Source: Clostridia bacterium | GTDB taxonomy: Bacteria; Bacillota; Clostridia; Christensenellales; CAG-917 | Assembly (NCBI GenBank): GCA_017461985.1 | Contig: JAFTSA010000001.1 | Span: forward strand, 301 to 64,300 | DNA length: 64,000 bases | Direction: 5' to 3' | Part shown: positions 1 through 64,000 of the stretch, piece after piece | Position numbering within the stretch: the first letter of the stretch is position 1 | Layout: each line of letters begins with the position of its first letter | The notes under the pieces: model-generated | The model's input: the letters and a program-made list of their open reading frames with translations, nothing else | What the model was told of the DNA's origin: nothing | Databases searched by the model: none | Made by a program: the position numbers and the translations under genes

Positions 1-1530
1 GTTTTCAAGGATAACGAAGCGAATTATTATTACGGCGGCGAAAGATTTTGGTCTGATCAGTTAAGCGGCGGTGCTATCGGATGCGACGACGGCTCAAAGC
101 TTACCGTCCGTAATTGCCAAATTATCGGCAACAAGGCAGGGGTTGGCGGAGGTATCGGCGTAAGTATATCAAACGCGGATATCGAGGACTGCTATATAAC
201 CGAAAACAAGGCGATCCCCGAAACCGAGGATAAGCGAAGCGCATTTGGACTTGCAAGCAACCAAGGTCTTGGGGGCGCGATTTATCTCAACGGCGCAACG
301 AGCGTCACGATAGGTAATACCGAAATTCGCCATAATTATGCCGAAAACGCCATGAGCGCGATCTTCACAGACTATAATCCTTCCCTTGATTACAGCACTC
401 GCTCGGTGGATTTATTGTTCTGCACGATAGCGGAAAACACCTGTAAAACGGCAATGTCCGATTGTACCGGCTACGGCGAGGATAAATGGCTATGGTTTTC
501 GTGGTATCCCGACTTCTTTGATATAAGTTATCTCAACTACTACGGAAATTTGGTGGTTGATGAGCTATATGAAACCCACAACCCGAAAAACGAACAACCC
601 ACCGAGGAAAACGGATACAACTTTTTCGGCAGCGCAGCTCCTGCACAGTGGTACAACGAGGAAGGACATCTCGTACACGCCCCTACGGTTTCCACCGATT
701 TCATCAAGGAAAAGCTTGGTGACAGAAACTATTACGGCACGTTTACGGTAGGCGCAAACAACCACGAGGTAACCTTCAGGTTCTTTATGGACGGTGTTTG
801 CAAGGAAACCGTTGTTCTTCCTTCCGGCGTGAATCCTACGAGCCCTGCCTTTGAAAAGGTCGGCTATACGCTCACCGCTTGGACGCTTACCGAGGATTTT
901 GAGTATCAGGTAGACCGTTCCTTCATCGTCGGTAACAAGACGGAAAGCGTGGACTTTCACGCAGTATTCACCCCGAATACGTACACAGTTACCTATCACT
1001 TTGGCGAGGCGACGCAAGAAGTGGAGCAAACGTATGATACCAAACTTGTACCGCCTACACCACAAGAAAGAAGCGGATATAGATTTATCGGTTGGTTTAC
1101 CCAAGAAAATGGAAAGGGGGATAAGCTTGTGGTTGGTAGCAATTACGAGACGGCAAGCGATATTACCTTCTACGCATATTATGAGAAGGAATTTCCCGAA
1201 TTCTATGTTATAATTTCTGTTGTGGGCACTGTGCTTATTATAAGCGTTGCTGTTTTGGCTGGATTTGCGATTTATAGAAGAAAGCATCCGCACATGGTAC
1301 CTGCAACCGACTCTGGAGTACCGCTTCCCGAAGAAAAAGTATTACCTGATACGAGTATGCTTTCGCAACGTGAGAAGGAAGTGTTGGATTTGCTTTTACA
1401 AGGCAAGCAAAGAAATGAAATTGCGACAACCTTGTATATTAGCGAAAACACGGTAAAGAAAAATATTTCGAGCATTTACACGAAGCTTAACGTTTCGTCA
1501 AGGAACGAACTATTTGCTCTTTTCAAGTAA
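1..1530 (+). CDS. Membrane-tethered LuxR/GerE-type regulator with a large extracytoplasmic beta-helix and Flg_new-like repeat region (5-prime end outside window)
   Basis: Frame 1 is open from nt 1 (VFKDNEANYYYGGERFW..LSGGAIGCDDGSKLTVRNCQIIGNKAGVGGGIGV..LGGAIYLNG) into the tracked ORF 352..1530. Repeats GYTLTAWTLTEDF and GYRFIGWFTQENGKG are present. A single hydrophobic span FYVIISVVGTVLIISVAVLAGFAIY is followed by RRKH. The C-terminal HTH is LSQREKEVLDLLLQGKQRNEIATTLYISENTVKKNISSIYTKLNV. Confidence 0.8.
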   Translation, partial: VFKDNEANYYYGGERFWSDQLSGGAIGCDDGSKLTVRNCQIIGNKAGVGGGIGVSISNADIEDCYITENKAIPETEDKRSAFGLASNQGLGGAIYLNGATSVTIGNTEIRHNYAENAMSAIFTDYNPSLDYSTRSVDLLFCTIAENTCKTAMSDCTGYGEDKWLWFSWYPDFFDISYLNYYGNLVVDELYETHNPKNEQPTEENGYNFFGSAAPAQWYNEEGHLVHAPTVSTDFIKEKLGDRNYYGTFTVGANNHEVTFRFFMDGVCKETVVLPSGVNPTSPAFEKVGYTLTAWTLTEDFEYQVDRSFIVGNKTESVDFHAVFTPNTYTVTYHFGEATQEVEQTYDTKLVPPTPQERSGYRFIGWFTQENGKGDKLVVGSNYETASDITFYAYYEKEFPEFYVIISVVGTVLIISVAVLAGFAIYRRKHPHMVPATDSGVPLPEEKVLPDTSMLSQREKEVLDLLLQGKQRNEIATTLYISENTVKKNISSIYTKLNVSSRNELFALFK

Positions 1531-1555
1531 AACTGAATAACTAAAAGCGAGAAAA

Positions 1556-1584
1556 GTCCGATTTTATCAATCGGGCTTTTTTTT
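1556..1584 (+). terminator. Rho-independent terminator after the LuxR-type gene
   Basis: 8-bp stem gtccgatt / aatcgggc with a 5-nt loop, followed by T8. Confidence 0.75.
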
Positions 1585-1614
1585 GCGCGTAAAATTGTTA
1601 AAAAACTGCAGGTA

Positions 1615-1712
1615 TACCCGTTTGGGTAGGGTATTTTGGTCAAAAAGTACCCGTTTTTACCCGAAAAGTACCCGAACGGGTAATATGCTACCCATAGAGT
1701 CTCGAGTATAAT
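1615..1712 (+). promoter_or_regulatory. Array of TACCCG half-sites (two palindromes plus direct copies) ending at a TATAAT -10 box
   Basis: TACCCG at 1615, 1648, 1658 and 1669, and TACCCA at 1689. Inverted GGGTA at 1624 and 1629, and CGGGTA at 1677. Palindromes TACCCGTTTGGGTA (1615-1628) and TACCCGAACGGGTA (1669-1682). TATAAT at 1707-1712 with a poor -35 (tatgct). Confidence 0.6.
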
Positions 1713-1777
1713 TTTTGTAAAATATAGGTGTGCAAAAGAAGAAGACGGCAGGCCTAATCTTGAAAGGAGGGGAAACG

Positions 1778-2101
1778 ATGCTAAAAACAATAACAAAAAA
1801 AATCATAGATAGGTCTACGGATGAGTTTTTCAAATTTGAATTTCATTGCGATAGATGCGGAGCTGGATGGGAGAGTGATACGTATTGTTTCGAGCACGGA
1901 TTTCCCGAAAAGCTTACCGAAGGTGAACAAAGAGCAAAAAATATTATGTGGAAAGTTGAGCACGATGCGGCGTTAGAGCGAGCAAATTTGGAAGCAAGGT
2001 TAAGATTCAATCAATGCAATTCCTGCGGACGAATTATTTGCGACGAATGTTTTGCGATGGATGAAGACGAGGACTTATGTATTGATTGTGCAAAACAATA
2101 A
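1778..2101 (+). CDS. Small cysteine-rich zinc-ribbon-like protein, function unknown
   Basis: ATG at 1778 lies 7 nt after GGAGGGG. CxxC pairs: CDRC, CNSC, CDEC, CIDC. The tracked ORF start at 1730 lacks an RBS. Confidence 0.65.
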   Translation: MLKTITKKIIDRSTDEFFKFEFHCDRCGAGWESDTYCFEHGFPEKLTEGEQRAKNIMWKVEHDAALERANLEARLRFNQCNSCGRIICDECFAMDEDEDLCIDCAKQ

Positions 2102-2207
2102 AACATTTTGACTTTTAATTACGGAGTTAGAAAAGAACAATACAATGAAAGAATAAAAGAACCTTAACCCCCACCACAAATTTTAATTTATTATGGAGGA
2201 AACCTAA

Positions 2208-4109
2208 ATGAAAAAGAAAATAACATTATTTATAGCAATGATTATGGCACTGACGATGGCATTTTCACTCGCCGCTTGTAATGATAACACGGGTGGTGGC
2301 GGAGGACTTCCGCCTACACTTGAACAAGTGGTAGAAAAAGTGCAGGATATGCCGGTATCGACTGAAGAAAATGCGATAGAAAACGCAATTGGCGAAGTGT
2401 TTGGTGTAGACCTTAACCTTCCCGAAGGAAGTTATAACGCGCAAGTTTATACGGTAGGCAACGTGAGTGCATACGTTGTTACCGTTTCGGGGGCAAATAC
2501 AACGGCGACTGATTATTATAACAGCATAAAAGCAGAAATGCTTGCAAAAGGTTATATCGCAGAAGATTCCGAACTTGCGTTCTATAAGGTAGCAGGAACT
2601 GTGGTTTATTCGGTAAGCGTTGAAGCCGACGGGAACGACGTCATTATTTCAATGGGCGCAGCTTCACCTACCGCAACGCCCGGTGGCGAAACACCTGGTG
2701 GAACGACTCCGGGAGGGCAGACAGGGGGAGGAACTACCACGTGGCCCGCAAGTCAGATTCAAAGCATACTTGGATATGCACTCCCTCAATATACGGGACA
2801 AGCGGAAAGCTTCGTTGTAACGCCTTATACGGAGGGCGGAGTTGTCGGCGTGAGTGTTACCATAACTGGCGCAAACGCTGATGATATTGAGGCGTATATC
2901 GGCAACGTTGGCGTTTTTCGTGATAACGGATATTCAAGCGCAGGCAGTAACGTTTGGGTTAAAAGGTTGGACAACGGAGACAATCTTGTTATTCCTACGT
3001 ATACGCAAGGTGATTACGATGAAAACTTTAGACCGACAACCTTGTTTTTTATAGCGTATATCGAATCTAATACGGGTATTTATTCAAGTTGGCCGAGTAC
3101 GGATATTACCGCTAGTTTTGCGAGCGCAGGAGTACCTTCGTATGAAGGTGGAACGTCTTATGACTTTTCAGATACGGCAAGCAGTTACAACGATTTTGCC
3201 GACACATACGAATCTATCATTCAAGCGTATCAGATTGCGCAACAATACGGCGTTGTAGACGCTGAATTGGAGGCCCAGTATCAAGAAGCACTTGAACTTA
3301 TAGAGGAAGCAGAAAAGGTCCGTTCTAGCAGAATTACCGTTTACGGAACAAACGAAACCGAAAGACAGGCGTATATAACTAAAATTTTGGCATCGCCCGA
3401 TAGAAATAACGAAGAGAATTTTGTGTTGACAGGTAGTGACGAGTATTCAAGGCTTTATACATACTACACGACGGAGTATAAAATCAGCATAACTTTAAGC
3501 GACGTGGAAGACGGCAAATTGTATATCGATTTGTTGAGAGTTCCCACCTCGCTTTTAGAGGACGACGATTTACCTGTTGCGGCAAGTGCTTATACTCTGC
3601 CTCAAAATGTTAAAATAGTTTATGACGACGGTATTTATCAGTACGTAGCGTATAAAATCGGCGATGATTATTACGTAGGTAAACAATATCTTCCCGATTC
3701 TGACCTAGGACAATATTCATCAGGGATGATCGAACAGAAGTACTATAAGAAAAACGGCAACGTTTGGGATGTGTACACAATGGATATAGGCGATAGCGAT
3801 TGGGTTAAAGATACCGATTGGCAGGAAAACGATAGAACTTATCTTGAAGAAGATGTCTTTGATTTTATCGTTTGTATAGACGACGTTGAAGAAGCGGTGG
3901 AAATTGGAACGCAAACGGTTGCGGGTAAGAATTGTACCATTTACGAATTAGATACTGGCTATTATAGATCTGTTTATTACGTAGACGAAGAAAGCAATTT
4001 AATATATAAGTCGGAATTTTATTATGATACGTCGCTGGGTATGGCTTACGAAATAACGGAATTTATTACCGCAGTGACTTCGTTTGAGGACGTTGAATTA
4101 CCGCAATAA
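2208..4109 (+). CDS. Lipoprotein of unknown function (633 aa)
   Basis: GGAGG RBS. Signal peptide with lipobox FSLAAC. Gly/Thr/Pro linker PTATPGGETPGGTTPGGQTGGGTTTW. No recognisable catalytic motif. Confidence 0.75.
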   Translation: MKKKITLFIAMIMALTMAFSLAACNDNTGGGGGLPPTLEQVVEKVQDMPVSTEENAIENAIGEVFGVDLNLPEGSYNAQVYTVGNVSAYVVTVSGANTTATDYYNSIKAEMLAKGYIAEDSELAFYKVAGTVVYSVSVEADGNDVIISMGAASPTATPGGETPGGTTPGGQTGGGTTTWPASQIQSILGYALPQYTGQAESFVVTPYTEGGVVGVSVTITGANADDIEAYIGNVGVFRDNGYSSAGSNVWVKRLDNGDNLVIPTYTQGDYDENFRPTTLFFIAYIESNTGIYSSWPSTDITASFASAGVPSYEGGTSYDFSDTASSYNDFADTYESIIQAYQIAQQYGVVDAELEAQYQEALELIEEAEKVRSSRITVYGTNETERQAYITKILASPDRNNEENFVLTGSDEYSRLYTYYTTEYKISITLSDVEDGKLYIDLLRVPTSLLEDDDLPVAASAYTLPQNVKIVYDDGIYQYVAYKIGDDYYVGKQYLPDSDLGQYSSGMIEQKYYKKNGNVWDVYTMDIGDSDWVKDTDWQENDRTYLEEDVFDFIVCIDDVEEAVEIGTQTVAGKNCTIYELDTGYYRSVYYVDEESNLIYKSEFYYDTSLGMAYEITEFITAVTSFEDVELPQ

Positions 4110-4146
4110 AGAAAAAACAAAAATAAACGGAAAGGAGAAAACGACT

Positions 4147-5007
4147 ATGGCGAACAAACTTAGAAATAATTTGACTTATGTGTTTTGTGCAGGATTGGGG
4201 CTTTTGAACTTTATATTTTTGGCGTTTAATTACATAGCGTCGTTTGCGGAATACAGTTATGGAGGATACGGCAATTATTCGCAATCCTACGGCGTGAGCG
4301 GATATAAAGTTATGGATTTGTGGGAACTCAAATTCAGTGGAGTGATGAGTTCTATTATACAGATCTTCATTCTGTTGCTTGGCATTGCTTTGCTTGTTTG
4401 GGGCGTGCTGGGGCTTTTGAAGGCCTTTGGCGTTTTTGAAAAGTTCCCCGATAAGATTGGTAAATTAGAATCGAAGAAACTGGGTGAATTTGGACTTTTC
4501 GGTTTAGCAGGCCTTAACGTATTGCTCCTTATTTTCCTTATTATCTTAACGGCAACCAACACCGAAAAGAGTGAATACGGCTCGGCAGGTATCAAATTTT
4601 CCGCAGGTATCTTCATTGCACTTATCTTTACCGTAGGCTCAGTGGTTGCACTCAAAGTTTTGGGAAAGAAACTTCCTGCAACCGACGAAGGCGGAGAAAC
4701 CGTAACCTACGTTTGCGGAAAATGTGGCAAGAAAGCGAAAGCAAAGGATAAGTTCTGCAACGAATGCGGCGGCGAAATTGAAAAGAAAGTTGTGGTAAAA
4801 GAAGAATACGCTTGTGAAAAGTGTGGCAAAAAAGCGACAGCAAAGGATAAGTTCTGCAACGAATGCGGCGGAGCTGTCGTAGTAAAGAAAGAAGAACCAA
4901 AAGAAGAACCAAAAGAAGAAACGGCAACGATTGAAGACGTTGTTCCACAAGAAGAACCAAAAGAAGAAGAAACTGCAACGATTGAAGACGTTGTTCCACA
5001 AGAATAA
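4147..5007 (+). CDS. Polytopic membrane protein with two tandem C-terminal zinc ribbons and an acidic repeat tail
   Basis: ATG 4147 after AAGGAG. About 4 hydrophobic spans. The module CGKCGKKAKAKDKFCNECGG is duplicated as CEKCGKKATAKDKFCNECGG. The tail repeat is EEPKEE(E)TATIEDVVPQE x2. Confidence 0.7.
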   Translation: MANKLRNNLTYVFCAGLGLLNFIFLAFNYIASFAEYSYGGYGNYSQSYGVSGYKVMDLWELKFSGVMSSIIQIFILLLGIALLVWGVLGLLKAFGVFEKFPDKIGKLESKKLGEFGLFGLAGLNVLLLIFLIILTATNTEKSEYGSAGIKFSAGIFIALIFTVGSVVALKVLGKKLPATDEGGETVTYVCGKCGKKAKAKDKFCNECGGEIEKKVVVKEEYACEKCGKKATAKDKFCNECGGAVVVKKEEPKEEPKEETATIEDVVPQEEPKEEETATIEDVVPQE

Positions 5008-5106
5008 CTTAATCGGGGGGATAGAAAACTTTATCCCCCTAACGTACTGTAAAGCAAAGGATAACCAAAAGATTAAAAAGAAAAATAGAAAATGGAGGTA
5101 AAACCT

Positions 5107-8100
5107 ATGAAGAAGTTTTTCTCAATCATCCTTTTAGTGCTGATGGTGTGTTCGTTCACGTTGACAGCGTGTAATAACACCGATACGCCGCATACCTGTG
5201 AAAGCGTATGTCCCGTTTGTGGAAACTGTATGGACGAAGATTGCACGGATTCGGCTTGTAGCAACAAGTGTCAGGGGCATACTCCTGCACCCGGAACGCA
5301 TACCTGTGAAAGCGTATGTCCTATTTGTGGAAACTGTATGGACGAAACGTGTACAGAAGCCGAATGTGAAGAAAAGTGCGCAGGGCACGAGCAATCGGAA
5401 ATGGCAGCGGCGCAGTTCGTTGCAAACACGGCTAACTATTTGACGGACGCAAACGAAGGTATTTCGGCGGCAGCGGCGGCTCTCGGCGGAAGTATTGAAC
5501 TTTCGTATGAAGAACCTTTCTTCCCGATGGAAATCCCGATGTCGGCAAGTGCGGCCGCCAGTTCAAGCGGTGTAAAATCACTGTCGGCAAGAAAGTATAA
5601 CGTAGGCAATTCCATCGATCTTCTTTCGGACGCGGAGGATGAAAAGGAAGAAGAAATGATGCTGTGCGCAAAATGCGGACAAGTAGAAGTTCCCGTTTCC
5701 CAAAAGTATTGCGACGCTTGCAAAGCAGCAATGGGCGGACAAACTGCTCCTAAGAATTATTCTACGGGAAGTGCTATGGAGCAATACATAATTTTCAACT
5801 CGGTAGCGAGAAAGATTCAACTTATCGTTGGCGCAACCGAGTACTATACGGAATACGATTTCCCGTTCCCGAACGAAAATGAACTTGCTCTTATCGGCAC
5901 GATTAAGTTTGAAGGCGAATTCACCAAACTTCTCAAAGAAATCGAAGATTATGAGTTAAGTGCAGACGGGTTCTACGTTATCGAAGAACCTTACTACCAA
6001 GACGGCACGTTTAATCCAGATACGGGCGAAATTGACAAAGAGTTAGGCGGACAAACGCTTATCTACAAGAAAGTACGTGGGTTTAAGCTTGAGGGCAACA
6101 CGCTCATCACTTCGTCGTATACAATTTCTTATCAATATATGGACAACAACGAAGAATTGATAAGCGAAGAAGTATACGTAGAATATACGATGGACGGCAA
6201 CAACTTCTATTATGAAAAGTACAAAATGGTAGACGGTCAAAAAGTCGTTGTCGATATGTTCGATATCATTAAAGAGGAGCCTGACGAAAATTCAGTGGGC
6301 GACGTGTATTACGTGCAAATGACCCTGAGCCAAGCAGAAATTACGGGCGTTCCCGCCGTGTACTTTGAAGAAGCGATGGATATCGCAGAGCAATGGGACA
6401 AATATGTAAACGAAAAAATGGGCACGGGATACCATGCCGAAGTTCCTACCAAGGTTTACTTAAACGGTAAAATCCACAAGATAGACCGAGACGTAATGTA
6501 CGAAATGTACTACTTCCGCGACTACGACTATGCGGCGGCAGGCTACGAAAGCTCTTGCTACGTTTATCCAATCGAAAATTGGGAAGAATTCTATGGGGAA
6601 TATTTCTATGAATATACGCGTGGAAATTCCGCACCGTTGCCCGAAAGCTGGAAAAACGGCTTCGATACCAACTTGGGCGCAAACCTTGAAGGTATGATTG
6701 AAGATTCGTTGTACGGTAAGTATGCGGAAACTCTTGTGTATAGAGCAAGCGGAAACGTTCAAATGCCAGAGGAAGGGGCAAAATATTATCCGTTCCAACT
6801 TAAAGAATCCAGCGCAACGTTAGATATCAACGATTCTTATGAAATCATTGCAAGTTCTGCGGACGACGCTGTTTGGAGCGTGAGTTCGTCCAATGAAGAA
6901 GTTGCAACCGTGAGCGGTTTAACCGTTCAAGCGGGCAGCATGGAAGGCGAAGCGATTATTACCGTGCAACGTAATAATCTCGTTAGATATTTCTACGTGC
7001 TCGTTCGCAACAGACTCGTGACCGACAATCCCGAAGAAATGACTATCCGTTTAGGAACTACGGGGCACGCATTTTTCAATGCGTATAGCAATCAAAACGA
7101 CGTGATTGTATTCTCGTCCGATAACGAAGAAATCGTTACCATCGACGAAACGGGGTGGATTACCGCGCATAAGGAAGGCGCAACGGCGGTTTGGGCGGCT
7201 ACGCAAGACGGTGAAAGATTTGAAAAGATGTTCGTTCGCGTAGTCGGCAGTGCGGATATCGTATCGTTTTATCAACCGAACGAAGGCAGCGAGGACGTAA
7301 TTTCAACGTTGCACCTTTTGGGACTGGGCAAGATTTCCGTTACTTACGATACGGTTTTGAGCTTGGACACTGAATATTATTTGCTTTTCGAGGGCTTGGA
7401 CGAGGGCGGCTCGTTCTATCAAGACACTCCGATTAACGGGCTTCCGATTTATAATCTCCTCATCAACGGACGGAGTGCGGTGGAGCATCCCGACGTGACG
7501 GTTTCGCGCGTTTACGAGGAGTACCAAAACGATACGGGCGGCACCAATTCGCATTTCCTCAATAATTACCGCAGCGTAACCTTCCATACGGCGGGAACGT
7601 ACAAGTTTGAATTTTGGTATCAACACCAAGGCGGTGAATTTGTCGAAAGAGATACCAATCAATCCTCTTATTCCAATGGCATTCCCATGAAGAACGTCGT
7701 GATTTTGGAAATCAACGTGACGGTTGGCACTCCGTATCCGTACAGATACGACGCGACCACGCACACTTACTACGTTTCCGATTACGCAGGCTTGCTTGCG
7801 TGGTACGAAGCGCAACAGCTTAACAAGAGCACGAATCTCGTGCTTGAAGCGGACATCTATATGCCGACCGTCGCGTCGGAGTTCTTGTTTGACCTTGACG
7901 GGGACGGCGTAAACGAAAGCAACTGGGGGCTTGAAACGGAGCGTTATACGGGTACAATTGACGGCAACGGTAAATATATTCGAGGCTTAACAATGAATAT
8001 CGACGAGAGCGCGAATAACGGTGCGTACGTTGCTTTTGTGTCGCAGATGTTAAGCGGTGGCGTTATAAAGAACATTAATTTTGCGGACGGTCAAATAACA

Positions 8101-8733
8101 AGCCGTTATGTCAGCGGCGTCGTCGGTAGACTTGCCGGCGGTAAAGTTATCAACTGTACCAATGCGAATACCCTTGTCGCTTGGGACGTGGCATCGGGAA
8201 TCGTACTCGATATTTGGTTCAGCGGACAAATTGTTGCTTGCGTGAATTACGGCTCGATTACCTGCGAAAACGGTGACGCTTCCGGAATCGTTTGCGGCTA
8301 TTCGGTTACCGTTGGCACTTACGCTACGGTTGTCGGTTGTATAAACTACGGTAGCGTACAGGGAAATATTGCAGGTGGTATCGTACCCCGCGGTGCGAAT
8401 TGGAAGTTGTACGGCTGCGCCGATTTCGGAACGGTGACAGGAGAAACGTCGGGGAACGTGATTGCAAAACAGTCTCGGGGCGTAGGCTTGTACGGATGCG
8501 TCTATTCGTTAGACGAAGGCTTTAAGGTGTTAGAGCGATTGACAAATGAAAAAAATGCAACCGTTTCTGATATAGGCATAATAGAAGACGCGATTGAAGA
8601 ATTAAACGCGGCGATCGAGCAATGCAACGCAACGGGTGGCATAAAATGCAAGTACCGTTACGTTCTCAACACCAATCCCACGACCTCCGAAGCGTATCCT
8701 CTTATTCTTCAAGAAGTGACGGACGCACAATAG
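5107..8733 (+). CDS. Giant surface lipoprotein with duplicated Cys-rich modules, two Big_2-like Ig domains and a C-terminal GLUG-like repeat region
   Basis: GGAGG 8 nt upstream of ATG 5107. Lipobox LTACN. HTCESVCP(V/I)CGNCMDE..C..KC.GH occurs twice. Big_2-like segments: VWSVSSSNEEVATVSGLTVQA and VFSSDNEEIVTIDETGWITAHKEG. C-terminal repeats of the type GGVIKNINFADGQI..SGVVGRLAGGKVINCTN. Confidence 0.8.
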   Translation: MKKFFSIILLVLMVCSFTLTACNNTDTPHTCESVCPVCGNCMDEDCTDSACSNKCQGHTPAPGTHTCESVCPICGNCMDETCTEAECEEKCAGHEQSEMAAAQFVANTANYLTDANEGISAAAAALGGSIELSYEEPFFPMEIPMSASAAASSSGVKSLSARKYNVGNSIDLLSDAEDEKEEEMMLCAKCGQVEVPVSQKYCDACKAAMGGQTAPKNYSTGSAMEQYIIFNSVARKIQLIVGATEYYTEYDFPFPNENELALIGTIKFEGEFTKLLKEIEDYELSADGFYVIEEPYYQDGTFNPDTGEIDKELGGQTLIYKKVRGFKLEGNTLITSSYTISYQYMDNNEELISEEVYVEYTMDGNNFYYEKYKMVDGQKVVVDMFDIIKEEPDENSVGDVYYVQMTLSQAEITGVPAVYFEEAMDIAEQWDKYVNEKMGTGYHAEVPTKVYLNGKIHKIDRDVMYEMYYFRDYDYAAAGYESSCYVYPIENWEEFYGEYFYEYTRGNSAPLPESWKNGFDTNLGANLEGMIEDSLYGKYAETLVYRASGNVQMPEEGAKYYPFQLKESSATLDINDSYEIIASSADDAVWSVSSSNEEVATVSGLTVQAGSMEGEAIITVQRNNLVRYFYVLVRNRLVTDNPEEMTIRLGTTGHAFFNAYSNQNDVIVFSSDNEEIVTIDETGWITAHKEGATAVWAATQDGERFEKMFVRVVGSADIVSFYQPNEGSEDVISTLHLLGLGKISVTYDTVLSLDTEYYLLFEGLDEGGSFYQDTPINGLPIYNLLINGRSAVEHPDVTVSRVYEEYQNDTGGTNSHFLNNYRSVTFHTAGTYKFEFWYQHQGGEFVERDTNQSSYSNGIPMKNVVILEINVTVGTPYPYRYDATTHTYYVSDYAGLLAWYEAQQLNKSTNLVLEADIYMPTVASEFLFDLDGDGVNESNWGLETERYTGTIDGNGKYIRGLTMNIDESANNGAYVAFVSQMLSGGVIKNINFADGQITSRYVSGVVGRLAGGKVINCTNANTLVAWDVASGIVLDIWFSGQIVACVNYGSITCENGDASGIVCGYSVTVGTYATVVGCINYGSVQGNIAGGIVPRGANWKLYGCADFGTVTGETSGNVIAKQSRGVGLYGCVYSLDEGFKVLERLTNEKNATVSDIGIIEDAIEELNAAIEQCNATGGIKCKYRYVLNTNPTTSEAYPLILQEVTDAQ

Positions 8734-9470
8734 TAAATCTATGCAACAACAAAAAAAGCATACGAATTAGCGTAGACGCTTTGAACTAACAAAGAACGGC
8801 GGTGGGCTTCGGCTCACCGCTTGTTATGTTTAATTTGAAAAAAGTAAAACGAAAGATGTGGAAATTGATGGCACTAGCTTGATAAAAATTTAAACTCTCA
8901 AAATGAAAGTTAGGCGTGCGCTTGGATATATACAAGTAGATAATGACCGTGAACAAATAATACGTAAAGTGTCTACCGAAACACACGAAACAACTAGACT
9001 CTTTAAGGGTGGCACTGTAAAAACTAAATACTATAACTACGATATTTACGTCGTTATATAATAAAAGAGCATAACTCGCTTTTATGAATTATGCTCAATT
9101 ATCTAAACTTGTTATGCTAGTTTCAATTTCTTGCGACTAAAGCCAATTTATGTTATCTAAAATGTAAAATTTACAAAACATTACACATGGCGACAAAGAA
9201 ATATACTTTGTATATTAAAGTTGAATCGTTTAGCTCTTCGAATCTTACGCCAGGAACCGCCGAATTATTGGCGGTTTTATTTTTATGCTTTTTGGCGGTT
9301 TTTGCAGATATTAGACGCGTGGCGGTTTTTGTCTTTTTGTCTGAAATCAAAAAACAATAAAAATAAAATTGCATAAAAAAAAATCAAGCGCAAAAACGAT
9401 TTTGAAAACATATTGTGTTTGCGACCAAATTATGGTAAAATGTATGCAGAAATCAACAGGGAAGGTCATT

Positions 9471-10500
9471 ATGAGAGCAACATTGAAATTTTTGAGTGAA
9501 CAAAGTGGTTTGTCAATAGCTGCCATTTCTCTTATTCTCAATGACAAGCCTGTGCGAGTTTCGCCCGAAAAAAAGATTCTTGTCAAAAATTTGGCAAAAC
9601 AATACAACTATAAGCCAAATATGACGGCAGTTGCTTTGGTGACAAAAAAGACAAAGACGATTGGTTTGATTTTGCCAGACATAGTTAATCCGTTTTTTGC
9701 TGTTGTTGCAAGTGAAATTAATCAAAAATTTCACGAGGCAGGATACAACATTATTTTGTGCAACACCAACAACGACATCGATCTTGAGAATAAATATGCA
9801 GGTATGTTAGAAGAGAAGCAGCTTGAAGCGCTCATAATTTGTGCTTCAGACGAAAATCATCAATGCGACCTTAGTGGGTTCTATGATCAAAACATACCAG
9901 TCATTTTTTTTTGATAGATACTACGCAGATTCCAACTACATAGTGTCTATTGACAACACTGAAGGGGCGCGTCAGGCAGTCAAATATCTTATAGAAAATG
10001 GTCATCAAAACATAGCAATGATCACCGGCCCACTTAGTTATCGATCTGCAAGAACGCGTATTGATGGTTATAAGGAAGCCCTCGTAGAGGCGGGATTGCA
10101 GGTCAACGAAGACTATATCGTTGTAGGGGATTACACTTTCGACGGAGGCCAAAGGGCGGCGAAAATAATCGGCGAGTTTGATGAAGTGACTGCCGTGTTT
10201 GCAAGCAACGACCTTATGGCATACGGAGCAATGAAGGAATTTTCTGACAGCGGCAAAAATGTGCCAAATGATATTTCCATCGTCGGTTTTGACGATCTTA
10301 ATTTTTCACAAATGTTGCGCACACCCTTGACTTCTGTCAAACAAAATTTGAAAGAACTAGCAGAAAACGTTTTTGGTTTAACGATGCGCGCAATAAATGG
10401 TTACGTCGCGCCTACGCACAAGGTCGTTGCGACCAACCTGATAGAGCGTGACAGCGTAGTCAACCGAGAAAGCGTTCACAATATTTCAGCAGTTAAATAG
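9471..10500 (+). pseudogene. LacI-family transcriptional regulator interrupted by a +1 frameshift in a T9 homopolymer
   Basis: The N-terminal HTH (ATLKFLSEQSGLSIAAISLILND) and first sugar-binding lobe are in frame 3 (tracked ORF 9369..9914). The rest (DRYYADSNYIVSIDN..VGFDDLNFSQMLRTPLTSV) is in frame 1 (9841..10500). The switch is at T9, 9904-9912. Eight Ts would read PVIFFDRYY in one frame (~342 aa). Confidence 0.85.
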
Positions 10501-10547
10501 AATTGCAAACAGATCCGTTCAATAATTTGAGCGGATTTTTTTGGGTA

Positions 10548-10576
10548 TTGACAATGGTTTTGACTTGCAGTATAAT
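10548..10576 (+). promoter_or_regulatory. Consensus sigma-A promoter for the downstream transport/catabolic locus
   Basis: TTGACA (10548-10553), 17-nt spacer, TATAAT (10571-10576). Confidence 0.7.
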
Positions 10577-10648
10577 CAACGTGAGTAAAACCTTTTATCA
10601 ACGAGCAAACCTTTTTTGCGTAGGACGAAAAACTTATTTTTTTGGACT

Positions 10649-10664
10649 GGTAAAACGATTTATC
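10649..10664 (+). promoter_or_regulatory. Candidate LacI-family operator (CG-centred pseudo-palindrome)
   Basis: GGTAAAACGATTTATC. The half-sites match 6 of 8 positions around a central CG. It lies between the promoter and the TTG start at 10691. Confidence 0.4.
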
Positions 10665-10690
10665 AAACTTATAACAAGGGGGAGTCAAAA

Positions 10691-12154
10691 TTGAAAAAAT
10701 CTAAACTTTTCATTGCTACAATTGTTTTTGTTCTTTTGTTTTCGTTGACATTTGCACTTGTCGCTTGCGACGAAAAGGGCAACGATGAAGTGATAAACAA
10801 TGACAACGATACAACACCAGACGCACCACAATACACGGCTTCTGTCACTTATACGGGGAGTGGTTTGATTATCATGCCCGGCAAGGATAGACCCAGCTAT
10901 ACTGCGACTGTCCGTGGCGTTATCGTTGATGAAACAAGCGGGGAGCCCCTCATTTCACAATTGAAAATTTGGGATAAAGCAGAAAACTTGATTTATCGTA
11001 CGGTCACTGACTATCTTGGTAGATATGAACTTGTTCTCCCTGACGGTAGCTACGATATTGAATTTAGCCATGGTAGTGAATATGAAATTGAAGTGCTCCG
11101 TGATTACGTGGTGTACACAAACGGTTATTTTAAACTGCCCGACATTTCTTTGAAACGCCTGTATTCATTGCCCAACTGGTATGCAGGAGATCTCCACCAA
11201 CATAGTACGTACAGTGATGGAAAGGATTTGCCTAGCGAAGTCCTCAAATCAAATATTGCAGTGGGCATGTCATACGGAATTTTGTCAGACCACAACAGCG
11301 TCTATCAAGTGGTTGAGTGGCTTGCCGGAAACAGAATTTATATTGGTGAAGGCAGGAATTTCTTGGCAATTCAAGGCTGGGAAGTGACCACGTCCAGAGG
11401 ACACTATCAAGCAATCAATAGCAGAGAAATTTTCAATGCAACCGCATGGTCGGCAAGTGATATTTTGCGTATTGCCAATGATATTCGTCTGCAACCGAAT
11501 ACAATTGCTCAGATTAATCACCCCGGCCGTACCGATGATATGGGATTCATTGATTGGAATCTGGCAGGACGCTTTGACACTATTGAAGTGTGGAATGGCG
11601 TTTACGCTCCTCCTTATCTTAGTGGTACAAATAAGTCCAGTTATGAGAAATGGGTTGAACTTATGAACAAGGGAACAAGACTTGCAATCGTTGGCGGAAC
11701 GGATAACCACGGTGTCAACGGCACGCCTTATGCTCCTGATTCAAATGAACTCGAATGGATCAAGCGCAATACGTATTCCGGCTGTCCCAGAACCTACGTT
11801 TATACGGAAGACTATTCGTTGGATGGAGTCTTATCTGCGATTAAACAAGGAAACTCATTTATTACAAACGGGCCTTTGGTGTTTGCAAATCTCAACGGCA
11901 AGAGTTATGGCGAAACAGTAACGCTTGAAGAGAACATGCTTCTCAACTTTGACCTCAAGTCAAATGAAGCGTTGAAACAACTTAAGATTTATGTCAATGG
12001 CAAGCTTGTCAAGACAATAGACATTGCTGACGGAGCATTTACGTACGAAGGTACGCTTGAACTTGAAAACCTAAAATCTGGTGACTGGATTAACTTGCAA
12101 CTAAGTGGTGATTTTGCCGGATTTGCAGTGACCAACGCAATATTTATCGAATAA
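10691..12154 (+). CDS. Secreted lipoprotein with a CarboxypepD_reg-like domain and a PHP-type (CehA/McbA-like) metal-dependent phosphoesterase domain
   Basis: TTG start 6 nt after AAGGGGGAG. Lipobox FALVACDE. GRYELVLPDGSYDIEF is a beta-sandwich signature. PHP motifs GDLHQHSTYSDG, ILSDHNS, INHPGR and GGTDNHG. Confidence 0.75.
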   Translation: MKKSKLFIATIVFVLLFSLTFALVACDEKGNDEVINNDNDTTPDAPQYTASVTYTGSGLIIMPGKDRPSYTATVRGVIVDETSGEPLISQLKIWDKAENLIYRTVTDYLGRYELVLPDGSYDIEFSHGSEYEIEVLRDYVVYTNGYFKLPDISLKRLYSLPNWYAGDLHQHSTYSDGKDLPSEVLKSNIAVGMSYGILSDHNSVYQVVEWLAGNRIYIGEGRNFLAIQGWEVTTSRGHYQAINSREIFNATAWSASDILRIANDIRLQPNTIAQINHPGRTDDMGFIDWNLAGRFDTIEVWNGVYAPPYLSGTNKSSYEKWVELMNKGTRLAIVGGTDNHGVNGTPYAPDSNELEWIKRNTYSGCPRTYVYTEDYSLDGVLSAIKQGNSFITNGPLVFANLNGKSYGETVTLEENMLLNFDLKSNEALKQLKIYVNGKLVKTIDIADGAFTYEGTLELENLKSGDWINLQLSGDFAGFAVTNAIFIE

Positions 12155-12191
12155 AAAAACGATAATAAATTATACAACCCGGAGGTAAATT

Positions 12192-13085
12192 ATGAAAAAA
12201 ACAGCACTCTTATTGATCGTGATTTTGGCAGTTATGTGCGTCTTTGTAGCATGCGATGAGCCCAACCAACCCGATGGCCCTGCCGCACCTGGCGCAGATA
12301 TCGTGATCAACGACGTCAAAACAATGACAGCGGGAATCACCGCAGTGTATCAAAACGAGAACGGTGATTTTATTGCAACTCACCACTCAAAGTTTACGGT
12401 CATCGACGACGATTTCACCGTCAATGAACTTGTTCAACTTTTCTTTGACAAATCTTATGGCGTGACAGCGCTTGACCCCGACAGCAACGGCTCAACCGAT
12501 GAACTCTTCCTGTCCTACGGCGCATGGCCTGATATTACAGATATTTCTCTTCCTAATACAGGCGAAATGCAATGGGTTGTTCGCGACAGCGCATATCAAC
12601 TTGTTTCTGACACAACAGCATCAGTTGTCGACAATGCAGAATACTACTACAGCTACGAAAGCATCGACAACCCCGTGCCTTTCACTGCAAGCGATCTTTC
12701 AGCAGTTGCACCCGATGATGACAAGCCTTATTTCTACATAAACACAACTAGTGCAAAAACCGTAAAAATCACCATCAGCGCAGAAAAATCTGATAAGTCA
12801 ATTGCAACGTTGTTCAGTGGAACAGTTCAAATCACCGATGACGATTTGACAGTTGAAGAAGTCATCAAGAAAGTCTGCGACGAGAGAGGTATTCTTTACA
12901 GCATAAGCGGTGGATTCATCAACTCAATCGGCGAGTACGCAAACGACTTTGGTTCAGCATATGCATGGTGGTCAAGCGGATTTATGGTCAACGGAGAAGA
13001 ATATGTCAACTATGCAGGAGTCAACGAAGTGTTTGTCGGTGACGGAGCAGAGATTTACGTAAATTACAGATACGGCACATTCTAA
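12192..13085 (+). CDS. Lipoprotein with a DUF4430-like (transcobalamin-beta-like) C-terminal domain
   Basis: GGAGG RBS. Lipobox VFVACDE. The C-terminus LTVEEVIKKVCDERGILYSISGGFINSIGEY..WWSSGFMVNGEEYVNYAGVNEVFVGDGAEIYVNYRY fits the DUF4430 pattern as I recall it. Confidence 0.6.
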   Translation: MKKTALLLIVILAVMCVFVACDEPNQPDGPAAPGADIVINDVKTMTAGITAVYQNENGDFIATHHSKFTVIDDDFTVNELVQLFFDKSYGVTALDPDSNGSTDELFLSYGAWPDITDISLPNTGEMQWVVRDSAYQLVSDTTASVVDNAEYYYSYESIDNPVPFTASDLSAVAPDDDKPYFYINTTSAKTVKITISAEKSDKSIATLFSGTVQITDDDLTVEEVIKKVCDERGILYSISGGFINSIGEYANDFGSAYAWWSSGFMVNGEEYVNYAGVNEVFVGDGAEIYVNYRYGTF

Positions 13086-13172
13086 ACTAAAACTTGACTG
13101 TAATAAGCAAAAAAACACACAATCACGTCCATTGCCGACGACGGCATGGATGTGATTGATATGGAGAAAGAT

Positions 13173-14336
13173 ATGAAGAAGACCAAAATTTTATCTATAT
13201 TGTTGGTGCTTTGCATTATTTGTTCATGCATATTTGCACTGACAGCATGTTCTGATGAAGAGGAAGGAAAAGAATTTGACCCTACATCAGCAAAAATCGC
13301 ATTGCTTGTTAATGGGACACTTGGTGATAAATCATTCTTCGATTCAGCCAACGAGGGTCTAAAACAAATCAAGGCTGCATATCCCAACACAACCGTTAAG
13401 GCCATTGAAATGGGCAACGATAGCACAAAATATCGTAGTTTCGTGGATGATGCTTGCGAAGAATATGACATCATCATTATGGGAACGTGGCAAATGTACA
13501 ATCATATGTCATATGCGACTGTCGAATATCCTGACAAAAAATTTATCCTGTTTGATTATGCAGGCGATTTCTCTGATGGAAAAGGCGCAAACAACCTTTA
13601 TTCAATTGAATTTAAACAAAATCAAGTCGCATTCCTTGGCGGAGTTTTGGCAGCGCAAATCGTTGGCGATTCAAGTCTTGCTCTTTCAAACGGTTCAAAG
13701 CAAATTGGCTTTGTAGGTGGCGCTGACTCCCCGATTATCAAAGACTTCCTCGTAGGATTTATTGAAGGTGTCCATTATGCCGACCCTGACTTTGACCCTA
13801 CCAAGGCTGCAAACGATCCTGCAAATGCAAACAAAATAAAGGTGCAAAGCAGTTTTATAGGAACGTTCCTTGATCCTACAAGAGCAAAAGACCAAGCAAA
13901 CATCCTGTACGACATGGGATGTGACCTTGTTTTTGCTGCTGCATCACAAGCAGGACTCGGCGCGCTGGAAGCTGCTGTTGAAAACAACAAATATTATCTT
14001 GCTTGCGACTCAGATCAGATCAGACTTTTTGCAGATCAACCTGCAAAACAACGTCATATCGTGGCAAGTGTTCTCAAAAAGGTTGACGTTGCAATTTTCC
14101 GTGCTTTTGAAAAGATTGTCAATGGCGAAATGGAGTGGGGCACAAACGAAAGAGTTGGATTTGAAGAGGATTGCATCGGTTTCATCGGATACAACGCAGA
14201 CATTCCTCAAAGAATGATTGACGCTGTTGAAGAAGCAGAAGCAAAGCTTAGAGCAGGTCAAATTACAGTGACATCTGCAGTGGGAAGCAATGCGGATATG
14301 TCCATTGTTGACGGCATAATTTATTCTGCAAAATAG
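13173..14336 (+). CDS. BMP-family (PnrA/Med-like) ABC substrate-binding lipoprotein, nucleoside/riboside type
   Basis: ATG 13173 after GGAGAAAG. Lipobox FALTACSD. BMP-like segments IALLVNGTLGDKSFFDSA, IGFVGGADSPIIKDFLVGFIEG and ACDSDQ. Confidence 0.8.
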   Translation: MKKTKILSILLVLCIICSCIFALTACSDEEEGKEFDPTSAKIALLVNGTLGDKSFFDSANEGLKQIKAAYPNTTVKAIEMGNDSTKYRSFVDDACEEYDIIIMGTWQMYNHMSYATVEYPDKKFILFDYAGDFSDGKGANNLYSIEFKQNQVAFLGGVLAAQIVGDSSLALSNGSKQIGFVGGADSPIIKDFLVGFIEGVHYADPDFDPTKAANDPANANKIKVQSSFIGTFLDPTRAKDQANILYDMGCDLVFAAASQAGLGALEAAVENNKYYLACDSDQIRLFADQPAKQRHIVASVLKKVDVAIFRAFEKIVNGEMEWGTNERVGFEEDCIGFIGYNADIPQRMIDAVEEAEAKLRAGQITVTSAVGSNADMSIVDGIIYSAK

Positions 14337-14349
14337 CATTTATCAAAAT

Positions 14350-14380
14350 GACAGTGCCACAACTTTGATGTGGCACTGTC
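14350..14380 (+). other. Perfect 12-bp stem-loop directly after the binding-protein gene (intra-operon RNA element)
   Basis: gacagtgccaca-actttga-tgtggcactgtc. No T-run follows. Confidence 0.6.
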
Positions 14381-14560
14381 GTTCGATTGCCTTGTTGTTG
14401 AAAAGCAGAGCGAATGAAAATATATGAGTTGCAGTGCCTTGTCAACGAGGTTTGACAAAGCGTCGTTTAGAAGTGTTTTTGACGCAGTGCTTGAGCACAA
14501 CGGGTTATATCAGTCCGACGAAAGCCTTTCAGAGTTGAAGGCTTCGTCAGGGGGATAAAA

Positions 14561-16102
14561 ATGGACAACGTATTACAACTGGTAGGCATCGGAAGAGTTT
14601 ATGGCAATGGCATAGTTGCAAACCGTGACATCAATATCGAAGTTCGACGAGGAGAAATCCACGCAATTGTCGGCGAAAACGGCGCTGGAAAGTCCACTTT
14701 GATGGAGATAATTTACGGTATGGAGAAGCCGGATTCCGGACAGATGTTTGTCTACGGAAAGGAAGTCAATTTCTCATCTTCAATGGATGCCATTAAAATG
14801 AACATCGGCATGGTTCATCAACACTTTATGTTGGTGAATTCTTTGACGGTCGGAGAAAATCTTATCCTAAATACCCCAAAAAATACAATTATCAACAAGA
14901 GAAAAATTGCACAATTAACACAGGAATTGTGTGAAAAATATGGTTTCAATCTTGATGGTAATGCGGTTGTGAAAAACTTGTCCGTTGGCAATCAACAACA
15001 ACTTGAAATCTTAAAAGCACTATATAGGGGTGCGCAAATACTTATACTTGATGAGCCTACTGCCGTTCTTACTCCTCAAGAAACGGAGAAGCTCTTTGAG
15101 CAATTGAAAAATCTTAAAGAGAAAGGCCATACAATTTTGTTTATTTCTCACAAACTCAATGAAATAGTCGGCATATCTGACAGAATTTCTATACTTCGTC
15201 AGGGCACTATAGTTGACACATTTGAAACATCCACCGTTGACGTGTCACAACTTTCAAACCTCATAGTAGGAAGAGAGTTTAGCGAAAAGATTGAAAAGCC
15301 TGAAATAGAGCGAGGAGACGTGGTTTTGAGGGTTGACGGACTTTCATACGCCAATTCTCCCGTCAAGAAATTGCTTGACGACGTCAGTTTCACTGTGTCT
15401 AAAGGTGAAATCGTGGGATTGTGCGGTGTTGAGGGCAATGGACAAAGAGAACTCATACAAGCAATTACTGGCGCAATAAAAAATTACAGCGGAACGATTG
15501 AACTGTGTGGCGCGTCAGTCAAAGGCATAAGCAGAAAAAAATTGCGTGAAAGGGGTGTTGCTCACGTCCCCGAAGACAGAATTGCTGAAGGTTTGAGCAA
15601 AGATTCATCTATTGCGGATAACCTCATTTCTACGCTGTATATAAACGGGAAGTTTATTAAGCACAAGTTTTTCCTTGATAGAAAGACGATCAAAGAGTTT
15701 TCAGATGAGCAGATAGCAAAATATGAAATAAAAGCCAACGATTCCAACGACATTGTCGGCATGCTTTCCGGCGGAAACATGCAGAAAGTGGTTGTAGCCA
15801 GAGAATTTGAAGATGATCCTGTCTTTGCAGTCATTGATCAACCTACAAGAGGCGTTGACATCGGGGCGTCAAAAATTATTCGCGACAAAATAGTGGAGCT
15901 ACGTTGCAATGGATGCGCCGTGTTGCTCAATTCAGCAGATTTGTCAGAACTGTTGAATATCAGTGATAGAGTGCTGGTATTTTATAGCGGAAAAATAGTG
16001 GCAGACTTTGAAAATCTGACCGAAATAGACGAAGAGACGCTGGGCAGATATATGCTCGGACTTGACGATATGTTCAGAGATGAAAAAGATGGGCAAGAAT
16101 AA
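14561..16102 (+). CDS. Tandem-domain ABC ATPase (ribose/nucleoside importer type)
   Basis: Walker A GENGAGKST, signature LSVGNQQQ, Walker B ILILDEP. The second half has LSGGNMQK. Confidence 0.9.
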   Translation: MDNVLQLVGIGRVYGNGIVANRDINIEVRRGEIHAIVGENGAGKSTLMEIIYGMEKPDSGQMFVYGKEVNFSSSMDAIKMNIGMVHQHFMLVNSLTVGENLILNTPKNTIINKRKIAQLTQELCEKYGFNLDGNAVVKNLSVGNQQQLEILKALYRGAQILILDEPTAVLTPQETEKLFEQLKNLKEKGHTILFISHKLNEIVGISDRISILRQGTIVDTFETSTVDVSQLSNLIVGREFSEKIEKPEIERGDVVLRVDGLSYANSPVKKLLDDVSFTVSKGEIVGLCGVEGNGQRELIQAITGAIKNYSGTIELCGASVKGISRKKLRERGVAHVPEDRIAEGLSKDSSIADNLISTLYINGKFIKHKFFLDRKTIKEFSDEQIAKYEIKANDSNDIVGMLSGGNMQKVVVAREFEDDPVFAVIDQPTRGVDIGASKIIRDKIVELRCNGCAVLLNSADLSELLNISDRVLVFYSGKIVADFENLTEIDEETLGRYMLGLDDMFRDEKDGQE

Positions 16103-17231
16103 TTTCAAAATAATGTTGACAAATATGCGCGCTAAACTTCAGGCAAAACAAGCGTCAAAAAGCATATCAAAACGGGTTGAGTCAATAAGGATTCAAACCG
16201 AGTTGTTGCGCACCCTTGTGGCCGTTGTCATAGCCTTTGCCGTGGCGCTTATAATCATATTGTGCGTTAGCAAACAGCCTATGGAAGCGTTCAAATATCT
16301 TGTAATCGGGCCACTTATGAAACCAAGATATTTTAATCAGGTGCTAGTGCAGATGGTTCCTCTTGCGCTTACGGGCCTTGCTCTTGCAATTATGTTGAAG
16401 GCCGGACAATTTAATTTGGCTACGGAAGGATCATTTATTCTTGGTGGCGTGCTGGCGGCATTTTTTGCAATAAAAGTTGCGTTGCCTATGGGGATACACC
16501 CGATTTTGGCCATTATTTTCGGCATTATCGGAGGTGCGTTTATTTGTGTTGTTCCAGCGATATTGAAACTTTCTTTTGGCATATCCGAGATGGTCGTTTC
16601 TTTGATGATGAACTATATTGCTCTGCGTATAGGCAACACCATCATTAGAGGAGCGTTGCTGGATGAATCTGCAGGGATTCTTACCACAGAACAATTTCAC
16701 GAGACTGCGCAAATGCACACAATCCCAGTTGGCGAACTGGAAATTCAAGTGGCGCTAATCATTATGGTGATTGTAGTGGTAGGCTTTTATGTGTATTTAA
16801 GCAAGACACGCAGTGGATACGCCTTACAACTCAGCGGATTAAATGGAAAATTTTTGGCATTTTCAGGCATAGGCGCAAGTGGGTTGATCCTTGCTTCACA
16901 AATTATGGGTGGAGCAGTCGCCGGTGGCGCTGGCGCTATGTACACGCTCAGCAACCTTGAAAGATATGATCTTGTCAACACCTTCCCAAATAAAGGTTTT
17001 GACGGCATGATTGTCACAATACTTGCCCGCAACAATCCTCTTCTTGTGCCGATTGCAGCGTTTTTTCTTGCGTACGTAAGAGAGGGCGCAGAGATTATGT
17101 CAAGGCACACGGACGTTTCTGTGGAAATTATGTCTATTATACAAGGCGTAATAATTATCTTTGTGGCAGGTCAAGCATTATTCTCCAAGATGCAAAACAA
17201 ACGCATAATCAAGGAGGTCGCAAATGGATGA
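16089..17231 (+). CDS. ABC transporter permease (BPD_transp_2 type)
   Basis: Multi-span hydrophobic protein. ATG 16089 overlaps the ATPase stop. The tracked ORF starts at 16062. Confidence 0.8.
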   Translation: MGKNNFKIMLTNMRAKLQAKQASKSISKRVESIRIQTELLRTLVAVVIAFAVALIIILCVSKQPMEAFKYLVIGPLMKPRYFNQVLVQMVPLALTGLALAIMLKAGQFNLATEGSFILGGVLAAFFAIKVALPMGIHPILAIIFGIIGGAFICVVPAILKLSFGISEMVVSLMMNYIALRIGNTIIRGALLDESAGILTTEQFHETAQMHTIPVGELEIQVALIIMVIVVVGFYVYLSKTRSGYALQLSGLNGKFLAFSGIGASGLILASQIMGGAVAGGAGAMYTLSNLERYDLVNTFPNKGFDGMIVTILARNNPLLVPIAAFFLAYVREGAEIMSRHTDVSVEIMSIIQGVIIIFVAGQALFSKMQNKRIIKEVANG

Positions 17232-18228
17232 TTTTTTCAACATAATTTTTTCAAATGAATTTTTAGTTTCAATTTTGCGTTTGTCGACCCCGATATTGTT
17301 TGCTGCGTTAGGCGCGCTGATATCAAACAAAGCAGGCGTTGTCAACATCGGTTTGGAAGGAATAATGCTGTTTGCTGCGTTATTTGGTGTGTTGGGTTGC
17401 TCGTGGACGGGAAATTTGTTCGCAGGGGGATTGATAGGCGTTTTAATAGGCGCGTTTGTAAGCGCGTTGCTTGCGTTTTCAACCTTGTACTTAAAGTCTG
17501 ACACGATACTCACCGGCGTAGTCATAAACTTGGTCGGCGCAGGAGGCACAATATTCTTCCTTGAGGTTTTCACGGGGGATAAAAACGTGTCCACCTCTAT
17601 TGTAAGCGAAGTTTTCCCTACTCTTGAAATTGAGGCTATCAAAGACGTACCATTTATTGGGGGGCTACTCAGTGGGCACAACGTGCTGACGTGGGTTGCT
17701 ATTGCTCTTGCAATACTGTTGTGGTTTGTTGTCAACAAGACGCATTTTGGAATTAAACTTAAAGCAGTTGGAGAAAATCCCGTCGCAGCAAGCAGTTTGG
17801 GAATTCCCGTCAAAAATTATAGATTTATTGCGATTGTGCTGAGTGGCGTTTTAGCCTCTGTAGGCGGAATATTCTTGTCTATGGGATATGTTTCTTTCTT
17901 CGCATCGAATATGACTGCGGGAAGGGGATTTATTGCGTTGGCAGCAGAAGCTATGGCAATGGGAAATCCCCTATTCACGTTGCTGAGTAGTCTGCTATTT
18001 GGATTTATGTCAGCGCTTGCGATTGCATTTGGTTCAAGTGGCTTTATGGCCATATTTAATGAAATATTTGAAATGATGCCTTACGTGGCAACCATTGTTG
18101 CTTTGATCGTGTATGCAGTTATTGCCAAACAAAAAAACAAAATGAAAGAGGTAAAAAATGGAAAAAGCTTGGGAAAGGGAATACAAAATGATGTGCGACG
18201 CCGTCCCTCAGGTATTAGAAGAAGATGA
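17224..18228 (+). CDS. ABC transporter permease (second subunit)
   Basis: AGGAGG RBS. Multi-span hydrophobic protein overlapping the previous stop. The basic C-terminal tail runs 71 nt into the next gene. Confidence 0.8.
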   Translation: MDDFFNIIFSNEFLVSILRLSTPILFAALGALISNKAGVVNIGLEGIMLFAALFGVLGCSWTGNLFAGGLIGVLIGAFVSALLAFSTLYLKSDTILTGVVINLVGAGGTIFFLEVFTGDKNVSTSIVSEVFPTLEIEAIKDVPFIGGLLSGHNVLTWVAIALAILLWFVVNKTHFGIKLKAVGENPVAASSLGIPVKNYRFIAIVLSGVLASVGGIFLSMGYVSFFASNMTAGRGFIALAAEAMAMGNPLFTLLSSLLFGFMSALAIAFGSSGFMAIFNEIFEMMPYVATIVALIVYAVIAKQKNKMKEVKNGKSLGKGIQNDVRRRPSGIRRR

Positions 18229-19549
18229 ACAAGGATGGTTGTTTTCAGAAACTATAGAAAATCTTGACGACACGTTGCTCAAGATGAAGTGGAAGAGCAA
18301 TGTCCCAGGCTCAAACGCCCCAGAGAGAGTCATTATAGGCGCTATTGCAGACGTTGGCAATATGGGATATAATGTTTCTGAAGCAGAAAAACTTATTGAC
18401 GAGGGCTTGGAATATTACAAAAATAATGATATGCTTGGACTCAATAGGGTCACGTGGCGTATTTGGAATATCCTAAACAACGCTCCAAAGATTGAAGGAC
18501 ACGAATATTTTTCATATGCTGTTTATGATACGTTTGAAAAGTATAAGAACAAAATCAATCTTGACCTTACGTACGATAAGGTTGACAAAGACAGTCAGGA
18601 TTTTCTTGATAGAACATATTATGGCTGGTTGGCGCAAATTGTTGGAGGCGCAATCGGCACTGCCATTGAGGGCTACGTAACCGAGCAGATTGAAAAAGCA
18701 TTCGGCGATATAAATTCGTATGTAAGAACACCAAACACTTACAACGATGACATCACTTATGAGATCGCCTTTCTGGCTGCAGCCGCCCGAAAAGGAAGGG
18801 CAGTGACGTCTGCTGATATTGCAGAGGAGTGGGCTGCGCTTGTGCCTTTTGGATGGTCGGCAGAAGAGTGGGCGTTGAAAAACATAAAAAGCGGAATATA
18901 TCCACCAGAAAGTGGATATTTGAACAATCCTTATCGTGAATGGATTGGAGCGCAAATGCGTGGTGCGGTGTGCGGCATGGTTGCTCCGGGCAACCCGGTT
19001 TTGGCGGCGGAGTACGCATATAGAGATGGTGTAGTGTCGCACTATAATAATGGTGTCCTTGGAGAAATTTTCAATGCAGTTATGGTTTCACTCAGCTACG
19101 TCAAAAAAGATGTGCGAGAAATAGTGGAACTTGCAGTGGAAAGTTATCTTCCCCATGATAGCGAATATTATGGCGTGGTCAAGTTTGCCCTCAATAATTG
19201 CAAAAAGTGCAGTGACTGGAGAACGGCATGGGAGCCTGTAAGAGAAAAATATAAGAGATACAACTGGATTCACGCATATCCAAATGCAGCGTCCGAGGTT
19301 ATTTCTCTGTGGTTCGGCAACGGCGACTTTGACAAAACGATGAACATTTCTTCAATGATCGGATACGACGTTGATTGCAATGCGGCACAAATTGCGACTA
19401 TAATAGGTATAATCAGCAAGGAAAACGCAATGGACGAACGATGGACAAAGCCCATTGGCGACGTACTTAAAACGTATTTGAGAAAATATAAGGAAATAAG
19501 CATTAGATCACTCGCTCAACAGACCGTGGATATTAGCAAAAAAATGTAG
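18158..19549 (+). CDS. ADP-ribosylglycohydrolase-family protein (463 aa)
   Basis: AAAGAGG RBS. Motifs VGGAIGTAIEGY and IGYDVDCNAAQIATIIG resemble the GDALG and DTDTNAA metal-site motifs of the family. Confidence 0.7.
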   Translation: MEKAWEREYKMMCDAVPQVLEEDEQGWLFSETIENLDDTLLKMKWKSNVPGSNAPERVIIGAIADVGNMGYNVSEAEKLIDEGLEYYKNNDMLGLNRVTWRIWNILNNAPKIEGHEYFSYAVYDTFEKYKNKINLDLTYDKVDKDSQDFLDRTYYGWLAQIVGGAIGTAIEGYVTEQIEKAFGDINSYVRTPNTYNDDITYEIAFLAAAARKGRAVTSADIAEEWAALVPFGWSAEEWALKNIKSGIYPPESGYLNNPYREWIGAQMRGAVCGMVAPGNPVLAAEYAYRDGVVSHYNNGVLGEIFNAVMVSLSYVKKDVREIVELAVESYLPHDSEYYGVVKFALNNCKKCSDWRTAWEPVREKYKRYNWIHAYPNAASEVISLWFGNGDFDKTMNISSMIGYDVDCNAAQIATIIGIISKENAMDERWTKPIGDVLKTYLRKYKEISIRSLAQQTVDISKKM

Positions 19550-19557
19550 AGGGAAAT

Positions 19558-20466
19558 ATGCATATGAAGAGAATTTTTGTAATGGGCAGCATGAATATGG
19601 ACATCGTTTTTGAGGTTGAAGGTCTTCCAAAAAATGGCGAAACCATTAATGCTAAAGACTTGCTTGTCAATCCGGGAGGAAAAGGAGCAAACCAAGCAGT
19701 TGCTGCAGCTAAACAAAACGTAGCGGTGACCATGTTGGGCGCAATTGGGAATGACCAGTTTGGCGAACAATTTCTGGCCGAGCTTAAAAACGTCGGGATA
19801 AATGCGCAATTTGTGACCAGAAAAGATTGTAGAACAGGTGTCGCAGGGGTGTTGCTACATCAAGGAGACAATCGAATAATGGTGTATGGCGGTGCAAATT
19901 CAGTCTATAGCTTTGAGGATTTTGCAGATATTTTAACCAAAAATGCTGAAAAAGGAGACATATTTGTAACACAACTTGAAACCAACATTGACGTCGTTTG
20001 TAAGGGATTGAAATTAGCAAAAGAGCTTGGCATGACAACAATTCTCAATCCTGCTCCGGCATCACAACAAATTGTTTCTGCGTTAAAATATTGCGACATC
20101 GTAATTCCAAACGAAATAGAAGCCGAAGTTCTTACAGGAATCCTTCCTTGCAAAGAAAACTACGCTGAGTTGCGTGATAAGTTTAAAAAACTTGGAGCGT
20201 CTTGTGTGATTATTACTTGTGGAAACAACGGAAGCGTGTATTTAAGTGACGATATTGAGCTCTTTGGCGCTTACGAGGTTGACGCCGTTGACACGACTGC
20301 TGCAGGAGATACGTATATCGGAGTTTTGTCTGCCAGTCTTGCAAAGGGCTATTCCATCAGGGATGCCATAAAGTATGCCACAGCGGCATCTGCAATCGCT
20401 GTCACTCGCAAGGGCGCGCAACGTTCTATACCCATGGAAAAAGAAGTGCAAGAATTTCTTAAATAA
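19558..20466 (+). CDS. rbsK: Ribokinase (PfkB family)
   Basis: NPGGKGANQAVAAAK and DTTAAGDTYIGVL motifs, 302 aa. Confidence 0.85.
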   Translation: MHMKRIFVMGSMNMDIVFEVEGLPKNGETINAKDLLVNPGGKGANQAVAAAKQNVAVTMLGAIGNDQFGEQFLAELKNVGINAQFVTRKDCRTGVAGVLLHQGDNRIMVYGGANSVYSFEDFADILTKNAEKGDIFVTQLETNIDVVCKGLKLAKELGMTTILNPAPASQQIVSALKYCDIVIPNEIEAEVLTGILPCKENYAELRDKFKKLGASCVIITCGNNGSVYLSDDIELFGAYEVDAVDTTAAGDTYIGVLSASLAKGYSIRDAIKYATAASAIAVTRKGAQRSIPMEKEVQEFLK

Positions 20467-20506
20467 AACACAATAAACAAGGAATATAAACTTTTTGTTT
20501 ACTATC

Positions 20507-20548
20507 AAATGGAAATCGTTCAAGCAGGAGCGGTTTCCATTTGTTTTT
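20507..20548 (+). terminator. Rho-independent terminator after rbsK
   Basis: aaatggaaatcg / cggtttccattt stem followed by gttttt. Confidence 0.7.
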
Positions 20549-20646
20549 CAAAATCAGATGGTTTTTTTGTTTGGTTGAAATTGATATGGGGTTGTGTTTT
20601 TGAGGAAGTGTGGTATAATGAGGGTAGTAAATGTTTGGAGTGGAGT

Positions 20647-21078
20647 ATGGTTGTCAAAGTCAAAAAGTTGATGGATAGTGCGGTGTTGCCCAAGTATGGC
20701 ACGGAGTTTTCTGCAGGGGCAGACCTTGTCAATGCGGGAGATAGTGTTGTTGTTGAGACTGGCAAGACAGTAATTGTTCACACCGGCATCTCAATGGAAA
20801 TCCCCGTAGGATACGTGGGGCTTGTGCACGCAAGAAGCGGTATGGCAACAAAGCGTGGGCTTGCACCTGCCAACAAGGTGGGCGTCATAGACAGCGACTA
20901 TCGTGGAGAAATTATGGTGGCTTTGCACAATCACGGCGACGAGGCTCAAACCGTTGAAATCGGTGAGAGAGTGGCGCAAATCATCATCGCTCCCTATGTG
21001 ACGGCAGACTTTGTTGAGGGTGACCTTGACGACACTGTTCGTGGCGATGGTGGCTTTGGCTCTACGGGCAGAAAATAA
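20647..21078 (+). CDS. dut: dUTP diphosphatase
   Basis: ATG 20647 after GGAGTGGAG. Motifs AGADL, RSGMATKRG, GVIDSDYRGEI and RGDGGFGSTG. Confidence 0.9.
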   Translation: MVVKVKKLMDSAVLPKYGTEFSAGADLVNAGDSVVVETGKTVIVHTGISMEIPVGYVGLVHARSGMATKRGLAPANKVGVIDSDYRGEIMVALHNHGDEAQTVEIGERVAQIIIAPYVTADFVEGDLDDTVRGDGGFGSTGRK

Positions 21079-21090
21079 CAGCGTATAAAG

Positions 21091-21114
21091 ACCGCCTGAA
21101 AGGGCGGTTTTTTT
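21091..21114 (+). terminator. Rho-independent terminator after dut
   Basis: accgcct-gaaa-gggcggt followed by T7. Confidence 0.8.
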
Positions 21115-21155
21115 GTGGAGAAAAGGTCATTTTCATTTAATAAATGAAATGAGTA

Positions 21156-21184
21156 TTGACAAAGTAGTTCAACATTGATATATT
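21156..21184 (+). promoter_or_regulatory. Sigma-A promoter of the tup operon
   Basis: TTGACA, 17-nt spacer, TATATT. Confidence 0.65.
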
Positions 21185-21209
21185 TTTATTATCGCGAAAG
21201 CGAAATACA

Positions 21210-21308
21210 ACATATCCGATCTTGCTCACCTAAGGCGTGCTGGGCTATGGAGTGCAAGGCGTTAGGGTATGGCGGGAAACGGCCATGCCTCCCATTGTGG
21301 AAAGGAGA
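21210..21308 (+). promoter_or_regulatory. Probable Moco/Tuco (molybdenum/tungsten cofactor) riboswitch
   Basis: The ~120-nt leader contains TCCGA, GGGAAACGG, GCCTCCC (21287-21293) and GGAAAGGAG (21299-21307, also the RBS). These resemble the conserved blocks of the Moco RNA motif as I recall it. It sits upstream of a tungstate/molybdate transporter. Confidence 0.55.
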
Positions 21309-21311
21309 ACT

Positions 21312-22253
21312 ATGAAAAAATTTACAGCTTTTGCACTGGTGCTTTTGCTGGTGCTTTCACTCGTCACGTTTGTGGCTTGCGATCCCGAAACCCCCGACAC
21401 CCCCGATGCACCCAAAGTGGTGAGAATCTCCACAACAACCTCTGTCAACGACAGTGGTCTTATGGCATATCTCCAACCTTACTTTGAAGCACAAACCGGC
21501 TATAAGTGGGAGATTTCCTCAGCAGGCACAGGCGCAGCAATCAACTCTGCAAAATACGGCAACGCAGACGTCATTCTTGTCCACAGCAAGTCACAAGAAG
21601 AAGCATTTGTTTCAGCAGGATTTGGCAGAAAAGTTGAAGGATACGATGCAGAAAGAGTGTCCTTTATGTACAACTACTTTGTTCTTGTAGGACCCACCGC
21701 AGACCCCGCAGGTGCAAGTGATGCAGAAGGTGTCAAGGCAGCATTCAGCGCAATCGCAACCGGCGAACACACCTTTATCTCCCGTGGTGACAAGAGTGGT
21801 ACACACACCGCAGAATTGAAACTTTGGGACGCATCTCTCGGCCTCACCAACGACCCCGCAACAAGCGCAACCTATACTTGGTACGTTTCAGCAGGTCAAG
21901 GTATGGGCGCATGCCTCACCATGGCAAACGAACAAGGTGGCTACTGCCTCACCGACAAAGCAACGTTCCTCTCATACAAGAATCACGCAGACGGTGACAA
22001 ACTCCCCGGCCTTTCAATCCTCTTTGAACAAGACGATGCAATGAAGAACACCTACTCAATGATTGCAGTCAACCCCGACGCACCTTTTGTTGACTCAGTC
22101 ACAGGGGAAGCACTTCCTGCAGGCACTGTCACCATTGACACCACCGCAGCAGACGTCTTCATCAACTGGATGAATAGCGAAACCGCACGCACTCTCATTG
22201 CACAATACGGCATTGAACAATACGGAGCATCCCTCTTTACAGTCATTGAATAA
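21312..22253 (+). CDS. tupA: Tungstate-type ABC substrate-binding lipoprotein
   Basis: AAAGGAG RBS. Lipobox TFVACD. ISTTTSVNDSGL (TTTS motif) and SRGDKSGTH. Confidence 0.8.
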   Translation: MKKFTAFALVLLLVLSLVTFVACDPETPDTPDAPKVVRISTTTSVNDSGLMAYLQPYFEAQTGYKWEISSAGTGAAINSAKYGNADVILVHSKSQEEAFVSAGFGRKVEGYDAERVSFMYNYFVLVGPTADPAGASDAEGVKAAFSAIATGEHTFISRGDKSGTHTAELKLWDASLGLTNDPATSATYTWYVSAGQGMGACLTMANEQGGYCLTDKATFLSYKNHADGDKLPGLSILFEQDDAMKNTYSMIAVNPDAPFVDSVTGEALPAGTVTIDTTAADVFINWMNSETARTLIAQYGIEQYGASLFTVIE

Positions 22254-22945
22254 TGAACGCATTTGAAAAAGCATGGGTCTTGGTGACAAGCCAAGACCCT
22301 ATGCTTCAAAACATCGTAAAGACCACCCTTGAAATGGCATTTTCAAGCTCGGCGATAGCACTTCTTTTAGGAGTGCTAATTGGGCTTGTTGTGGCATACA
22401 ACGATTTCCCCGGCAAGAAGATTGTAGTGGTGATTATGCGCACCCTGATGGGCTTGCCCCCTGTGGTTGTTGGCATAGTGGTGTATATTCTGTTTTCAGG
22501 CACAGGCCCCTTTGGACACTTGAAACTGATATACTCGGTGGACCTTATGATAATTGCGCAGGTGGTGCTCATCACACCTATTGTTGCAGGAATGACTGAA
22601 ACCTCACTTAGCCCCCTCGTTGACAGAATGCGCCCTACACTTAAGGGCCTCAACTTGTCCTTGCCAAAGAAAACCGCGCTGGTGCTTTTTGAAGGCAAAT
22701 ATCAACTGATTGCAGTGTATCTGTTTGCTTTTGCAAGGGCAATATCCGAAGTTGGAGCAATCCAAATCGTGGGTGGAAACATACTGAACAAAACCCGTAC
22801 AATGACCACAGCCATAGCCCTCAACTACAACACGGGTGACTTTTCGTTGGCAGTGGCGCTGGGCATAATTCTCCTTGCCATAGCCCTTGGCGTAAACTTG
22901 GTGGCAGGACTTTTGCAAATAGGATTGAAGAAGAGAAATGATTGA
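22253..22945 (+). CDS. tupB: Tungstate ABC transporter permease
   Basis: The start overlaps the tupA stop. 230-aa polytopic protein. Confidence 0.8.
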   Translation: MNAFEKAWVLVTSQDPMLQNIVKTTLEMAFSSSAIALLLGVLIGLVVAYNDFPGKKIVVVIMRTLMGLPPVVVGIVVYILFSGTGPFGHLKLIYSVDLMIIAQVVLITPIVAGMTETSLSPLVDRMRPTLKGLNLSLPKKTALVLFEGKYQLIAVYLFAFARAISEVGAIQIVGGNILNKTRTMTTAIALNYNTGDFSLAVALGIILLAIALGVNLVAGLLQIGLKKRND

Positions 22946-23609
22946 GATTACCGCACGAAAAAAATATGGTGACAGAGTTGTGCTTGACATTGACAAACTG
23001 CGCTTTGAAAAGGGCAGGGTTTACGCACTTATCGGCACAAACGGATCTGGCAAATCCACTCTTCTGCAAGCCCTTGCAAAGGTGATAGACTTCAAGGGTG
23101 ACGTGAAGGGATTGACCGGAAAGGACGTTGCATATATGCCTCAAAAGAGTTTTGCATTTTCAACCTCTGTGCTTGCAAACGTCACTGCACCTTGCCCCAT
23201 ACACCGCATTTTCACAGAGAGAGCAAAGGCAAAGCGACTGCTCAAATCCCTTGCCCTTGACCACCTTTCAAAGAAGAACGCATCACGTCTTTCGGGGGGT
23301 GAAACACAACGTGTTGCCCTTGCCAGAATGCTTGTTGCACCCCACGACTTTTTGCTCCTTGACGAGCCCTCCGCCTCTCTGGACGTGGAGTCAACCCTCA
23401 TCAGCGAGGAGGTGCTTATGGACTATCTTGAAAGGACAGGCTGCACCCTCATCTTTGCCACACACTCAATTGCACAAGCCAAACGACTGGCAGATGAAGT
23501 TATTGTGCTTGACGGCGGAAAGGTTGTTGAAAGAGGGTTCACAGACCAAGTGCTAGAAAACCCCGAAAACGACAAAACAAGGAGTTTTCTTGAACAATTC
23601 AACAGATAA
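22938..23609 (+). CDS. tupC: Tungstate ABC transporter ATP-binding protein
   Basis: GTNGSGKST, LSGGETQR and LLLDEP motifs. Confidence 0.8.
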   Translation: MIEITARKKYGDRVVLDIDKLRFEKGRVYALIGTNGSGKSTLLQALAKVIDFKGDVKGLTGKDVAYMPQKSFAFSTSVLANVTAPCPIHRIFTERAKAKRLLKSLALDHLSKKNASRLSGGETQRVALARMLVAPHDFLLLDEPSASLDVESTLISEEVLMDYLERTGCTLIFATHSIAQAKRLADEVIVLDGGKVVERGFTDQVLENPENDKTRSFLEQFNR

Positions 23610-23651
23610 AATCCTTGTTTTGCGAAATTACTCAAACAATAAGAGAAAAAC

Positions 23652-23677
23652 AAAAGGTGGCGATTGCCACCTTTTTT
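23652..23677. terminator. Bidirectional terminator between the convergent tup and moa operons
   Basis: A4-ggtggc-gatt-gccacc-T6. Confidence 0.8.
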
Positions 23678-23706
23678 GTTTTTGAAGATTGTAAATTTAA
23701 GTTGAT

Positions 23707-24144
23707 TTAATCCAAAATTTCAATGTCGTCACCGGGGCGGACAATGCCACCTTTCAGCACTTTTGTAAAGATACCTTCACGGGGCATAATGCACACGCCA
23801 ACCGCTCGTGCCACTTCGCAACCTTCGTGAGCGTGACACTTTTTGCCAATCTGTGTCACCTCGTGGATTGTTTCACCAATGCGGAGTTTTGTGCCTACGG
23901 GTAGGGTGTAAAGTTGGATGCCCTCTGTGGTGAAGTTTTCTGCAAACTTGCCTGTGCAAAGTCCGTCAATGCCATATTGTTTCATTTTGGCAATGGACTC
24001 CACTCCAAGAAGACTTATTTGACGATGCCAGTTTCCTGCGTGGGCATCACCTACGATGCCGTGGTCAACACGGCACTCAACTGCGTCAACGGGGTGTTTT
24101 GTTTCGCCTTTCTTTTCACTGATGTTTACTGCAACGATTTTCAT
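23707..24144 (-). CDS. MOSC domain protein
   Basis: GIVGDAHAGNWHRQISLL and PCHAHEGC-like segments typical of MOSC/YiiM-type proteins. It is the last gene of the moa operon. Confidence 0.7.
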   Translation of the reverse strand: MKIVAVNISEKKGETKHPVDAVECRVDHGIVGDAHAGNWHRQISLLGVESIAKMKQYGIDGLCTGKFAENFTTEGIQLYTLPVGTKLRIGETIHEVTQIGKKCHAHEGCEVARAVGVCIMPREGIFTKVLKGGIVRPGDDIEILD

Positions 24145-24145
24145 A

Positions 24146-24610
24146 TTATTCCCTCACAAAACGTCCGCTTTTGCCACCGTCTTTTTCGAGCAAACGGACT
24201 GATGATATTGTCATTGATTTGTCTGCTGCTTTCAGCATATCGTATATGGTGAGGAGGGCGGTGCTGACACCAACCATCGCCTCCATTTCAACCCCTGTTT
24301 TGCCCTCGCAAGCGGCGTATGACGTCACTTTGAGTCCGTCGCTTTCTTCCACAATATCAATTGACACTTTGTCAAGGTTCAAGTTGTGGCAGAGAGGGAT
24401 AAGTTCACTTGTCTTTTTTGCACCCATAATGCCTGCAATCTTTGCAGTTGCAATGACGTTGCCTTTGGGCGCGCCGTCGTGGAGAAGCGCCAGGACTTCG
24501 GGCTTCACAAAGATTTTGCCTTCCGCCTTTGCGTAGCGTTTTGTCACCGCTTTTTCTTCTACGGACACCATATTCACTTGTCCGTTGTTGTCAAGGTGAG
24601 TCAGTTCCAT
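24146..24610 (-). CDS. moaC: Cyclic pyranopterin monophosphate synthase
   Basis: LTHLDNNGQVNMVSV.., IPLCHNL and GVEMEAM motifs, 154 aa. Confidence 0.9.
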   Translation of the reverse strand: MELTHLDNNGQVNMVSVEEKAVTKRYAKAEGKIFVKPEVLALLHDGAPKGNVIATAKIAGIMGAKKTSELIPLCHNLNLDKVSIDIVEESDGLKVTSYAACEGKTGVEMEAMVGVSTALLTIYDMLKAADKSMTISSVRLLEKDGGKSGRFVRE

Positions 24611-25549
24611 TTATCCTCCTATATTGCCCATAGGTCTAGTTTGGGCGTCGGTTTCGTACATAGCGTGGCAAAGGGGCTTTTCCTTCACGACTTCGTCAAT
24701 GCGACGTGAAAGTGCGTCTTCGTCACAGAGATAATTTGTCAAATCATATTCCTTGTTTTCGTGGAGGCAGTTGAGCATTTTGCCGTCTGCGGTCACTCTC
24801 ACACGATTGCACTGAGAACAGAATTTGTGGGATTTTGGTGCGATGAACCCTATCTTCAAGCCGTCGGGGAAAGCATAAGTCCTGCAATTTCCGTCAGTGC
24901 CCACAAGGGTGAGGTTGTGCTTGCTTGTAAGGATGTCGCAAGAGATGAATTTGTCCTTTGCATAGGAGTAGGATGCCTCAAAGGGCATAAGTTCGATGAA
25001 GCGCACGTCCACGCCTTTTTCTGCGCCGAAAAGGGCAAAGTCATATATGCTGTCGTCATTGACACCTTTCATCAACACTGCATTGACTTTGACTTTGTCA
25101 AAACCTGCTTTGAGGGCAGTGTCAATGCCCCTCAGCGCATCCTCAAGATTGCCCCCTCTTGTGACGTCACGGTATACGTCCTTGTCAAGGCTGTCAAGAC
25201 TGACGTTCACCCTAGAAAATCCGCTTTCACGAAGGGTGTCGGCGTATTTAGGCAACAGCACCCCGTTGGTGGTGATGGCAAGGGTATCAAAGCCGATTTC
25301 TTCCAAGTTTCGTGCAAGGATGTCAAAGCCCTTTCTCACAAGAGGCTCACCCCCTGTGACGCGGAGTTTTTTCACCCCTTTTTGGTGAAACACTTGGGCA
25401 ATCAAGGTCAACTCCTCAATGGTGAGGATATGGCGGTGGTCCTTTTTGCACACGCCGTCCTCTCCCATACAATATTTGCACCTAAGGTTGCAAAGGTCGG
25501 TGATGGACAGACGCAGATATTCAATTTTTCTGCCGTAGGAGTCTAGCAC
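24611..25549 (-). CDS. moaA: GTP 3',8-cyclase (radical SAM)
   Basis: LRLSITDLCNLRCKYC cluster, TGGEPL, and C-terminal CSQCNRVRVTADG. Confidence 0.9.
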   Translation of the reverse strand: MLDSYGRKIEYLRLSITDLCNLRCKYCMGEDGVCKKDHRHILTIEELTLIAQVFHQKGVKKLRVTGGEPLVRKGFDILARNLEEIGFDTLAITTNGVLLPKYADTLRESGFSRVNVSLDSLDKDVYRDVTRGGNLEDALRGIDTALKAGFDKVKVNAVLMKGVNDDSIYDFALFGAEKGVDVRFIELMPFEASYSYAKDKFISCDILTSKHNLTLVGTDGNCRTYAFPDGLKIGFIAPKSHKFCSQCNRVRVTADGKMLNCLHENKEYDLTNYLCDEDALSRRIDEVVKEKPLCHAMYETDAQTRPMGNIGG

Positions 25550-27450
25550 TCAATCACCTCAATTTCGCCGGCAAGAGTATGGTCGTATCCGCCGAAGGAG
25601 TCCAGTTCATTTTTGAAATCATCGCTCTTCAAAAATGCGATGAGGTCTTGTATCTTTTTGTCTTTCAGTGAGTCGTATCTCACCAAAAAGTCGTAGCTTT
25701 CTTCTGCAAGAGGGGTGAAGGAAAGGCCAAAGGCCTTGCAGGCTGAAAGCACTGCAACACCTGTGTCAAATGCGCCACCTGCTATGCCTGCGGCAACTGC
25801 AAGGTGAGTGTTGAGCTCCTTGTCATATCCCACAATCTTGCTTGAAGGGATATTGTTGGTTTTTAGGTTGTAGTCCACAAGCAGTCTTGTGCCTGCCCCT
25901 GATTGACGGTTGGCAAAACGAAGACCCTTTTCTGCCACTTCACTGAGGGAGTGCACCTCTTCACCTTGACGGGTGAGGAAGCCTTGAATACGTTTGACAC
26001 ACTTGATAAGTGCCATTTTTTCACCTTTGAAATACTTTTTGACGTATGAAACGTTGTATTCACCGGTTTCGGTGTCAAGAAGGTGTATGGGCGCAACGTG
26101 GCAAGAGCCAGAAAGGAGGGCGGATATGCCTCCCATACTGCCAGTGTGTGATGAGGACGCAGGCAGATGGTTTGCAATGACGTCAACAAGCATATCGTGA
26201 CTGCCGATGAACACAAGGCGGTCTTTGATTTGTGACAGGGGTTTTAATAGTGTCACTTCAACTTCTGTGTCCTTTTCAATGCCCTCAACAAGACGAGGGA
26301 TTTCAAGCAGACCGTCCGCCTTGACAAAACTCATAACTGCCGCAGCACCTCTGTCAAGAGGGGTTGCCACCAGTTTGCCACCAACTTCACCAAGAGCAAC
26401 ACGGACAAATTCCTTTGCCTTGAATGAAGAAGTTGTGCGACGAGTGAGGATTGCCTTCACCTTTTCGGGGGCGGGGCACTTTTCACCGGTCAGTTTCGCA
26501 AGGAGAGGTTTCACCACAAGGGTGAAGACGATATATGCTGAAACAGGATATCCCGGCACGCCCACAACGGGTTTGTCGTCAATTTCACCAAGTATGGTAG
26601 GTTTGCCCGGCTTGATTGCAAGGCCGTGAAGGTGGACCTTGCCAAGTTTTTCAATGATGTGGACGGTGTAGTCCTTTGTGCCTGCAGAAGAGCCTGCATT
26701 GATGACCACTATGTCACACTCTTTGACCGCCTTTTTCACCGCCTCTTCAAGGAGTTTTTCATCGTCGGGCACAACGGGGAAGCGGATAGGCTCTCCGCCG
26801 TAGGTTTTTGTGAGAGCGGCAAAGACGTGGGAGTTTGACTCCATAAGTTTGCCCTTTTTGAGATTCGCGGTGTCATCAATCATTTCACCGCCCGTGGGGA
26901 TAAGTGCCACTTTTGGTGTCTTTGACACAAGGATTTCACCCTTTGTTGCGGACACGATGCATCCCATGTCTTCGGGGCGTATGCGATGAGAGGAGGGCAG
27001 GAGCATTTCGCAAGCGGACACGCTTTCGCCTACGACTCTCACGTGTTGCATTTGATGGGCGGGGGTGATTATTTCAACGATGCCGTCCTCTTTTTGCAGG
27101 ACGTCCTCAATCATAATGACTGCGTCAAAGCCGTCGCTGATTGCACCGCCCGTGTTGATATAGTTGAAATCCACTCCCTCACGGAGAGTGACAGGGGTTT
27201 TTTCAGTTGCACCAAGGGTGTTTTCTGCAAGGACTTCAATTCCGTCCATGGCGGCGGCATTATAAACAGGGTCGCAGAAGTCGGCATACACCGCCTTTGA
27301 AGTTATGCGACCAAGGCCTTCACTTGAAGGCACGACCTCATCGCCTAACCTTTCAAAGTTTGAAAGGTAGGACTCAAGTGCTGTCTCAAAATCGTTGTTT
27401 TCAATGTATCTTTTTCTGTCCATATCAGTCGTTGATGAAAAGGGAAACAT
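25543..27450 (-). CDS. moeA: MoeA-type molybdopterin metal transferase fused to a C-terminal periplasmic-binding-protein-like domain
   Basis: The MoeA N and MoCF domains (SSAGTKDY) are followed by ~230 aa with PBP-like character (IGSHDMLVD..RQSGAGTRLL). GAGGGTGA lies ~9 nt upstream of ATG 27450. An alternative start is at 27423. Confidence 0.75.
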   Translation of the reverse strand: MFPFSSTTDMDRKRYIENNDFETALESYLSNFERLGDEVVPSSEGLGRITSKAVYADFCDPVYNAAAMDGIEVLAENTLGATEKTPVTLREGVDFNYINTGGAISDGFDAVIMIEDVLQKEDGIVEIITPAHQMQHVRVVGESVSACEMLLPSSHRIRPEDMGCIVSATKGEILVSKTPKVALIPTGGEMIDDTANLKKGKLMESNSHVFAALTKTYGGEPIRFPVVPDDEKLLEEAVKKAVKECDIVVINAGSSAGTKDYTVHIIEKLGKVHLHGLAIKPGKPTILGEIDDKPVVGVPGYPVSAYIVFTLVVKPLLAKLTGEKCPAPEKVKAILTRRTTSSFKAKEFVRVALGEVGGKLVATPLDRGAAAVMSFVKADGLLEIPRLVEGIEKDTEVEVTLLKPLSQIKDRLVFIGSHDMLVDVIANHLPASSSHTGSMGGISALLSGSCHVAPIHLLDTETGEYNVSYVKKYFKGEKMALIKCVKRIQGFLTRQGEEVHSLSEVAEKGLRFANRQSGAGTRLLVDYNLKTNNIPSSKIVGYDKELNTHLAVAAGIAGGAFDTGVAVLSACKAFGLSFTPLAEESYDFLVRYDSLKDKKIQDLIAFLKSDDFKNELDSFGGYDHTLAGEIEVIEC

Positions 27451-28651
27451 TTATGCTGTCACCCTCGTTTATGCCCTCAGTGTTTTCATCTATGCGGGCA
27501 AATCCGTCCGCCTTTGCAATCACCGACATCATGCCGGATTTTGTAAAGAGAGGTGTTGCTTTCACGACCTCCTTTTCATAGGAAACAGACACGGGGATAA
27601 ATGAAAGTTTGCCAGGGGCAGAGGGGAAGTTGCGCTCCGCTTTTGCGGTTATTGTTTTCAAGTTGTTGTAGCCTGTGTGACGGTGATATGCTCCACCAAA
27701 AAGGTTTGAAAAAGTCATATATGCCGCCATAGGGTGACCGGGCAAACCAATGGCAATTTTGCCGTAGGCTTTTGCAAGGATTGTAGGCTTGCCGGGCTTC
27801 ACTGCAAGGCCGTGGAAAAGCACTTCACCGGCTTCAAGTAGAGTGGTGTAAGTGGCGTCTTTTTGACCTACTGAACTACCCCCTGAAAGGAGCACTACGT
27901 CTGCAAGGTCACAGGCCTCTTTCAGTGTGTCACGGAAGAGGGCCTTGTCGTCACGGATGCGACGGGCATACACCACTTTGCCAAAGGGACGAATTGCCCC
28001 AGAAAGAAGAGTTGTGTTTGTGTCACGGATTGCACCATCTCTGTACGGCTCGGTGACCGAGATAAGTTCATCACCAGTTGAGATGATGGCAAAACTCAAT
28101 GGGCGGAGAACCTCCACCTCACCAACACCGCAAGACGCAAGAAGTGAACATAAACGAGTGTTTAGCACGTCACCTTTGCGTGATAAAATGTCGTTTGTGT
28201 CAATATCTGCGCCTTTCACGATTACGTTTTCAAGATGAGATTGCGCTTTGTGCACTGCAAGAGTGTCGCCAAACACCTCGGCGTATTCGATCATCACGAC
28301 GGTGTCTGCGCCCTCAGGAATCATCCCCCCTGTTGGCACGTAAACCGCTTGATTTTCATCAACGGAAAGAGCGGTTGTTTCACCCATTTCCACACTGCCA
28401 ACAACGGTGAAAATAGATGGTGTACCATCACTTGCGCCAAGAGTGTTTGCGCTTTTCACTGCATATCCGTCCACCGTCGAGCGGGTGAAAGAGGGCACTG
28501 TTTCAGGGGATAAAATATCCTTTGCAACAATGCGTCCAAAAGCCTCCGAAAGTGCAATCCTTTCGGTGGGAACGGAGAGTATATTTTCAAGCATTTCAAT
28601 GCCGTCTTTTAGGGGAATTGCTTTGAAAAAATCCATCAGTTTCTTCCACAA
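27425..28651 (-). CDS. moeA: Molybdopterin molybdotransferase/tungstotransferase
   Basis: 408 aa. FTRSTVDGYAV, SGGSSVGQKD and AVKPGKP motifs. Confidence 0.85.
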   Translation of the reverse strand: MWKKLMDFFKAIPLKDGIEMLENILSVPTERIALSEAFGRIVAKDILSPETVPSFTRSTVDGYAVKSANTLGASDGTPSIFTVVGSVEMGETTALSVDENQAVYVPTGGMIPEGADTVVMIEYAEVFGDTLAVHKAQSHLENVIVKGADIDTNDILSRKGDVLNTRLCSLLASCGVGEVEVLRPLSFAIISTGDELISVTEPYRDGAIRDTNTTLLSGAIRPFGKVVYARRIRDDKALFRDTLKEACDLADVVLLSGGSSVGQKDATYTTLLEAGEVLFHGLAVKPGKPTILAKAYGKIAIGLPGHPMAAYMTFSNLFGGAYHRHTGYNNLKTITAKAERNFPSAPGKLSFIPVSVSYEKEVVKATPLFTKSGMMSVIAKADGFARIDENTEGINEGDSINVSLFIND

Positions 28652-29118
28652 TCTTTCACCTCTCCACGGACAAGGTCAATGGCGTGGAGAAGGGGTTTTT
28701 CTATTATTTCAAGAGATTCACTTGCGGCCTTAGGTGAGCCTGCAAGATTGACAATGAGAGATTGTCCTCTCACACCGCTGACACCACGGGAGAGCATAGC
28801 GTTTTTGGTATATTTGAGGCTTTCGTATCTTATGGCCTCGGCAATGCCAGGCACTTGTTTGTCAATGACTTCAAGGGTGGCTTCGGGGGTGACGTCACGA
28901 GGTGCAAGACCAGTGCCCCCTGAGGTGAGCACCAAGACTGCGCCGTCGTCAACCATACTGACGATAGCCTCTTTTATTGTGTCTTTGTCGTCGGGGACGA
29001 CTTTGTATTCTACATCAAAACCGCGGTTTGACAAAAAATCGCAAATGACAGGACCGCTTTTGTCTTCTCTTTCACCGTAAAACGAGCGGTCTGAACAAAC
29101 AATGACACCTGCTTTCAT
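28636..29118 (-). CDS. moaB: MogA/MoaB-type molybdopterin adenylyltransferase
   Basis: MKAGVIVCSDR start after GGAG. TSGGTGLAPRDVTPEA motif. The tracked ORF extends to 29166. Confidence 0.8.
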   Translation of the reverse strand: MKAGVIVCSDRSFYGEREDKSGPVICDFLSNRGFDVEYKVVPDDKDTIKEAIVSMVDDGAVLVLTSGGTGLAPRDVTPEATLEVIDKQVPGIAEAIRYESLKYTKNAMLSRGVSGVRGQSLIVNLAGSPKAASESLEIIEKPLLHAIDLVRGEVKDCGRN

Positions 29119-29145
29119 AAAAATCTCCAAAAAATTGATGTGTAT

Positions 29146-29174
29146 ATTATAACTCATAATATACAAATAATCAA
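29146..29174 (-). promoter_or_regulatory. Sigma-A promoter of the moa operon, with a short leader and no riboswitch
   Basis: The minus strand reads TTGATT, 17 nt, TATAAT. Only ~25 nt separate it from the ATG. Confidence 0.6.
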
Positions 29175-29309
29175 GACGGAATATGGATGAGAGGGACGAA
29201 TTGGGAAAAAATTGTAGTTGACAGAAGAGTTTGAGGCGGTTTTATGGAAAATGAAGGGCAGATAAATTTGTCCTCAGACCGCTCGCACACCTGCGGTGCG
29301 CATTGAAGA

Positions 29310-29338
29310 TTGACAATATCTTTTGAAAGGAGTATTAT
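29310..29338 (+). promoter_or_regulatory. Sigma-A promoter of the O-antigen-ligase-like gene
   Basis: TTGACA, 17 nt, TATTAT. The first ATG (29354) is only 15 nt downstream, so the true start codon is uncertain. Confidence 0.5.
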
Positions 29339-29353
29339 AGATATATCAAAACA

Positions 29354-30880
29354 ATGCTTGGAGAGTTTTTCTTTCAAGCAAAGTTGGTTATTATGGATAT
29401 TTTGCAAAAACTGAAAAAAGGAATTGCCCCTGTTGATAGTTTCGTCAAGAAATTTATCTACACCGATTATTATATGTGGCTTATTCTCGCCATCGTATTT
29501 ATCGGTTGGGTGGCAAGAAGTGCAACCTTTGGTTTTGTCGCGTTGATTTTGACCTCTTCTTTCGTATTGCTTTTTGCTGACGACATTCTCCCCCTCATTG
29601 CCAATATTTTGTCCGCGGTGCTTATGATATTCACGGACACCATTGACGCGTTTTTGTATTTGTGGCCCACCTTTATTCCCCTTGGACTTGCAATCGCAGT
29701 GTTTGTGGTGCGCAACGTGAGGATAAAGGTCAAAACCCCCGGCGAAAAATTCCATCTTGGCAAAATGTTTTTCCCTAGGCTTGCGGTGGCGCTTGCACTC
29801 CTTCTTGGTGGTGTTGGCGTTGTCAGTGGTGAAGGCTATCTTATGGCGCTCCCCAACACAATCGCCCTTGGCATAGGTGTCCTTGCGGTGTATCTTCTTG
29901 TCCGCAACTTCTTGAAGACAGGTGGAGACCTTGACCGCAGTGTTTATTTTGCAAAGATACTTGCATACGTAGGTATGGTGGTTGGCCTTCAACTGGTCGT
30001 CGCCATTGCAAGGACAGGTATTGCTCCTGCACACTGGGCAAGTGCATATTGGGATATCGGTTGGGGCAACCGCAACAACGTGGCAACATATCTCATCTTC
30101 ACCGCGCCTATGTGCCTCTTCCTCAGCACAAAGCACCGCTATGGTGTCATATATCTTTTGATGGCAGTGTTCCAATATTGCTGTCTTATCATGACCTTCT
30201 CCCGTGGTGGCATTCTCTTTGGTATGATTGCCATGGTGTTCGGCATCACTTTCACCATTTGGAAGGCAAAGGACAGAAAGCGTCAAGCAATTTACGTCGG
30301 CAGTGTGATTGCGGTGATGTTGTTGTTCTATCTTATCTTTATGGACAGCGTCAACGACGTCTTCAAGAGTTTGTTGTCCCGTGGCACAGGTCTTAGCGGA
30401 CGCGACCTTCTCTACGTTGAAGCGTGGGATCTCTTCAAGCAAAAACCCTTCCAAGGACACGGCCTCGGCTATATGGGCAACGGCCCCGGCGGAGTGCACG
30501 AAGCAATCAACCTTTACTGGTTCCACTCAACCTTCTTCCAAGTCATTGCTTGTATGGGTATCCTTGGCATCTTGGCATACGGCTACAACTACGTGGTGAA
30601 GTTTATGATTCTCCTCAAAAACTGGCGCAACAGCTTCAACCTCTTTGTCCTAGTGATTTTCATCGGCTTTGAAGGCTACTCAATGATGGACACCGGCACA
30701 ATGGTGCCTTTCCCCAATATGATGCTTGTTGCCATCTTGATGTGCGTGGTTGAAATGTTCACTTCAGACCGCGACACCGTCACCTTTGACAAACTGTGCA
30801 GGACAGAAGTTTACACCCGTGAAACCGCCCCTGCAGTTGAAGAAGAAAGCGGAGAAGAACTTGCCCCCACAGAGGCATAA
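29354..30880 (+). CDS. O-antigen ligase/polymerase (Wzy_C-like) polytopic membrane protein
   Basis: About 10 or more hydrophobic spans. FSRGGILFGMIAMVFG and WFHSTFFQVIACMGILGILAY segments. Confidence 0.7.
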   Translation: MLGEFFFQAKLVIMDILQKLKKGIAPVDSFVKKFIYTDYYMWLILAIVFIGWVARSATFGFVALILTSSFVLLFADDILPLIANILSAVLMIFTDTIDAFLYLWPTFIPLGLAIAVFVVRNVRIKVKTPGEKFHLGKMFFPRLAVALALLLGGVGVVSGEGYLMALPNTIALGIGVLAVYLLVRNFLKTGGDLDRSVYFAKILAYVGMVVGLQLVVAIARTGIAPAHWASAYWDIGWGNRNNVATYLIFTAPMCLFLSTKHRYGVIYLLMAVFQYCCLIMTFSRGGILFGMIAMVFGITFTIWKAKDRKRQAIYVGSVIAVMLLFYLIFMDSVNDVFKSLLSRGTGLSGRDLLYVEAWDLFKQKPFQGHGLGYMGNGPGGVHEAINLYWFHSTFFQVIACMGILGILAYGYNYVVKFMILLKNWRNSFNLFVLVIFIGFEGYSMMDTGTMVPFPNMMLVAILMCVVEMFTSDRDTVTFDKLCRTEVYTRETAPAVEEESGEELAPTEA

Positions 30881-30932
30881 TCAAGTCAAAACAAGACAAA
30901 AAAAGAAAACAATCAAAAACTCAATGAAAAAC

Positions 30933-30959
30933 AAAAAACCACCGCAATCGGTGGTTTTT
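30933..30959. terminator. Bidirectional terminator
   Basis: A6-ccaccg-caat-cggtgg-T5. Confidence 0.75.
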
Positions 30960-31002
30960 ATTTTGTATTTTGACACTTAAACTTGCTGTTTTGTGATTTT
31001 GT

Positions 31003-32622
31003 TTATTTCACGATGAATGCAACAACGCCGTCTTTTGGCACTGTTGCGGACACTTTTTTGCCCTTGATTGTGGCCTCGCCAACGATGTTTTTGAGGGTGA
31101 TTTCATCGCCAAATTTTGCGTTGACATAGTTGTCACCGACAAGGGTTTCAAGATTAAAATTCACCTTTTGTTTCAGTGCGGTCTTGTTGAAGAAACAGAT
31201 TGCAGTGCCGTCTTCAACGGGTTTTGCAAGGATGTCGACAGAGCCCTTTCTCACACGCTTTGCTTGCATACATTTGCTGTCTTGGTTGATGGCAATAAGG
31301 TCAGGATTGGTGACGATGTCTTTCACGGAGTCGGGCATTTTTCTAAGGTCATTGCCAAGGACAAGAGGTGCATTCATAAAGCACCACAGGGTGAAGTGTG
31401 ACAGGTTTTGATTGTAGGTGAGATTGCCGTTGCCCACTTCAAGCATATCGGGGTCATTGTAATGTCCTGCGTTTGCGTGGCGGTAGAGCCTTACGTTGCG
31501 CTCGTATATTATCTTGATCCAAGGCCACCAAGGACGGATGTCGGGGGTGGTGCGCCACATATTTCCTGCGGTTTTTCCCCAAAGCCAAGGTTTCCTGAAT
31601 CCCCATTCGCAGATTGAGAAGAGAATAGGTTTTTCCTCAGTGCCACTTTCACTTGCCACTCGTTTGGTCGCAGTCTTCAATGCCTTTGCCATACGGCGGT
31701 AGAGGAGGGTTGCGCTGTCAATTTTGTTGCCTACAGGGTTGTAGAGTTTGACCGTATTGTAGCCCTTTTTCATATCAACTGCCACTTGGAAACGTGCCGT
31801 CCAGTTGTAGTGTTTTTGACTGGGGATTTCAATTTCGTAAGGCACGCCGTTGACTTCGGCAATGAGATATTTTTCATATTGACCTTTCTTTCGCACGTTG
31901 ACAGTGAGGGCGTATTTGCCGTCCTCTTCAACAAAAACGTTGTTGAAAGTGAGTGAGCCTTTTCCGCCGTCAAGGCCGGACACGTATCTGCCTCCCTCTA
32001 CATGGCTGTCCTTCATAAATCTTGCAAGACCACCGAGGATTCCGTTGGAGCAGTTGTAGAAGGTGGAGTCCTTTGTGCCGAAAGGCGCAACGGTTATTCC
32101 ATAAACAAGAGGCGCGTACACGGGCAAGGGAATATTGTGGCAGAAGTCGTATTTGAAATACTCAATGCCCCACTTTGCAATGGTGTAGGCGTCTTGATCT
32201 TCGCGTCCTAGTGATGCAGGCAAATCCTCGCAGGTGAGAGTGCCGTTTGAGGAGTAGATTCCAAGCTTCAAACCCAGGTCGTTGACCTTTTTGGTGAGGG
32301 CAGGGATTCCACTAGCAAAAGCGATATAATCCCCGATTAGATCGCCGTTTTCGTCACGATTGTTGGAGTGCCAGCAGTCGTCGATATTGACGTAGACGTA
32401 GCCTGCGTCTTTGAGCCCTTTGTCCGCCATTGCTTTGGCTGTTTCATAGATGAGATCCTCAGTTATGTTGCCTCTAAAAGTGTTCCAACTTGACCAACCC
32501 ATAAGGGGTGTACGGCGGGAAACACTGTCATATTCGGGCACTTCGGGGACGGGTGCAACCGTCTTTGCGCCGAAGAGGGCGTTCTTCAAAAAACATATAG
32601 GACACATGCCGTTTCTTTTCAT
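31003..32622 (-). CDS. GH27 alpha-galactosidase-like enzyme with an internal beta-sandwich-like insertion
   Basis: PLMGWSSWNTF, YVNIDDCW, YFKYDFC and FSICEWG motifs. About 140 extra residues lie between the last two motifs. Confidence 0.8.
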   Translation of the reverse strand: MKRNGMCPICFLKNALFGAKTVAPVPEVPEYDSVSRRTPLMGWSSWNTFRGNITEDLIYETAKAMADKGLKDAGYVYVNIDDCWHSNNRDENGDLIGDYIAFASGIPALTKKVNDLGLKLGIYSSNGTLTCEDLPASLGREDQDAYTIAKWGIEYFKYDFCHNIPLPVYAPLVYGITVAPFGTKDSTFYNCSNGILGGLARFMKDSHVEGGRYVSGLDGGKGSLTFNNVFVEEDGKYALTVNVRKKGQYEKYLIAEVNGVPYEIEIPSQKHYNWTARFQVAVDMKKGYNTVKLYNPVGNKIDSATLLYRRMAKALKTATKRVASESGTEEKPILFSICEWGFRKPWLWGKTAGNMWRTTPDIRPWWPWIKIIYERNVRLYRHANAGHYNDPDMLEVGNGNLTYNQNLSHFTLWCFMNAPLVLGNDLRKMPDSVKDIVTNPDLIAINQDSKCMQAKRVRKGSVDILAKPVEDGTAICFFNKTALKQKVNFNLETLVGDNYVNAKFGDEITLKNIVGEATIKGKKVSATVPKDGVVAFIVK

Positions 32623-32791
32623 AATTCACCTCGCCTTATCATTTTAGCAAAAGCCAGTGGCAAAAACAAGTCCAAAGTGGAATAAGTGAACAAAACTCAC
32701 AAAAATGTAGGATTTTAGGGTAAAATGACTATTTACACAGACCGAATAAAATGCTATACTTTTTGTATAACAAAAAAGGGACGGTAGAATT

Positions 32792-34384
32792 ATGGGAAAA
32801 TACGTTATCGCTTACGACATCGGCACCACTGGTGTTAAGACTTGTCTTTTTGAAATTGAAAAGGACATCAAAATGCTTGCAGCAGCCAGTGAAGGATACA
32901 AACTTTACGTCCTTGACGGTGGCGGAGCGGAACAAGACCCCGATGAGTGGTGGGGTGCTATGCGCTCAACGACGGCAACCATCTTTTCAAAGGTTGACGT
33001 AAAGCCTGAAGAGGTTGAGGGCATATCTTTCTGCTCACAAGCACAAGGACTTGTCCTTGTGGACAAAGACGGCAACGCAATCCGCAGAGCATTCAGCTAT
33101 ATGGATCAACGCGCTCGCGAAGAAATTAAAGAGGGCATTGCATACGGCTTCCAAATTGCAGGGGGCAATGTCATGAAACTTCTCCCCTCATTGATGATAA
33201 CAGGGGCAGCACCTCTTTCAGTGAAGGACCCTGTGTGGAAATACAACTGGGTGAAGAAGCACGAGCCCGACAACTTCAAAAAAGTCCACAAGTGGCTTGA
33301 CGTCAAGGAATATCTCATTTGCCGTATGACAGGGGAGTTTGTCATGACTTACGACTCCGCTTTCGGCACAGAAATGTACGACTACAAGAAAAAGTGTTTC
33401 TCAAAGAAGATGTGCAAGATGTTTGGAGTTGACATCAATCACTTCCCTCGTCTTATTGCATCAACTGAGTGCGCAGGCACAGTCACCAAAAAGGCGGCAG
33501 AGGAACTTGGCCTTGCAGAAGGCATCAAGGTCTATGGCGGTGGTATGGACGCAAACCTTATCGGCGTAGGCGCAGGAAGCACAGGCCTTGGTGATACACA
33601 TATTTACAGCGGGACTTCAGGCTGGATTGGCACAATCACTGACAAGTCAGTGGTGGACGCAACTGCAATGATTGCAGCAACGGTTGCAGCAGAGGAAGGC
33701 AGATTCAATTACTTTGCAGAGCTTGAAACCTCGGGCAAGTGCTTTGAATGGGTGAAGGACCACCTTGCTCTTGACGAAATCGGCATTTATATCCGCAAGA
33801 CTGACGTGTCTGAGGACATTGAAAAGAAATATCTCAGTTTGTTCCAATATATGACAACAATTGTGGACGACATCCCTGCAGGCTGTGGCGGTGTCATCTT
33901 CACACCCTGGCTCCACGGCAATCGTTGTCCTTTTGAAGACCCCAACGCAAGAGGTATGTTCTTCAACATCTCCCTTGAAACAGGCAAGAGTGAACTTATC
34001 CGTGCAGTCCTTGAAGGCATCTGCTATCACAAACGTTGGATGCTTGAATCCTCTGCAAAGAAAGTCACCCCCAGTGATACAATCCGTTTTGTTGGCGGCG
34101 GTGCTCTCAGTGAATTCACTTGCCAACTGCTTGCAGACATAACAGGACACAGAATTGAAACAGTCAACAGCCCTCAAAACGTAGGAGCAGTTGGTGCAGC
34201 GGTGTGCGCAGGTGTCGGCGTTGGACTTATCCCCTCATTTGAAAAGGTCAAGGAGTTTATCCCTGCATCCAAGTCATTTGAGCCCAACCTTGAACTGAAA
34301 AAGGCAGTGTACGACAAGAACTTTGAAGTGTTCAAAAAACTCTACAAAGCCAACAAGGAAAACTTCGCACTCCTCAACAAATAA
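32792..34384 (+). CDS. FGGY-family carbohydrate kinase
   Basis: YVIAYDIGTTGVKTCLF N-terminus, and GGGA and GAVGAA segments, 530 aa. Confidence 0.8.
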   Translation: MGKYVIAYDIGTTGVKTCLFEIEKDIKMLAAASEGYKLYVLDGGGAEQDPDEWWGAMRSTTATIFSKVDVKPEEVEGISFCSQAQGLVLVDKDGNAIRRAFSYMDQRAREEIKEGIAYGFQIAGGNVMKLLPSLMITGAAPLSVKDPVWKYNWVKKHEPDNFKKVHKWLDVKEYLICRMTGEFVMTYDSAFGTEMYDYKKKCFSKKMCKMFGVDINHFPRLIASTECAGTVTKKAAEELGLAEGIKVYGGGMDANLIGVGAGSTGLGDTHIYSGTSGWIGTITDKSVVDATAMIAATVAAEEGRFNYFAELETSGKCFEWVKDHLALDEIGIYIRKTDVSEDIEKKYLSLFQYMTTIVDDIPAGCGGVIFTPWLHGNRCPFEDPNARGMFFNISLETGKSELIRAVLEGICYHKRWMLESSAKKVTPSDTIRFVGGGALSEFTCQLLADITGHRIETVNSPQNVGAVGAAVCAGVGVGLIPSFEKVKEFIPASKSFEPNLELKKAVYDKNFEVFKKLYKANKENFALLNK

Positions 34385-34428
34385 CGCATTAGAATACCAA
34401 AAACAAAGGCGGTTTGCCTTTTGAGAGT

Positions 34429-34460
34429 AAATTCCCACAATTCGTGGGAATTTATTTTTT
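34429..34460 (+). terminator. Rho-independent terminator after the kinase gene
   Basis: aaattcccac-aattc-gtgggaattt followed by a T-run. Confidence 0.8.
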
Positions 34461-34491
34461 CAATGAATATATTAATATAAAAAAGCAATCG

Positions 34492-34520
34492 TTGACATTT
34501 TTCAGTCATAGCATTATAAT
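34492..34520 (+). promoter_or_regulatory. Perfect consensus sigma-A promoter of guaA
   Basis: TTGACA, 17 nt, TATAAT. A 17-nt palindrome agcattataataatgct (34510-34526) spans the -10 box. Confidence 0.75.
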
Positions 34521-34546
34521 AATGCTATCATTTTTAGGAGTTTACT

Positions 34547-36076
34547 ATGAATCACGACGTACAAAAAATTATAGTCCTAGATTTCGGCGGTCAGTATAAA
34601 GAACTCATCGCAAGAAAAGTCCGTGCACTCAAAGTTATGAGTGTCATTATGTCTGGCGACACCCCCATCGAGCGTATCCAAAAGGAAAACCCCATTGGTA
34701 TTATCCTCACCGGCGGTCCTCACAGCGTGTATAAGGAAGACTCTCTCCACGCAGACAAGGCACTCTTTGACCTTGGCGTGCCCGTCCTCGGCATTTGCTA
34801 TGGCATGCAATTTATGGCGCACTCCCTTGGTGGCGAAGTTGCTCCCTGCGCAATCAGTGAGTACGGCAAGACAAAGACCACCATTGACACAAACTCCTTG
34901 CTTTATAAGGGTATAGACACAACAACAAACACCCTTATGAATCACACCGATTTCGTCAAGCGTATCCCCGAAGGATTCGTGGTGACAGGTCACACCAAAA
35001 ATTGCCCCGTTGCTTCAATGGAATGCCCTGAAAGAAAACTCTATGCAGTGCAATATCACCCCGAAGCAGACCTCAGTGAAAGCGGACTTGACGTCATCCG
35101 CAACTTCCTCTACGAGGTTTGTGGCGCAGTCGGCGACTATACAATCGGTGATTTCATTGACAAAGAAATCCAAAGAATCCGCGAGCAAGTTGGCGACAAG
35201 CACGTAGTGCTTGGTTTGAGCGGTGGTGTTGACAGCTCAGTCACCGCAGCAATTTTGGAGCGCGCAATCCCCGACCAAGTGACTTGCATCTTTGTTAACC
35301 ACGGCATGATGAGAAAACACGAACCAGAAGAAGTTGAGGCAGCATTTAGAGGCAAGCACCTGAAGTTTGTCCACGTCAATGCAGAAAAGAGATTCCTTGA
35401 CAGGCTGAAAGGCGTCACCGACCCCGAACAAAAACGCATTATAATCGGTGAGGAATTCGTCCGTGTGTTTGAAGAAGAAAGTGCAGAATATGAAGGCAGT
35501 TTCCTTGCTCAAGGCACAATCTATCCCGACGTCGTTGAAAGCGGACACGCCAGTGGCGCAGTCATCAAGAGTCACCACAACGTGGGCGGACTCCCCAAAG
35601 AAACCAAGTTTGTAGGACTTGTTGAGCCTCTCCGCACCTTGTTCAAAGACGAAGTGAGAGAACTCGGTGTCCTTCTTGGTCTTCCTGAGGAATACGTATC
35701 TCGTCAACCTTTCCCCGGCCCCGGCCTTGGCGTGAGATGTATCGGTGAGCTGACAAAGGACCGTCTTGATATCCTTCGTGACGCAGACTATATATATAGA
35801 GAAGAACTGAAAAACGCAGGCCTCAAGTTTGACCAATATTTTGCTGTCCTCACCAGTATGCGCTCAGTTGGTGTCAAGGGTGACGGCAGAACGTACGGCT
35901 ATGTTGTTGCACTTCGTGCAATCCACACAACAGACTTTATGACATGTGAATACGCACATATCCCTTATGACGTCCTTGACAAAATCACTTCCCGCATAGT
36001 CAACGAAGTGAAGGGTGTCGGCAGAATCGTCTACGACATCACCGGCAAACCTCCTGCGACCATTGAGTGGGAATAG
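34547..36076 (+). CDS. guaA: GMP synthase (glutamine-hydrolysing)
   Basis: GATase domain (GICYGMQ, HPE) and the ATP-PPase loop LGLSGGVDSSV, 509 aa. Confidence 0.95.
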   Translation: MNHDVQKIIVLDFGGQYKELIARKVRALKVMSVIMSGDTPIERIQKENPIGIILTGGPHSVYKEDSLHADKALFDLGVPVLGICYGMQFMAHSLGGEVAPCAISEYGKTKTTIDTNSLLYKGIDTTTNTLMNHTDFVKRIPEGFVVTGHTKNCPVASMECPERKLYAVQYHPEADLSESGLDVIRNFLYEVCGAVGDYTIGDFIDKEIQRIREQVGDKHVVLGLSGGVDSSVTAAILERAIPDQVTCIFVNHGMMRKHEPEEVEAAFRGKHLKFVHVNAEKRFLDRLKGVTDPEQKRIIIGEEFVRVFEEESAEYEGSFLAQGTIYPDVVESGHASGAVIKSHHNVGGLPKETKFVGLVEPLRTLFKDEVRELGVLLGLPEEYVSRQPFPGPGLGVRCIGELTKDRLDILRDADYIYREELKNAGLKFDQYFAVLTSMRSVGVKGDGRTYGYVVALRAIHTTDFMTCEYAHIPYDVLDKITSRIVNEVKGVGRIVYDITGKPPATIEWE

Positions 36077-36139
36077 GCATTTGCTGAGCAAACGCAATTA
36101 AATCCACAAATGTGGATTTGACTGAAGAAATCACCATTT

Positions 36140-36169
36140 CACCTATGAGTTTCTCATAGGTGTATTTTT
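36140..36169 (+). terminator. Rho-independent terminator/attenuator between guaA and the ABC-F gene
   Basis: cacctatgag-ttt-ctcataggtg followed by tattttt. It is preceded by a second hairpin at 36100-36119. Confidence 0.7.
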
Positions 36170-36195
36170 GAAGAGAGATAGAATTTAGGAGTGGT

Positions 36196-38091
36196 ATGCA
36201 GTACAAAATCATAAACGGCGCGGTTTCCTATGACGGAAATATGGTGCTGGAAAACATCGATTTTGAAATAAATGACCGTGAGAAAATAGCCGTCATTGGA
36301 AGAAACGGCTGCGGTAAAACCACACTCCTTAAGGCTATTATGGGGGAGGTTGACCTTGAAGAAGGCACAGGTGAAAACGCTCTGCAAGTGATAAAGAGTG
36401 GTCGCCCTGAGATTGCATATCTCCGTCAAACTCCCTTTGACAATGAAAACGAGTTGATGATTGACGAGGTGCGCAAGGTGTTCCGTCATCTCATCGCAAT
36501 GGAAGAGAAGCTAGCCCGCTTGGTTGAAGAAATGCAGGTGCATAGCGATGAAAAAATCGCCCTTGAATACAGCAATTTGAACGACAGATTCATATCCCTT
36601 GGTGGCCTCACCTACAAAAAGGAATATGAAACTATGATACGCAAGTTCAACTTCACAAAAGAGGACGAAATGAAGCCTGTCAGTGAGTTTTCCGGCGGTC
36701 AAAGGACAAAGATATCCTTCATCAAAATGCTTTTGTCAAAGCCCGACGTTTTGCTCCTTGACGAGCCCACAAACCACCTCGACATTGAAACAATCGAGTG
36801 GCTTGAGGACTATCTCAAATCCTACAAGTCCGCCCTTGTCATCGTATCCCACGACCGTATGTTCCTCAACAAAATCGTGGACAAGGTCTATGAAATAGAG
36901 TGGGGTGAAACAAGGTGCTACAAGGGGGACTATTCCTCCTTTGAAAAGCAAAAGCGTGCTCTTCATGAAAAGCAACAGAAGGATCACGACCTGCAAAGGG
37001 CAGAGATTGAAAGGCTCACTAGACTTATTGAAAGATTCCGCTATAAGGCCACAAAAGCAAGTATGGTGCAGTCCAAAATCAAACTCATTGAAAAGATGCA
37101 GATTGTGGACGCTCCTGACAGATACGACACCCGCACCTTTAGGGCAAACACCGAGCCAAAAGTGGTAAGTTCTCGTCAAGTGCTGAACGTAAATAACCTT
37201 GTCATTGGCTATGACAAACCCCTTGCAAAGGTGTCTTTCAACCTTGAAAAAGGTCAACGGCTTGGCATCATCGGTGGCAACGGAGTGGGCAAATCCACCC
37301 TTGTGAAAACCATTATGGGAAAGGTGAAAGCCCTTGATGGCACCTATCAATTTGGCTACAACACGGACGTAAGATACTTCGACCAACAACTGGCACAAAT
37401 CACCGGTGATAGCACAATATTTGAAAGTTTCTCAAATGAATATCCCTTTATGAGTGACACCGAAGTGCGCAGGGCACTGGGGGCATTCCAGTTTACGGGA
37501 GAGGACGTTTTCAAGTCATTGTCAACCCTGTCAGGGGGAGAAAAAGTGCGACTTACACTTTGCAAAATCCTCCACTCACGCCCCAACGTTTTGGTTCTTG
37601 ATGAGCCAACAAACCACCTTGACATCGTGGGCAAGGAAACCCTTGAAACAATGCTTGGCGACTATCAAGGCACCTTGATTTTTGTGTCCCACGACAGATA
37701 TTTTGTGTCAAAACTTGCAGACAGACTTTTGGTGTTTGAAGGGGATAAGGCAACTTTTTATCCTATGACTTACAGTGAATATGAACTGACCAAAAAGCCT
37801 GTTGAAGAGGTCAAGCAAGAGGGTGTAAAGACTGGCGGAAAGAAATATTATTCACCTTCAAGAGAAAGAAACAAAATGCAAAAGAGGGCGGAAAAACTTG
37901 AAACTCTCATTGCAGAAATTGATGAAAAACTGACCGCACTGAACGATGAAATGAACTCCCCAGACGTGTTTTCAAACTACGTTAAGGTGGGTGAAATCCA
38001 AAGTGAAATTGACAGTCTTTCAAACACTCAATCTCAATATATGGACGAGTGGGCGGAACTTCTTGACAAGTTGTCTGCCGTTGAAGAATAA
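36196..38091 (+). CDS. ABC-F family ATPase (translation-factor type) with a C-terminal coiled-coil extension
   Basis: GRNGCGKTT / FSGGQRTK and GGNGVGKST / LSGGEKVR. No transmembrane domain, 631 aa. Confidence 0.85.
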   Translation: MQYKIINGAVSYDGNMVLENIDFEINDREKIAVIGRNGCGKTTLLKAIMGEVDLEEGTGENALQVIKSGRPEIAYLRQTPFDNENELMIDEVRKVFRHLIAMEEKLARLVEEMQVHSDEKIALEYSNLNDRFISLGGLTYKKEYETMIRKFNFTKEDEMKPVSEFSGGQRTKISFIKMLLSKPDVLLLDEPTNHLDIETIEWLEDYLKSYKSALVIVSHDRMFLNKIVDKVYEIEWGETRCYKGDYSSFEKQKRALHEKQQKDHDLQRAEIERLTRLIERFRYKATKASMVQSKIKLIEKMQIVDAPDRYDTRTFRANTEPKVVSSRQVLNVNNLVIGYDKPLAKVSFNLEKGQRLGIIGGNGVGKSTLVKTIMGKVKALDGTYQFGYNTDVRYFDQQLAQITGDSTIFESFSNEYPFMSDTEVRRALGAFQFTGEDVFKSLSTLSGGEKVRLTLCKILHSRPNVLVLDEPTNHLDIVGKETLETMLGDYQGTLIFVSHDRYFVSKLADRLLVFEGDKATFYPMTYSEYELTKKPVEEVKQEGVKTGGKKYYSPSRERNKMQKRAEKLETLIAEIDEKLTALNDEMNSPDVFSNYVKVGEIQSEIDSLSNTQSQYMDEWAELLDKLSAVEE

Positions 38092-38124
38092 CTGCTAAAT
38101 CAACAAAACAAACACTTTACAAAC

Positions 38125-38160
38125 AAAAAACCGACGGATAAACGTCGGTTTTTGTTTTTT
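38125..38160. terminator. Bidirectional terminator
   Basis: A-run, ccgacg-gataaa-cgtcgg, T-run. Confidence 0.75.
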
Positions 38161-38199
38161 ATCATTTTTGGTTGTGCGTTTGGTTGAGGTGTGTTTTTG

Positions 38200-39174
38200 T
38201 CAATCAAAGTTGTCGGTGAGGTAGATGCCGATGTGCTCCTTGCCTCTTACGTTGTCGGCGCAGTTGCGTGCATTGAAGTAAAGGCGAAGGTTGTCCTCAC
38301 ACTTCACAAGGTTGCAAGCATACACGTATTGCTTCATCCAGTTTTTGTTTTTGCCCTTTGTGACGGTGGGGGCAAGAAACATCTTTTTGTGGGTGAAGTT
38401 GATGCCGTCATCTGACACAAGAAGCATAATGGTTGAGTGGGATTTGCCACCCTTTTTGTAGATGCCGTTTTGAAGACCTATATAGCAATCGTTGAGCTCA
38501 TACACCTTGATACAACCGGCGCACAAATTCAAATATTCATTGTTTTTGTCGGGGGAGATGATAGGTGTGGTGGCAGGCACAAAACCGCCGTCCAGTCTGT
38601 CGCTTTCCGCATAGGAAATATGAGTGGGCTCAGAGAAACTGCAATCGGTGATATAGGTGAGGCCGGCAGAGAAATACAAGCGATATTTGTCACCGACTTT
38701 TATAAGGTGAGGGTTTGAAACCGACGTGCCAAGACGGCTTGTCATATAGGGCATATTCCCCTTGATGATAGGGGTGGGGGTTGTCCAAGAAATCAAGTCC
38801 TTTGAAGTGGTGAGATAAATCTCTGAAAACCACTTTCCGCCCACAAGGGATATTGCCTTTTTGAAGAGGGACTGGGTTTGCTCATAGTAGAGGTAATAGG
38901 TGCCGTCAACGTAGACGCAGTCGGGGCGCATGGCACGGGGCAAGACGTGAGATGTCCTTGTCCAGTGTATACCGTCATCACTGGTGAAGAGGAACACTCC
39001 AAGAAGTCCGTGACAAAACAGATGCCACTTGCCGTCGTGGGTATTCTCGGGGGTGAGGACTGAGGGGTCTGCGATGACAGGGCTCACCCCAAAGCAGCGT
39101 ATGACGGGATTGTCCTCGTAAAGGTGAAAGTCTTTGTCCAAAAATTGTTGGAGAGTAAGGTCAAGTTTTTTCAT
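38200..39174 (-). CDS. Beta-propeller glycoside-hydrolase-like protein (GH43/GH32/GH130 superfamily resemblance)
   Basis: NPVI..ADPSVL..DGKWHLFCHG, DGIHWTR and DGTYYLYYE repeats are typical of 5-bladed propeller glycosidases. The family was not resolved by eye. Confidence 0.45.
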   Translation of the reverse strand: MKKLDLTLQQFLDKDFHLYEDNPVIRCFGVSPVIADPSVLTPENTHDGKWHLFCHGLLGVFLFTSDDGIHWTRTSHVLPRAMRPDCVYVDGTYYLYYEQTQSLFKKAISLVGGKWFSEIYLTTSKDLISWTTPTPIIKGNMPYMTSRLGTSVSNPHLIKVGDKYRLYFSAGLTYITDCSFSEPTHISYAESDRLDGGFVPATTPIISPDKNNEYLNLCAGCIKVYELNDCYIGLQNGIYKKGGKSHSTIMLLVSDDGINFTHKKMFLAPTVTKGKNKNWMKQYVYACNLVKCEDNLRLYFNARNCADNVRGKEHIGIYLTDNFD

Positions 39175-39210
39175 AATGCTAGAAAAAACGCACCTTGCAG
39201 TGCGTTTAAA

Positions 39211-39933
39211 TTATTTGGTTGTGAGATACATTTTCAGCACTTCTTCAGTCTTTTCAATTTCACGACTGCAAATCTTCAGCGCGCCAAGATATTTTTTCAG
39301 CCCTGTCCAAAGTGCTTTTATCATCAAGACGTCACGGCTGTCAAGAGCGGCGGCAAATGCTTCGAGCATAAGCATAAGCTCTCCACGAGCATTTTTGTCT
39401 TGTACGGTTTCGTTGACTGTTTTGACGATTGCCACAAGGATATTTTTCACTTGCTCGCCAAGGCCAGAGGGGGCAAAGTCCACTGTGCGCTCAACCAAAA
39501 CTTGCTCTTCCTTGATGCCGTTGACCACCATATTCACAAGGGCGTACTTGAAGGGCTCAACCACCTTTGACACAAAGAGGTCAAGGCTTTCTTGTCCGGT
39601 GGTGGCAGGGAAGTAGTTTCTTGTGAAGGATAAGAGGTCCATACTGCCTGCGTCCATTTCAACAAGCATACCCATGATGAGGGCAACAAATTGCTTGTCG
39701 TTTTTAGGAAGACGGAGCACGTTGTGCTCACCCACCTTTTGGAGGGCTTTACGCTTTTCGGTTTGATAGTCAAAACCCTTGTTGACGTGGCCGAGGACTG
39801 TCCTAAACTCGGGATAGAAAGCAAGACACTTCAAAAGTTCCTTCACCTTTTTGTCGGCAAGGATAAGGTTGACTGTCTGCAACTCGTCGATGATGCTTAC
39901 AAGGGCGGCTACGCCTTCGCCAGAATATGCCAT
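39211..39933 (-). CDS. Hypothetical, probably all-helical cytoplasmic protein (240 aa)
   Basis: Long ORF co-oriented with the propeller gene and 36 nt upstream of it. No motif recognised. Confidence 0.55.
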   Translation of the reverse strand: MAYSGEGVAALVSIIDELQTVNLILADKKVKELLKCLAFYPEFRTVLGHVNKGFDYQTEKRKALQKVGEHNVLRLPKNDKQFVALIMGMLVEMDAGSMDLLSFTRNYFPATTGQESLDLFVSKVVEPFKYALVNMVVNGIKEEQVLVERTVDFAPSGLGEQVKNILVAIVKTVNETVQDKNARGELMLMLEAFAAALDSRDVLMIKALWTGLKKYLGALKICSREIEKTEEVLKMYLTTK

Positions 39934-40189
39934 AAAAAACTCCTTTTCTTGATTATATCAAGGATTCATCACAAAATCAATTATAAAATAAGGAGGAAAA
40001 GGGGAGAAAACACAAAAATCAGCGGATTTTGTGGGGTTTCAACGCGCACGCACGCCCTCCCACGCCCTTGCGCAGTACGTCCGCGCATATAGGCACTTGT
40101 ATTTTTCATCACTATGTTGTAATATTATTTGTATCAATAGTGATTGGTTCCTTGAAAAATCTACCCAAAGCACAAAATATAAGTGGAAT

Positions 40190-41944
40190 ATGAAGACTAT
40201 AAAAACTATGAAGAATAAAAGAATAATTTTGGTTGTAGCGGTGGTGTTGCTCCTTGCAATGACCGCAACAACCCTTTATGGATGCAATCTGTTTGGATTT
40301 GGACTCCTCGGCGAGGCGGACCTCATCGAAGTTATGAACAATTTGGCGGTGAGAATGTTCGTTGGAGACGGACTCTCCATCAACATTTGGCTTGACAACC
40401 CCGAAGCACTTGGGCTCTTCGACCAACCTGCATACTTGCCCACTCCCATTTTTGACAAGGCAACATATGAGGCGAATATGGCAAGCCTTGGTGAAATTGT
40501 GGACGCCTTCAAACAATTCGACTACGACAAGTTGTCGGTGGTCGGCAAGCGGGACTACGACACGGTGGTCAACTATTTCAACACCTTTTCAAAGTACGGC
40601 AATTTCTACTATCTTGACAACCGTGACTATATCGGTGTCAACGGTGGCTGGAACGTTATGATTCCGCTGTATCTTGACAAACTGGCTTTCAAGACAGAAA
40701 ACGACGTCAAAAACTGGATTTCACTGGCAGAGCAAACTGAAACCGCTTTCAAGGAATACGCAAGATTTGAAGAAGAAGTGCTTATCCCCGCAGGATACGG
40801 TCGCACAAAATCCAATTATCTTGACATTGCAGTGCAATGCGATTTGATGACAGAGGTTGACACGGACAGTGGAGAACACTTTTTGCTCACTTTGTTCAAA
40901 GAAAAACTTGATAGAGTGGACTTTTTGACAGATGATCAAAAGGCAGAATACATCTTGACAGCAGATGACGCCATTGACAAACTTATTTTGGCATATCAAA
41001 CCCTTGCGGACGAAGTGACGGTTTTTGCTGAAACCGCTCCTGCAGAAAGCAAACCTCTCTCAGCCTATCAAGAGGGCAAGGCGTATTATGAACTTTTGTT
41101 CCTTGACAATGCATCAACCAGTGACAGCGTTGATATGGCATACGAAAATTTGAAGGCCGCTTTCAATGAAACCCTTGCAGAGGCAAGAGCACTCCAAGCG
41201 CAACTCCCCGACGGATTCACCTTGGAGCCCAAGATGTCAATGGAAGACCTCAAGGGATATTACAATATCTTAAAGAGCAAATACACCGAGGATTTCCCCG
41301 CATTGAGTGAAGATATCCCCGATGCAACCTTCCACAAAGTGCCCGAGGCTATGAGTGAAGTTTACAATCCTGCAGCCTACTTCATGTCCGCCGTGGACAG
41401 CACTTCCGCTCCCGAAACAATCTACATCAACGAGGGCAACACGGGGGGATACGTCGGCTTTGACATCATCTCTCACGAGGGCATTCCCGGTCATATGCTA
41501 CAACACGCCTACTTCAAGTCATCGGGTGCAAATATGCTCCGCACCTTGCTGGCCTACACTGGCTACGCAGAGGGTTGGGCGTCCTACGTGCAATACTATT
41601 CAACCAAATATTACGAGGGCAGTGAAACAGAAAAACTTGCCTATGAGGCAGAGAGCCTTTTCACAAAAGCAAGTATGTATCTCTACACCCTCATCGACAT
41701 CGAAATCAACTACTACGGAAGGACAAAAGAGTATCTTTCAACTCACGAAGTCTACTCGCTGATTTTCAGCGATTATATGTATGAATATATGATTGCAAAC
41801 CCCGCAGTCTATTCCAGCTACGGCTACGGCAACTACAAAATGGAAGCATTGCGGGACTCCTTTGAAGGCACCGACCTAGAATTCCACACCGCTGTGCTCA
41901 CCGTTGGACCCACCACTTACGAAATCCTTGCAAGATACATTTAG
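40190..41944 (+). CDS. DUF885-family lipoprotein (metallopeptidase-like)
   Basis: Signal peptide with lipobox LYGCN. ISHEGIPGHMLQH matches the DUF885 HE..PGH..Q motif. Confidence 0.75.
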   Translation: MKTIKTMKNKRIILVVAVVLLLAMTATTLYGCNLFGFGLLGEADLIEVMNNLAVRMFVGDGLSINIWLDNPEALGLFDQPAYLPTPIFDKATYEANMASLGEIVDAFKQFDYDKLSVVGKRDYDTVVNYFNTFSKYGNFYYLDNRDYIGVNGGWNVMIPLYLDKLAFKTENDVKNWISLAEQTETAFKEYARFEEEVLIPAGYGRTKSNYLDIAVQCDLMTEVDTDSGEHFLLTLFKEKLDRVDFLTDDQKAEYILTADDAIDKLILAYQTLADEVTVFAETAPAESKPLSAYQEGKAYYELLFLDNASTSDSVDMAYENLKAAFNETLAEARALQAQLPDGFTLEPKMSMEDLKGYYNILKSKYTEDFPALSEDIPDATFHKVPEAMSEVYNPAAYFMSAVDSTSAPETIYINEGNTGGYVGFDIISHEGIPGHMLQHAYFKSSGANMLRTLLAYTGYAEGWASYVQYYSTKYYEGSETEKLAYEAESLFTKASMYLYTLIDIEINYYGRTKEYLSTHEVYSLIFSDYMYEYMIANPAVYSSYGYGNYKMEALRDSFEGTDLEFHTAVLTVGPTTYEILARYI

Positions 41945-41953
41945 GAGAAAATT

Positions 41954-44008
41954 ATGTCACGATTTGGACTGAAAACAGAGCCTATCAACCCGTCACAAAC
42001 CTATGTGAAAAACGGCGTGAGATTGAGTGTCATCACCCCCAGAATACTTCGTGTTGAAAGGAGTGCTGACGGGGTGTTTGAAGACCGTCCCACACAAATG
42101 GTTTTTGAGCGTAATTTTGCAAATCCGCAGTTTAGTGTCATAGAAAACGGCAATAAAGTGACGATTTTGACAAAACAAAAGGAGTTTTCAGTTGACCTGA
42201 ACACCCTTTCCGTCAGTGTGAAAAAGGACGGAAAGTGGGTGTCCTCACACAGCGGCAAAAACCTGAAAGGCACGGCGCGCACCCTTGATTTTTCTTGGGG
42301 CAGATGGCAACTTCAAACGTTGAGAGTGAAACTTGGCAAAGGCATCTTTTCAACAAGCGGTGTCACTGAAATTGACGACAGCAAGTCCTATATTCTTCTT
42401 GAAGACGGAAACGTGTTGGGCAGAAAAAAGGGCACCGTTGACAAATACGTTTTTGCCTTTGACGACGACTATCTTGGAGGGCTCAAAGAGTTTTACTCCT
42501 TGACAGGGGCAACCCCCGTCCTCCCCAAATATTCACTCGGCAACTGGTGGTCAAGATACCACGCATACACTCAAGAGGAATACACCTCTCTTATGGACAA
42601 ATTCATTGAGAAGGAAATCCCCTTGACCGTTGCCACCATTGATATGGACTGGCACCTTGTACATAACCTGCCCAAAGACGTGAAGAAGGAACATTTCGCA
42701 ATTCAAGGCGTTGGTTGGACAGGGTACACTTTTGACAAAAATCTCTTTCCTGACTACAAGCAGTTTTTCAAGGATTTGAAGAGCAAAGGTCTTGCAATAA
42801 CAATGAATCTGCACCCTCGCGACGGAGTGAGATATTTTGAGGATCAATATGAGGATATGGCGAGGGCAAACGGCATTGACCCCTTAACAAAAAAGACTGT
42901 GCCTTTTGACTGCACCGACCTCAACTTTATGAATTCCTATTTTGACTATCTCCACCACCCCTATGAAGAGGACGGCGTGGACTTTTGGTGGATTGACTGG
43001 CAACAGGGCACAAAGTCAAAACTGAAAGGATTTGACCCTCTTTGGGCGCTCAATCATTATCACACTTTGGACAGCGGACGTGACGGACGCACTCCTCTCA
43101 TTTTGTCAAGGTATGCAGGCATAGGCTCACACCGTTATCCTTTAGGATTTTCTGGTGACACCTTTGTGAGGTGGTCAAGCCTGAAACTGCAACCCTATTT
43201 CACCGCAAACGCATCAAACGTGGGCTATACTTGGTGGTCCCACGACATCGGCGGACACGTGGCAGGCAAGGGAGATGGTGAGCTATACACAAGATGGGTG
43301 CAATTTGGCACGTTTTCACCTATCAACCGCTTGCACTCCAACAATTTGTCTTGGAGCAAGGAGCCTTGGCTGTATGGTGACAGGGCAGAAAAGATTTCAA
43401 CTGACTTTTTGAGGTTGAGACATAGACTTTTGCCGTATCTGTACACTGCAAATATCCGCACTGCAAGGGACGGCGAGCCTCTTGTTGCACCTATGTATTA
43501 TCGTGACAACTCACCCCTTGCATATAGGGCAAAAAATCAATACTATTTTGGCAGTGAATTGCTTGTTGCGCCGGTGGTGACAAAGATGAAACCGGACGGC
43601 TATTCCGTCACTGACGTATATCTCCCAGAAGGCAAGTGGACGGACTTCTTCACCGGTGAAATTTACCGTGGCGGAAGGGTGTACAAAATGCGAACTCCCT
43701 TGGATAGAATGCCTGTTTTTGCAAAAGCAGGGGCAATTATCCCTATGATTGCAAAGCGTGACGGCAACAGCCAAAAGTTTGACTCTCTTGAGGTCAAAGT
43801 GTATGCAGGGGAGGGTGAATATCGTATGTTTGATGAGGGCGGTTTCACCGATTTCAAACTGACTGAAATTGAGGGCGGTTATCTTCTCACAATCAACGAC
43901 GACAACAACCCTCAAAAGGCGGACTACAAGGTGACCTTTGTGGATAGAGAAGAGGAAACGGTTATTCTTGAAAAAGGTCAAAAACAGGTCACTTTCCAAA
44001 GGAAGTAA
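41954..44008 (+). CDS. GH31 alpha-glycosidase
   Basis: DFWWIDWQQG, WWSHDIGGH and MPVFAKAGAIIP motifs, 684 aa. Confidence 0.8.
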   Translation: MSRFGLKTEPINPSQTYVKNGVRLSVITPRILRVERSADGVFEDRPTQMVFERNFANPQFSVIENGNKVTILTKQKEFSVDLNTLSVSVKKDGKWVSSHSGKNLKGTARTLDFSWGRWQLQTLRVKLGKGIFSTSGVTEIDDSKSYILLEDGNVLGRKKGTVDKYVFAFDDDYLGGLKEFYSLTGATPVLPKYSLGNWWSRYHAYTQEEYTSLMDKFIEKEIPLTVATIDMDWHLVHNLPKDVKKEHFAIQGVGWTGYTFDKNLFPDYKQFFKDLKSKGLAITMNLHPRDGVRYFEDQYEDMARANGIDPLTKKTVPFDCTDLNFMNSYFDYLHHPYEEDGVDFWWIDWQQGTKSKLKGFDPLWALNHYHTLDSGRDGRTPLILSRYAGIGSHRYPLGFSGDTFVRWSSLKLQPYFTANASNVGYTWWSHDIGGHVAGKGDGELYTRWVQFGTFSPINRLHSNNLSWSKEPWLYGDRAEKISTDFLRLRHRLLPYLYTANIRTARDGEPLVAPMYYRDNSPLAYRAKNQYYFGSELLVAPVVTKMKPDGYSVTDVYLPEGKWTDFFTGEIYRGGRVYKMRTPLDRMPVFAKAGAIIPMIAKRDGNSQKFDSLEVKVYAGEGEYRMFDEGGFTDFKLTEIEGGYLLTINDDNNPQKADYKVTFVDREEETVILEKGQKQVTFQRK

Positions 44009-44027
44009 AAATTGTGGCGAAATTTGC

Positions 44028-44056
44028 TTGACATCTCTTTTTAGATTTATTAATAT
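44028..44056 (+). promoter_or_regulatory. Sigma-A promoter of rplM-rpsI
   Basis: TTGACA, 17 nt, TAATAT. A ~90-nt leader follows. Confidence 0.6.
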
Positions 44057-44152
44057 ATACAAGCATATTTTTGAATATATTTGCGAGGAGAACTAGCCCC
44101 TTGAATCGCAATTGACATATAGCAAATACTAAAATAATTTCGGAGGTCCATC

Positions 44153-44593
44153 ATGGCCAATAACAAATCATACATGGCAAAGCCCGGTGAAGTGGAAAGC
44201 AAGTGGTATGTTGTTGACGCATCAGGTATGGTGCTCGGCAGACTCGCATCACAAGTTGCTTCAATCCTCAAAGGCAAAAACAAGCCCGAATACACTCCCC
44301 ACGTCGACTGTGGCGACCACGTTATCATAATCAACTGCGAAAAAGTCGTTCTCACTGGCAAGAAGTTGGAAGACAAGTACTATCGTTATCACACCGGTTA
44401 TATCGGCGGTCTCAAGGAAGTTCAATACAAGAAACTTATGAACGAGAAACCGGAATTTGCTGTTTACAAGGCAGTCAAAGGCATGCTCCCCAAGAACACT
44501 CTCGGCGCAGCAATGCTCAAGAAACTCCGTGTCTATCAAGGCAGTGAACACAATCATCAAGCACAATGCCCTACAGTGCTTGAACTCAAGTAA
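44153..44593 (+). CDS. rplM: 50S ribosomal protein L13
   Basis: [36 protein letters not shown]. Confidence 0.95.
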
Positions 44594-44604
44594 TGAGGTG
44601 AATT

Positions 44605-45021
44605 ATGGCAACTAAGAAAGCAGCAGCAAAAAAGGTTCAATATCTCGGCACCGGCAGACGTAAGAAGGCAATCGCACGCGTTCGCCTTATCCCCGGTGAA
44701 GGCAATATCACAATCAACAAGAGAACATTCGAAGATTATTTCCCCGTTGACACAATGAGAATGATCGTCGAACAACCTCTCGTCCTCACCGCAACCAAAG
44801 ACAAGTTTGACGTCGTCGTCAACGTTTATGGTGGTGGCATGACCGGCCAAGCAGGCGCAATCCGTCACGGCATTGCAAGAGCACTCTGTGTTGCAGACAC
44901 CGAAGCATACAGAAGCGCACTTAAGAAAGCTGGCTATCTCACACGTGACCCCCGTGCAAAAGAACGTAAGAAATACGGTCTCCATAAAGCACGTAAGGCA
45001 CCTCAATTCTCAAAGCGTTAA
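44605..45021 (+). CDS. rpsI: 30S ribosomal protein S9
   Basis: [12 protein letters not shown].., [19 protein letters not shown] and C-terminal RKAPQFSKR. Confidence 0.95.
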
Positions 45022-45037
45022 TCGCAGCAAGACAATC

Positions 45038-45068
45038 AAAAAACTCCAACTTCGGTTGGAGTTTTTTT
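45038..45068 (+). terminator. Rho-independent terminator after rpsI
   Basis: actccaac-ttcg-gttggagt followed by T7. Confidence 0.85.
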
Positions 45069-45165
45069 GTGTCTTGCTTTATATATAATGAAAAATAAAA
45101 AACTAAAATTATAGAAATATAGTAAACGTGTGCGCGTGCTCACTCGCGCGTGCGCGACAAATATC

Positions 45166-45500
45166 AAAAATTTTGGGGCAGGGAAAGGAAAATCTGCACC
45201 TTGAAAAAGCAATTTTTGATGAAAACTTAAATATTTTTTGAGAGAATTATTGAAAAATTTTTAGGAAGAAAAAGTTTTTTCTAAGCTTAAAAATATTTTT
45301 TTTAGCCGAAGAAAAAAATTTTTTCAAGTTTGAAATCCTCAAAAAGCACACAAAAACAACAAAAAACAAAAATAAAAAAATTGATTTTTGTAAGGTTTTT
45401 AAGAGAAAAAACGGAAAATTTTTGCTGAAAAACCCGCTAAAAAAGTAAAAATTTTGGGCAAAATTCAGTGAATAAAATGCTTAAAAAACTCAATTTTTTA
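45166..45500. repeat. Degenerate array of palindromic A(4-8)/T(4-8) tracts at ~16-25 bp spacing
   Basis: Examples are caaaaattttgggg, gaaaaagcaatttttg, taaatattttttg, gaaaaatttttag, gaaaaagttttttc, taaaaatatttttttta, gaaaaaaattttttc, aaaaaaattgatttttg, ggaaaatttttgc, gtaaaaattttgggc and taaaaaactcaatttttta. AAAAATTTTGGG(G)CA occurs twice (45166 and 45447). Confidence 0.7.
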
Positions 45501-45894
45501 TGAATAAAAGAGGGCATTTGGTGTATGTAGGGGCGTATATGCACACAATATTCCGTATGTTATAAAATTATACGCATATTTATTCATTCATTCACTTTGC
45601 CAAATTAAAGTGATAAATTAAAAAATGGGCGCTTTTGGCAAAAAGTCATCTTTTCACACCGCTTGAATATATAAAGATATACGCATACACGCGCGAAGAG
45701 GGGAAGGGATGGATTAATTATGCAATTAAAATTGATAAAAAATTAATTTTTTGTTAAAAATCATTTGCCATATCGGCAGTGTGCGTTTATAATGTAGATA
45801 ATTTCATTTGAAATGGAGTAGTATACTCCTTTCAGTGAAATCCAAATTCAGTCCAATAAAAAAGGATAATATTTACTCTATGGAGGTAACAACA

Positions 45895-48519
45895 ATGAAG
45901 CAAAGAAAACTCATCGCTGTTGTAGCAATTGTTTTGGTTCTTGTTCTTTGCGCAAGCGTCTTCGTGGCATGTAATAAAGACGAAGATCCTCGCTACTTGG
46001 CAACAACAAAGACCTACAAGACCTACGCATCATCTTTCGCTACATCATGGAACGTCCTTGACTATGAAACATCTGACCAAGGTGACATGTTCTCATATTC
46101 ATCATCAGGCTTCTATGAATTCGACTATAAGTTTGACGAAAATGGTGACGTTGTTGATGGACAATTCACAATCGTGCCCGTTATGGCATCAGATTATCCC
46201 ACCGACATCACAGCAGAAATCGCAGCAGAACCCGACAACGATTATCTCTTTGACGAAGAAGACACTGGTTATGCATGGTACATCCCTGTCCGCAAAGGCA
46301 TGACATGGGACAATGGCGATCCTATCGAACTCGAAGACTGGATCTACTCCATGAAGGAACAACTTAACCCCTTGTTCATGAACTATCGTGCAGACAGCTA
46401 TTACAGCAGCAGTACAGTCATCCACAATGCAAAGAACTATCTCTACAGTGGCAAGACCATCATGGCAAGTGATGACGGCCTCATCGCCGCAATCAACGGT
46501 GGAGCAGACTTCTACTTCAGCCCCGCAGCATCCAACTATCTCTTTGGACCTTATGGCGGTCTCGCATCAAGCTACGGAATCCTTCCTACATTTGATTCTC
46601 TCTACAATGACTACTTTGTTGTGACCTATGAAGAACAAGCAGCAGCAGCATGGGAAGCAGGCGAAGACCTTGCAGACGGCGCTATCAAGAAGGCAGATTA
46701 CGACACCCTCGAAGCATTTACACAAGCATACGTTGACTACAAGTTCACCGGTGCAGGCGCATCACCACTGCGTGCAGCAATCAGTGAAGTCTACACAATC
46801 ATCGACACACTTACTCCCGTAGAAGAAGGCACAGCAGCAGGTTACTATCTCGTGACAGATGAACTTCTTGCAGCACTCGATGCAGTTTCACAAGGTTTCT
46901 TCGGCGGCAACTATGGTTGGGCAATGTGCAGCTACATCGGTCAATATCCTGAAACCACTTTTGATCAAGTTGGTCTTAGAACAATTGACGATGGCGAACG
47001 CTACGGCCTCATCCTCATCCTCGATGTTCCTTATGTTGACAATGGTTCACACTTCGTTTGGGCATATGACTTCGGCGGCAACTGGCTCGTCAAGCCCGAT
47101 GTCTATGAAGCATGCAAAGTTGCTCCCGCAGACGGAAGCGAACTCTGGACAAGCACATACGGCACATCAATCGAAACATCACCTTCATACGGCCCCTACA
47201 AACTCACCGCATATCAAACCGGTAAGTACTATGAATTCTCAAAGAACGATGCATGGTTTGGTTACAGCATCCCTGAACTTTCAGAAGGCTACTATGAAAC
47301 AGACAAGATCCAATGCTCATTGATGGAAGAATGGGACACCGCATGGATGGCATTCCAAAAGGGTGACCTCGCAGGCATCGGCATGGACGTTAAGATCGCA
47401 GACGAATACAAGACATCAGCACGTGCATACTTCACTCCTGATGACTATGTCAACACCGTCCAAATCCAAACATCAATCGCAGCAGAACCCGATGACGGCA
47501 TCGCAAAAGAAATCCTCCTCAACACCAAGTTCAGAAAGGCACTCTCACTTGCAATTGACCGTGTTGAATATGCAAAACAATGCACCACATCATCACTGGC
47601 AGGCTTTGGTATCTACAACAGCATGCACTACTATGATGTTGAAAACGGTGGCGTCTATCGTAACACCGACATCGCAAAACAAGTTATCTGTGACGTTTAT
47701 GCAGTTGATGTGAACGATTATGATTCACTTGATGATGCATATGCAGCAGTCGTCGGCTACGACCTCGCACTTGCAAAGCAACTCGTTGCTGAAGCAATCG
47801 CAGAAGAAATCGCAGCAGGCACAATCAAGGCAACTGATGTCCTCGACATCACTTACGGCTCATCAGTTGATAGTGAAGCAGCACGTCGTCCTTACAACTT
47901 CTTGAAGGCAGCATGGGAAAAGATCTTTGAAGGCACACAATTTGCAGGCACTGGCTTCGTCTTCAACTATGACGGAACACACGGTGACGCATATGCAAAC
48001 GACTTCAAGGCAGGCCAATACGAAGTCCTCTCAGCAGGTTGGTCCGGCGCAGCATGGGATCCTTTCTACTTCATGATGGCATACATCCACGATGATTACA
48101 GATACGCACAAGGTTGGGATCCTAGAACTGTCAAAGTCACAGTCACCCTCAACAACGTTGACCCTGAAACAGGCGAATGGCTTGGTGAAGGCAATGGCGA
48201 AACCGCATCATTCACAATGGATGCACTCACAATGTGGGAAGAACTTTACGAAGGCACATGGGCAGAAGGCGAATGCAACGTTGAAAACCGCCTCCTCATC
48301 CTCGGCGCACTCGAAAAGACAGTCCTTGAATCATACTGCTCAATCCCCGTTACATACAGCTTTGGTGCAGCACTCCGCAGCTATCAAATCGAAGCATTCA
48401 CCGACACATACAACACATTCATGGGTTGGGGCGGCATCAAGTACTACAGCTACAACTACAACGATGGCGACTGGGCAAGATACGTTGACAGCCAAAACGG
48501 TCAACTCAACTACAAATAA
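45895..48519 (+). CDS. Oversized family-5 (Opp/Dpp-type) ABC substrate-binding lipoprotein (~874 aa)
   Basis: GGAGG RBS. Lipobox VFVACNKDE. SBP_bac_5-like block YIPVRKGMTWDNGDPIELEDWIYSM and YYEFSKNDAWFGY. Very acidic, with strongly biased codons. Confidence 0.8.
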   Translation: MKQRKLIAVVAIVLVLVLCASVFVACNKDEDPRYLATTKTYKTYASSFATSWNVLDYETSDQGDMFSYSSSGFYEFDYKFDENGDVVDGQFTIVPVMASDYPTDITAEIAAEPDNDYLFDEEDTGYAWYIPVRKGMTWDNGDPIELEDWIYSMKEQLNPLFMNYRADSYYSSSTVIHNAKNYLYSGKTIMASDDGLIAAINGGADFYFSPAASNYLFGPYGGLASSYGILPTFDSLYNDYFVVTYEEQAAAAWEAGEDLADGAIKKADYDTLEAFTQAYVDYKFTGAGASPLRAAISEVYTIIDTLTPVEEGTAAGYYLVTDELLAALDAVSQGFFGGNYGWAMCSYIGQYPETTFDQVGLRTIDDGERYGLILILDVPYVDNGSHFVWAYDFGGNWLVKPDVYEACKVAPADGSELWTSTYGTSIETSPSYGPYKLTAYQTGKYYEFSKNDAWFGYSIPELSEGYYETDKIQCSLMEEWDTAWMAFQKGDLAGIGMDVKIADEYKTSARAYFTPDDYVNTVQIQTSIAAEPDDGIAKEILLNTKFRKALSLAIDRVEYAKQCTTSSLAGFGIYNSMHYYDVENGGVYRNTDIAKQVICDVYAVDVNDYDSLDDAYAAVVGYDLALAKQLVAEAIAEEIAAGTIKATDVLDITYGSSVDSEAARRPYNFLKAAWEKIFEGTQFAGTGFVFNYDGTHGDAYANDFKAGQYEVLSAGWSGAAWDPFYFMMAYIHDDYRYAQGWDPRTVKVTVTLNNVDPETGEWLGEGNGETASFTMDALTMWEELYEGTWAEGECNVENRLLILGALEKTVLESYCSIPVTYSFGAALRSYQIEAFTDTYNTFMGWGGIKYYSYNYNDGDWARYVDSQNGQLNYK

Positions 48520-48586
48520 GTCTTTGATTTGGAACTAAGAGCAAACTCTTAACCCAAGCATGATTTATAATCAAGCGATGAAATAT

Positions 48587-48610
48587 GCTACTCCGCGAAA
48601 GCGGAGTAGC
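48587..48610 (+). other. Perfect 10-bp GAAA-tetraloop hairpin after the binding-protein gene
   Basis: gctactccgc-gaaa-gcggagtagc. No T-run follows. Confidence 0.6.
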
Positions 48611-48716
48611 ACACATCGTTTAAAAGGATATTTTTTCAAAAGCCGCAAGGCAGTTATTTTTTTGTTTGGCGACTTTTGAAAAAATATCAATCGAACAAAA
48701 GCAATAGGAGACAACA

Positions 48717-49661
48717 ATGATTAAATACACTATAAAAAGATTTTGCTTGATGTTATTTACATTGTTTTCCATTATGACAATCTGCTTCGTGCTGATTAAG
48801 TCACTTCCTTTGGTTGTTGACGTGGGATTGGGCAAAGATGCCGAATTCTTGGAAGGTATCATTGAAGCACGTGGCTATAGAAAGCCGGTTATGGAACAGT
48901 ATGTCACATATCTTGGAAGAATTTTCCAAGGTGACTTTGGTGTTGGTATTAATATGGAAAAGGGAACATATGTCCTCGACAACTTCCTTCAAAGACTTCC
49001 CGCAACCATGATTATCAACATTTACGCAATGTTGATTTCAGTGCCTGTTGGCCTTGGTCTCGGCATCTTTGCAGCACTGAAAAAGAACAAGTGGCAAGAC
49101 CAAGTCATTTCAACCGGCGTTATGATTTTCATCTCAGTGCCCAGCTATGTTTACGCATTCTTGGTGCAATATTTGCTTTGCTTCAAGGGAGGACTTCCTT
49201 TGCAGATGAAAAACGGAACGGACTGGCTAAGTTGGGATATGTTTGTGTCTGTCCTTGCGCCTGTTTTGTCGCTGTCCTTTGGTACAATTGCGGGCTTTGC
49301 GAGATATACAAGAGCAGAGCTCACCGAAGTGCTCACAAGTGACTTTATGCTCCTTGCACGCACAAAGGGTTTGACCAGAGGTCAAGCAACCATCCGTCAC
49401 GCACTCCGCAACGCAATGGTCCCCATCTTCCCCATGATTATTGGTGAATTTGTTGGCATCATTGGTGGCTCACTGATCATTGAACAAATCTTCGGTGTCC
49501 CCGGCGTTGGCAGATTGTATCTTAACTCAATCACAACTTTGGACTATGACTACTTTATGTTCTTGTCCATGTTCTATACAGCGATAGGTCTTGCAGCCGG
49601 TATCCTTGTTGACTTGAGCTATGGCTTTATTGATCCTAGAATTAGAATGGGGGCGAAATAA
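48717..49661 (+). CDS. OppB/DppB-type ABC permease
   Basis: AGGAG RBS. EAA-like region LLARTKGLTRGQATIRHALRNA. Confidence 0.85.
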   Translation: MIKYTIKRFCLMLFTLFSIMTICFVLIKSLPLVVDVGLGKDAEFLEGIIEARGYRKPVMEQYVTYLGRIFQGDFGVGINMEKGTYVLDNFLQRLPATMIINIYAMLISVPVGLGLGIFAALKKNKWQDQVISTGVMIFISVPSYVYAFLVQYLLCFKGGLPLQMKNGTDWLSWDMFVSVLAPVLSLSFGTIAGFARYTRAELTEVLTSDFMLLARTKGLTRGQATIRHALRNAMVPIFPMIIGEFVGIIGGSLIIEQIFGVPGVGRLYLNSITTLDYDYFMFLSMFYTAIGLAAGILVDLSYGFIDPRIRMGAK

Positions 49662-49663
49662 TT

Positions 49664-51304
49664 ATGGAAAGAACTGAATACGTAATCAATAAGTCTTCAT
49701 TTGAATTTGTCAACCTTGACAGCAACATCCATGACAACAAACTTGACACCAAGCCTGTTGGTTATCTTCGTGATGCTCTCCGCCGTTTTGCAAAAAACAA
49801 AGGCTCTGTGGTTGCAGCAGGAATCATTTTGATCCTTGTTTTGTTTGCAATCATCGCACCTATGGCATCAGATTATACTGTTTCTTTCAGAGACCCTTAT
49901 TTTAGAACAACTCTTCCCATCTGCACCGCAGCAAAGAACAATCCCAATATGGATTTCTGGGATGGTTGCTCGGAAGTTGAGCTTGCTCAAACCACATTTG
50001 AACTTTACTACGGCATCAACGTAGAATCAGGTCAAGAAGCGGTCAAGCGCGGAGAATATACCGTCCGTCAAGTCACAAGAGAGTTGAAAAACAACAAGAC
50101 AAGAGTGGACAATTTGTACACCTTCCGACTTAACTCTTACTACAAGGTGGGTGCATACTACAAGAACTTGACCCTTGAAGAATATCGTTCAATTCAAGAA
50201 TATCAAGACAGAACAGGCAAGCAAGTGCTTTATCCCGTTGTTGCAAAGAAAGAACGTGTCACCGCACTTCTTGACCAACTTGATCCCAGCACCGCATCAT
50301 CAAAGACATATATCAACGATGACGGCAACTTCTGGTATAAGGTCAAGATCTCATCAAAAGCACCTTACACTCCCACAGCGGTCTTTGATGAAAATGGCAA
50401 CTACATAAACAACTACGCAGTTGATCCTACCTCAGACAAGGACTTGTACACAAGCAAGATGCTTGTTGAGGGCGACACCAAACAATATCTCTACGGCATC
50501 AAAAACCAAAATGGTTTTGAAGTGAGAATCAACTACTATGAATACTTCTGCTATGTTCACTATATGGCAGGGGACGGCATTGAATCTCCTCACTTCATTT
50601 TCGGCACAAATGGTGACGGACAAGACATCTTCACATGCCTTGCAGCAGGTGCAAGATTCAGCTTCTTGTTGGCAATTCTTGTTTCAATCATCAACCTCAC
50701 ACTGGGCGCAATCTACGGCGCAATCGAAGGTTACTATGGCGGTCTTGCAGATATCTGCATGGAAAGAATTTCAGACATCTTGGGCGCAATCCCTATGATG
50801 ATCGTCCTCACCCTTGTCAGATTGCAACTTTCAAACAAGACAGATATTCCTTCACAGGACATCGCCCTTGTTTCAATGATCATATCCTTCCTGGCAACTG
50901 GTTGGATTGGCATGGCATCAAGCGTCCGTATGCAATTCTACCGTTTCAAGAATCAGGAATATGTCCTCGCTGCACGCACTCTTGGCGCAAGAGACAGACG
51001 CATCATCTTGAAACATATCTTGCCCAACAGCTTGGGAACACTCATCACAGGATCAGTCCTTGTCATTCCTGGTGTTATGTTCAGTGAATCATCATTGGCA
51101 TACCTGGGCATTTTGGACCTTTCAACCTCAACGTCAACCTCAATCGGTGTGTTGCTGGCAAACGGCCAACCCTACTTGACAACATATCCTCACGTCATTT
51201 TGTTCCCCGCATTGTTCATCTCATTGTTGATGCTGTCATTCAACCTGTTCGGCAATGGTCTTAGAGACGCATTCAACCCGCAACTTAGAGGATCGGAGGG
51301 CTAA
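49664..51304 (+). CDS. OppC/DppC-type ABC permease with a ~250-aa extracytoplasmic insertion after TM1
   Basis: N-terminal RRFAKNKGSVVAAGIILILV, a ~250-aa hydrophilic segment, then the conserved core (AARTLGARDRRIILKHILPN). 546 aa, against roughly 300 as I recall for this family. Confidence 0.8.
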   Translation: MERTEYVINKSSFEFVNLDSNIHDNKLDTKPVGYLRDALRRFAKNKGSVVAAGIILILVLFAIIAPMASDYTVSFRDPYFRTTLPICTAAKNNPNMDFWDGCSEVELAQTTFELYYGINVESGQEAVKRGEYTVRQVTRELKNNKTRVDNLYTFRLNSYYKVGAYYKNLTLEEYRSIQEYQDRTGKQVLYPVVAKKERVTALLDQLDPSTASSKTYINDDGNFWYKVKISSKAPYTPTAVFDENGNYINNYAVDPTSDKDLYTSKMLVEGDTKQYLYGIKNQNGFEVRINYYEYFCYVHYMAGDGIESPHFIFGTNGDGQDIFTCLAAGARFSFLLAILVSIINLTLGAIYGAIEGYYGGLADICMERISDILGAIPMMIVLTLVRLQLSNKTDIPSQDIALVSMIISFLATGWIGMASSVRMQFYRFKNQEYVLAARTLGARDRRIILKHILPNSLGTLITGSVLVIPGVMFSESSLAYLGILDLSTSTSTSIGVLLANGQPYLTTYPHVILFPALFISLLMLSFNLFGNGLRDAFNPQLRGSEG

Positions 51305-51307
51305 ACT

Positions 51308-53491
51308 ATGGAAAAGAAACTTGAAGTCAAAAACCTTAGAATATCTTTCCGTACTGACGCAGGCAAAGTTCAAGCTGTCCGTGGCATAGACTTTGACCTC
51401 TACAAGGGTGAAACCCTTGCAATCGTTGGCGAATCCGGTTCAGGAAAGTCAGTCACAAACAAAGCTATCATCGGCATTTCAGCACCCAACGCAATCATTG
51501 AAAGTGGTGAAATCCTTTATGATGGTATGGACCTTCTTCAAATCAGTGAAGACGATTTCCACAAACTTCGTGGCGACAAGATTGCAATGATCTTCCAAGA
51601 TCCTTTGTCAGCACTGGACCCCATCAACCGCATCGGTATGCAACTTACCGAAGCAATGATCCTTAAAAACCGCGCAAACAGACGCGAATCAAGAAGGCTG
51701 TTCAACCGCACAATTAAGAATCTTTGCACAGCAATGAACGGTGCAATGGGCGTTGACGCAAACAGCGAACAAGGCAAGATCAACAAGCAAAAAATCACCG
51801 ACTTTAACACCTTTGAGAAACTCCATCTCAAGCTTGAAGGCGCATACAACGAAGCACACACCAATGCAAGCCTTGCAATCGAAGATATTGAAGACCTCCT
51901 TTTCCACATTGAGAAGAAGGCTGTCAGTGACTTCGGCGCAGAAAAGAGCAACATCATCCGTGCAGCAAAGAAGTCTGTTCACGAATATGTCTGTTCAGAC
52001 AAAGTTGTTGCACTGGCAGAGGCATTTAAGGAAGCATCAAAGGGTTGCACAAGAGCAAAGGACTATACCCCTTGTGTCGAACCTTTGAAGGCACTCCTTG
52101 AAGAATTGAAGGAAGGAGCAGCCAAGCTGTCCCCCAACTACTTTGCATTGGCATACTTCCTCACCTTTGGCAAGGAAGAACTTCCCAAACTGCCCACTGA
52201 TGAGCTCAATGTCTATCTCCGTAGATACCTTGACGACAACTTCATGCTCGCTTTCATCGAAGATGAAAAGAAGGGTTTGATTTATTCACGTGAATGTTCA
52301 CTGGACAACAGAGCAGAAGCTATCGCAACCATCCAATCATTGAGAGATGTGTTCACAGCAGAAACCCTGGACAAGAAGGCATGCAAAGCAGCTGCAAAAC
52401 AAATGACAGATGCAGTTGCAAAGGCAATCGACAAGCTCGCTCTTGTTAAGGATTCAACAGCATACACCTTTAAGGCAAGTCTTAATCGCGCAATCAACAC
52501 ATATTTCACAGCAGGTCCTTCAAACGCAAAAGAAGAAAAGCGTTTCAACAAGGAAAAGAAGAAATATGACAAGATCATTGCAAAGGGCAAGACACCTGAT
52601 TACTCAGTTATCCCTGCAAGAATCATCGACATCGACATCGCAAAGGAAAATATCCTTCATGTCATCGACAAGGTCACAGCTGCATTTAAGACTGCAATTG
52701 ACAATCGTGACAACTACGATGCAGACAAAGAAGCAGTGGCAATGATTGACTTCCTCAAAGAAAAGGCACAAGCAGTTGCATACCGCGTCACAAAGCGTAT
52801 CGCAAAGAGCAAGGCCCTGAAACTTATGGAAGAAGTGGGCATTGCAGAACCTAAGAAGAGATATCGTCAATATCCTTTCCAATTCTCAGGTGGTATGCGT
52901 CAACGTATCGTCATCGCAATTGCACTTGCTGCAAACCCTGACATCCTCATCTGTGACGAACCTACAACCGCTCTTGACGTGACAATTCAAGCACAAATCC
53001 TTGAACTCATCAACAAGATCAAGAGAGAAAGAAATTTGTCCATCATCTTCATCACCCACGACCTCGGCGTTGTGGCAAACATGGCTGACCGTATTGCAGT
53101 TATGTACGCAGGCAAGATTGTTGAAACTGGCACATCAGAAGATGTCTTCTATTCACCTGCACACCCCTATACATGGGCACTTCTTTCATCAATGCCTGAC
53201 CTTGACACCAATGAGAAGTTGGAAGCCATCCCCGGCACACCTCCCAATATGATCTATCCTCCCAAGGGAGATGCATTTGCAGCACGTAATAAGTATGCAA
53301 TGAAGATCGATTTCGAGTTGCAACCTCCCATGTTCAAGATCAGCGATACACACTCTGCTGCAACTTGGCTTTTGCACCCCGATGCACCCAAAGTGGAATT
53401 GCCCAAGGCAATCTCTGCACGTATCGAACGCATGAAGACAAAGAATAACATCGGAGCAGAACCCCAAAATACTGAAGAAGGAGAAAACTGA
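51308..53491 (+). CDS. OppD-type ABC ATPase with a ~365-aa insertion between the Q-loop and the ABC signature
   Basis: GESGSGKS (aa 41-48) and MIFQDP (aa 94-99). FSGGMRQR appears only at aa 526, then ILICDEPTTALD. C-terminal oligopeptide-ATPase tail PAHPYTWALL. Confidence 0.85.
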   Translation: MEKKLEVKNLRISFRTDAGKVQAVRGIDFDLYKGETLAIVGESGSGKSVTNKAIIGISAPNAIIESGEILYDGMDLLQISEDDFHKLRGDKIAMIFQDPLSALDPINRIGMQLTEAMILKNRANRRESRRLFNRTIKNLCTAMNGAMGVDANSEQGKINKQKITDFNTFEKLHLKLEGAYNEAHTNASLAIEDIEDLLFHIEKKAVSDFGAEKSNIIRAAKKSVHEYVCSDKVVALAEAFKEASKGCTRAKDYTPCVEPLKALLEELKEGAAKLSPNYFALAYFLTFGKEELPKLPTDELNVYLRRYLDDNFMLAFIEDEKKGLIYSRECSLDNRAEAIATIQSLRDVFTAETLDKKACKAAAKQMTDAVAKAIDKLALVKDSTAYTFKASLNRAINTYFTAGPSNAKEEKRFNKEKKKYDKIIAKGKTPDYSVIPARIIDIDIAKENILHVIDKVTAAFKTAIDNRDNYDADKEAVAMIDFLKEKAQAVAYRVTKRIAKSKALKLMEEVGIAEPKKRYRQYPFQFSGGMRQRIVIAIALAANPDILICDEPTTALDVTIQAQILELINKIKRERNLSIIFITHDLGVVANMADRIAVMYAGKIVETGTSEDVFYSPAHPYTWALLSSMPDLDTNEKLEAIPGTPPNMIYPPKGDAFAARNKYAMKIDFELQPPMFKISDTHSAATWLLHPDAPKVELPKAISARIERMKTKNNIGAEPQNTEEGEN

Positions 53492-53493
53492 TT

Positions 53494-54792
53494 ATGAGTG
53501 AAATTTTGAACGAACAAGAAGTCCTTCTCCAAGAAGAAACAGTTGAAGCAACCCCCGAAAAGCGCGAAATCAGTGATGAAGTGCTTTTGAAGGTTGAAAA
53601 TCTTTGCCAATTCTTCAAGCTTGGTCAATCCACATTGAAGGCAGTCAACAACGTCAGTTTTGAGGTCAAAAAGGGCGAAGTTTTCGGTTTGGTTGGCGAA
53701 TCCGGTTGTGGCAAAACCACAACAGGCAGAAGCATTATCAAACTCTACAACTGCACATCAGGCAATGTCTATTTTGACGGCAAGAGAATTTGCGCAGGCA
53801 CTGGTTCATACAAAGACACCAAAAAGGCAGCCTTCAAAGAAGTTGTTGATGCATACAAGTCAAAAGATGCAGACAAAGCAACAAAGAAGGCCGCTCTTGA
53901 CAAATATCTTGCAGTAGCCAAAGAAGAAAACGCAAAAATTAAAGCCGCAAAACACGACCAAAAGAAGTGTGACAAGGACTACGCAAAGCAAAAGATTGCA
54001 GAAGTTAAGGCTGAATATCTCCCCAAACTCAAAGAGATGGACAAGAAATCTCCTGAGTATAAGGAAACTCTCAAAAACTTCTTGAAGGAATATCGTCTTG
54101 CAAGCAAGGAACGTTTGGTCACCAAGATCCAAATGGTCTTCCAAGATCCTATCGCATCCCTTGACCCCCGTATGACCGTCAAAGAAATCATCGCAGAAGG
54201 TCTTATCATCAAGGGTATCCGTGACAAGAAAGTCATCGAAGAAAAGGTCTATGAAGTCCTTGAAAAGGTCGGCCTTGTCAGAGAACACGCAGGCAGATAT
54301 CCTCACGAATTCTCCGGCGGTCAAAGACAACGTATCGGTGTGGCACGTTCAATCATCATGAACCCCAAGCTCATCATCGCAGACGAACCTGTCAGTGCTC
54401 TTGACGTGTCAATTCAAGCACAGGTCATCAACCTCTTGAACGACCTTCGTCATGAACTTGGCCTCACAATTCTCTTCATCGCCCACGACCTTTCAGTTGT
54501 CAAATACTTCTCAGATCGTATCGCAGTTATGTATTTCGGCAATATGGTTGAATTGACCACCTCAGAAGAGCTGTTCAAGCATCCTCTGCATCCTTATACA
54601 AGATCATTGTTGTCAGCAATTCCTCTTCCTGACCCTATTTATGAAAAGAAGAGAGAACGTATTGTCTACAATCCTCTTGCTGATCACGACTACTCAGTGG
54701 ACAAGCCTACACTTCGCGAAGTGGCTCCTGGACACTTTGTTTCTTGCAACGACGCAGAGTTCAAGAAATATCAAGAGATTCTCGCAAAATAA
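53494..54792 (+). CDS. OppF-type ABC ATPase with a ~90-aa lysine-rich insertion before the Q-loop
   Basis: GESGCGKTT (aa 68-76), FDGKRI (aa ~94), then a K/A/E-rich stretch up to MVFQDP (aa 214-219). FSGGQRQR, and a PLHPYTRSLL tail. Confidence 0.85.
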   Translation: MSEILNEQEVLLQEETVEATPEKREISDEVLLKVENLCQFFKLGQSTLKAVNNVSFEVKKGEVFGLVGESGCGKTTTGRSIIKLYNCTSGNVYFDGKRICAGTGSYKDTKKAAFKEVVDAYKSKDADKATKKAALDKYLAVAKEENAKIKAAKHDQKKCDKDYAKQKIAEVKAEYLPKLKEMDKKSPEYKETLKNFLKEYRLASKERLVTKIQMVFQDPIASLDPRMTVKEIIAEGLIIKGIRDKKVIEEKVYEVLEKVGLVREHAGRYPHEFSGGQRQRIGVARSIIMNPKLIIADEPVSALDVSIQAQVINLLNDLRHELGLTILFIAHDLSVVKYFSDRIAVMYFGNMVELTTSEELFKHPLHPYTRSLLSAIPLPDPIYEKKRERIVYNPLADHDYSVDKPTLREVAPGHFVSCNDAEFKKYQEILAK

Positions 54793-54794
54793 CA

Positions 54795-55211
54795 GTGGAC
54801 AAAGCAAAGAAAACACTTATAACATATTTGATTACCATCGCAGTTGCCGCCGTCTTGATGATTGGCGTCAGCGCGTTGCGTGGGGCATTTTCAGTGGCGC
54901 TCACCCAAAAGGAAGCAATACAATGTGCCTGTGATGCATTCTTTGTTGTTGGCATGGTATATCTGTGTGCAGGAGGCGTTATGTGGGCTTCCAGAAAGGG
55001 CACCTTCGACGGATTGGGATACTCCTTTTCATTGTTGAAACAACGCTATACCAAAAACAAAAGAAATTGGCAAAACGAAGAATCCTTTTATGACTACAAA
55101 GAACGTAAGGCAGAAAAGAAAAAGGAAAAGAGAAGCAACCATTTGGTGATCATCGGCGGAATCTTTGTTATCGTTGCAGCAATACTTCTTGTGGTATTCT
55201 ACTATGCATAA
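54795..55211 (+). CDS. Small membrane protein (DUF3899-like), start uncertain
   Basis: Two or three hydrophobic spans flank a basic loop KRNWQNEESFYDYKERKAEKKKEKR. The start is either GTG 54795 or the tracked ATG 54744, which overlaps the ATPase gene. Confidence 0.55.
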   Translation: MDKAKKTLITYLITIAVAAVLMIGVSALRGAFSVALTQKEAIQCACDAFFVVGMVYLCAGGVMWASRKGTFDGLGYSFSLLKQRYTKNKRNWQNEESFYDYKERKAEKKKEKRSNHLVIIGGIFVIVAAILLVVFYYA

Positions 55212-55228
55212 AGATTGAAAGCACAATC

Positions 55229-55257
55229 AGCGGACACGAAAGTGTCCGCTTTTTTTT
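55229..55257 (+). terminator. Rho-independent terminator ending the Opp-like operon
   Basis: agcggacac-gaaa-gtgtccgct followed by T8. Confidence 0.85.
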
Positions 55258-55423
55258 GTTCGTAATCCGCGAGCAAAAACACATTAAAATCTTGAAACAA
55301 GGGAAATAATCAACAAAAGAAAAAGATTTGTCATTTATTTGCACAAATTATCACACAAATTTGCTTTAGCGCTTTACTTTCTTAAAGAAAAAGTGTAAAA
55401 TATAGGTATAAATGAGGCAACCT

Positions 55424-55750
55424 ATGAATCTTTTTGAAATCTTTGCAAAACTTAATACCGCTGAAGAAGTAGAAGCATTTTTTGACGATCTCTGCACCTA
55501 TGCAGAAATCGAAAAAATGGAGCAACGTGTAGAAGCCGCACAAATGTTCCTTGACGGCGCAACCTACAATCAAGTCATACAAAAAACAGAAATATCATCT
55601 GCAACATTGTCCCGTGTGTCACGTTGTATACGTCACGGAAGCGGCGGCTATAGCGATATTCTCCGCAGACTTGTGGCAGAGCAAAGAGCGGCCGCAGAGG
55701 GCGCAGAAGAGGCCACTGAACCTGCAACAGAAGAAGGCGCAGAGGAATAA
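55424..55750 (+). CDS. YerC/YecD (TrpR-like) family protein with an acidic Ala/Glu tail
   Basis: GAGG 6 nt before ATG 55424. LCTYAEIEKMEQRVEAAQMFLDGATYNQVIQKTEISSATLSRVSRCIRHGSGGY. Confidence 0.75.
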   Translation: MNLFEIFAKLNTAEEVEAFFDDLCTYAEIEKMEQRVEAAQMFLDGATYNQVIQKTEISSATLSRVSRCIRHGSGGYSDILRRLVAEQRAAAEGAEEATEPATEEGAEE

Positions 55751-55827
55751 TCATAAAACAACAGAATACGACAAAATCCACCGTGCAACCGAAAGGATGT
55801 GCGGTTTTTTTGTTGCAAAATTTTGGT

Positions 55828-58104
55828 ATGCAATCAGGTTTGAGAAAGAAAAAAAGACAACGGGCATACCTTGTCAGCCCCTACGTAGCACTCAGGTATA
55901 CGGCGGAGTTTCTGTTGATGATATTGTTTTTTTCAACAGGTAAGACTGGCTTTGCCCTTGCGCTAGGATTGTTTGCAGGGCTAACTTTTGCACGGCAAAA
56001 TCTCATCATCACAGCTCCTATGTTTGTGGTGGCAGGCATGGTGTTTTTGGACAGTTGGTGGACTATGATGTTTCTTGCAGTTCCACCTGTTGTTTTTGCC
56101 GTTTTATATTTCCTGTACACCCGTTTCAAAAAGAACGTGCCTGTGTGGGCGGTGGTGTTTTGCACCTTGATTTCCGCCCTTGCTGAAAGCGTCACAAGGC
56201 TATTGCTTTTTGGTGATGGACTGCGATTTGCACTGACTGTTGTGCTGTCAGTTGTTTTTGCTTTATGTTGCACAAACGCCTGTTATGCAGTGCTAATCAG
56301 AGGTATAAAGTGCCGATTTACGCTGGATGAACATATTTGCACTGCAATCTTTGCGGTGGCATTTGCATACGCTTGCCACGGTGTCAGTGTGTATGGTTTC
56401 AACCTATATTTCCTCATTTTGCCCTTTGTGATAATGTGCTTTGCCTACGGCGGAAGTGGTCGAAATGCCATACTTGTCAGTGTATTGTTTTCCTTGGGCG
56501 CAGTCCTAAATAGCTTTAATTTTTCTTTGGTCGGTGTCAGTGTGTTGCTGGGGTTTATAGTGACTGCGCTCACCTCATTTCATAGGTTTATTCCTGCCGT
56601 GTCTATGGCGGTTTTGATGATAGGATTTTGGCTTTTGAAGATAGGTGACCTTGGCTATCAAGGGGCGGTGATGACGCTCATTGGTGGATTTGCCTACGGC
56701 TTTTTGCCGAGAGATATAAGGAGCAAATTCCCTCGCCCATCAAGGGATAAAGCGGAGTCACTTTGCGCCATGGTCAATCGTGACAGGACAAATCTTTCAA
56801 ATAGATTGTTGTCTGTCAGTGACGTGTTTTTGGATCTTGCCGAGCAACTTGACGATGAGGACAATGACAAAAATCCATACACCGCGAAACGGCTGTCAAA
56901 GGAGATTGCCAAAAACTATTGTGGCAAGTGCAGTGAGCGGCAAAAGTGTTTTTCCGCTCTTGGTGGTGACACCTCGTCTGTCCTTGAAGGAATGTGCGAA
57001 GCCACGCTCACAAGAAACAAAGCAACCATACTTGACGTGCCCAACTTTATTTCGTCTAGGTGCATCAAAACCCACAACCTCATCTCAGTCATCAACAACG
57101 CCGGCGAAGCATACAAATCAAAGATTGCAGGAAGCCGTGAGCTTTTCAATTGCAAGAAGACAATGTCCGCCCAGTTTGCTGGTATGTCGTTGGTGCTTGA
57201 ATCTCTGTCAAAGGAGTGTGGCAAAAACCTCACCTTTGGAGGTGACGTGGAAGAGCGCATTGAAAACGAGCTGATGAAACACAACATCGTTGCCACCGAA
57301 ACTGTTGTGGCAGGAAAGGGCGCATCGTCACGGGTTGCCCTCACTGTCCGTGACGTAGATGTTGAAAAGACCATGCTGACAAAAACTGTATCCAACTGTC
57401 TTCAAAACCCCTACGTCATTGAAAAAGTCACAGACCGCGGAGAGGAAAAGACTGTACATTTGGTGACAGCGCCTGTCTTTCAAGTGGCATATGGCGTTGC
57501 GGAAAAACGCCGTGACGGCGAAGAGGTGTCGGGGGATAGCATGGCAGTGCTTTCACCCTCTATGAACAAGCGGATATTTGCCTTGTCAGATGGCATGGGC
57601 AGTGGTGAAAAGGCCTCTATTGCCTCAAAAAAATCTTTAAGCATGATTGAGAATTTCTATCGCGCAGGCTTTGAGGAGGGGTTGATATTGTCCCTTGTCA
57701 ATCAACTTTTGTGCCTTGTCAGTGAGGATAATTTTTCCGCCCTTGATATTGCAGTGGTTGACCTTGCCCTCGGCGGTGTTGACGTCATCAAAATGGGGGC
57801 AGCCTCAGGGTTTATCTTGCGAAAATCCGCAGTGGAAGTGTTGCGTGCAGATACCCCACCCCTTGGCATAGTGGACAGAATTGCGCCCACAACCGCAAGA
57901 CACCAACTGTATGACGGGGATATGCTCGTCCTTGCCACGGACGGAGTGGTTGATGCTCTCGGTGAAAACGGTGTTGTGGACGTTGTGGACGAGGCTCACA
58001 CCACAAATCCTCAAACCTTGGCGGACAAACTTCTTCTTGGGGCGCTATCCCGTGGGGCGGAAGACGACTGCACGGTTTTGGTATTGCGCATCCTTGCAAT
58101 ATGA
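55828..58104 (+). CDS. spoIIE: Stage II sporulation protein E (membrane PP2C phosphatase)
   Basis: About 10 N-terminal TM spans. C-terminal PP2C motifs SGDSMAV, LSDGMGSGEKA, ATDGVVDA and DDCTVLVLRI. Confidence 0.85.
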   Translation: MQSGLRKKKRQRAYLVSPYVALRYTAEFLLMILFFSTGKTGFALALGLFAGLTFARQNLIITAPMFVVAGMVFLDSWWTMMFLAVPPVVFAVLYFLYTRFKKNVPVWAVVFCTLISALAESVTRLLLFGDGLRFALTVVLSVVFALCCTNACYAVLIRGIKCRFTLDEHICTAIFAVAFAYACHGVSVYGFNLYFLILPFVIMCFAYGGSGRNAILVSVLFSLGAVLNSFNFSLVGVSVLLGFIVTALTSFHRFIPAVSMAVLMIGFWLLKIGDLGYQGAVMTLIGGFAYGFLPRDIRSKFPRPSRDKAESLCAMVNRDRTNLSNRLLSVSDVFLDLAEQLDDEDNDKNPYTAKRLSKEIAKNYCGKCSERQKCFSALGGDTSSVLEGMCEATLTRNKATILDVPNFISSRCIKTHNLISVINNAGEAYKSKIAGSRELFNCKKTMSAQFAGMSLVLESLSKECGKNLTFGGDVEERIENELMKHNIVATETVVAGKGASSRVALTVRDVDVEKTMLTKTVSNCLQNPYVIEKVTDRGEEKTVHLVTAPVFQVAYGVAEKRRDGEEVSGDSMAVLSPSMNKRIFALSDGMGSGEKASIASKKSLSMIENFYRAGFEEGLILSLVNQLLCLVSEDNFSALDIAVVDLALGGVDVIKMGAASGFILRKSAVEVLRADTPPLGIVDRIAPTTARHQLYDGDMLVLATDGVVDALGENGVVDVVDEAHTTNPQTLADKLLLGALSRGAEDDCTVLVLRILAI

Positions 58105-58252
58105 ACGAAATTCAAAAGTAATTAAAATTATTTTTGGAAAAATTTTTCAGCGTTCTATTTGGCTAAAATTTTGATTTTGCTGTTTTTATAGTGTCAAAAT
58201 CACCCACACGTACGCACGTGCACGTCAATTTGTCATAGACAAATTTGAGAAA

Positions 58253-59575
58253 GTGGTTTATACTTACTATATGGCTTGCAAAATCGTGCTGAATGCACAA
58301 TATCTAAAAACAAACAAAATCGCACTTGCCCTGTCCGGGGGCAGAGATTCAATGGCGTTGGCTCATATCTTGAAAAGTATGGGCGCGCCTTTTTTTGCAG
58401 TCAATTTTGACCACGGAATCCGTGGGGCAGAGTCCAAAAAGGACAGCGAATTTGTATGTGACTGGTGTTTGAAAAATGGGATAGAGTGTGTCAGCATTGC
58501 CTTTGACACTCCTTCATACGCAAGAGAAAAGGGTATGACCATTGAGCAAGCGGGCAGAGAGTTGAGATATTTCCACCTTGACCGCCTTGTAGAAGAGGGA
58601 AAATGTGACCTTGTTGCCTTGGCTCACCACAAAGACGACCAAGCGGAAACCTTGATTATGCGTATCATCCGCGGCACAGGTGTCCGTGGGCTTAGAGGTA
58701 TGAGCGAGGTGAATGGTCATTACGTCCGTCCCCTTATCAATTACACCCGTGAAGACATCAACGAATACGTCAAGGAAAACGATATTCCTTACGTTGAGGA
58801 CAGCACCAACACCGACGACACATACACAAGAAACTTCATCCGCAAGGAAATGGCAGTGCTGAAAGAAAGATTCCCCTCTCTTGATGAATCCCTTGCGCGT
58901 CTTTCACGAAACGCCAGTGAAATTGACGACTATCTTCTCGGCAAAGTGGGTGAAATAGCGGTTGTTGACGGAGAGTGCAATATGCCCCTCACCGACCTAA
59001 ACACCCCTGCCGTAGCCAAAAGAAAAATACTCTGCATTTTTGAAAAGTTGGGAGTAAGACAAGACGTTGAAGAAAGACATTATCCTTTGATATTTGACCT
59101 TGCAAGTGCAGAAAACGGCAAGAAGTTGAGCCTTCCTCACGGCATTGAGGTGCACAAGGACGGAGAAAATCTTGTTTTCAGCGCTGTTGTAAACCCTAGC
59201 AATATTGACGAAATCCCCTTTGAAAAGAAGTCTGTTGAGGGCGTCATCACAGTCACTCCCACTGACAAACTTCAGTTTGAAGAGGGTGAACTCATAATTG
59301 ACCTTAATAAAATCCCAAAGACGGCGGTGCTTCGTCACCCTCGTGAAAAGGATAGAATCCACAAATTCGGTGGGGGAAGCAAGAGCCTAGGCGACTTTTT
59401 GACAGACAAAAAAGTGCCTTTGAGGAAAAGAGCAGACCTTGTTGTCTGCGCCTCTGCACCCAGTGGATATAAAAACTCAAACCAAGTGCTTTTTGTCCTA
59501 GGAGTGGAAATCTCCGCCGACGTGAAGGTTGAGGACGGAAGTGATATGGCAAAAATCTCAAAACCAAACAAATAA
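58253..59575 (+). CDS. tilS: tRNA(Ile)-lysidine synthetase
   Basis: PP-loop ALSGGRDSMAL, followed by hpt as in Bacillus. The start is either GTG 58253 or ATG 58271. Confidence 0.85.
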   Translation: MVYTYYMACKIVLNAQYLKTNKIALALSGGRDSMALAHILKSMGAPFFAVNFDHGIRGAESKKDSEFVCDWCLKNGIECVSIAFDTPSYAREKGMTIEQAGRELRYFHLDRLVEEGKCDLVALAHHKDDQAETLIMRIIRGTGVRGLRGMSEVNGHYVRPLINYTREDINEYVKENDIPYVEDSTNTDDTYTRNFIRKEMAVLKERFPSLDESLARLSRNASEIDDYLLGKVGEIAVVDGECNMPLTDLNTPAVAKRKILCIFEKLGVRQDVEERHYPLIFDLASAENGKKLSLPHGIEVHKDGENLVFSAVVNPSNIDEIPFEKKSVEGVITVTPTDKLQFEEGELIIDLNKIPKTAVLRHPREKDRIHKFGGGSKSLGDFLTDKKVPLRKRADLVVCASAPSGYKNSNQVLFVLGVEISADVKVEDGSDMAKISKPNK

Positions 59576-59596
59576 TACAACCGAAAAAGGTGAACT

Positions 59597-60145
59597 ATGC
59601 AATACGGAAAAGACGTGGCAAAAATACTTGTGACAAGGGAAGAAATCCAAAAGAGAATTGCGGAACTTGCAGATGAAATCAACCGTGACTATAAAGGCAA
59701 GGAATACACCCTTGTGGTCACCCTGCGCGGAGCGGTGCCTTTCTTTGCAGATTTGTTCTGCAAACTGACAGGCAACAAAGTTGACTGCGACTTCATTGCT
59801 GTGTCCAGCTACGGCGCAACAACTGAAAGCACAGGTGAAGTGCGCATGTCAAAGGACTTGTCATCACCCATCAAGGGCAAGCACATCATCATCGTTGAAG
59901 ACATCATCGATACAGGCATAACCCTCAGTTATCTTAAGAAACTCTTTGAAGCAAGAGAGCCTGCATCAGTCAAAGTTTGCTCACTTCTTGACAAGCCTTC
60001 AAGACGTGAAGTGGAGGTTGAGGGAGATTACGTAGGCTTCACAATCCCCAACGAATTTGTCATCGGCTACGGTCTTGACTATGACCAAAAGTATCGCAAC
60101 TATCCCGACATTTGCGTGCTTGCACCTGAGGTATACGGTGGTTGA
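59597..60145 (+). CDS. hpt: Hypoxanthine phosphoribosyltransferase
   Basis: PRPP motif IIIVEDIIDTGITL, 182 aa. Confidence 0.9.
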   Translation: MQYGKDVAKILVTREEIQKRIAELADEINRDYKGKEYTLVVTLRGAVPFFADLFCKLTGNKVDCDFIAVSSYGATTESTGEVRMSKDLSSPIKGKHIIIVEDIIDTGITLSYLKKLFEAREPASVKVCSLLDKPSRREVEVEGDYVGFTIPNEFVIGYGLDYDQKYRNYPDICVLAPEVYGG

Positions 60146-61484
60146 TCACAAAAAACTGACAAAGCTGGCGTCCTTCTTTCCTGAAGGCAAACCCCTCTAC
60201 GCAGTGGGTGGATACGTCCGTGATAGGCTCCTAGGCATGGAGTGTCACGACGTTGACGTATGCGCAGAATTGACAGTTGACGAAGTCAAACAAGCACTTA
60301 AACATACCGATTTTGTTGTTTCAGACAAAAACTTGCGTGTTGGCACGGTGGTCATTTCAGGACGTGGATTGTCCATTGAATACACCACTTTCAGGACGGA
60401 CAGTTATCCTGACGGCAGTGGAACTCATACACCTTCAGAGGTGACTTTCACCGATGACATCAAGGTGGACGCACTCCGCCGTGACTTTGGCGCGAACGCC
60501 ATTTATCTTGACATTGTCAAGGATGAAATTGTCGATCCTCTTGGCAGAGTTGATGACGTAAAAAACAGGATTATCAAAACCGCAGACGACCCCGACCGCG
60601 TGTTTTCGGCAGACGGACATCGTATTCTCCGCATGGTGAGATTTGCTTGCGAACTGGGTTTTGAAATTGACAAAGACACTTTTGCCAGTGCCAAAAAATA
60701 TGCAAGTCAAGTGAAGGACTTGACCGTTGAAAGGATATATCAAGAACTTGACAGAATCTTTGTGGCGGACACTCGTCACCCTGAACTTAATCTCACTGAC
60801 GCTCATCACAGAGGGCTGAAACTTCTTGACGAACTGGGCTTGATGGAGGAATTGCTCCCTGCGGTCAACGCCTTGAAAGGCCTTGAACAAAACCCCAAAT
60901 ATCACCTCTACGATGCTTACGAGCATACCCTTGAAGCCTTCAAGGCATCAAAGCCTAACGTGAGGTGGGCAACCCTTCTGCACGACATAGGCAAACGCCC
61001 TTGTCAGGACAAGTACGGCAACACCTACGTCCACGCATCAGTGGGTGCTGATATGGCAAAGGATATCCTTGCCTACTACAAAATGCCCAAGCAAAAGGCA
61101 AAGAGAGTGTATGACCTTGTGTTCAACCATATGGTCAACATCAACCGCAATATGTCAAAGGCCAAACTGGACTGGTTTGTGGCAGAGCATGCAGGGATAG
61201 CCAGTGACCTTGCCGACCTCATCGATGCGGACACCTATGGTGCAATGGGGGCATATCCCGAAGAAAATTTCGTAAGAGAAACACTGAATCAACTTATAGA
61301 AGAAAACGCACCTCTTTCTGTCAAAGATTTGCCTGTCACAGGCCGTGACCTCATTGATATGGGGGTTGAGGACAGAGATAGAGGTATGATGCTGTACGAA
61401 CTGTGGCGTGAGTGCATAATGAACCCCGCACTGCGCACAAGAGAAAAAGCCTTGCAGTACGTGGCAAAAAGGAGTGGAAAATGA
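60138..61484 (+). CDS. cca: CCA-adding tRNA nucleotidyltransferase with an HD domain
   Basis: GTG 60138 lies 6 nt after GAGG and overlaps the hpt stop. GGYVRDRLLG, RRDFGANAIY and LLHDIGK motifs. Confidence 0.8.
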   Translation: MVDHKKLTKLASFFPEGKPLYAVGGYVRDRLLGMECHDVDVCAELTVDEVKQALKHTDFVVSDKNLRVGTVVISGRGLSIEYTTFRTDSYPDGSGTHTPSEVTFTDDIKVDALRRDFGANAIYLDIVKDEIVDPLGRVDDVKNRIIKTADDPDRVFSADGHRILRMVRFACELGFEIDKDTFASAKKYASQVKDLTVERIYQELDRIFVADTRHPELNLTDAHHRGLKLLDELGLMEELLPAVNALKGLEQNPKYHLYDAYEHTLEAFKASKPNVRWATLLHDIGKRPCQDKYGNTYVHASVGADMAKDILAYYKMPKQKAKRVYDLVFNHMVNINRNMSKAKLDWFVAEHAGIASDLADLIDADTYGAMGAYPEENFVRETLNQLIEENAPLSVKDLPVTGRDLIDMGVEDRDRGMMLYELWRECIMNPALRTREKALQYVAKRSGK

Positions 61485-62794
61485 CAACAGAACAATATCT
61501 CATCATAAGCATTGTCGTGTCCGTAGTGCTTGCCGTCATCGGCATAGCGGTGGGGATTTTGATTTTCCTCAAAACAAAGAAAAACGCAGGCGGTCAAGGT
61601 GTTGACACCGAAAAACTGGCAGAAGACGTCAAAAAGGATATGGCCACCACCATCAAAATTGAAAATAGTATGTTGACAGGGGCAGTAAACGCTCAAGCCT
61701 CTGCAACTAAGGATATGACAGGACGTATCGACCTGTTTATGCAAGACGTCACAAGAAAACTTGACGACTTGAAGGCGGAAAACACCAAAAACCTTTTGGC
61801 GATCAAGGAGGACAACGCGCGTCAACTTGAAGCCGTCCGCAAGGATAATGAAAAGCAACTTGAAAAGATGAGAGAAACCGTGGACGAAAAGTTGTCCGCA
61901 AATCTTGAACAACGTTTCAATCAATCCTTTAAGTTGGTTGGTGAAAGACTGACTGAAATCAACAACACCTTCAATGCACTTCAAGGATTGCAACACGACG
62001 TCAACGACCTGAACAAGATTTTCAAAAACGTGAAAACCCGTGGCACTTGGGGTGAAGTTTCACTTGAAAGCTTGCTTTCTCAAATCCTCACCGAGGACCA
62101 ATATGGCAAACAAGTCAAGGTGAGAAGAGGTGAAGACACCAGAGTTGACTTTGCCATCAAATTGCCCGGCAAGGGTGAGGGCACTGTCTATTTGCCCATT
62201 GATGCAAAGTTCCCCATAGAGGACTATGAGCGACTTGTGGACGCATCAGTTGAAGGGGATAGCGCAGTGGTTGAAGCCTGCGCAAAGGCCCTTGGTGAGG
62301 CAGTGCTCAAGCAAGCACGTTCGATAAGAGACAAGTATATCGCACCTCCTGCAACCACTGATTTTGCAGTGATGTATCTCCCTGTCGAGGGGTTGTATGC
62401 AGAGGTGGTGAGAAGGACAGACCTTCTCAGCAAATTGCAAACCGAGTGCAAAGTTGTGGTGGCAGGACCTACCACACTTTCAGCACTTCTCAACAGTTTG
62501 CGTATGGGATTCAGGTCCGTGGCAATTGAAAAGAAGAGCAAGGAAATCTCCAAACTTCTCGTTCAATTCCAAAAGGATTTTGAGATGTTCAGCAAGTATC
62601 TTTCCAAGCTGAAAGACAACGTTGGCACAATCCAAAAGACCATCGACAACGCTCAATCCAAGAGTGACAAGATCGGTGCAAAACTTGCAAAGGTCACCAA
62701 GATTGAAGTCAGTGACGAAGTGAGCCTTCTTGATGGTTTTTCAGAAACAACAGAAATAATTGAAGCGTCAGAGGAATTTGACACGGAGGAATAA
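61481..62794 (+). CDS. rmuC: RmuC-family DNA recombination/nuclease protein
   Basis: ATGA overlap with the cca stop. N-terminal TM, a long coiled coil, and a nuclease-like core VDFAIKLPG..YLPIDAKFPIEDY. Confidence 0.8.
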   Translation: MTTEQYLIISIVVSVVLAVIGIAVGILIFLKTKKNAGGQGVDTEKLAEDVKKDMATTIKIENSMLTGAVNAQASATKDMTGRIDLFMQDVTRKLDDLKAENTKNLLAIKEDNARQLEAVRKDNEKQLEKMRETVDEKLSANLEQRFNQSFKLVGERLTEINNTFNALQGLQHDVNDLNKIFKNVKTRGTWGEVSLESLLSQILTEDQYGKQVKVRRGEDTRVDFAIKLPGKGEGTVYLPIDAKFPIEDYERLVDASVEGDSAVVEACAKALGEAVLKQARSIRDKYIAPPATTDFAVMYLPVEGLYAEVVRRTDLLSKLQTECKVVVAGPTTLSALLNSLRMGFRSVAIEKKSKEISKLLVQFQKDFEMFSKYLSKLKDNVGTIQKTIDNAQSKSDKIGAKLAKVTKIEVSDEVSLLDGFSETTEIIEASEEFDTEE

Positions 62795-63589
62795 ATGAAG
62801 GCAGATTTTCATTTGCACACCACCGCAAGTGACGGAAGTTTGACTCCGTCACAGGTTGTGGAATGGGCAAAAGGGACAGGGCTTGAAGTCATCGCAATCA
62901 CTGATCACGACAGCGTTAGTGGACTTGACGAGGCCATCAAACGAGGCAAGGAACTGGGGGTGAGAGTCATACCCGGGATTGAGATTTCAAGCTTCTCAAG
63001 TTGCGAAATCCACGTTTTAGGATACAATTTTGACTACAAAAACCCCGATTTCAAGCAAGACCTTGCAAAAGTTCAAGGAATGAGAAAGGAAAGAAACGGC
63101 GCAATTTTGAAGCGTCTCGCGGAACTAGGCATGCCCCTTTCCTTCACCGCAGAAATGGACGGAATAGGCAGACTGCACATGGCAAAAGAGATGGTTGAAA
63201 AGGGATATGCAAAGGACGTCAACGATGCTTTTGAAAGATATCTTGGACCAAAAGGAAAAGCCTATCAAGAGATAAAGCGCACCACACCTATGGACGCAGT
63301 CAAACTCATCAAAAAGTACGGAGGAGTGGCGTCACTTGCTCACCCCAAAAAGTATTTGCTTGACAAAAAACTTGACCTTCTTGTGGGGGGACTGAAAGCC
63401 CACGGACTTGACGGCATCGAGGTGGAGTATCCTAGATACACCGACTACGACAAGGCAGAGTTTAGACAAATCGCAAGAAAGTACGGCTTGGTTTGTACAG
63501 GTGGCAGCGACTTCCACGGAGACGAAGACAAGGACTTCCAAGTCAACCCCGACAAGAGCACGTTGAGGGCACTGGGAATAAGATATTAA
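62795..63589 (+). CDS. PHP-domain phosphoesterase (TrpH/YciV-like)
   Basis: Starts the nucleotide after the rmuC stop. DFHLHTTASDGSLTP, AITDHD and GGSDFHG motifs. Confidence 0.8.
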   Translation: MKADFHLHTTASDGSLTPSQVVEWAKGTGLEVIAITDHDSVSGLDEAIKRGKELGVRVIPGIEISSFSSCEIHVLGYNFDYKNPDFKQDLAKVQGMRKERNGAILKRLAELGMPLSFTAEMDGIGRLHMAKEMVEKGYAKDVNDAFERYLGPKGKAYQEIKRTTPMDAVKLIKKYGGVASLAHPKKYLLDKKLDLLVGGLKAHGLDGIEVEYPRYTDYDKAEFRQIARKYGLVCTGGSDFHGDEDKDFQVNPDKSTLRALGIRY

Positions 63590-63611
63590 GTCGTATCAAA
63601 ACTGCAACAAG

Positions 63612-63641
63612 ACGCATACTATCGGTATGCGTTTTATTTTT
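63612..63641 (+). terminator. Rho-independent terminator
   Basis: acgcatac-tatcg-gtatgcgt followed by ttttattttt. Confidence 0.75.
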
Positions 63642-63692
63642 GTCAAAAAAACGTTGTTGTCAACCTTGCTCACTCTTTTCATAGTATGTTGT

Positions 63693-64000
63693 ATGAGCAG
63701 TGTTTTTGATGACAATTCAGTAGCAAGAGGTGAAAGCCCAAAAGTGGGGCTCATCGCTTCCTTCTACACTTATTACGGCGACAGCGGTGAAAACAGAAAG
63801 CACAACGTGGCCCTTGCGGTGAGCAAAATAGATGGCACGGTTTTAGCCCCTGAAGAGGAGTTTTCCTTCAATGACGTGGTTGGCCCTCGCAGAGAAGAGA
63901 GAGGGTTCAAAACGGCATATATTATACAAGACGGTCAGTTTGTTGAGGGTGTTGGAGGAGGAGTGTGTCAAGTGTCCACCACACTTTACAATGCGGTGCT
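63693..64000 (+). CDS. VanW-family protein (partial, continues past the window end; start uncertain, 63627-63693)
   Basis: The frame is open to nt 64000. FSFNDVVGPRREERGFKTAYIIQDGQFVEGVGGGVCQVSTTLYNAV is the VanW core. The upstream in-frame hydrophobic LLSTLLTLFIVCC suggests a membrane anchor. Confidence 0.75.
   Translation, partial: MSSVFDDNSVARGESPKVGLIASFYTYYGDSGENRKHNVALAVSKIDGTVLAPEEEFSFNDVVGPRREERGFKTAYIIQDGQFVEGVGGGVCQVSTTLYNAV

Follow-up and report, generated by a model that had tools for sequence, protein, structure and literature searches.

A long spacer with a phased A/T-tract array upstream of an Opp-like ABC importer operon in an uncultured gut Clostridia bacterium

Between the ribosomal protein gene rpsI and the SBP gene of an Opp-like ABC importer operon, the genome of an uncultured gut Clostridia bacterium contains 873 bp of noncoding DNA (positions 45022 to 45894), free of genes, tRNAs, Rfam RNAs, conserved ORFs and tandem repeats. 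All positions refer to the window, that is, the whole 64,000-nucleotide stretch of DNA that was analyzed. An earlier note on the same stretch had drawn attention to the length of the gap, to its lack of ORFs and to a series of A/T palindromes, and had offered a giant UP element, a landing pad for a nucleoid protein, iteron-like sites or a decayed inserted element as candidate roles.

Limits and coding content of the spacer

The 3′ end of rpsI lies at 45021 and is followed by an intrinsic terminator, which reads on both strands because an A-run precedes and a T-run follows its stem (Table 1). All ORFs inside the gap are shorter than 60 codons; the longest one, on the minus strand at 45036 to 45212, would encode 58 amino acids, and a tRNA/tmRNA search found no tRNA or tmRNA genes. 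The earlier note was thus correct about the coordinates of the gap and its ORF-free content, and its remark on the unusual length of the gap also held: when gaps were ranked between ORFs of at least 120 amino acids that had been accepted as genes by eye, the spacer was the longest intergenic gap of the window, followed by one of ~635 bp at 8734 to 9368. We considered a small protein and rejected it, the longest stretch free of stop codons in all strains being 45 codons long, with no conserved start and with radical substitutions. Rfam searches at gathering thresholds gave no hit, either for the window or for five related loci; on the spacer, an E value of ≤10 yielded only sub-threshold, chance-level matches. 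The spacer showed no similarity to phages, plasmids or viral contigs.

Table 1. Features of the spacer and its flanks, in window coordinates
Feature	Position	Strand	Remarks
rpsI intrinsic terminator	45038–45067	+	13-bp stem, A-run 5′, T-run 3′; kept in all strains and L011
Variable 5′ segment	45069–45165		Identity to L011 only 0.38
GC-rich alternating purine/pyrimidine runs	45126–45139, 45145–45156		Putatively Z-DNA-prone; end of variable segment
A(n)T(n) palindrome series	45166–45340		Sequence variable, indel-tolerant; tract character and phase kept among strains
Strongly phased A/T-tract array	45341–45510		Predicted curvature maximum; no strain indels
Distal conserved block	45481–45600	+	81% identical to L011, gapless
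A6-CTCA-AT6 palindrome	45484–45499	+	Invariant
GTATGT direct repeats	45523, 45555	+	32 bp apart
Candidate extended −10 TGtTATAAA and imperfect palindrome	45558–45566	+	Possible distal promoter P2
Hairpin CACTTTGCCAAATTAAAGTG	Within 45481–45600	+	Read directly from sequence
Linker	45601–45705		Length exactly conserved; 58% identical to L011, no indel
TATAAA-NN-TATACGCATA box, second copy	45670–45687		109 bp after first; repeat family D10
Alternating purine/pyrimidine run, 19 nt	45677–45695		One of five in the spacer
AT-rich tract adjoining −35	45716–45762	+	Contains UP-like match and palindrome
A6-TTA-AT6 palindrome	45737–45752	+	Invariant
UP-element-like match ATTAATTTTTTGTTAAAA	45742–45759	+	2 mismatches to AAAWWTWTTTTNNNAAAA; ends 6 bp before −35; strain-invariant
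Promoter P1 TTGCCA-17-TATAAT	45765–45793	+	Sigma-70/sigA-type, 11/12 consensus positions
Stem-loop at predicted mRNA 5′ end	45801–45841	+	Two TTTCA-N-TGAAA palindromes
RBS GGAGG	45882–45886	+	5′ of SBP ATG (45895)
RBS, ATG (45895) and SBP_bac_5 lipoprotein signal peptide to Cys26	45882–45972	+	Last stretch homologous between strains
Opp-like ABC importer operon	45973–55420	+	SBP, OppB, OppC, fused OppD, OppF, DUF3899 (Pfam)

Phasing and predicted curvature of the A/T tracts

At a GC content of 0.23, the core of the spacer (45160 to 45510) is richer in A and T than any other 350-bp stretch of the window. A/T runs of 4 nt or longer make up 48% of it, and the spacer also includes the 100-bp duplex with the lowest stability in the window. 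Across this core, the A/T tracts recur with a period of 10.75 bp (power, 7.9). Dinucleotide shuffles had a power of 1.35 in the 10- to 11.25-bp band, and none of 300 matched the observed value (z of ~11 to 15), while run-preserving shuffles, in which all homopolymer runs were kept and their order alone was permuted, had a power of 1.5 ± 0.8, with no match in 1,000 (P < 0.001). When phasing was scored along the entire 64 kb, all 12 of the top 350-bp sliding windows lay inside the spacer. The region from 45390 to 45510 taken separately had a period of 11.0 bp and a power of 8.1, which none of 300 shuffles matched, and the segment from 45204 to 45324, which contains six palindromes, gave mainly a signal at ~20.5 bp, equal to two turns.

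Phased A/T runs predict intrinsically bent DNA, and the maximum predicted curvature of the 64 kb was found at centers 45390 to 45507, with 113° per 63 bp at 45441 and a window mean of 26 ± 14° per 63 bp. Shuffled sequences had curvature maxima of 73 ± 10° (dinucleotide) and 82 ± 11° (run-preserving; P = 0.002). The predicted curvature depends on the wedge parameters used, with which control sequences behaved as expected; the periodicity result is independent of them. The phased A/T tracts of the earlier note, and with them its prediction of bent DNA, are supported by a period of 10.75 to 11 bp and by the top predicted curvature of the window, and the comparison with shuffled AT-rich controls, which the note had named as a test that could refute it, left the periodicity signal above all shuffles. 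The strongest predicted curvature sits at 45390 to 45510, 3′ of the six palindromes at 45204 to 45324 to which the note had pointed.

The palindromes themselves are more frequent than composition predicts, as the spacer contains 10 A(n)N(0–4)T(n) motifs where dinucleotide shuffles have 2.5 ± 1.4 (none of 1,000 reached 10), and the core contains 9 compared with 5.8 ± 1.6 in run-preserving shuffles (P = 0.04). Both the palindromes and the repeated word of the earlier note were thus recovered, the latter as AAAAATTTTGGG at 45166 and 45447, 281 bp apart (repeat family D9). Tandem Repeats Finder, which the note had suggested as a check, returned only poly-A-like rows on the spacer and no defined repeat unit; what we see is therefore a phased tract array and not a repeat with a defined unit. 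The array is flanked by the spacer's alternating purine/pyrimidine runs: five of the 25 runs of at least 11 nt in the window lie in the spacer, which accounts for 1.4% of the sequence and for which ~0.34 would be expected by length. Judged by their sequence, these runs would be Z-DNA-prone, and they are enriched over background.

Conservation among strains and a sister species

We compared the spacer across Christensenellales-like gut metagenome-assembled genomes representing two species, namely, ten strains and one sister species, L011. It is common to all ten strains and L011 and occupies the same site in each, with the phasing and the high predicted curvature retained, which answers the earlier note's call to look for the spacer in related genomes. 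A scan of JGI metagenomes with the invariant leader sequence gave no match, the organism appearing only in ENA assemblies. As a neutral proxy, we used divergence at the four-fold sites of GH31, which amounts to 11 to 17% among strains.

Separate strain-specific insertions fall within 45073 to 45156 and measure ~350 to 400 bp in L002 and L005 and ~97 bp in L002, L005, and L009. Among the ten strains, the region from 45062 to 45340 carries at least 10 indel events and 150 variable sites; within it, 45166 to 45340 diverges by 7 to 30% between strains, at or above the neutral proxy, is 49% identical to L011, and may be only very weakly constrained. The L004 strain has an insertion of 21 alignment columns, or about two helical turns, after 45257. 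The following 516 bp (45341 to 45856) contain many homopolymer runs and 97 variable sites but not a single indel among the ten strains, and the alignment of 45481 to 45880 with L011 requires one 1-nt indel, even where identity drops to 58%. There are only four variable sites per 40 bp at 45462 to 45501 and at 45542 to 45581, one in the 40 bp from 45742 to 45781, and one from 45782 to 45861, a stretch that includes the 5′ stem-loop, in which L011 differs by one substitution. From 45706 to 45895, strains diverge by 0.5 to 2%, compared with 11 to 17% at the GH31 four-fold sites, and identity to L011 is 90%; P1 does not vary among the ten strains and is nearly the same in L011. The length of the 3′ part of the spacer is thus strictly conserved, and the promoter and leader are near-invariant.

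In the array, structure is better conserved than sequence. While rpsI of L011 is 91.6% identical at the DNA level, with 29 of the 31 differences at third codon positions, identity across the array is only 49 to 64%. The L011 array nevertheless has a period of 11.0 bp with a power of 8.45 (1.97 ± 0.76 in controls; P < 0.001), and its phase relative to the downstream conserved anchor is within ~25 to 30° of that in the window. Phasing thus survives sequence turnover between the species, and the 10.75-bp signal is kept in all ten strains. Haplotype patches are distributed as a mosaic among strains in the spacer. We considered whether the allele patch at 45443 to 45466 represents a small inversion and rejected this, since the reverse complement matched at 12/16 and the direct orientation at 10/16, which is only marginally better. 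In other genera, five spacers of ~490 to 920 bp are found 3′ of rpsI (L016, L017, L018, L025, and L029); they have a GC content of 0.44 to 0.49, are not homologous, and show no 10- to 11-bp phasing that is significant at the strength seen here.

Homology between strains ends at ~45971 to 45990. The Opp-like operon downstream is a strain-variable cassette with SBP allele classes that are 28 to 36% identical at the protein level, and DNA identity between strains is undetectable in the SBP gene, 67% in oppB, 80 to 82% in oppD/F and ~96% from ~55420 onward.

Predicted promoter architecture and proposed explanations for the spacer

In Firmicutes and Escherichia coli, phased A-tracts that lie upstream of a promoter stimulate transcription from it; three such tracts precede Clostridium perfringens plc, and curved upstream DNA is found at the Alu156 and Bal129 promoters of Bacillus phage SP82. 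Like these promoters, the spacer combines A5 to A8 tracts at the helical period with a Firmicute sigA-type promoter downstream, a strong predicted static bend and an A+T-rich, UP-like tract that adjoins the −35. Unlike the classical cases, which have three to five tracts, its array extends over ~330 bp, or ~30 helical turns, and many of its tracts are A(n)T(n) palindromes. Its predicted bend maximum is also farther away, 255 to 375 bp upstream of the P1 −35, within a curved array at 255 to 600 bp, and classical curvature or UP effects reach ~150 bp. The same maximum lies 50 to 170 bp upstream of the P2 extended −10. An UP element is a binding site for alpha-CTD at −40 to −60 with the consensus AAAWWTWTTTTNNNAAAA, and an A+T-rich match to this consensus is present at −40 to −60 of P1. 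This likeness accounts for only ~20 bp of the spacer, and the array is beyond the reach of alpha-CTD without looping or wrapping. The term “giant UP element” in the earlier note is therefore not accurate, as a match of normal size (45742 to 45759) sits at the −35 and the array 255 to 600 bp upstream.

ComK-type AT-boxes of Bacillus subtilis, which are pairs of A4-N5-T4 set whole helical turns apart, provide another comparison. The A4N5T4 pattern fits at 45204, 45374, 45484, and 45737, with neighbors at approximately whole-turn spacing; this may simply restate the phasing and is a lead rather than evidence of membership, and no ComK gene was seen in the window. A CodY-regulated opp promoter was not supported, as the CodY box AATTTTCWGAAAATT had no match with three or fewer mismatches anywhere in the spacer. 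In bacterial genomes, an A-tract periodicity of ~11 bp is a recognized feature related to curvature (PMC3940949, PMC3431218, PMC4132750). The array resembles the genomic A-tract clusters described in the literature in being intergenic with a 10.75- to 11-bp period, and such clusters are interpreted as intrinsic curvature with supercoil-related packaging (PMC3940949, PMC3431218, PMC3372288, PMC4761138, PMC4132750). The papers deal with genome-wide statistical signals, whereas the spacer contains a single, very strong array that is conserved in position and lies at a fixed spacing to one promoter; the physiological role of A-tract arrays in prokaryotes is described as unclear (PMC3940949).

In the most likely reading, which we propose with moderate confidence, the spacer serves the Opp-like ABC importer operon as an extended control region on its upstream side and includes an intrinsically curved module; elements of this kind are known, and the present one is unusually long. 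Its promoter-proximal module (45716 to 45894) would comprise the UP-like A+T tract, the sigA-type promoter, the leader with its 5′ stem-loop and the RBS, and a fixed-length upstream module (~45341 to 45715) would combine palindromic and direct-repeat boxes with phased A/T tracts, the array extending in a looser form to ~45166. The phased tracts would impose a stable intrinsic bend that positions upstream DNA and a box-bound protein on one fixed face and at one fixed distance with respect to RNA polymerase, either at P1 or at candidate promoter P2 (45558 to 45566), and expression of the operon would thereby be set or modulated, probably in a supercoiling- or temperature-sensitive manner. Transcription from P1 is expected to start near 45800. 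The extended −10 of P2 is an invariant match without a conserved −35, and activity of this candidate distal promoter is possible. The leader from 45799 to 45910, including the stem-loop, has a predicted folding energy of −20.1 kcal/mol (z = −2.3); the sequence from 45802 to 45840 occurs once in the window, with no second copy of the leader hairpin, and the near-invariance of the stem-loop leaves it without covariation. The stem-loop could act as an operator or add to the stability of the mRNA. We infer that P1 and P2 fire, that a protein binds the boxes or the array, and that the bend affects transcription, and an upstream promoter-architecture element or protein landing pad is a plausible leading idea.

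It is possible, if on the unlikely side, that the array instead serves chromosome topology or the nucleoid, as a wrapping or landing site for gyrase, HU or some other nucleoid protein, and that it absorbs or insulates supercoils generated by transcription between the rplM-rpsI operon, which is heavily transcribed, and the co-directional operon that follows, with contributions from the Z-DNA-prone runs and from the AT core, which melts easily. Its location directly 3′ of the ribosomal-protein operon terminator and far from P1, the concentration of flanking alternating runs, the extreme AT content and the weak duplex are all consistent with this, as is the 10.75- to 11-bp period, which is usually linked to negatively supercoiled DNA (PMC4132750). 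Long spacers also lie 3′ of rpsI in other genera, but those are neither AT-rich nor clearly phased, and the exact conservation of length from array to boxes to promoter points to promoter-linked geometry; the topological and control-region readings are compatible. An improbable account is that most of the spacer is unconstrained AT-rich filler at the edge of a frequently exchanged cassette, a residue of earlier insertions, deletions or recombination events, with tracts produced by slippage and only the last 190 bp functional. The divergence of 45069 to 45340 at or above the neutral level, with its indels and strain-specific insertions, would be expected of filler, and so would the mosaic haplotypes and the hyper-variable locus next door. 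Slippage, however, makes no helical phasing, and the phasing exceeds that of run-preserving shuffles, persists in L011 after sequence turnover and is accompanied by zero indels over 516 homopolymer-rich bp. Phage or plasmid similarity and ORF remnants are likewise lacking, and these findings, together with the constrained length and the identical site in all ten strains and L011, speak against the decayed inserted element suggested by the earlier note. A relic of a mobile element (MITE, IS or prophage) was not supported given the same site in the ten strains and L011, without mobile similarity or a conserved ORF.

That ~45573 to 45894 is transcribed from P2 as a long leader or small RNA, so that its conservation reflects RNA function, appears quite unlikely. 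The invariant extended −10-like element, the conserved sequence of the initiation region in strains and L011, the indel-free conservation downstream of P2 and a local hairpin at 45592 to 45611 argue for it. Against it, the Rfam searches were negative or at chance level, 45601 to 45705 is only 58% identical between species, no terminator lies downstream, and the fold of 45572 to 45700 was no better than shuffles (z = −0.75). The region from 45480 to 45720 showed no covariation and folding z-scores near zero, with an RNAalifold covariation term of +0.07 over nine sequences and 2 of 55 pairs compensated. We regard a replication origin or iteron array as extremely unlikely. The region is AT-rich and easily melted and contains five one-mismatch DnaA-box-like 9-mers (45467 to 45801), but such near-matches number 66 in the window compared with 65.6 expected, the spacer has no perfect DnaA box, no replication genes were among the Pfam-annotated genes of the related loci around the spacer, and cumulative GC skew has a weak local maximum here, not a minimum. 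Iterons were rejected for want of a defined 17- to 22-bp unit, as the repeat families have two to three copies of 70 to 93% identity; the palindromes differ among themselves and between strains, so the iteron-like sites of the earlier note were not upheld. A highly doubtful extension goes beyond an ordinary promoter region and takes the spacer as a fixed-geometry “dock” and a platform for expression and exchange of interchangeable importer alleles. The curved array, the flanking Z-DNA-prone runs and the conserved boxes would then assemble a specific nucleoprotein complex that controls and topologically insulates the hyper-variable transporter cassette, and the spacer, promoter, leader and signal peptide would form a conserved left-hand homology arm through which strains swap whole Opp-like operons with binding proteins that are ~30% identical.

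For the question of whether such arrays act on transcription, topology, or both, this one is a clean natural test case, in an uncultured gut Clostridia host without known regulatory biology; its value lies in a phasing that outlasts sequence and in an exactly conserved distance to a near-invariant promoter. The proposed control region, itself conserved, would drive operon alleles with ~30% identical binding proteins in strains that are otherwise near-identical. This variation of the cassette is relevant to the diversification of substrate niches or of phage receptors, and for the ecology of gut microbes, the finding of the operon alleles may outweigh that of the array.

The gap after rpsI and its phased A/T tracts

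The earlier note had described an unusually long gap after rpsI, and this gap is genuine: rpsI ends at 45021 and is followed by its terminator, and the 873-bp spacer (45022-45894) extends to the start ATG of a gene for a substrate-binding lipoprotein (SBP) of the SBP_bac_5 family, the first gene of an Opp-like importer operon. An ORF scan bore out that the spacer contains no ORF of 60 codons or more. With ORFs of at least 120 aa taken as genes, it is the longest gap in the window; the second longest (~635 bp, 8734-9368, GC about 0.3) carries TGGCGGTTTTT as three direct repeats near 9268, 9294, and 9321 and has no A/T-tract phasing or curvature of the spacer type. The GC content of the spacer is 0.29; no 350-bp stretch of the window is richer in AT than 45159-45508 (GC 0.23 versus a mean of 0.45), and no 100-bp duplex is less stable than 45204-45303. 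The window has 25 alternating purine/pyrimidine runs that are 11 nt or longer, and 5 of them lie in the spacer, which makes up 1.4% of the sequence. The longest such run in the window (58205-58225, 21 nt, CACACGTACGCACGTGCACGT) is intergenic, just 5' of a gene beginning at 58253, and a perfect UP-consensus match is found nearby at 58124-58141.

Features of the spacer, 5' to 3'
Feature	Coordinates	Details
rpsI terminator	45038-45067	Hairpin with a 13-bp stem
Variable segment, 3' end	45126-45139, 45145-45156	Two GC-rich alternating purine/pyrimidine runs
Loose A(n)T(n) series	45166-45340	
Tight phased array	45341-45510	
Conserved block	45481-45600	Invariant A6-CTCA-AT6 palindrome; GTATGT twice, 32 bp apart; extended -10-like TGtTATAAA (45558-45566) within an imperfect palindrome
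Linker	45601-45705	Second TATAAA-NN-TATACGCATA box, 109 bp (about ten turns) 3' of the first copy; 19-nt alternating purine/pyrimidine run
A+T tract	45716-45762	UP-like match at 45742-45759
Promoter TTGCCA-17-TATAAT	45765-45793	11 of 12 consensus positions
Stem-loop at predicted mRNA 5' end	45801-45841	Leader 45799-45910 folds at -20.1 kcal/mol (z = -2.3)
RBS (GGAGG) and start codon (ATG)	45882-45886, 45895	

We compared the spacer with dinucleotide shuffles and with run-preserving shuffles, in which all homopolymer runs were retained and their order alone was randomised. A(n)N(0-4)T(n) motifs numbered 10 in the spacer (2.5 ± 1.4 in dinucleotide shuffles) and 9 in its core, 45160-45510 (5.8 ± 1.6 in run-preserving shuffles); the reverse type, T(n)A(n), occurred three times in the core and was not enriched. 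When each A or T run of 4 nt or longer was counted as a tract, tracts covered 48% of the bases of 45176-45525, and the spectrum of those in the core peaked at 10.75 bp with a power of 7.9, compared with 1.35 in dinucleotide and 1.5 ± 0.8 in run-preserving shuffles for the 10-11.25-bp band. None of 300 dinucleotide and none of 1,000 run-preserving shuffles reached the core value, and the 12 strongest 350-bp sliding windows across the 64 kb all fell in the spacer, tract-density normalisation included. The wedge-model trajectory, whose parameter values gave correct behaviour with phased and unphased control sequences, placed the window's largest predicted bend at 45390-45507. This bend amounted to 113 degrees per 63 bp, versus a window mean of 26 ± 14 and shuffle maxima of 73 ± 10 (dinucleotide) and 82 ± 11 (run-preserving; P = 0.002). 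Both phasing and bend thus exceed those of shuffled AT-rich controls, and the observation of phased tracts in DNA predicted to be intrinsically bent therefore stands. The six palindromes singled out at 45204-45324 give chiefly a two-turn signal of ~20.5 bp, with moderate predicted curvature (47 to 64 degrees); the maximum lies 3' of them. The word AAAAATTTTGGG does recur 281 bp apart in the spacer.

Conservation among strains and in a sister species

Ten strain contigs (L001-L010) were fetched from many ruminant-gut metagenome contigs encoding the exact RpsI protein. The nearest GTDB genome is that of a sister species, the sheep-colon MAG RGIG5502; more distant relatives carry the labels Christensenella, Catabacter, or Christensenellales. 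The spacer was found in all ten strains with a length of 858 to 1268 bp, so that a presence/absence element can be rejected; its identity to the window was 88-92% in eight strains, 100% in L006, and 92.6% in L005 over the 3' 742 bp only. Searches against phage, plasmid, and viral sequences gave no match, and the proposal of a decayed inserted element is not supported.

Divergence of the strains from the window was 7-30% in 45166-45340, 5-15% in 45341-45510, 8-14% in 45511-45705, and only 0.5-2% in 45706-45895, with 11-17% at four-fold sites of the neighbouring GH31 gene, which served as a neutral proxy. Indels were confined to 45029-45340: the ten strains showed at least 10 indel events and 150 variable sites in 45062-45340, and no indel among 97 variable sites in 45341-45856. 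After 45257, L004 has an insertion that spans 21 columns of the alignment, or about two helical turns. In L002 and L005, ~350-400 bp of GC-rich sequence are inserted 3' of the rpsI terminator, and L002, L005, and L009 share a ~97-bp block bounded by alternating GCGCGC/CACGCG runs; these insertions (L002 6470-6898, L005 6470-6947, L009 6553-6644) correspond to window positions 45073-45156 and had no Rfam match.

In the sister species, rpsI DNA is 91.6% identical, 29 of the 31 differences being at third codon positions, and the spacer measures 876 bp. Spacer identity is 49% in 45166-45340, 64% in 45341-45480, 81% in 45481-45600, 58% in 45601-45705, and 90% in 45706-45880, with no indel in either 45481-45600 or 45601-45705. 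Its tracts are phased at 11.0 bp (power 8.45 versus 1.97 ± 0.76 in run-preserving shuffles, P < 0.001), and, relative to the conserved anchor TGAATAAAAG, the proximal 120 bp agree in phase with those of the window to within 25-30 degrees, about 1 bp.

The post-rpsI spacers of five loci from other genera (L016, L017, L018, L025, and L029; ~490 to 920 bp, GC 0.44-0.49) are not homologous to that of the window and lack a comparable 10-11-bp signal. In L016, units containing GGGGTCCCC recur several times and 'gtccaatttttggacaaaacaagcccgtcccca' is duplicated (6700-7030), and L018 has a direct duplication of ~200 bp (6480-6830); neither set of repeats is related to the window's spacer.

Candidate roles of the spacer

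Phased A-tract curved DNA occurs 5' of promoters, and at the sequence level the spacer qualifies as a member of this class. Its array differs in being longer, about 30 helical turns, in its distance to the main promoter, in having many A(n)T(n) palindromes, and in the accompanying alternating purine/pyrimidine runs. The spacer also resembles the A-tract clusters described as underlying the ~11-bp periodicity of bacterial genomes (PMC3940949, PMC3431218, PMC3372288, PMC4761138, PMC4132750).

We put at about even the chance that the spacer serves the Opp-like operon as an extended control region. Its proximal module would consist of a conventional strong promoter, whose activity we infer from its consensus match and near-invariance, an UP-like tract, and a 5' stem-loop leader. 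The upstream module would be an intrinsically curved array held at a fixed distance from the conserved boxes and the promoter, and its bend, through wrapping or looping, could bring RNA polymerase into contact with upstream DNA or with a bound regulator, either at the main promoter or at the candidate distal promoter (extended -10), which lies a canonical 50-170 bp 3' of the bend maximum. The best indirect indication of a role for geometry is that the linker keeps its exact length of 105 bp despite 42% substitution. In the invariant leader hairpin, two TTTCA-N(1-2)-TGAAA palindromes flank a GGAGTA/TACTCC stem, with a weak likeness to parS (10/16 positions by eye); the hairpin may stabilise the RNA and may also serve as an operator for a protein.

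A role in topology or nucleoid organisation, as a landing site for gyrase, HU, or another protein, is compatible with a control region and is a possible, clearly less probable reading; the spacer lies downstream of a highly transcribed ribosomal operon and its flanks are Z-DNA-prone. It is rather unlikely that the distal promoter drives a long leader or a small RNA. Covariation revealed no structured RNA (term +0.07, 2 of 55 pairs compensated), and fold z-scores in the spacer were -0.75 and -0.47. Comparison of the sequences indicates constraint on the structure of phased tracts, on how long the 3' half is, and on the promoter-leader module, and none on the array's primary sequence. That the spacer is filler, for the most part unconstrained, bordering a locus that recombines seems improbable to the same degree as the RNA reading. 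An origin or iteron array is scarcely credible: Tandem Repeats Finder returned no unit repeat in the spacer, so that the iteron-like sites once proposed are not supported, DnaA-like boxes occurred at chance, and cumulative GC skew has a weak local maximum here, not a minimum.

A known RNA was also rejected, Rfam searches of the window and five related loci at gathering thresholds and a tRNA/tmRNA scan being empty for the spacer and Rfam hits at E<=10 staying at chance level, as were a coding spacer (no open frame with a conserved start, radical substitutions) and, from a scan of the spacer for the CodY box, a CodY-box cluster. Elsewhere in the window, a molybdenum/tungsten cofactor (Moco) riboswitch lies at 21203-21323 on the forward strand, 5' of an ORF beginning around 21237 (Rfam RF01055, 68 bits versus a gathering score of 36).

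The downstream importer cassette

Strain homology of 93-96% runs from the upstream genes through the spacer, breaks at ~45971-45990, where the lipoprotein signal peptide ends, and returns at ~96% near 55300-55420, just 5' of a TrpR-like gene (55424). Between these breaks the operon encodes SBP, OppB, OppC, a fused OppD, OppF, and DUF3899, and this strain-variable cassette (45973-55420) occurs in at least five allele classes among L001-L010 and L091-L100. Strains with identical RpsI and ~95% identical flanks differ in SBP class. The SBPs (824-966 residues) are 28-36% identical in most class pairs and 46% in one, with a signal peptide that is nearly the same across all classes; permease sizes also vary (314-344 and 528-767 aa). 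At the DNA level, identity is undetectable for mature SBP, about 67% for oppB, and 80-82% for oppD/F. The shared spacer, promoter, and signal peptide therefore delimit an exchangeable importer cassette on its left side. That the spacer itself takes part in the exchange is quite improbable, and the importer cassette context may be of more interest than the spacer.

Follow-up and report, generated by a model that had tools for sequence, protein, structure and literature searches.

The AT-rich spacer studied here follows the intrinsic terminator of the rplM-rpsI genes and precedes an operon for an SBP_bac_5 ABC transporter, and it carries several runs of strictly alternating purines and pyrimidines (RY runs; Table 1). 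Runs of the same kind are found elsewhere in the 64,000-nucleotide stretch of DNA that was analysed (the window), namely in a GC-rich island near 40 kb and immediately upstream of tilS. The source organism, a member of an uncultured, Christensenellales-like lineage of gut Clostridia, is known solely through metagenome assemblies. No tRNAs were found in the window, and a listing of the spacer open reading frames of at least 20 aa made no conserved small ORF evident.

Table 1. Alternating tracts and neighbouring transcription signals (positions in the window)
Feature	Position	Strand	Description
Minus-strand promoter-like site beside the 40-kb island	39980 to 39952	-	TTGATT-17-TATAAT
GC-rich island	40042..40091	none	RY runs 40042-40055 (14 nt) and 40082-40091 (10 nt)
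Weaker plus-strand promoter candidate beside the 40-kb island	40097	+	TTGTAT-17-TAATAT, read from sequence
rplM-rpsI intrinsic terminator	45038..45067	+	perfect stem of 13 bp with an A run on one side and a T run on the other
Site 1	45126..45156	none	conserved two-arm element; two RY tracts with TCACT between them
RY run 1	45126-45139		ACGTGTGCGCGTGC, 14 nt
RY run 2	45145-45156		CGCGCGTGCGCG, 12 nt
RY run 3	45533-45547	none	GCGTATATGCACACA, 15 nt; strain-specific
Repeated box, copy 1	45561-45578 (entry 45561..45579)	none	TATAAA-N2-ATACGCATA; holds RY run 4
RY run 4	45569-45579		TATACGCATAT, 11 nt
RY run 5	45677..45695	none	ATATACGCATACACGCGCG, 19 nt; its end is 69 nt before the SBP_bac_5 promoter's -35 box
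SBP_bac_5 operon promoter-like site	45765..45793	+	TTGCCA-17-TATAAT, 11/12; ATG 45895
Minus-strand promoter-like site near tilS	58197 to 58168	-	back-to-back with the tilS promoter, tract between
21-nt RY tract	58205..58225	none	CACACGTACGCACGTGCACGT; tandem GCACGT unit; its end is 10 nt before the -35 box of tilS
tilS promoter	58236-58264	+	TAGACA-17-TATACT, 10/12; ATG 58271

The five runs that the initial annotation had listed in the spacer proved exact in coordinates and sequence (5/5), and so did the direct repeat of GCGCGTGC reported at the first site, with copies at 45132 and 45146 (spacing 14 nt). The further runs announced near 40.04 and 58.2 kb were located at 40042-40055 (14 nt) and 58205-58225 (21 nt). 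An exhaustive scan of the window returned 43 RY runs of at least 10 nt, and all five runs of at least 14 nt lie in intergenic DNA. First-order Markov models fitted separately to the intergenic (4.7 kb) and coding (59.3 kb) DNA were used as the null, with 400 simulations. In the intergenic part 5 runs of at least 14 nt were observed against 0.11 expected, a number reached in none of the 400 simulations, together with 6 runs of at least 12 nt (0.56 expected) and 2 of at least 19 nt (0.00 expected). The coding part holds 4 runs of at least 12 nt where 11.3 were expected and none of at least 14 nt where 2.7 were expected. The enrichment is real and far from chance, and the earlier claims that the tracts are non-random and lie in non-coding DNA are upheld by these counts.

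The tracts also recur in close relatives, four of the five being found in all ten same-species strains (for site 1, in the strains without a 330-bp insertion). The two observations that the initial annotation had named as refuting, comparable runs throughout coding sequence and absence of the tracts from close relatives, were looked for and not made. Other parts of the initial description needed correction or found no support. The spacer does not hold a single homogeneous cluster: 45126-45156 is one element, the run at 45533 is strain-specific and the run at 45569 is a piece of a conserved repeated box. A location upstream of plus-strand genes was too simple a description, as across the lineage some tracts immediately precede -35 boxes and others lie between divergent promoters, right behind terminators, after stop codons or in 5' leaders. 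Moreover, no motif beyond the alternation itself links the sites, and about 100 kb of congeneric loci in which tracts persist contain no copy of the heptamer GCGCGTG.

Site 1 starts 59 nt past the rpsI terminator, which is invariant in all strains and scores as a terminator on both strands because of the runs that flank its stem. One reading makes it a 10-nt direct repeat, D11 (CGTGTGCGCG / CGCGTGCGCG, spacing 20 nt), another an imperfect, G·T-rich palindrome, and it was found in every same-species strain lacking the 330-bp insertion. Its diversity among strains exceeds that of synonymous sites (0.21 vs 0.089), with 16 transition and 3 transversion columns. The exact GCGCGTGC repeat is not conserved, its second copy reading GCGTGTGC or GCGCGCAT in other strains; the property kept is alternation together with G/C richness. 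The right arm measures 16, 17 or 18 nt depending on the strain, a variation of 2 nt, and two of the three large indels that distinguish the strains in the spacer adjoin site 1, as expected for DNA prone to non-B structures.

The tract at 45677-45695 has 19 nt and alternates in all ten strains, and its four variable columns are all transitions. Its core, CGCATACACGCGC, is retained in the sister species L011 while the flanks diverge on both sides. The 5' part of this tract lies in copy 2 of an 18-nt direct repeat, D9 (45561-45578 and 45670-45687, 89% identical). The run at 45569-45579 is invariant across all strains and L011; by itself, being short (11 nt) and AT-rich, it is within chance expectation. 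The box that holds it overlaps, on a tentative reading of the sequence, a possible extended -10 element, TGtTATAAA (45558-45566), near which the promoter scan gave only a 9/12 match (45540-45568). The run at 45533-45547 alternates only in the window and in L006, and partly in L005, the other strains and L011 having GGATATACAGCCA or CAATATACCCCT. Four columns of this run vary, three of them by transversion, and its alternation is probably incidental. Downstream of the SBP_bac_5 promoter lies a conserved leader, about 100 nt long, that contains a hairpin, and positions 45713-45894 are nearly invariant among strains (diversity 0.009). A metagenome scan with a 21-nt piece of this leader returned two unrelated chance matches only. 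Readings of spacer parts as NrdR box, ARG box, sigma-E or sigma-K sites were poor matches by eye. A cluster of CodY boxes was likewise rejected, AATTTTCWGAAAATT having 0 matches in the spacer at up to 3 mismatches and 4 in the window against 6.8 expected.

The 40-kb island sits between divergent promoter-like sites, and among nine strains nine of its ten variable columns are transitions while the flanking columns are mostly invariant. The tilS region allows the comparison to be carried further. An RY tract of 13-21 nt precedes the conserved -35 box of tilS by 9-20 nt in six of seven genomes (the window, L110, L113, L117, L119 and L120), which differ at about 35% of their synonymous sites. The six tracts are alike in position and different in sequence in each genome, with no fixed conserved positions across them. 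In L113 and L119 the flanks are conserved, and among the 20 tract positions 11 differ, 10 through transitions, a cross-species count that is not independent of both tracts alternating because in-phase tracts differ only by transitions. For this pair, four-fold sites differ by transition at 11.5% and by transversion at 23.7%, which leaves the tract with a transversion deficit (p = 0.03). The tract edges gather transversions (in L119, TATATACGCACGC-T-CGCACA; in L120, the 5' part), and the seventh genome, L116, has the same tilS promoter without a tract; on both grounds the tract is dispensable.

Counting RY runs of at least 13 nt, 8 were observed in this genus (0.68 expected), 8 in relatives with 82-86% RpsI identity (1.5 expected), 2 in other Clostridia (2.2 expected) and 2 in all others (3.5 expected). 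The excess is specific to one lineage, reaching 12-fold in this genus and 5-fold in the closest relatives, with none elsewhere. Among binary patterns in the lineage's intergenic DNA (26.5 kb), RY alternation was the most enriched (18 vs 2.4 expected), ahead of homopurine runs (6 vs 1.8) and of K/M (4 vs 1.2) and S/W (0 vs 0.4) alternation, that is 7-fold against about 3-fold for other simple patterns. In L113 long RY runs also occur within genes.

Among strains, site 1 and 45677-45695 together have 20 transition and 3 transversion columns, compared with 47:44 at the four-fold degenerate sites of neighbouring genes in the same strains (Fisher p = 0.002); with the 40-kb island added the ratio becomes 29:4 (p = 0.0003). 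In relatives, too, the changes are almost all transitions and 2-nt indels. The frequency of transitions in the tracts is about four times that of four-fold sites (p = 2.5e-5). These extra transitions and the diversity of site 1 are not predicted by a constraint on alternation alone and point to a mutational process, and slippage by 2 nt would mimic transition saturation. The five long tracts contain 20 CG, 13 CA/TG and 4 TA steps in surroundings of 29-33% G+C. The tracts have 59% G+C, whereas four-fold sites have 44% and intergenic DNA has 33%, and as the tracts stay G/C-rich despite apparent transition saturation something must hold G/C there. Alternation is kept across species and the sequence is not, which points, short of proof, to a role through DNA structure.

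The transition of DNA from the right-handed B form to the left-handed Z form requires alternating CG, CA/TG and TA steps, and sequences of this kind are also self-complementary. With 12-21 nt, the tracts have the uninterrupted RY alternation (about 8-12 bp or more, with many CG or CA/TG steps) that characterizes Z-DNA sequences, and their YR-step composition follows the energy order of Z-DNA. Z propensity was computed with the B-Z energies in Table 1 of PMC3024258 and a cost of 5 kcal/mol for each junction. In this single-run approximation, in which competing transitions lie outside the model, the four most Z-prone segments of the window are all intergenic tracts, with critical superhelical densities of -0.036 (site 1, the most prone), -0.038 (40-kb island), -0.038 (58205-58225) and -0.041 (45677-45695); the best coding segment has -0.042. 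On this model a Z-DNA potential of the tracts is physically plausible. The unconstrained steady-state superhelical density usually quoted for E. coli is about -0.025 to -0.03. Values near -0.04 are more negative than this, and for that reason the tracts would flip only under transcription-driven stress. Any 5-methylcytosine in CGCG or GCGC sites would make the B-Z threshold lower. Denaturation dominates in E. coli at 37 C (PMC3343103), and the 520-bp stretch of 20-25% G+C between site 1 and 45677 may melt first.

The reading that we favour, tentatively, is that the tracts are DNA elements that act via their structure and respond to torsional stress. The property maintained would be strict alternation in short CG-rich elements rather than base sequence, and the places in AT-rich DNA where the tracts lie (before -35 boxes, between divergent promoters and after a strong terminator) are those where transcription creates the most negative supercoiling. 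Transcription of the neighbouring genes would drive superhelical stress past about -0.04, at which the tract would flip to or towards a left-handed or other non-B form, absorb about 3-6 superhelical turns and so shield the neighbouring promoter and the highly AT-rich spacer from torsional stress, as a buffer or insulator. The same structural proneness would probably drive the fast evolution of the tracts, by way of template switching and the slippage of units of 2, 4 and 6 nt. The enrichment with its limits to intergenic DNA and to one lineage, the retained alternation, the G/C richness, the computed Z rank and the positions are observed; formation of the structure in the cell and an effect on transcription are inferred. 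A stronger version, to which we give little credence, is that natural selection preserves, upstream of promoters and between operons, the ability of the DNA to undergo a B-Z transition or another one that depends on alternation; a lineage-specific protein binding left-handed or alternating DNA might read these sites.

The most serious competitor, though we think it rather unlikely, is that the tracts are functionless by-products of neutral mutation, cryptically simple compound microsatellites of the type (CG/CA·TG/TA)n arising and turning over by slippage of even units and by template switching in self-complementary DNA. They would be tolerated only outside genes because indels of 2 nt shift the reading frame. 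Tandem units can be seen in several tracts (GCACGT twice at 58214-58225, CGCGCG/TGCGCG at 45145-45156, ATACGC/ATACAC at 45679-45690), and the right arm of site 1 shows its 2-nt variation in length. Neutral mutation would also suit the fact that the tracts are more diverse than synonymous sites, with a 4-fold excess of transitions, and that they bound large indels, and any even-unit slippage or transition preserves the alternation automatically. Moreover, other simple patterns are enriched about 3-fold in intergenic DNA as well, the positions of the tracts are heterogeneous, and L116 has an unchanged promoter with no tract. Nevertheless, at 29-33% G+C the seeds for slippage provided by (TA)n and A/T runs vastly exceed CG seeds, yet the tracts are dominated by CG. 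In addition, RY alternation exceeds the other simple patterns in enrichment, transversions are fewer than at four-fold sites, and the promoter-proximal tract persists in six of seven genomes despite the divergence of their synonymous sites. Decay driven by CpG methylation was rejected as a sole cause, the CpG odds ratio being 0.96 and GCGC undepleted; CGCG is depleted in coding and enriched in intergenic DNA.

It is less probable, and in our judgement unlikely, that the tracts are bound or cut by a protein tolerant of transitions, be it a transcription factor, nucleoid protein or type II topoisomerase, which would recognise the flexibility of YR steps or a loosely defined core (CGCGTG-N4-CACGCG or ACACGT, for example). 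Site 1 does contain a 16-bp near-palindrome, CGCGTG-NTCR-CRCGCG, that six of seven haplotypes preserve and L011 preserves in part. The three copies of GCGCGTG in the 64 kb all lie in this spacer (two direct, one inverted), and the heptamer is biased to intergenic DNA in L011, L017 and L018. It is nevertheless missing in L110-L113, L116, L117, L119 and L120, all of which still have tracts. All three occurrences of GCGCACGC or its complement are intergenic, with none in coding DNA. The tilS tracts, at about -45 to -70, occupy the usual position of an activator site or UP element, and ACACGT is common to those of the window, L113 and L117; against this, the six tilS tracts show no position-specific conservation, the window and L113 agreeing at 12 of 20 positions, which is about chance for in-phase alternation. 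A lineage-specific protein would fit the lineage specificity of the tracts, but their distance from the promoter and their orientation vary, and diversity inside conserved flanks is the opposite of a normal operator. GCGCGTG, the Chi site of lactococci and streptococci, was rejected in that role here, where its 3 copies (about 4.6 expected from base composition) are all intergenic in one spacer with orientations + + -; a Chi-like frequency and strand bias were found only in distant Candidatus Scatosoma loci. A fixed 10-mer, GCGCGTGCGC, was also discarded, having exact intergenic copies in L017, L018 and L035 and copies in coding DNA of GC-richer genomes as well, and being absent from congeners.

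Hairpins in sense-strand RNA, tolerating G·U pairs and acting as stabilisers of 5' or 3' ends, secondary terminators or leaders, could be invoked mainly for site 1 and the leader tracts of relatives, and we regard them as improbable. At site 1 the plus-strand RNA folds with -18 to -24 kcal/mol and the minus strand with -9 to -16 in six of seven haplotypes, both strands reaching -21 kcal/mol in L007. The direct repeat D11, however, explains this asymmetry equally well. The arms pair to 97.6% in two registers 2 nt apart and to 87-92% in the outer registers, as G/Y-alternating arms do automatically, and a comparison of haplotypes gave no compensatory changes in the helix; a covarying RNA helix was rejected on these grounds. 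The window scan did not call site 1 as an intrinsic terminator, for which a U run directly after the hairpin is the criterion, the sequence there being ACAAAUAUC; in L009-type strains it is UUUAUUCU, which is terminator-like. In the sister species L011 a GC-rich hairpin is retained at site 1 though the alternation is broken. Relatives offer further candidates. In L017 and L018 the 5' leader of a surface-protein/SBP operon contains a hairpin of 12 bp, its loop being GUAA or GCAA, with the strand asymmetry seen at site 1 (-15.3 vs -1.9 and -3.7 kcal/mol), and a 5' leader of L113 contains UGCACA-UACG-UGUGCG. Alternation is, however, unnecessary for hairpins. Three tracts (40042, 45677 and 58205) precede promoter-like sites; they are of CA type on the sense strand and fold weakly. 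Site 1 itself has no convincing upstream promoter and is placed after a strong terminator. Rfam gave nothing relevant at the gathering score for the window and four related loci, and only chance-level matches for the spacer at E up to 5. Weak minus-strand terminators were called at 45694-45681 and 58222-58205.

It is very improbable that the tracts are ends of mobile or invertible elements (terminal inverted repeats of miniature transposons, a REP/REPIN-like family or recombinase sites of an invertible switch): TCGCGCGTG (45144-45152) and CACGCGCGA (45688-45696) do form a perfect 9-bp inverted repeat around 535 bp, strains L009, L002 and L005 have about 100 bp extra by site 1 between inverted repeats of the same type (10-12 nt), and in L017 TGCGCGTG ... 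CACGCGCA enclose 122 bp just past rpsI, but all eleven homologous spacers are collinear with none inverted, the main promoter (11/12) lies outside the repeat pair, copy number is low with no consensus and no GCGCGTG in about 100 kb of congeners, and CG-rich alternating tracts are mutually complementary nearly by construction. An invertible switch was rejected on the collinearity of the spacers and the position of the promoter, and a REP/REPIN-like family on finding about four loci in 64 kb with alternation as their sole common feature.

Whether Z-DNA-prone sequences have a function in bacteria is a long-standing question, to which the present lineage, running counter to prokaryotic surveys, may be relevant. 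At an orthologous promoter, alternation that survives the replacement of the sequence is the signature expected if structure matters. If the pattern is genome-wide, the tracts upstream of tilS, SBP and DUF885 genes would provide a concrete and testable set of natural elements, with built-in controls in scrambles by transition versus transversion and in a natural relative without the tract. Should the tracts be neutral products of slippage, they would reveal a lineage-specific mutational regime shaping intergenic DNA. Should selection maintain them, they would represent a sequence-independent, supercoiling-responsive layer of gene control and the first comparative-genomic evidence of functional Z-DNA-type elements in bacteria.

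Among known systems, REP/REPIN sequences of Proteobacteria resemble site 1 in being GC-rich imperfect intergenic palindromes just after a highly expressed operon and, in some strains, in the inverted doublet around about 90 bp. They differ in forming a high-copy family with a consensus, while here even the core heptamer is missing in congeners, and alternation is no property of REP. With microsatellites and contingency repeats the tracts share even-length duplications, 2-nt length polymorphism, fast turnover and exclusion from coding DNA. They are, however, impure, short (6-10 dinucleotides) and G/C-rich against both the local and the mutational background, and they lie outside the promoter spacers and reading frames where a change in length would switch a gene. 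A further likeness is to potential Z-DNA-forming tracts near promoters and the torsional-buffer idea (reviewed in PMC13463272; models in PMC3024258 and PMC3343103), with which the tracts have in common 12-21 nt of RY alternation rich in CG and CA/TG, a computed onset of the B-Z transition near -0.04, a supercoiling-prone location and nearby indels. Prokaryotes generally suppress such alternating patterns (PMC4060949), and in E. coli Z-prone sites are depleted within 250 bp upstream of genes (PMC3343103). In contrast to this norm, one lineage is here 5- to 12-fold enriched in them in its intergenic DNA, with an alternation that outlasts the sequence across species.

The five alternating purine-pyrimidine (RY) runs that the initial annotation listed between rpsI and SBP, the gene of an SBP_bac_5 solute-binding protein, were all located (45126-45139, 45145-45156, 45533-45547, 45569-45579 and 45677-45695), as were those at 40042-40055 and 58205-58225, and its observation that such runs are non-random and lie in non-coding DNA is confirmed. 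An exhaustive scan of the window gave 43 RY runs of at least 10 nt, and all five of those reaching at least 14 nt are intergenic. First-order Markov models, fitted separately to intergenic and coding DNA, predict 0.11 runs of this length in the 4.7 kb of intergenic DNA (none of 400 simulations reached five) and 0.56 of at least 12 nt, where six were observed. In the 59.3 kb of coding DNA four runs of at least 12 nt were found against 11.3 expected, and none of at least 14 nt against 2.7, so comparable runs are absent from coding sequence in the window. Coding DNA of some congeners tolerates such runs, since the phosphoglucomutase-family gene carries one of 22 nt in L113 (CACACGCACACGCACATATGCA, 17873-17894) and one of 15 nt in L120 (CACACGCACACGCAC, 17935-17949).

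The source is an uncultured Clostridia bacterium of the gut. Its closest record, a MAG from sheep colon, is 98% identical in RpsI, and the next relatives, labelled Clostridia, Clostridiales or Christensenella, are 82-86% identical. Runs of at least 13 nt were counted against Markov expectation in 80 rpsI loci and later loci, all from metagenome assemblies, with genes of related loci taken from crude ORF maps and promoters called as consensus matches. Eight are present in the intergenic DNA of this genus (0.68 expected) and eight in that of the relatives with 82-86% RpsI identity (1.5), with two in other Clostridia (2.2) and two in everything else (3.5); in coding DNA the counts are close to expectation in each group. 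Over 26.5 kb of lineage intergenic DNA, RY alternation was observed 18 times (2.4 expected), K/M alternation four times (1.2), S/W alternation never (0.4) and homopurine runs six times (1.8). Simple sequence is therefore mildly enriched in general, and RY alternation stands out.

Other compositional traits were also recorded. CGCG occurs 72 times in coding DNA of the window against 162 expected from base composition and 13 times in intergenic DNA against 3.7. Many further 4-bp palindromes occur at roughly half the expected frequency (GATC 0.42, GGCC 0.49, CATG 0.50, CCGG 0.51, CTAG 0.52), a shortage that hints at past restriction-modification pressure. The lactococcal Chi heptamer is GCGCGTG. 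Loci from Candidatus Scatosoma and some other Clostridia (L036, L041, L012, L034) have 6-8 copies of this word per 20 kb, nearly all on the rpsI strand (7+/1-, 6+/0-, 5+/0-), a frequency and strand bias that resemble a Chi signature. A Moco (molybdenum/tungsten cofactor) riboswitch aptamer lies on the plus strand at 21203-21323 (68 bits, gathering score 36), upstream of a gene starting near 21330.

The spacer holding all five listed runs (45022-45894) is 873 bp long with 29% G+C, and no Rfam match, tRNA or evident coding ORF was found in it; the minus-strand sRNA-like Rfam matches at 45027-45147 are weak and driven by the rpsI terminator stem. Because of its flanking A and T runs this terminator scores as such on both strands. 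The AT-rich spacer body (45157-45520) is made up of A5-8/T5-8 blocks and contains three copies of a 15-nt motif, AATTTTTGMTGAAAA (45211, 45417, 45492), along with several degenerate direct and inverted repeats of 20-37 nt and no CodY-box match. The 5' leader of SBP (45796-45894, about 100 nt) is near-invariant across the ten strains and also in the sister species. It includes a hairpin at about 45801-45841, has an MFE of -20.1 kcal/mol over its whole length (z = -1.9) and matches no Rfam family. The SBP protein (45895-48519) varies from 824 to 966 aa across L001-L010, the same-species strains with identical RpsI, a range suggesting that this surface lipoprotein diversifies rapidly.

Alignment of these ten contigs with the sister species L011 indicates that the five runs are not equivalent. 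The first two form a single element (site 1), in which two alternating arms of G/T/C type flank a short non-alternating centre; it reads either as a direct repeat of 10 nt with its copies 20 nt apart or as an imperfect, G·T-rich palindrome. The 19-nt tract at 45677-45695 alternates in all ten strains, and its core CGCATACACGCGC is kept in L011, where both flanks have diverged. The run at 45569-45579 is invariant and just a piece of an 18-nt box, TATAAA-N2-ATACGCATA, which is repeated at 45670-45687 and so overlaps into the 19-nt tract. Alternation at 45533-45547 is confined to the window and its near-identical relative; of the four variable columns there, three are transversions, and the run is best regarded as incidental.

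Alternating tracts and neighbouring features, with computed critical superhelical density
Feature	Position	Critical superhelical density (segment)	Setting
40-kb island	40042-40091	-0.038 (40042-40055)	Between minus-strand promoter-like site (39980 to 39952) and weaker plus-strand candidate, read from sequence
rpsI	44605-45021		rplM-rpsI, upstream of spacer
rpsI terminator	45038-45067		Perfect 13-bp palindromic stem between an A run and a T run
Site 1	45126-45156	-0.036 (45127-45156)	Starts 59 nt past rpsI terminator
19-nt tract	45677-45695	-0.041 (45682-45695)	Ends 69 nt upstream of SBP -35 box
SBP promoter-like site	45765-45793		TTGCCA-17-TATAAT, 11/12 consensus match
SBP (large SBP_bac_5 gene)	ATG 45895		Followed by ABC-transporter permease genes
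58.2-kb tract	58205-58225	-0.038 (58206-58225)	Between minus-strand promoter-like site (58197 to 58168) and tilS promoter (58236-58264)
Best coding segment of window		-0.042

In relatives, tracts are also placed in 5' leaders (L012, L017/L018, L113) and directly after stop codons (L035), and no single promoter-relative placement rule holds.

Among the same-species strains, site 1 and the 45677 tract have 20 transition and three transversion columns, versus 47:44 at four-fold degenerate sites of GH31, rplM and rpsI (Fisher p = 0.002). The GC-rich island at 40.04 kb, whose flanks are near-invariant, has nine transition columns and one transversion column in nine strains, and pooling the three gives 29:4 (p = 0.0003). 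Diversity at site 1 is 0.21 versus 0.089 at synonymous sites, and its right arm measures 16, 17 or 18 nt depending on the strain. Two of the three large spacer indels adjoin site 1. An AT-rich insertion of about 100 bp next to it, present only in L009 (3553-3651), L002 and L005, is bounded by alternating-type inverted repeats of 10-12 nt (ACGCGCGTGTGC / GCACGCGCGCGT) and holds the site 1 sequence once more, in inverted orientation. Directly 3' of the rpsI terminator, L002 (3475-3790) and L005 (3475-3840) carry about 330 bp of inserted GC-rich DNA, with no Rfam match, which supplants the left arm; at the same place L018, from a related genus, has a G/T/C-rich tandem duplication of about 200 bp (10480-10800). 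Throughout the lineage, the stretch downstream of rpsI looks like a hotspot for insertions.

The 58.2-kb tract upstream of tilS is the clearest cross-species case. Seven genomes share the conserved promoter T[AG]GACA-17-TATACT (window 58236-58273 and the congeneric loci L110, L113, L116, L117, L119 and L120, with TilS 69-97% identical to that of the window), and the ATG comes only 6-7 nt past the -10 box, an arrangement that points to a leaderless mRNA. Overlapping the -35 box is a palindrome that reads TTGTCATAGACAA in the window. In six of the seven genomes an alternating tract of 13-21 nt ends 9-20 nt upstream of the -35 box with a different sequence in each (CACACGTACGCACGTGCACGT, CACGTACGCACGTGCATGC, TACACGTATGCGTGCGTATA, TACACGTGTGCGCGCA, TATATACGCACGC, TGCGCGTGCGCATA); L116 has the promoter and no tract. 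Between L113 and L119 the flanks are near-identical and 11 of the 20 tract positions differ, 10 by transitions, versus 11.5% transitions and 23.7% transversions at four-fold sites (transition excess p = 2.5e-5, transversion deficit p = 0.03), counts to be read with caution because in-phase alternating tracts can differ by transitions only and 2-nt slippage would look like saturation. The safest statement is therefore that the spot keeps its alternation and G/C richness while its sequence changes.

The pyrimidine-purine steps of the five long tracts (CG 20, CA/TG 13, TA 4) follow the order in which the ease of the B-Z transition falls (PMC3024258, Table 1), the reverse of what surroundings of 29-33% G+C would seed. 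At 59%, the tracts exceed both four-fold sites (44%) and intergenic DNA (33%) in G+C content. Critical superhelical densities were computed with the energies of PMC3024258 in a single-run approximation of our own that ignores competing transitions. By this estimate the top four Z-prone segments of the 64-kb window are intergenic tracts. Unconstrained steady-state supercoiling in E. coli, as usually quoted, is less negative than the tract thresholds, which on these computed values would be attainable through transcription-driven supercoiling. The spacer, being very AT-rich, could melt first and pre-empt the B-Z transition (PMC3343103).

What is common to all sites and retained over time is alternation with G/C richness. 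It is a tentative proposal that the tracts are Z-DNA-prone elements which would work through DNA structure and respond to torsion. The strongest rival, neutral slippage and template switching in self-complementary DNA, seems to us somewhat less likely: it accounts for the transition excess, for indels of even length and for the confinement to non-coding DNA, but does not easily explain G/C richness against the mutational background, an RY enrichment exceeding that of other simple patterns, or why a tract persists in several species at a single promoter-proximal place. The two readings are compatible, as non-B proneness would itself make the tracts mutable. Site 1 and the L017/L018 tracts may have an RNA-level role in view of their plus-strand G·U asymmetry, although a helix is not needed, pairing being automatic in every even register with no compensatory changes, and hairpins have no need of alternation. 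An ordinary operator is a poor fit to sites with no fixed positions and with diversity inside conserved flanks. By the defining tests applied, the tracts do not qualify as REP/REPIN elements, invertons, intrinsic terminators, an Rfam family, Chi sites or a CodY box cluster. Since the operator fits poorly and the RNA helix is unneeded, torsion-responsive structural elements are favoured.

Z-DNA-prone motifs near promoters and the idea of a torsional buffer are established, with scant direct evidence from bacteria (PMC13463272). Surveys describe RY patterns as generally suppressed in prokaryotes (PMC4060949), and in E. coli Z-prone sites are depleted up to 250 bp upstream of genes (PMC3343103, section 20). 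This lineage presents the reverse, and alternation alone is conserved in it.

Follow-up and report, generated by a model that had tools for sequence, protein, structure and literature searches.

An undescribed Opp-type importer operon with lineage-specific domains grafted onto a canonical core in uncultured gut and rumen Clostridia

What kind of transporter is encoded by an opp-like locus in which nearly every part is oversized, and are the extra residues real? We studied such a locus in a 64,000-nucleotide stretch of DNA (the window; contig JAFTSA010000001.1, positions 301 to 64,300), which belongs to an uncultured member of the Clostridia that forms spores and comes from the ruminant gut. 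The original prediction had put OppA at ~874 aa and OppC, OppD and OppF at 546, 727 and 432 aa, with only OppB of ordinary length. These sizes hold: the five parts are exactly 874, 314, 546, 727 and 432 aa (OppA, B, C, D and F), in agreement with homologues and with independent gene calls on the source contig, which returned identical lengths. Positions 45895–55211 of the forward strand hold six genes in one operon, oppA-oppB-oppC-oppD-oppF-DUF3899, with its own promoter-like site and terminator:

45038–45067, + strand: terminator-like hairpin 3′ of rpsI, a 13-bp perfect stem then a T-run; upstream edge of the opp transcription unit
45765–45793, + strand: promoter-like site TTGCCA-17-TATAAT, ~100 nt 5′ of oppA, matching 11/12 consensus positions (consensus match only); best site in the region
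45895–48519, + strand: oppA-like substrate-binding lipoprotein, SBP_bac_5 (cluster C), 874 aa (ORF, Pfam, signal peptide/lipobox)
48587–48610 and 48628–48687, + strand: two strong hairpins in the oppA-oppB spacer (RNA folding)
48717–49661, + strand: oppB permease of ordinary size, 314 aa (BPD_transp_1 and BPD_transp_1_N)
49664–51304, + strand: oppC permease, 546 aa (OppC_N at 34–79, BPD_transp_1 at 349–542)
51308–53491, + strand: oppD ATPase, 727 aa (ABC_tran split into 25–109 and ~495 onwards, then oligo_HPY at 605–666)
53494–54792, + strand: oppF ATPase, 432 aa (ABC_tran and oligo_HPY)
54795–55211, + strand: DUF3899 gene for a small membrane protein of 138 aa with roughly three hydrophobic segments (Pfam DUF3899, E 2.6e-18)
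55229–55258, + strand: intrinsic terminator-like hairpin, a 9-bp stem with 6 G-C pairs, then TTTTTTTT; closes the six-gene unit

The genes rplM and rpsI lie upstream of oppA as a separate transcription unit; rpsI ends at 45021, and an AT-rich spacer of ~830 bp carrying the near-consensus promoter-like site runs from its hairpin to oppA. All five opp ATG starts are preceded by Shine–Dalgarno-like sequences (OppA starting at M30 of its maximal ORF, with GGAGG), and the five reading frames are uninterrupted under table 11. The 200-nt oppA-oppB spacer has a folding energy of -70 kcal/mol, with a z-score of -9.4 relative to shuffled sequences, and its hairpins may act as an mRNA stabiliser or as a partial terminator that would raise the OppA:permease ratio.

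The DUF3899 gene opens 3 nt past the oppF stop codon; its exact start is uncertain, since the GTG start has no obvious Shine–Dalgarno sequence. Of the best 80 related loci (described below), 66 have a DUF3899 homologue directly 3′ of oppF and in the same orientation. This link to Opp is not unique to the clade, because in Enterococcus faecalis V583 a DUF3899 gene is likewise embedded in an opp operon (bioRxiv 10.64898/2026.09.22.753285); that oppA-oppBCDF locus differs in that its adjoining DUF3899 gene is antisense and ~100 aa long, and its operon is described as ordinary. The DUF3899 gene, the exact OppD insertion site and the partial precedent in Mollicutes were all absent from the original prediction.

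All five proteins belong to Opp/Dpp by Pfam and NCBIfam, and PDB sequence and Foldseek searches led to M. tuberculosis OppABCD and to subunits of E. coli OppBCDF and DppBCDF. At its core the machine is canonical. OppA is a cluster-C binding protein with a lipid anchor, OppB and OppC are permeases of six helices each, and OppD and OppF are ATPases that retain every catalytic motif as well as the C-terminal domain specific to Opp systems. OppA has a signal peptide and a lipobox whose Cys26 is kept in at least 90% of homologues. OppB (homologues 316–333 aa) matches Opp3B best, over model positions 1–304 of 308, and the top NCBIfam models for the two permeases are those of S. aureus Opp3B and Opp3C; the OppC transmembrane domain matches M. 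tuberculosis OppC and E. coli OppC and DppC in Foldseek. OppD carries GESGSGKS, FQDP, FSGGMRQR, ILICDEP and ITHD, and OppF carries GESGCGKT, FQDP, FSGGQRQR, LIIADEP and IAHD, its first 28 residues being variable among homologues.

The five-part architecture, gene order and cluster-C binding protein are those of E. coli OppBCDF/DppABCDF and M. tuberculosis OppABCD/DppABCD. These solved Opp/Dpp systems, which lead the PDB matches in sequence as well as in fold, share the OppC_N and BPD_transp_1 permease domains, the oligo_HPY ATPases and every catalytic motif. The differences lie elsewhere. Through internal inserted domains, OppA is ~1.6 times, OppC 1.8 times, OppD 2.2 times and OppF 1.3 times as long as its counterpart, in keeping with the earlier claim of oversizing (E. 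coli OppC, OppD and OppF chains, 302, 336 and 333 aa; solved OppA-type binding proteins, 517–590 aa). The window operon adds the DUF3899 gene, and its OppA is a lipoprotein, not periplasmic. In E. coli DppD and DppF, four Cys hold a [4Fe-4S] cluster (PMC12136057); these are missing from the window C-terminal domains, and that of OppD, having no Cys, cannot hold a cluster of this type.

The extra residues fall into four main regions:

46552–47139, + strand: main extra region of OppA, ~residues 220–415 (profile-to-PDB alignment), with no counterpart in solved OppA structures
49871–50593, + strand: extracytoplasmic domain of OppC, ~residues 70–310, in the TM1–TM2 loop (alignment to E. coli OppC)
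51659–52783, + strand: all-helical insert of OppD, residues 118–492 (375 aa), in the helical subdomain directly after the first helix past the Q-loop
53776–54099, + strand: Lys-rich helical insert of OppF, ~residues 95–202 (~105 aa), ahead of the Q-loop (IQMVFQDP)

The OppA surplus of ~300 aa is dispersed through the protein. Profile positions 173–369 (~195) face ~55 residues of 6npo, with smaller expansions elsewhere; the main extra region varies from 117 to 155 aa among homologues and, searched alone, matched nothing in Pfam or NCBIfam. In OppC, residues 25–76 align with E. coli OppC 16–67 and 304–540 with 76–300, leaving ~228 extra residues between TM1 and TM2, where the original prediction had placed them. 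AlphaFold2 predicts a mixed alpha/beta ectodomain here (pLDDT mostly 86–95), for which no PDB or Pfam match was found, even with a 22-sequence profile, and none in NCBIfam. It is present in 77/77 aligned homologues at 201–299 aa, with a median identity of 29% compared with 59% for the transmembrane domain.

OppD residues 3–117 correspond to M. tuberculosis OppD 3–116 and 493–685 to 122–316, so that the insert replaces ~5 residues. It is modelled by AlphaFold2 as long helices (pLDDT 85–95), the ATPase core being poorly modelled (pLDDT <50 in parts). By sequence or profile the insert had no Pfam, NCBIfam or PDB match, and Foldseek against the PDB matched nothing in OppD beyond nucleotide-binding domains. 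Just 152 of 1.84 billion representative proteins matched it, and in those that were near full length (~575 aa or more) it sat almost always at ~residues 118–500; the insertion site appears unique to this clade. The OppF insert, whose pre-Q-loop position had also been predicted correctly, is 26% Lys (median net charge +8 among homologues), spans 83–127 aa in 76 species and likewise had no Pfam, NCBIfam or PDB match.

Genome comparisons indicate that the operon is real and kept across hundreds of uncultured gut and rumen Clostridia. Patterns from the OppD insert matched 467 genome stretches in a collection with one genome per species, and we compared the best 80 loci. All 80 kept the A-B-C-D-F order and the same sizes (OppA ~780–1000 aa, OppC 507–626, OppD 714–807 and OppF 384–508, beside an ordinary OppB) and contained every extra domain, with lengths stable across ~70 species; the expansions on both membrane faces noted originally are therefore inherited together. 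For OppD, OppC and OppA alike, over 120 clusters of homologues per protein shared these lengths and were covered in full. Of 291 OppA homologues found, 120 were listed, and all of these were 790–1180 aa except one incomplete entry. Source annotations of homologues read ‘hypothetical protein’ or ‘ABC transporter permease’, and no characterised homologue with these extensions was found in the literature searched. Oversizing is no habit of the genome as a whole: the window also includes a Bmp/PnrA-type ABC importer, whose parts are of ordinary size.

The very high expression proposed originally is consistent with codon usage, the opp genes (ENC 33.7–41.1) being as strongly biased as rplM and rpsI (33.7–36.6), while most other window genes have an ENC of at least 45 (range 39–56). 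Its second argument, proximity to ribosomal protein genes, falls away: the opp unit is framed by a promoter-like site and a terminator of its own, and no rplM- or rpsI-like family occurred among the flanking-gene clusters shared by at least three of the best 80 loci. Nor is the +2 frame free of stops for hundreds of codons, as had been stated; the longest alternative-frame open stretch in the opp genes is 155–156 codons, and the adjoining spoIIE has one of 184.

We conclude, with a probability of about 0.7, that the six genes specify a type I ABC importer belonging to the Opp/Dpp (peptide/nickel) family, that its substrates are most likely oligopeptides and that its canonical core carries grafted domains. 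A preference for peptides is supported by the OppA profile, by Opp3B and Opp3C as best permease models and by PmbA/TldD peptidase pairs, found downstream in 17 of the best 80 loci. Transport would follow the usual cycle of OppA docking, ATP closing the ATPase dimer and alternating access. A large extracytoplasmic domain in a permease loop has a functional analogue in MalF P2 of the E. coli maltose transporter, also a type I importer; MalF P2 contacts the binding protein in MalFGK2. The analogy goes no further, as P2 lies between TM3 and TM4 rather than TM1 and TM2, the transporter family is different and Foldseek comparison of OppC with MalF was weak (TM-scores 0.21–0.28). By analogy with E. 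coli DppBCDF, for which subunit pairing and the geometry of a ‘scoop’ loop have been described (PMC12136057), OppB would pair with OppD and OppC with OppF. The OppC ectodomain would occupy the loop pseudo-symmetric to the OppB ‘scoop’ loop, and probably enlarges the docking and sealing surface for the oversized OppA; across loci, the identities of OppA and of the ectodomain to their window counterparts correlated poorly (rho 0.30), so co-evolution lends this docking no support. In E. coli DppD, the helix directly ahead of the position corresponding to the OppD insert contacts the permease coupling helix. Coupling between ATPases and permeases is probably regulated or stabilised by an accessory module made up of the cytoplasmic helical inserts of OppD and OppF and possibly DUF3899. 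For all the inserts, such roles are inferred; the original prediction had hinted at extra functions such as substrate processing, surface display or regulation.

We weighed four other readings of the locus. That the sizes are artefacts of annotation or assembly, through wrong starts, stop read-through or fused genes, we reject as close to impossible: the extra residues are internal, flanked by conserved core motifs, and recur at the same lengths in homologues from independent assemblies and gene calls. Real inserts might still be largely neutral additions that permissive surface loops tolerate, gained once in the clade ancestor and adding nothing to the function of an ordinary Opp. Every insert lies at a loop that varies among ABC proteins, none has a recognisable catalytic or ligand-binding fold, and the inserts evolve much faster than the cores (29–42% compared with 59–88% identity). 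Neutrality nevertheless seems improbable given that the OppC ectodomain and OppD insert are modelled with confidence by AlphaFold2 as ordered folds, that the latter stays within 372–398 aa across 75 species and has dozens of invariant positions, and that ~1,000 extra codons would be costly if useless in a codon-optimised, presumably highly expressed operon. Substitution rates, estimable for the OppD (dN/dS 0.10–0.14) and OppF (0.18–0.30) inserts only, likewise point to purifying selection on both ATPase inserts (0.10–0.30 overall). In favour of neutrality, the unrelated inserts that Mollicutes independently carry at the OppF site suggest that this site is simply permissive. Those inserts also raise the reading, which we hold very unlikely, that an already known Mollicutes-type Opp (NCBIfam MMSYN1_0165 to 0168) reached Clostridia by shared descent or horizontal transfer. 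M. mycoides JCVI-syn1 has oversized Opp parts too (OppD and OppF models of 561 and 649 positions), Mycoplasma hominis OppA is 961 aa (PMC3179953), and by NCBIfam profile coordinates the OppF insert shares its pre-Q-loop site with inserts in M. mycoides OppD and OppF that are far longer. The M. mycoides models are also the best NCBIfam matches for OppD and OppF (452 and 410 bits, against 336 and 323 for E. coli-type models), but the OppF match, to MMSYN1_0168, is below the model cutoff, and the four scores are well under the curated equivalog cutoffs (740, 800, 370 and 350). The window inserts searched alone against these models showed no detectable similarity to mycoplasma inserts, the OppD insert lies past the Q-loop here but ahead of it in mycoplasma, the mycoplasma OppC model (307 positions) has no ectodomain, and a motif check of OppA found no Walker A motif of the M. 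hominis ecto-ATPase kind. Nor is the host a mollicute: it has a gene for SpoIIE, and its genetic code is the standard one.

The nature of the solute is a separate matter. In some bacteria, SBP_bac_5/Opp-type systems import oligosaccharides or other non-peptide solutes, and here OppA and the OppC ectodomain could be carbohydrate-handling surfaces. Both are acidic and aromatic-rich (9–11% Tyr), and a GH31 gene (41954–44008) and a weak, below-cutoff GH43-like match (38200–39174) lie nearby; rplM-rpsI and a terminator, however, part these genes from the operon, and GH genes are not conserved neighbours in the best 80 loci, in which PmbA/TldD peptidases recur. Marginal matches to each of two carbohydrate-binding modules came from 1 of 22 ectodomain sequences and are not significant. 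In OppA, Pfam SBP_bac_5 (E 4e-26) spans residues 423–733 only, and the protein is very distant from every solved peptide binder (E 0.003 as a single sequence). The family profile weakly detects a chitin-oligosaccharide binding protein and Thermotoga sugar binders (1e-4 to 1e-5), but peptide binders score better by 5 to 10 orders of magnitude (1e-14 to 1e-10), led by the peptide-binding 6npo (1e-14), PrgZ (3e-13) and B. subtilis OppA (3e-12). We therefore consider import of a non-peptide solute unlikely. Ala replaces the Asp of 6npo in the GW..D..DP motif of the OppA family and, with the weak peptide-binder match, this means that the ligand could be unusual.

Import of oligopeptides remains the favoured function, by an operon whose strong codon bias suggests abundant expression. 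What it encodes departs from a familiar transporter in ways not described before, yet it is no new type of system: lineage-specific domains have been grafted onto a canonical Opp core and conserved in hundreds of species.

The Opp and Dpp importers belong to the most closely studied of all ABC transporters, and full structures of them have been available only since 2024–2025. The operon encodes all five components of such an importer exactly as the original prediction described them, together with a sixth gene that it had missed:

45895–48519, + strand, oppA: binding protein (SBP_bac_5), 874 aa from the ATG that follows a GGAGG ribosome-binding site
48717–49661, + strand, oppB: OppB-type permease (BPD_transp_1), 314 aa
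49664–51304, + strand, oppC: OppC-type permease (BPD_transp_1 and OppC_N), 546 aa
51308–53491, + strand, oppD: ATPase (ABC_tran and Opp-specific oligo_HPY), 727 aa
53494–54792, + strand, oppF: ATPase (ABC_tran and Opp-specific oligo_HPY), 432 aa
54795–55211, + strand, DUF3899 small membrane protein, 138 aa, after a 2-nt gap from the oppF stop codon

As had been claimed, OppA, OppC, OppD and OppF are above reference sizes (E. coli OppC, OppD and OppF chains, 302, 336 and 333 aa; solved OppA-type proteins, 517–590 aa), while OppB is of ordinary length (reference models, ~306 positions). A second ABC importer in the window, of the Bmp/PnrA type (13146–18228), has ordinary sizes, so the enlargement belongs to the opp operon specifically. 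That the large sizes are an artefact of annotation or assembly was rejected, and its probability is negligible, because independent gene calls on a scaffold identical to the window (ENA ERZ28653984, ruminant gastrointestinal metagenome) gave the same five lengths and because homologues share them. More than 120 homologue clusters cover the full query for each of OppD (61–100% identity, nearly all ~715–757 aa), OppC (at least 46% identity, 505–592 aa) and OppA (nearly all 790–1,180 aa). The oversized transporter is real, and fuller than first described.

The system is an Opp/Dpp (peptide/nickel, TC 3.A.1.5-type) ABC importer, with each testable defining feature present. OppA scored 92 bits against the Pfam SBP_bac_5 model (cutoff 32), as a cluster-C substrate-binding protein, and its family profile reached structures of OppA, DppE and PrgZ at 1e-14 to 1e-10; two BPD_transp_1 permeases were found, one with the OppC_N helix, and OppC matched OppC and DppC chains in Foldseek (E = 1e-12 to 1e-9); and there are two separate ATPases, each combining ABC_tran with oligo_HPY and retaining Walker A, Q-loop, signature, Walker B and H-loop. 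E. coli DppD and DppF bind a [4Fe-4S] cluster through four cysteines in the C-terminal domain of the ATPase (PMC12136057), as is also reported for M. tuberculosis OppD. These cysteines are absent here: the window OppD has no cysteine after residue 549, and OppF has only Cys418 there.

Alignment located the extra residues. OppC residues 25–76 align to E. coli OppC 16–67 and 304–540 to 76–300, so that ~228 residues are inserted in the extracytoplasmic TM1–TM2 loop, in agreement with the expansion originally placed there. In OppD, residues 3–117 align to M. tuberculosis OppD 3–116 and 493–685 to 122–316, and a 375-aa block stands in place of about five residues, directly past the first helix after the Q-loop. 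OppF carries ~105 extra residues, 26% of them Lys, between the GNVYFDG strand and IQMVFQDP, which bears out the Lys-rich insert proposed before the Q-loop. The OppA family profile aligned to peptide-binding proteins in three blocks, leaving ~195 positions (about residues 220–415) and smaller expansions unmatched.

AlphaFold2, run with homologue alignments, predicted a mixed alpha/beta domain for the OppC ectodomain (pLDDT mostly 86–95); the OppD insert was predicted by AlphaFold2 as a bundle of long helices (pLDDT 85–95), in a model in which the ATPase core was poorly predicted. Neither as single sequences nor as profiles did any of the four inserts have a significant match in Pfam, NCBIfam or the PDB, and Foldseek searches of the PDB with the whole OppC and OppD models matched only transmembrane-domain and ATPase-domain cores. 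Two domain families that carry no annotation are defined by this work. Comparison by hhalign found no internal repeats in the OppD insert or the OppC ectodomain and no similarity between the OppC ectodomain and the OppA insert. The OppD and OppF inserts gave a weak match (score 35.7, probability 62%, 13% identity; at most 14.3 in 20 column-shuffled control runs) spanning OppD ~327–420 (52286–52567) and OppF ~124–196 (53863–54081), within which both share a D-[KQ]-K-x-C-x-K motif. This similarity, short of established homology, may reflect a common origin or merely a shared helical, Lys-rich composition.

OppD-insert patterns, scanned against a collection in which each species has a single genome, matched 467 stretches. 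The best 80 of these loci all come from metagenome-assembled genomes of uncultured gut, rumen or faecal Clostridia, many labelled Christensenella or Christensenellaceae, although the bin names of some are clearly unreliable. The gene order A-B-C-D-F and the unusual sizes were repeated in all 80 loci where flanks were present. Across ~70 species, lengths were 372–398 residues for the OppD insert, 83–127 for the OppF insert, 201–299 for the OppC ectodomain and 316–333 for the whole of OppB. When 1.84 billion representative proteins were searched in full with HMMER for the OppD insert, only 152 matched, the matched domain lying almost always at about residues 118–500 of near-full-length proteins (~575 aa or more). 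From this rarity and nearly constant position, the insert is a clade-restricted domain confined to the OppD context. The inserts evolve faster than the cores of the same proteins, with median identities of 42% (OppD insert), 34% (OppF insert) and 29% (OppC ectodomain) against 59–88%. Both ATPase inserts are nevertheless under purifying selection (dN/dS 0.10–0.14 for OppD and 0.18–0.30 for OppF, against 0.03–0.08 for the ATPase cores), and we consider it quite unlikely that the inserts are functionally neutral.

Divergence was mosaic. The two loci closest in OppD and OppF (L001 and L002, 77–98% identity) have OppA proteins only 30–36%, and OppC ectodomains 24–31%, identical to those of the window, and within oppD synonymous divergence is uneven (pS 0.22–0.38 in the core vs 0.59–0.64 in the insert). 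Such a pattern points either to paralogous operons that undergo gene conversion or recombination or to a core whose codons are strongly constrained. When identity to the window was correlated across loci, OppA–OppC co-variation gave no clear signal (rho 0.30), and the ATPase module was partly decoupled from the permease/extracellular module. Some OppA homologues reach ~1,160–1,180 aa, and of the four listed (P0253, P0269, P0289 and P0307) three have further repeat domains of cell-surface type (Big_3, Flg_new, PF18998); in some lineages, elaboration of the binding protein has thus gone further.

A DUF3899 homologue occupies the same place after oppF in 66 of the 80 loci and is their sole conserved neighbour. 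In E. faecalis V583, a DUF3899 gene is embedded, antisense, in the opp operon (bioRxiv 10.64898/2026.09.22.753285, 2026 preprint). Together, the two arrangements point to a broader, uncharacterised connection of DUF3899 with Opp systems, and in the operon DUF3899 gains a context that can be tested.

For oversized parts, the closest precedent is the Opp system of Mollicutes, in which M. hominis OppA has 961 aa (PMC3179953). The window OppD and OppF cores score best against M. mycoides JCVI-syn1 models (561 and 649 positions long); we nevertheless judge it very improbable that the system is simply of the mycoplasma type. Scores against the corresponding NCBIfam models (MMSYN1_0165 to 0168) fall far below their curated equivalog cutoffs (OppD 452 against 740, OppF 410 against 800, OppC 188 against 370, OppB 116 against 350), and the inserts alone had no match to the Mollicutes models at E up to 1. 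By profile coordinates, mycoplasma inserts precede the Q-loop in both ATPases; the OppF site of the window coincides with this, whereas in its OppD the insert follows the Q-loop. The host has SpoIIE, and the open reading frames of the window are intact under the standard genetic code (table 11), on which grounds a mollicute origin of the window was also rejected. The multifunctional OppA of M. hominis, an ecto-ATPase and adhesin, provided Walker A and Walker B reference motifs (residues 869–876; PMC3179953); the window OppA contains no [AG]xxxxGK[ST] Walker A motif.

The E. coli DppBCDF structure allows the inserts to be placed by homology. There, DppB pairs with DppD and DppC with DppF, the DppB TM1–TM2 loop forms a scoop motif that enters the binding protein, and DppD residues near 100–114 touch the coupling helix (PMC12136057). 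By analogy, the OppC ectodomain would sit in the loop pseudo-symmetric to the scoop loop, at the OppA docking face, and the OppD insert would emerge right beside the coupling interface. No insertion at the post-Q-loop site of OppD was found in the Mollicutes models, solved structures or literature searched, and literature searches found no description of the OppD, OppF or OppC inserts.

Peptides are the favoured substrate, as a prediction from sequence comparison. The OppA family profile matched peptide binders at 1e-14 to 1e-9 (6npo, PrgZ, B. subtilis OppA and DppE, enterobacterial OppA and MppA), the best permease models were S. aureus Opp3B and Opp3C, and 17 of the 80 loci (L010 and 16 others) have a pair of PmbA/TldD metallopeptidase genes ~1.2 kb past the downstream end of the operon. 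A non-peptide substrate, as in an oligosaccharide-importing SBP_bac_5 system, seems unlikely: OppA is very divergent, and GH31 and weak GH43-like genes lie near the window operon, but these are not conserved neighbours among the 80 loci, and oligosaccharide binders matched at only 1e-4 to 1e-5, against 1e-14 for peptide binders. Separately, six loci contain a ~600-aa lipoprotein that bears an HEFGH motif but matches nothing in Pfam (for example, 11479–13419 in locus L049), possibly an unannotated secreted metallopeptidase.

The limits of the transcription unit and its candidate control elements were as follows:

45038–45067, terminator-like hairpin of rpsI, the upstream boundary of the opp unit
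45070–45890, unusually AT-rich spacer upstream of oppA, ~830 bp
45765–45793, promoter-like site, 11 of 12 consensus positions matched
48587–48687, two very stable hairpins in the oppA–oppB intercistronic spacer (fold z-score −9.4)
55229–55250, terminator-like hairpin closing the unit

Stable spacer hairpins are a classic arrangement that raises binding-protein mRNA over permease mRNA, and those between oppA and oppB likely set this ratio here through mRNA stability or partial termination. The spacer upstream of oppA is full of A5–7/T5–7 palindrome-like repeats, with a GC-rich palindromic island near 45128–45158 and three AATTTTTGNTGAAAA-like copies (45211, 45417 and 45492); L001, the closest relative, is alone in having the exact AATTTTTGNTGAAAA motif as well, again ahead of oppA. 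The spacer could serve as an array of operators, or it could be curved DNA. An Rfam scan found no riboswitch or leader, and a motif search found no CodY box near the operon.

The strong codon bias originally reported was confirmed: ENC was 33.7–41.1 for the opp genes and 33.7–36.6 for rplM and rpsI, against 45 or higher for most other window genes (range 39–56). Two associated arguments did not hold. The +2 frame had been described as stop-free for hundreds of codons, but the longest alternative-frame open stretch is 155–156 codons, and spoIIE has one of 184. Adjacency to ribosomal protein genes had been offered as evidence of expression, but rplM/rpsI form a separate transcription unit and no such family was among the shared neighbours of the 80 related loci; the ribosomal neighbours are therefore incidental. 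Codon bias itself suggests that the operon is among its hosts' most highly expressed nutrient-uptake systems, and so is probably central to their nitrogen acquisition.

Between the operon and spoIIE (55783–58104) lies a gene of the Trp_repressor family (YerC/YecD-like, 112 aa, 55412–55750), and tilS, hpt and a poly(A) polymerase/CCA-adding-family gene (PolyA_pol and HD domains) lie downstream of spoIIE. This arrangement of genes is typical of sporulating Firmicutes, which confirms the host as a spore-former and not a mollicute. At the other end of the window, the first 13 kb contain large open reading frames with little or no Pfam annotation (352–1530, 2208–4109, 5092–8733 and 10616–13085), among them proteins of 633, 512 and 297 aa without a Pfam match and one of 1,213 aa with only a weak Big_2 repeat. 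Adjoining a LuxR-type protein with a Listeria-Bacteroides repeat, they may form a cell-surface gene cluster.

Our preferred explanation, to which we give a probability of about 70%, is a conventional Opp transport cycle to which clade-specific, selected accessory domains have been added. As we infer their functions, outside the cell they would give the large lipoprotein OppA a platform, and inside, a helical module, perhaps including DUF3899, would modulate or stabilise ATPase–permease coupling. A bolder reading, which we hold to be doubtful, takes the ~1,000–1,100 extra residues and DUF3899 as two added modules of a six-subunit machine and not as decoration. The OppC ectodomain and enlarged OppA would make up the outer platform, and the OppD and OppF inserts, with their weak profile similarity, would form a joint helical assembly, which DUF3899 might anchor, that would gate, sense or scaffold, for example by feedback control of the ATPases or by docking peptidases to imported peptides. 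If true, type I ABC importers would have a new regulatory or architectural principle, one sited at the interface of the ATPase with the coupling helix.

Transport itself almost certainly works in the conventional way, and what the operon represents is a well-known transporter in an undescribed form that is widely distributed; the system is not of a new kind. What sets it apart is a predicted 375-aa helical domain folded into OppD, immediately past the helix expected to touch the permease coupling helix, a 230-aa OppC domain in the loop pseudo-symmetric to the scoop loop, and a DUF3899 membrane protein tied to the operon, all in widespread uncultured Clostridia of the gut and rumen.
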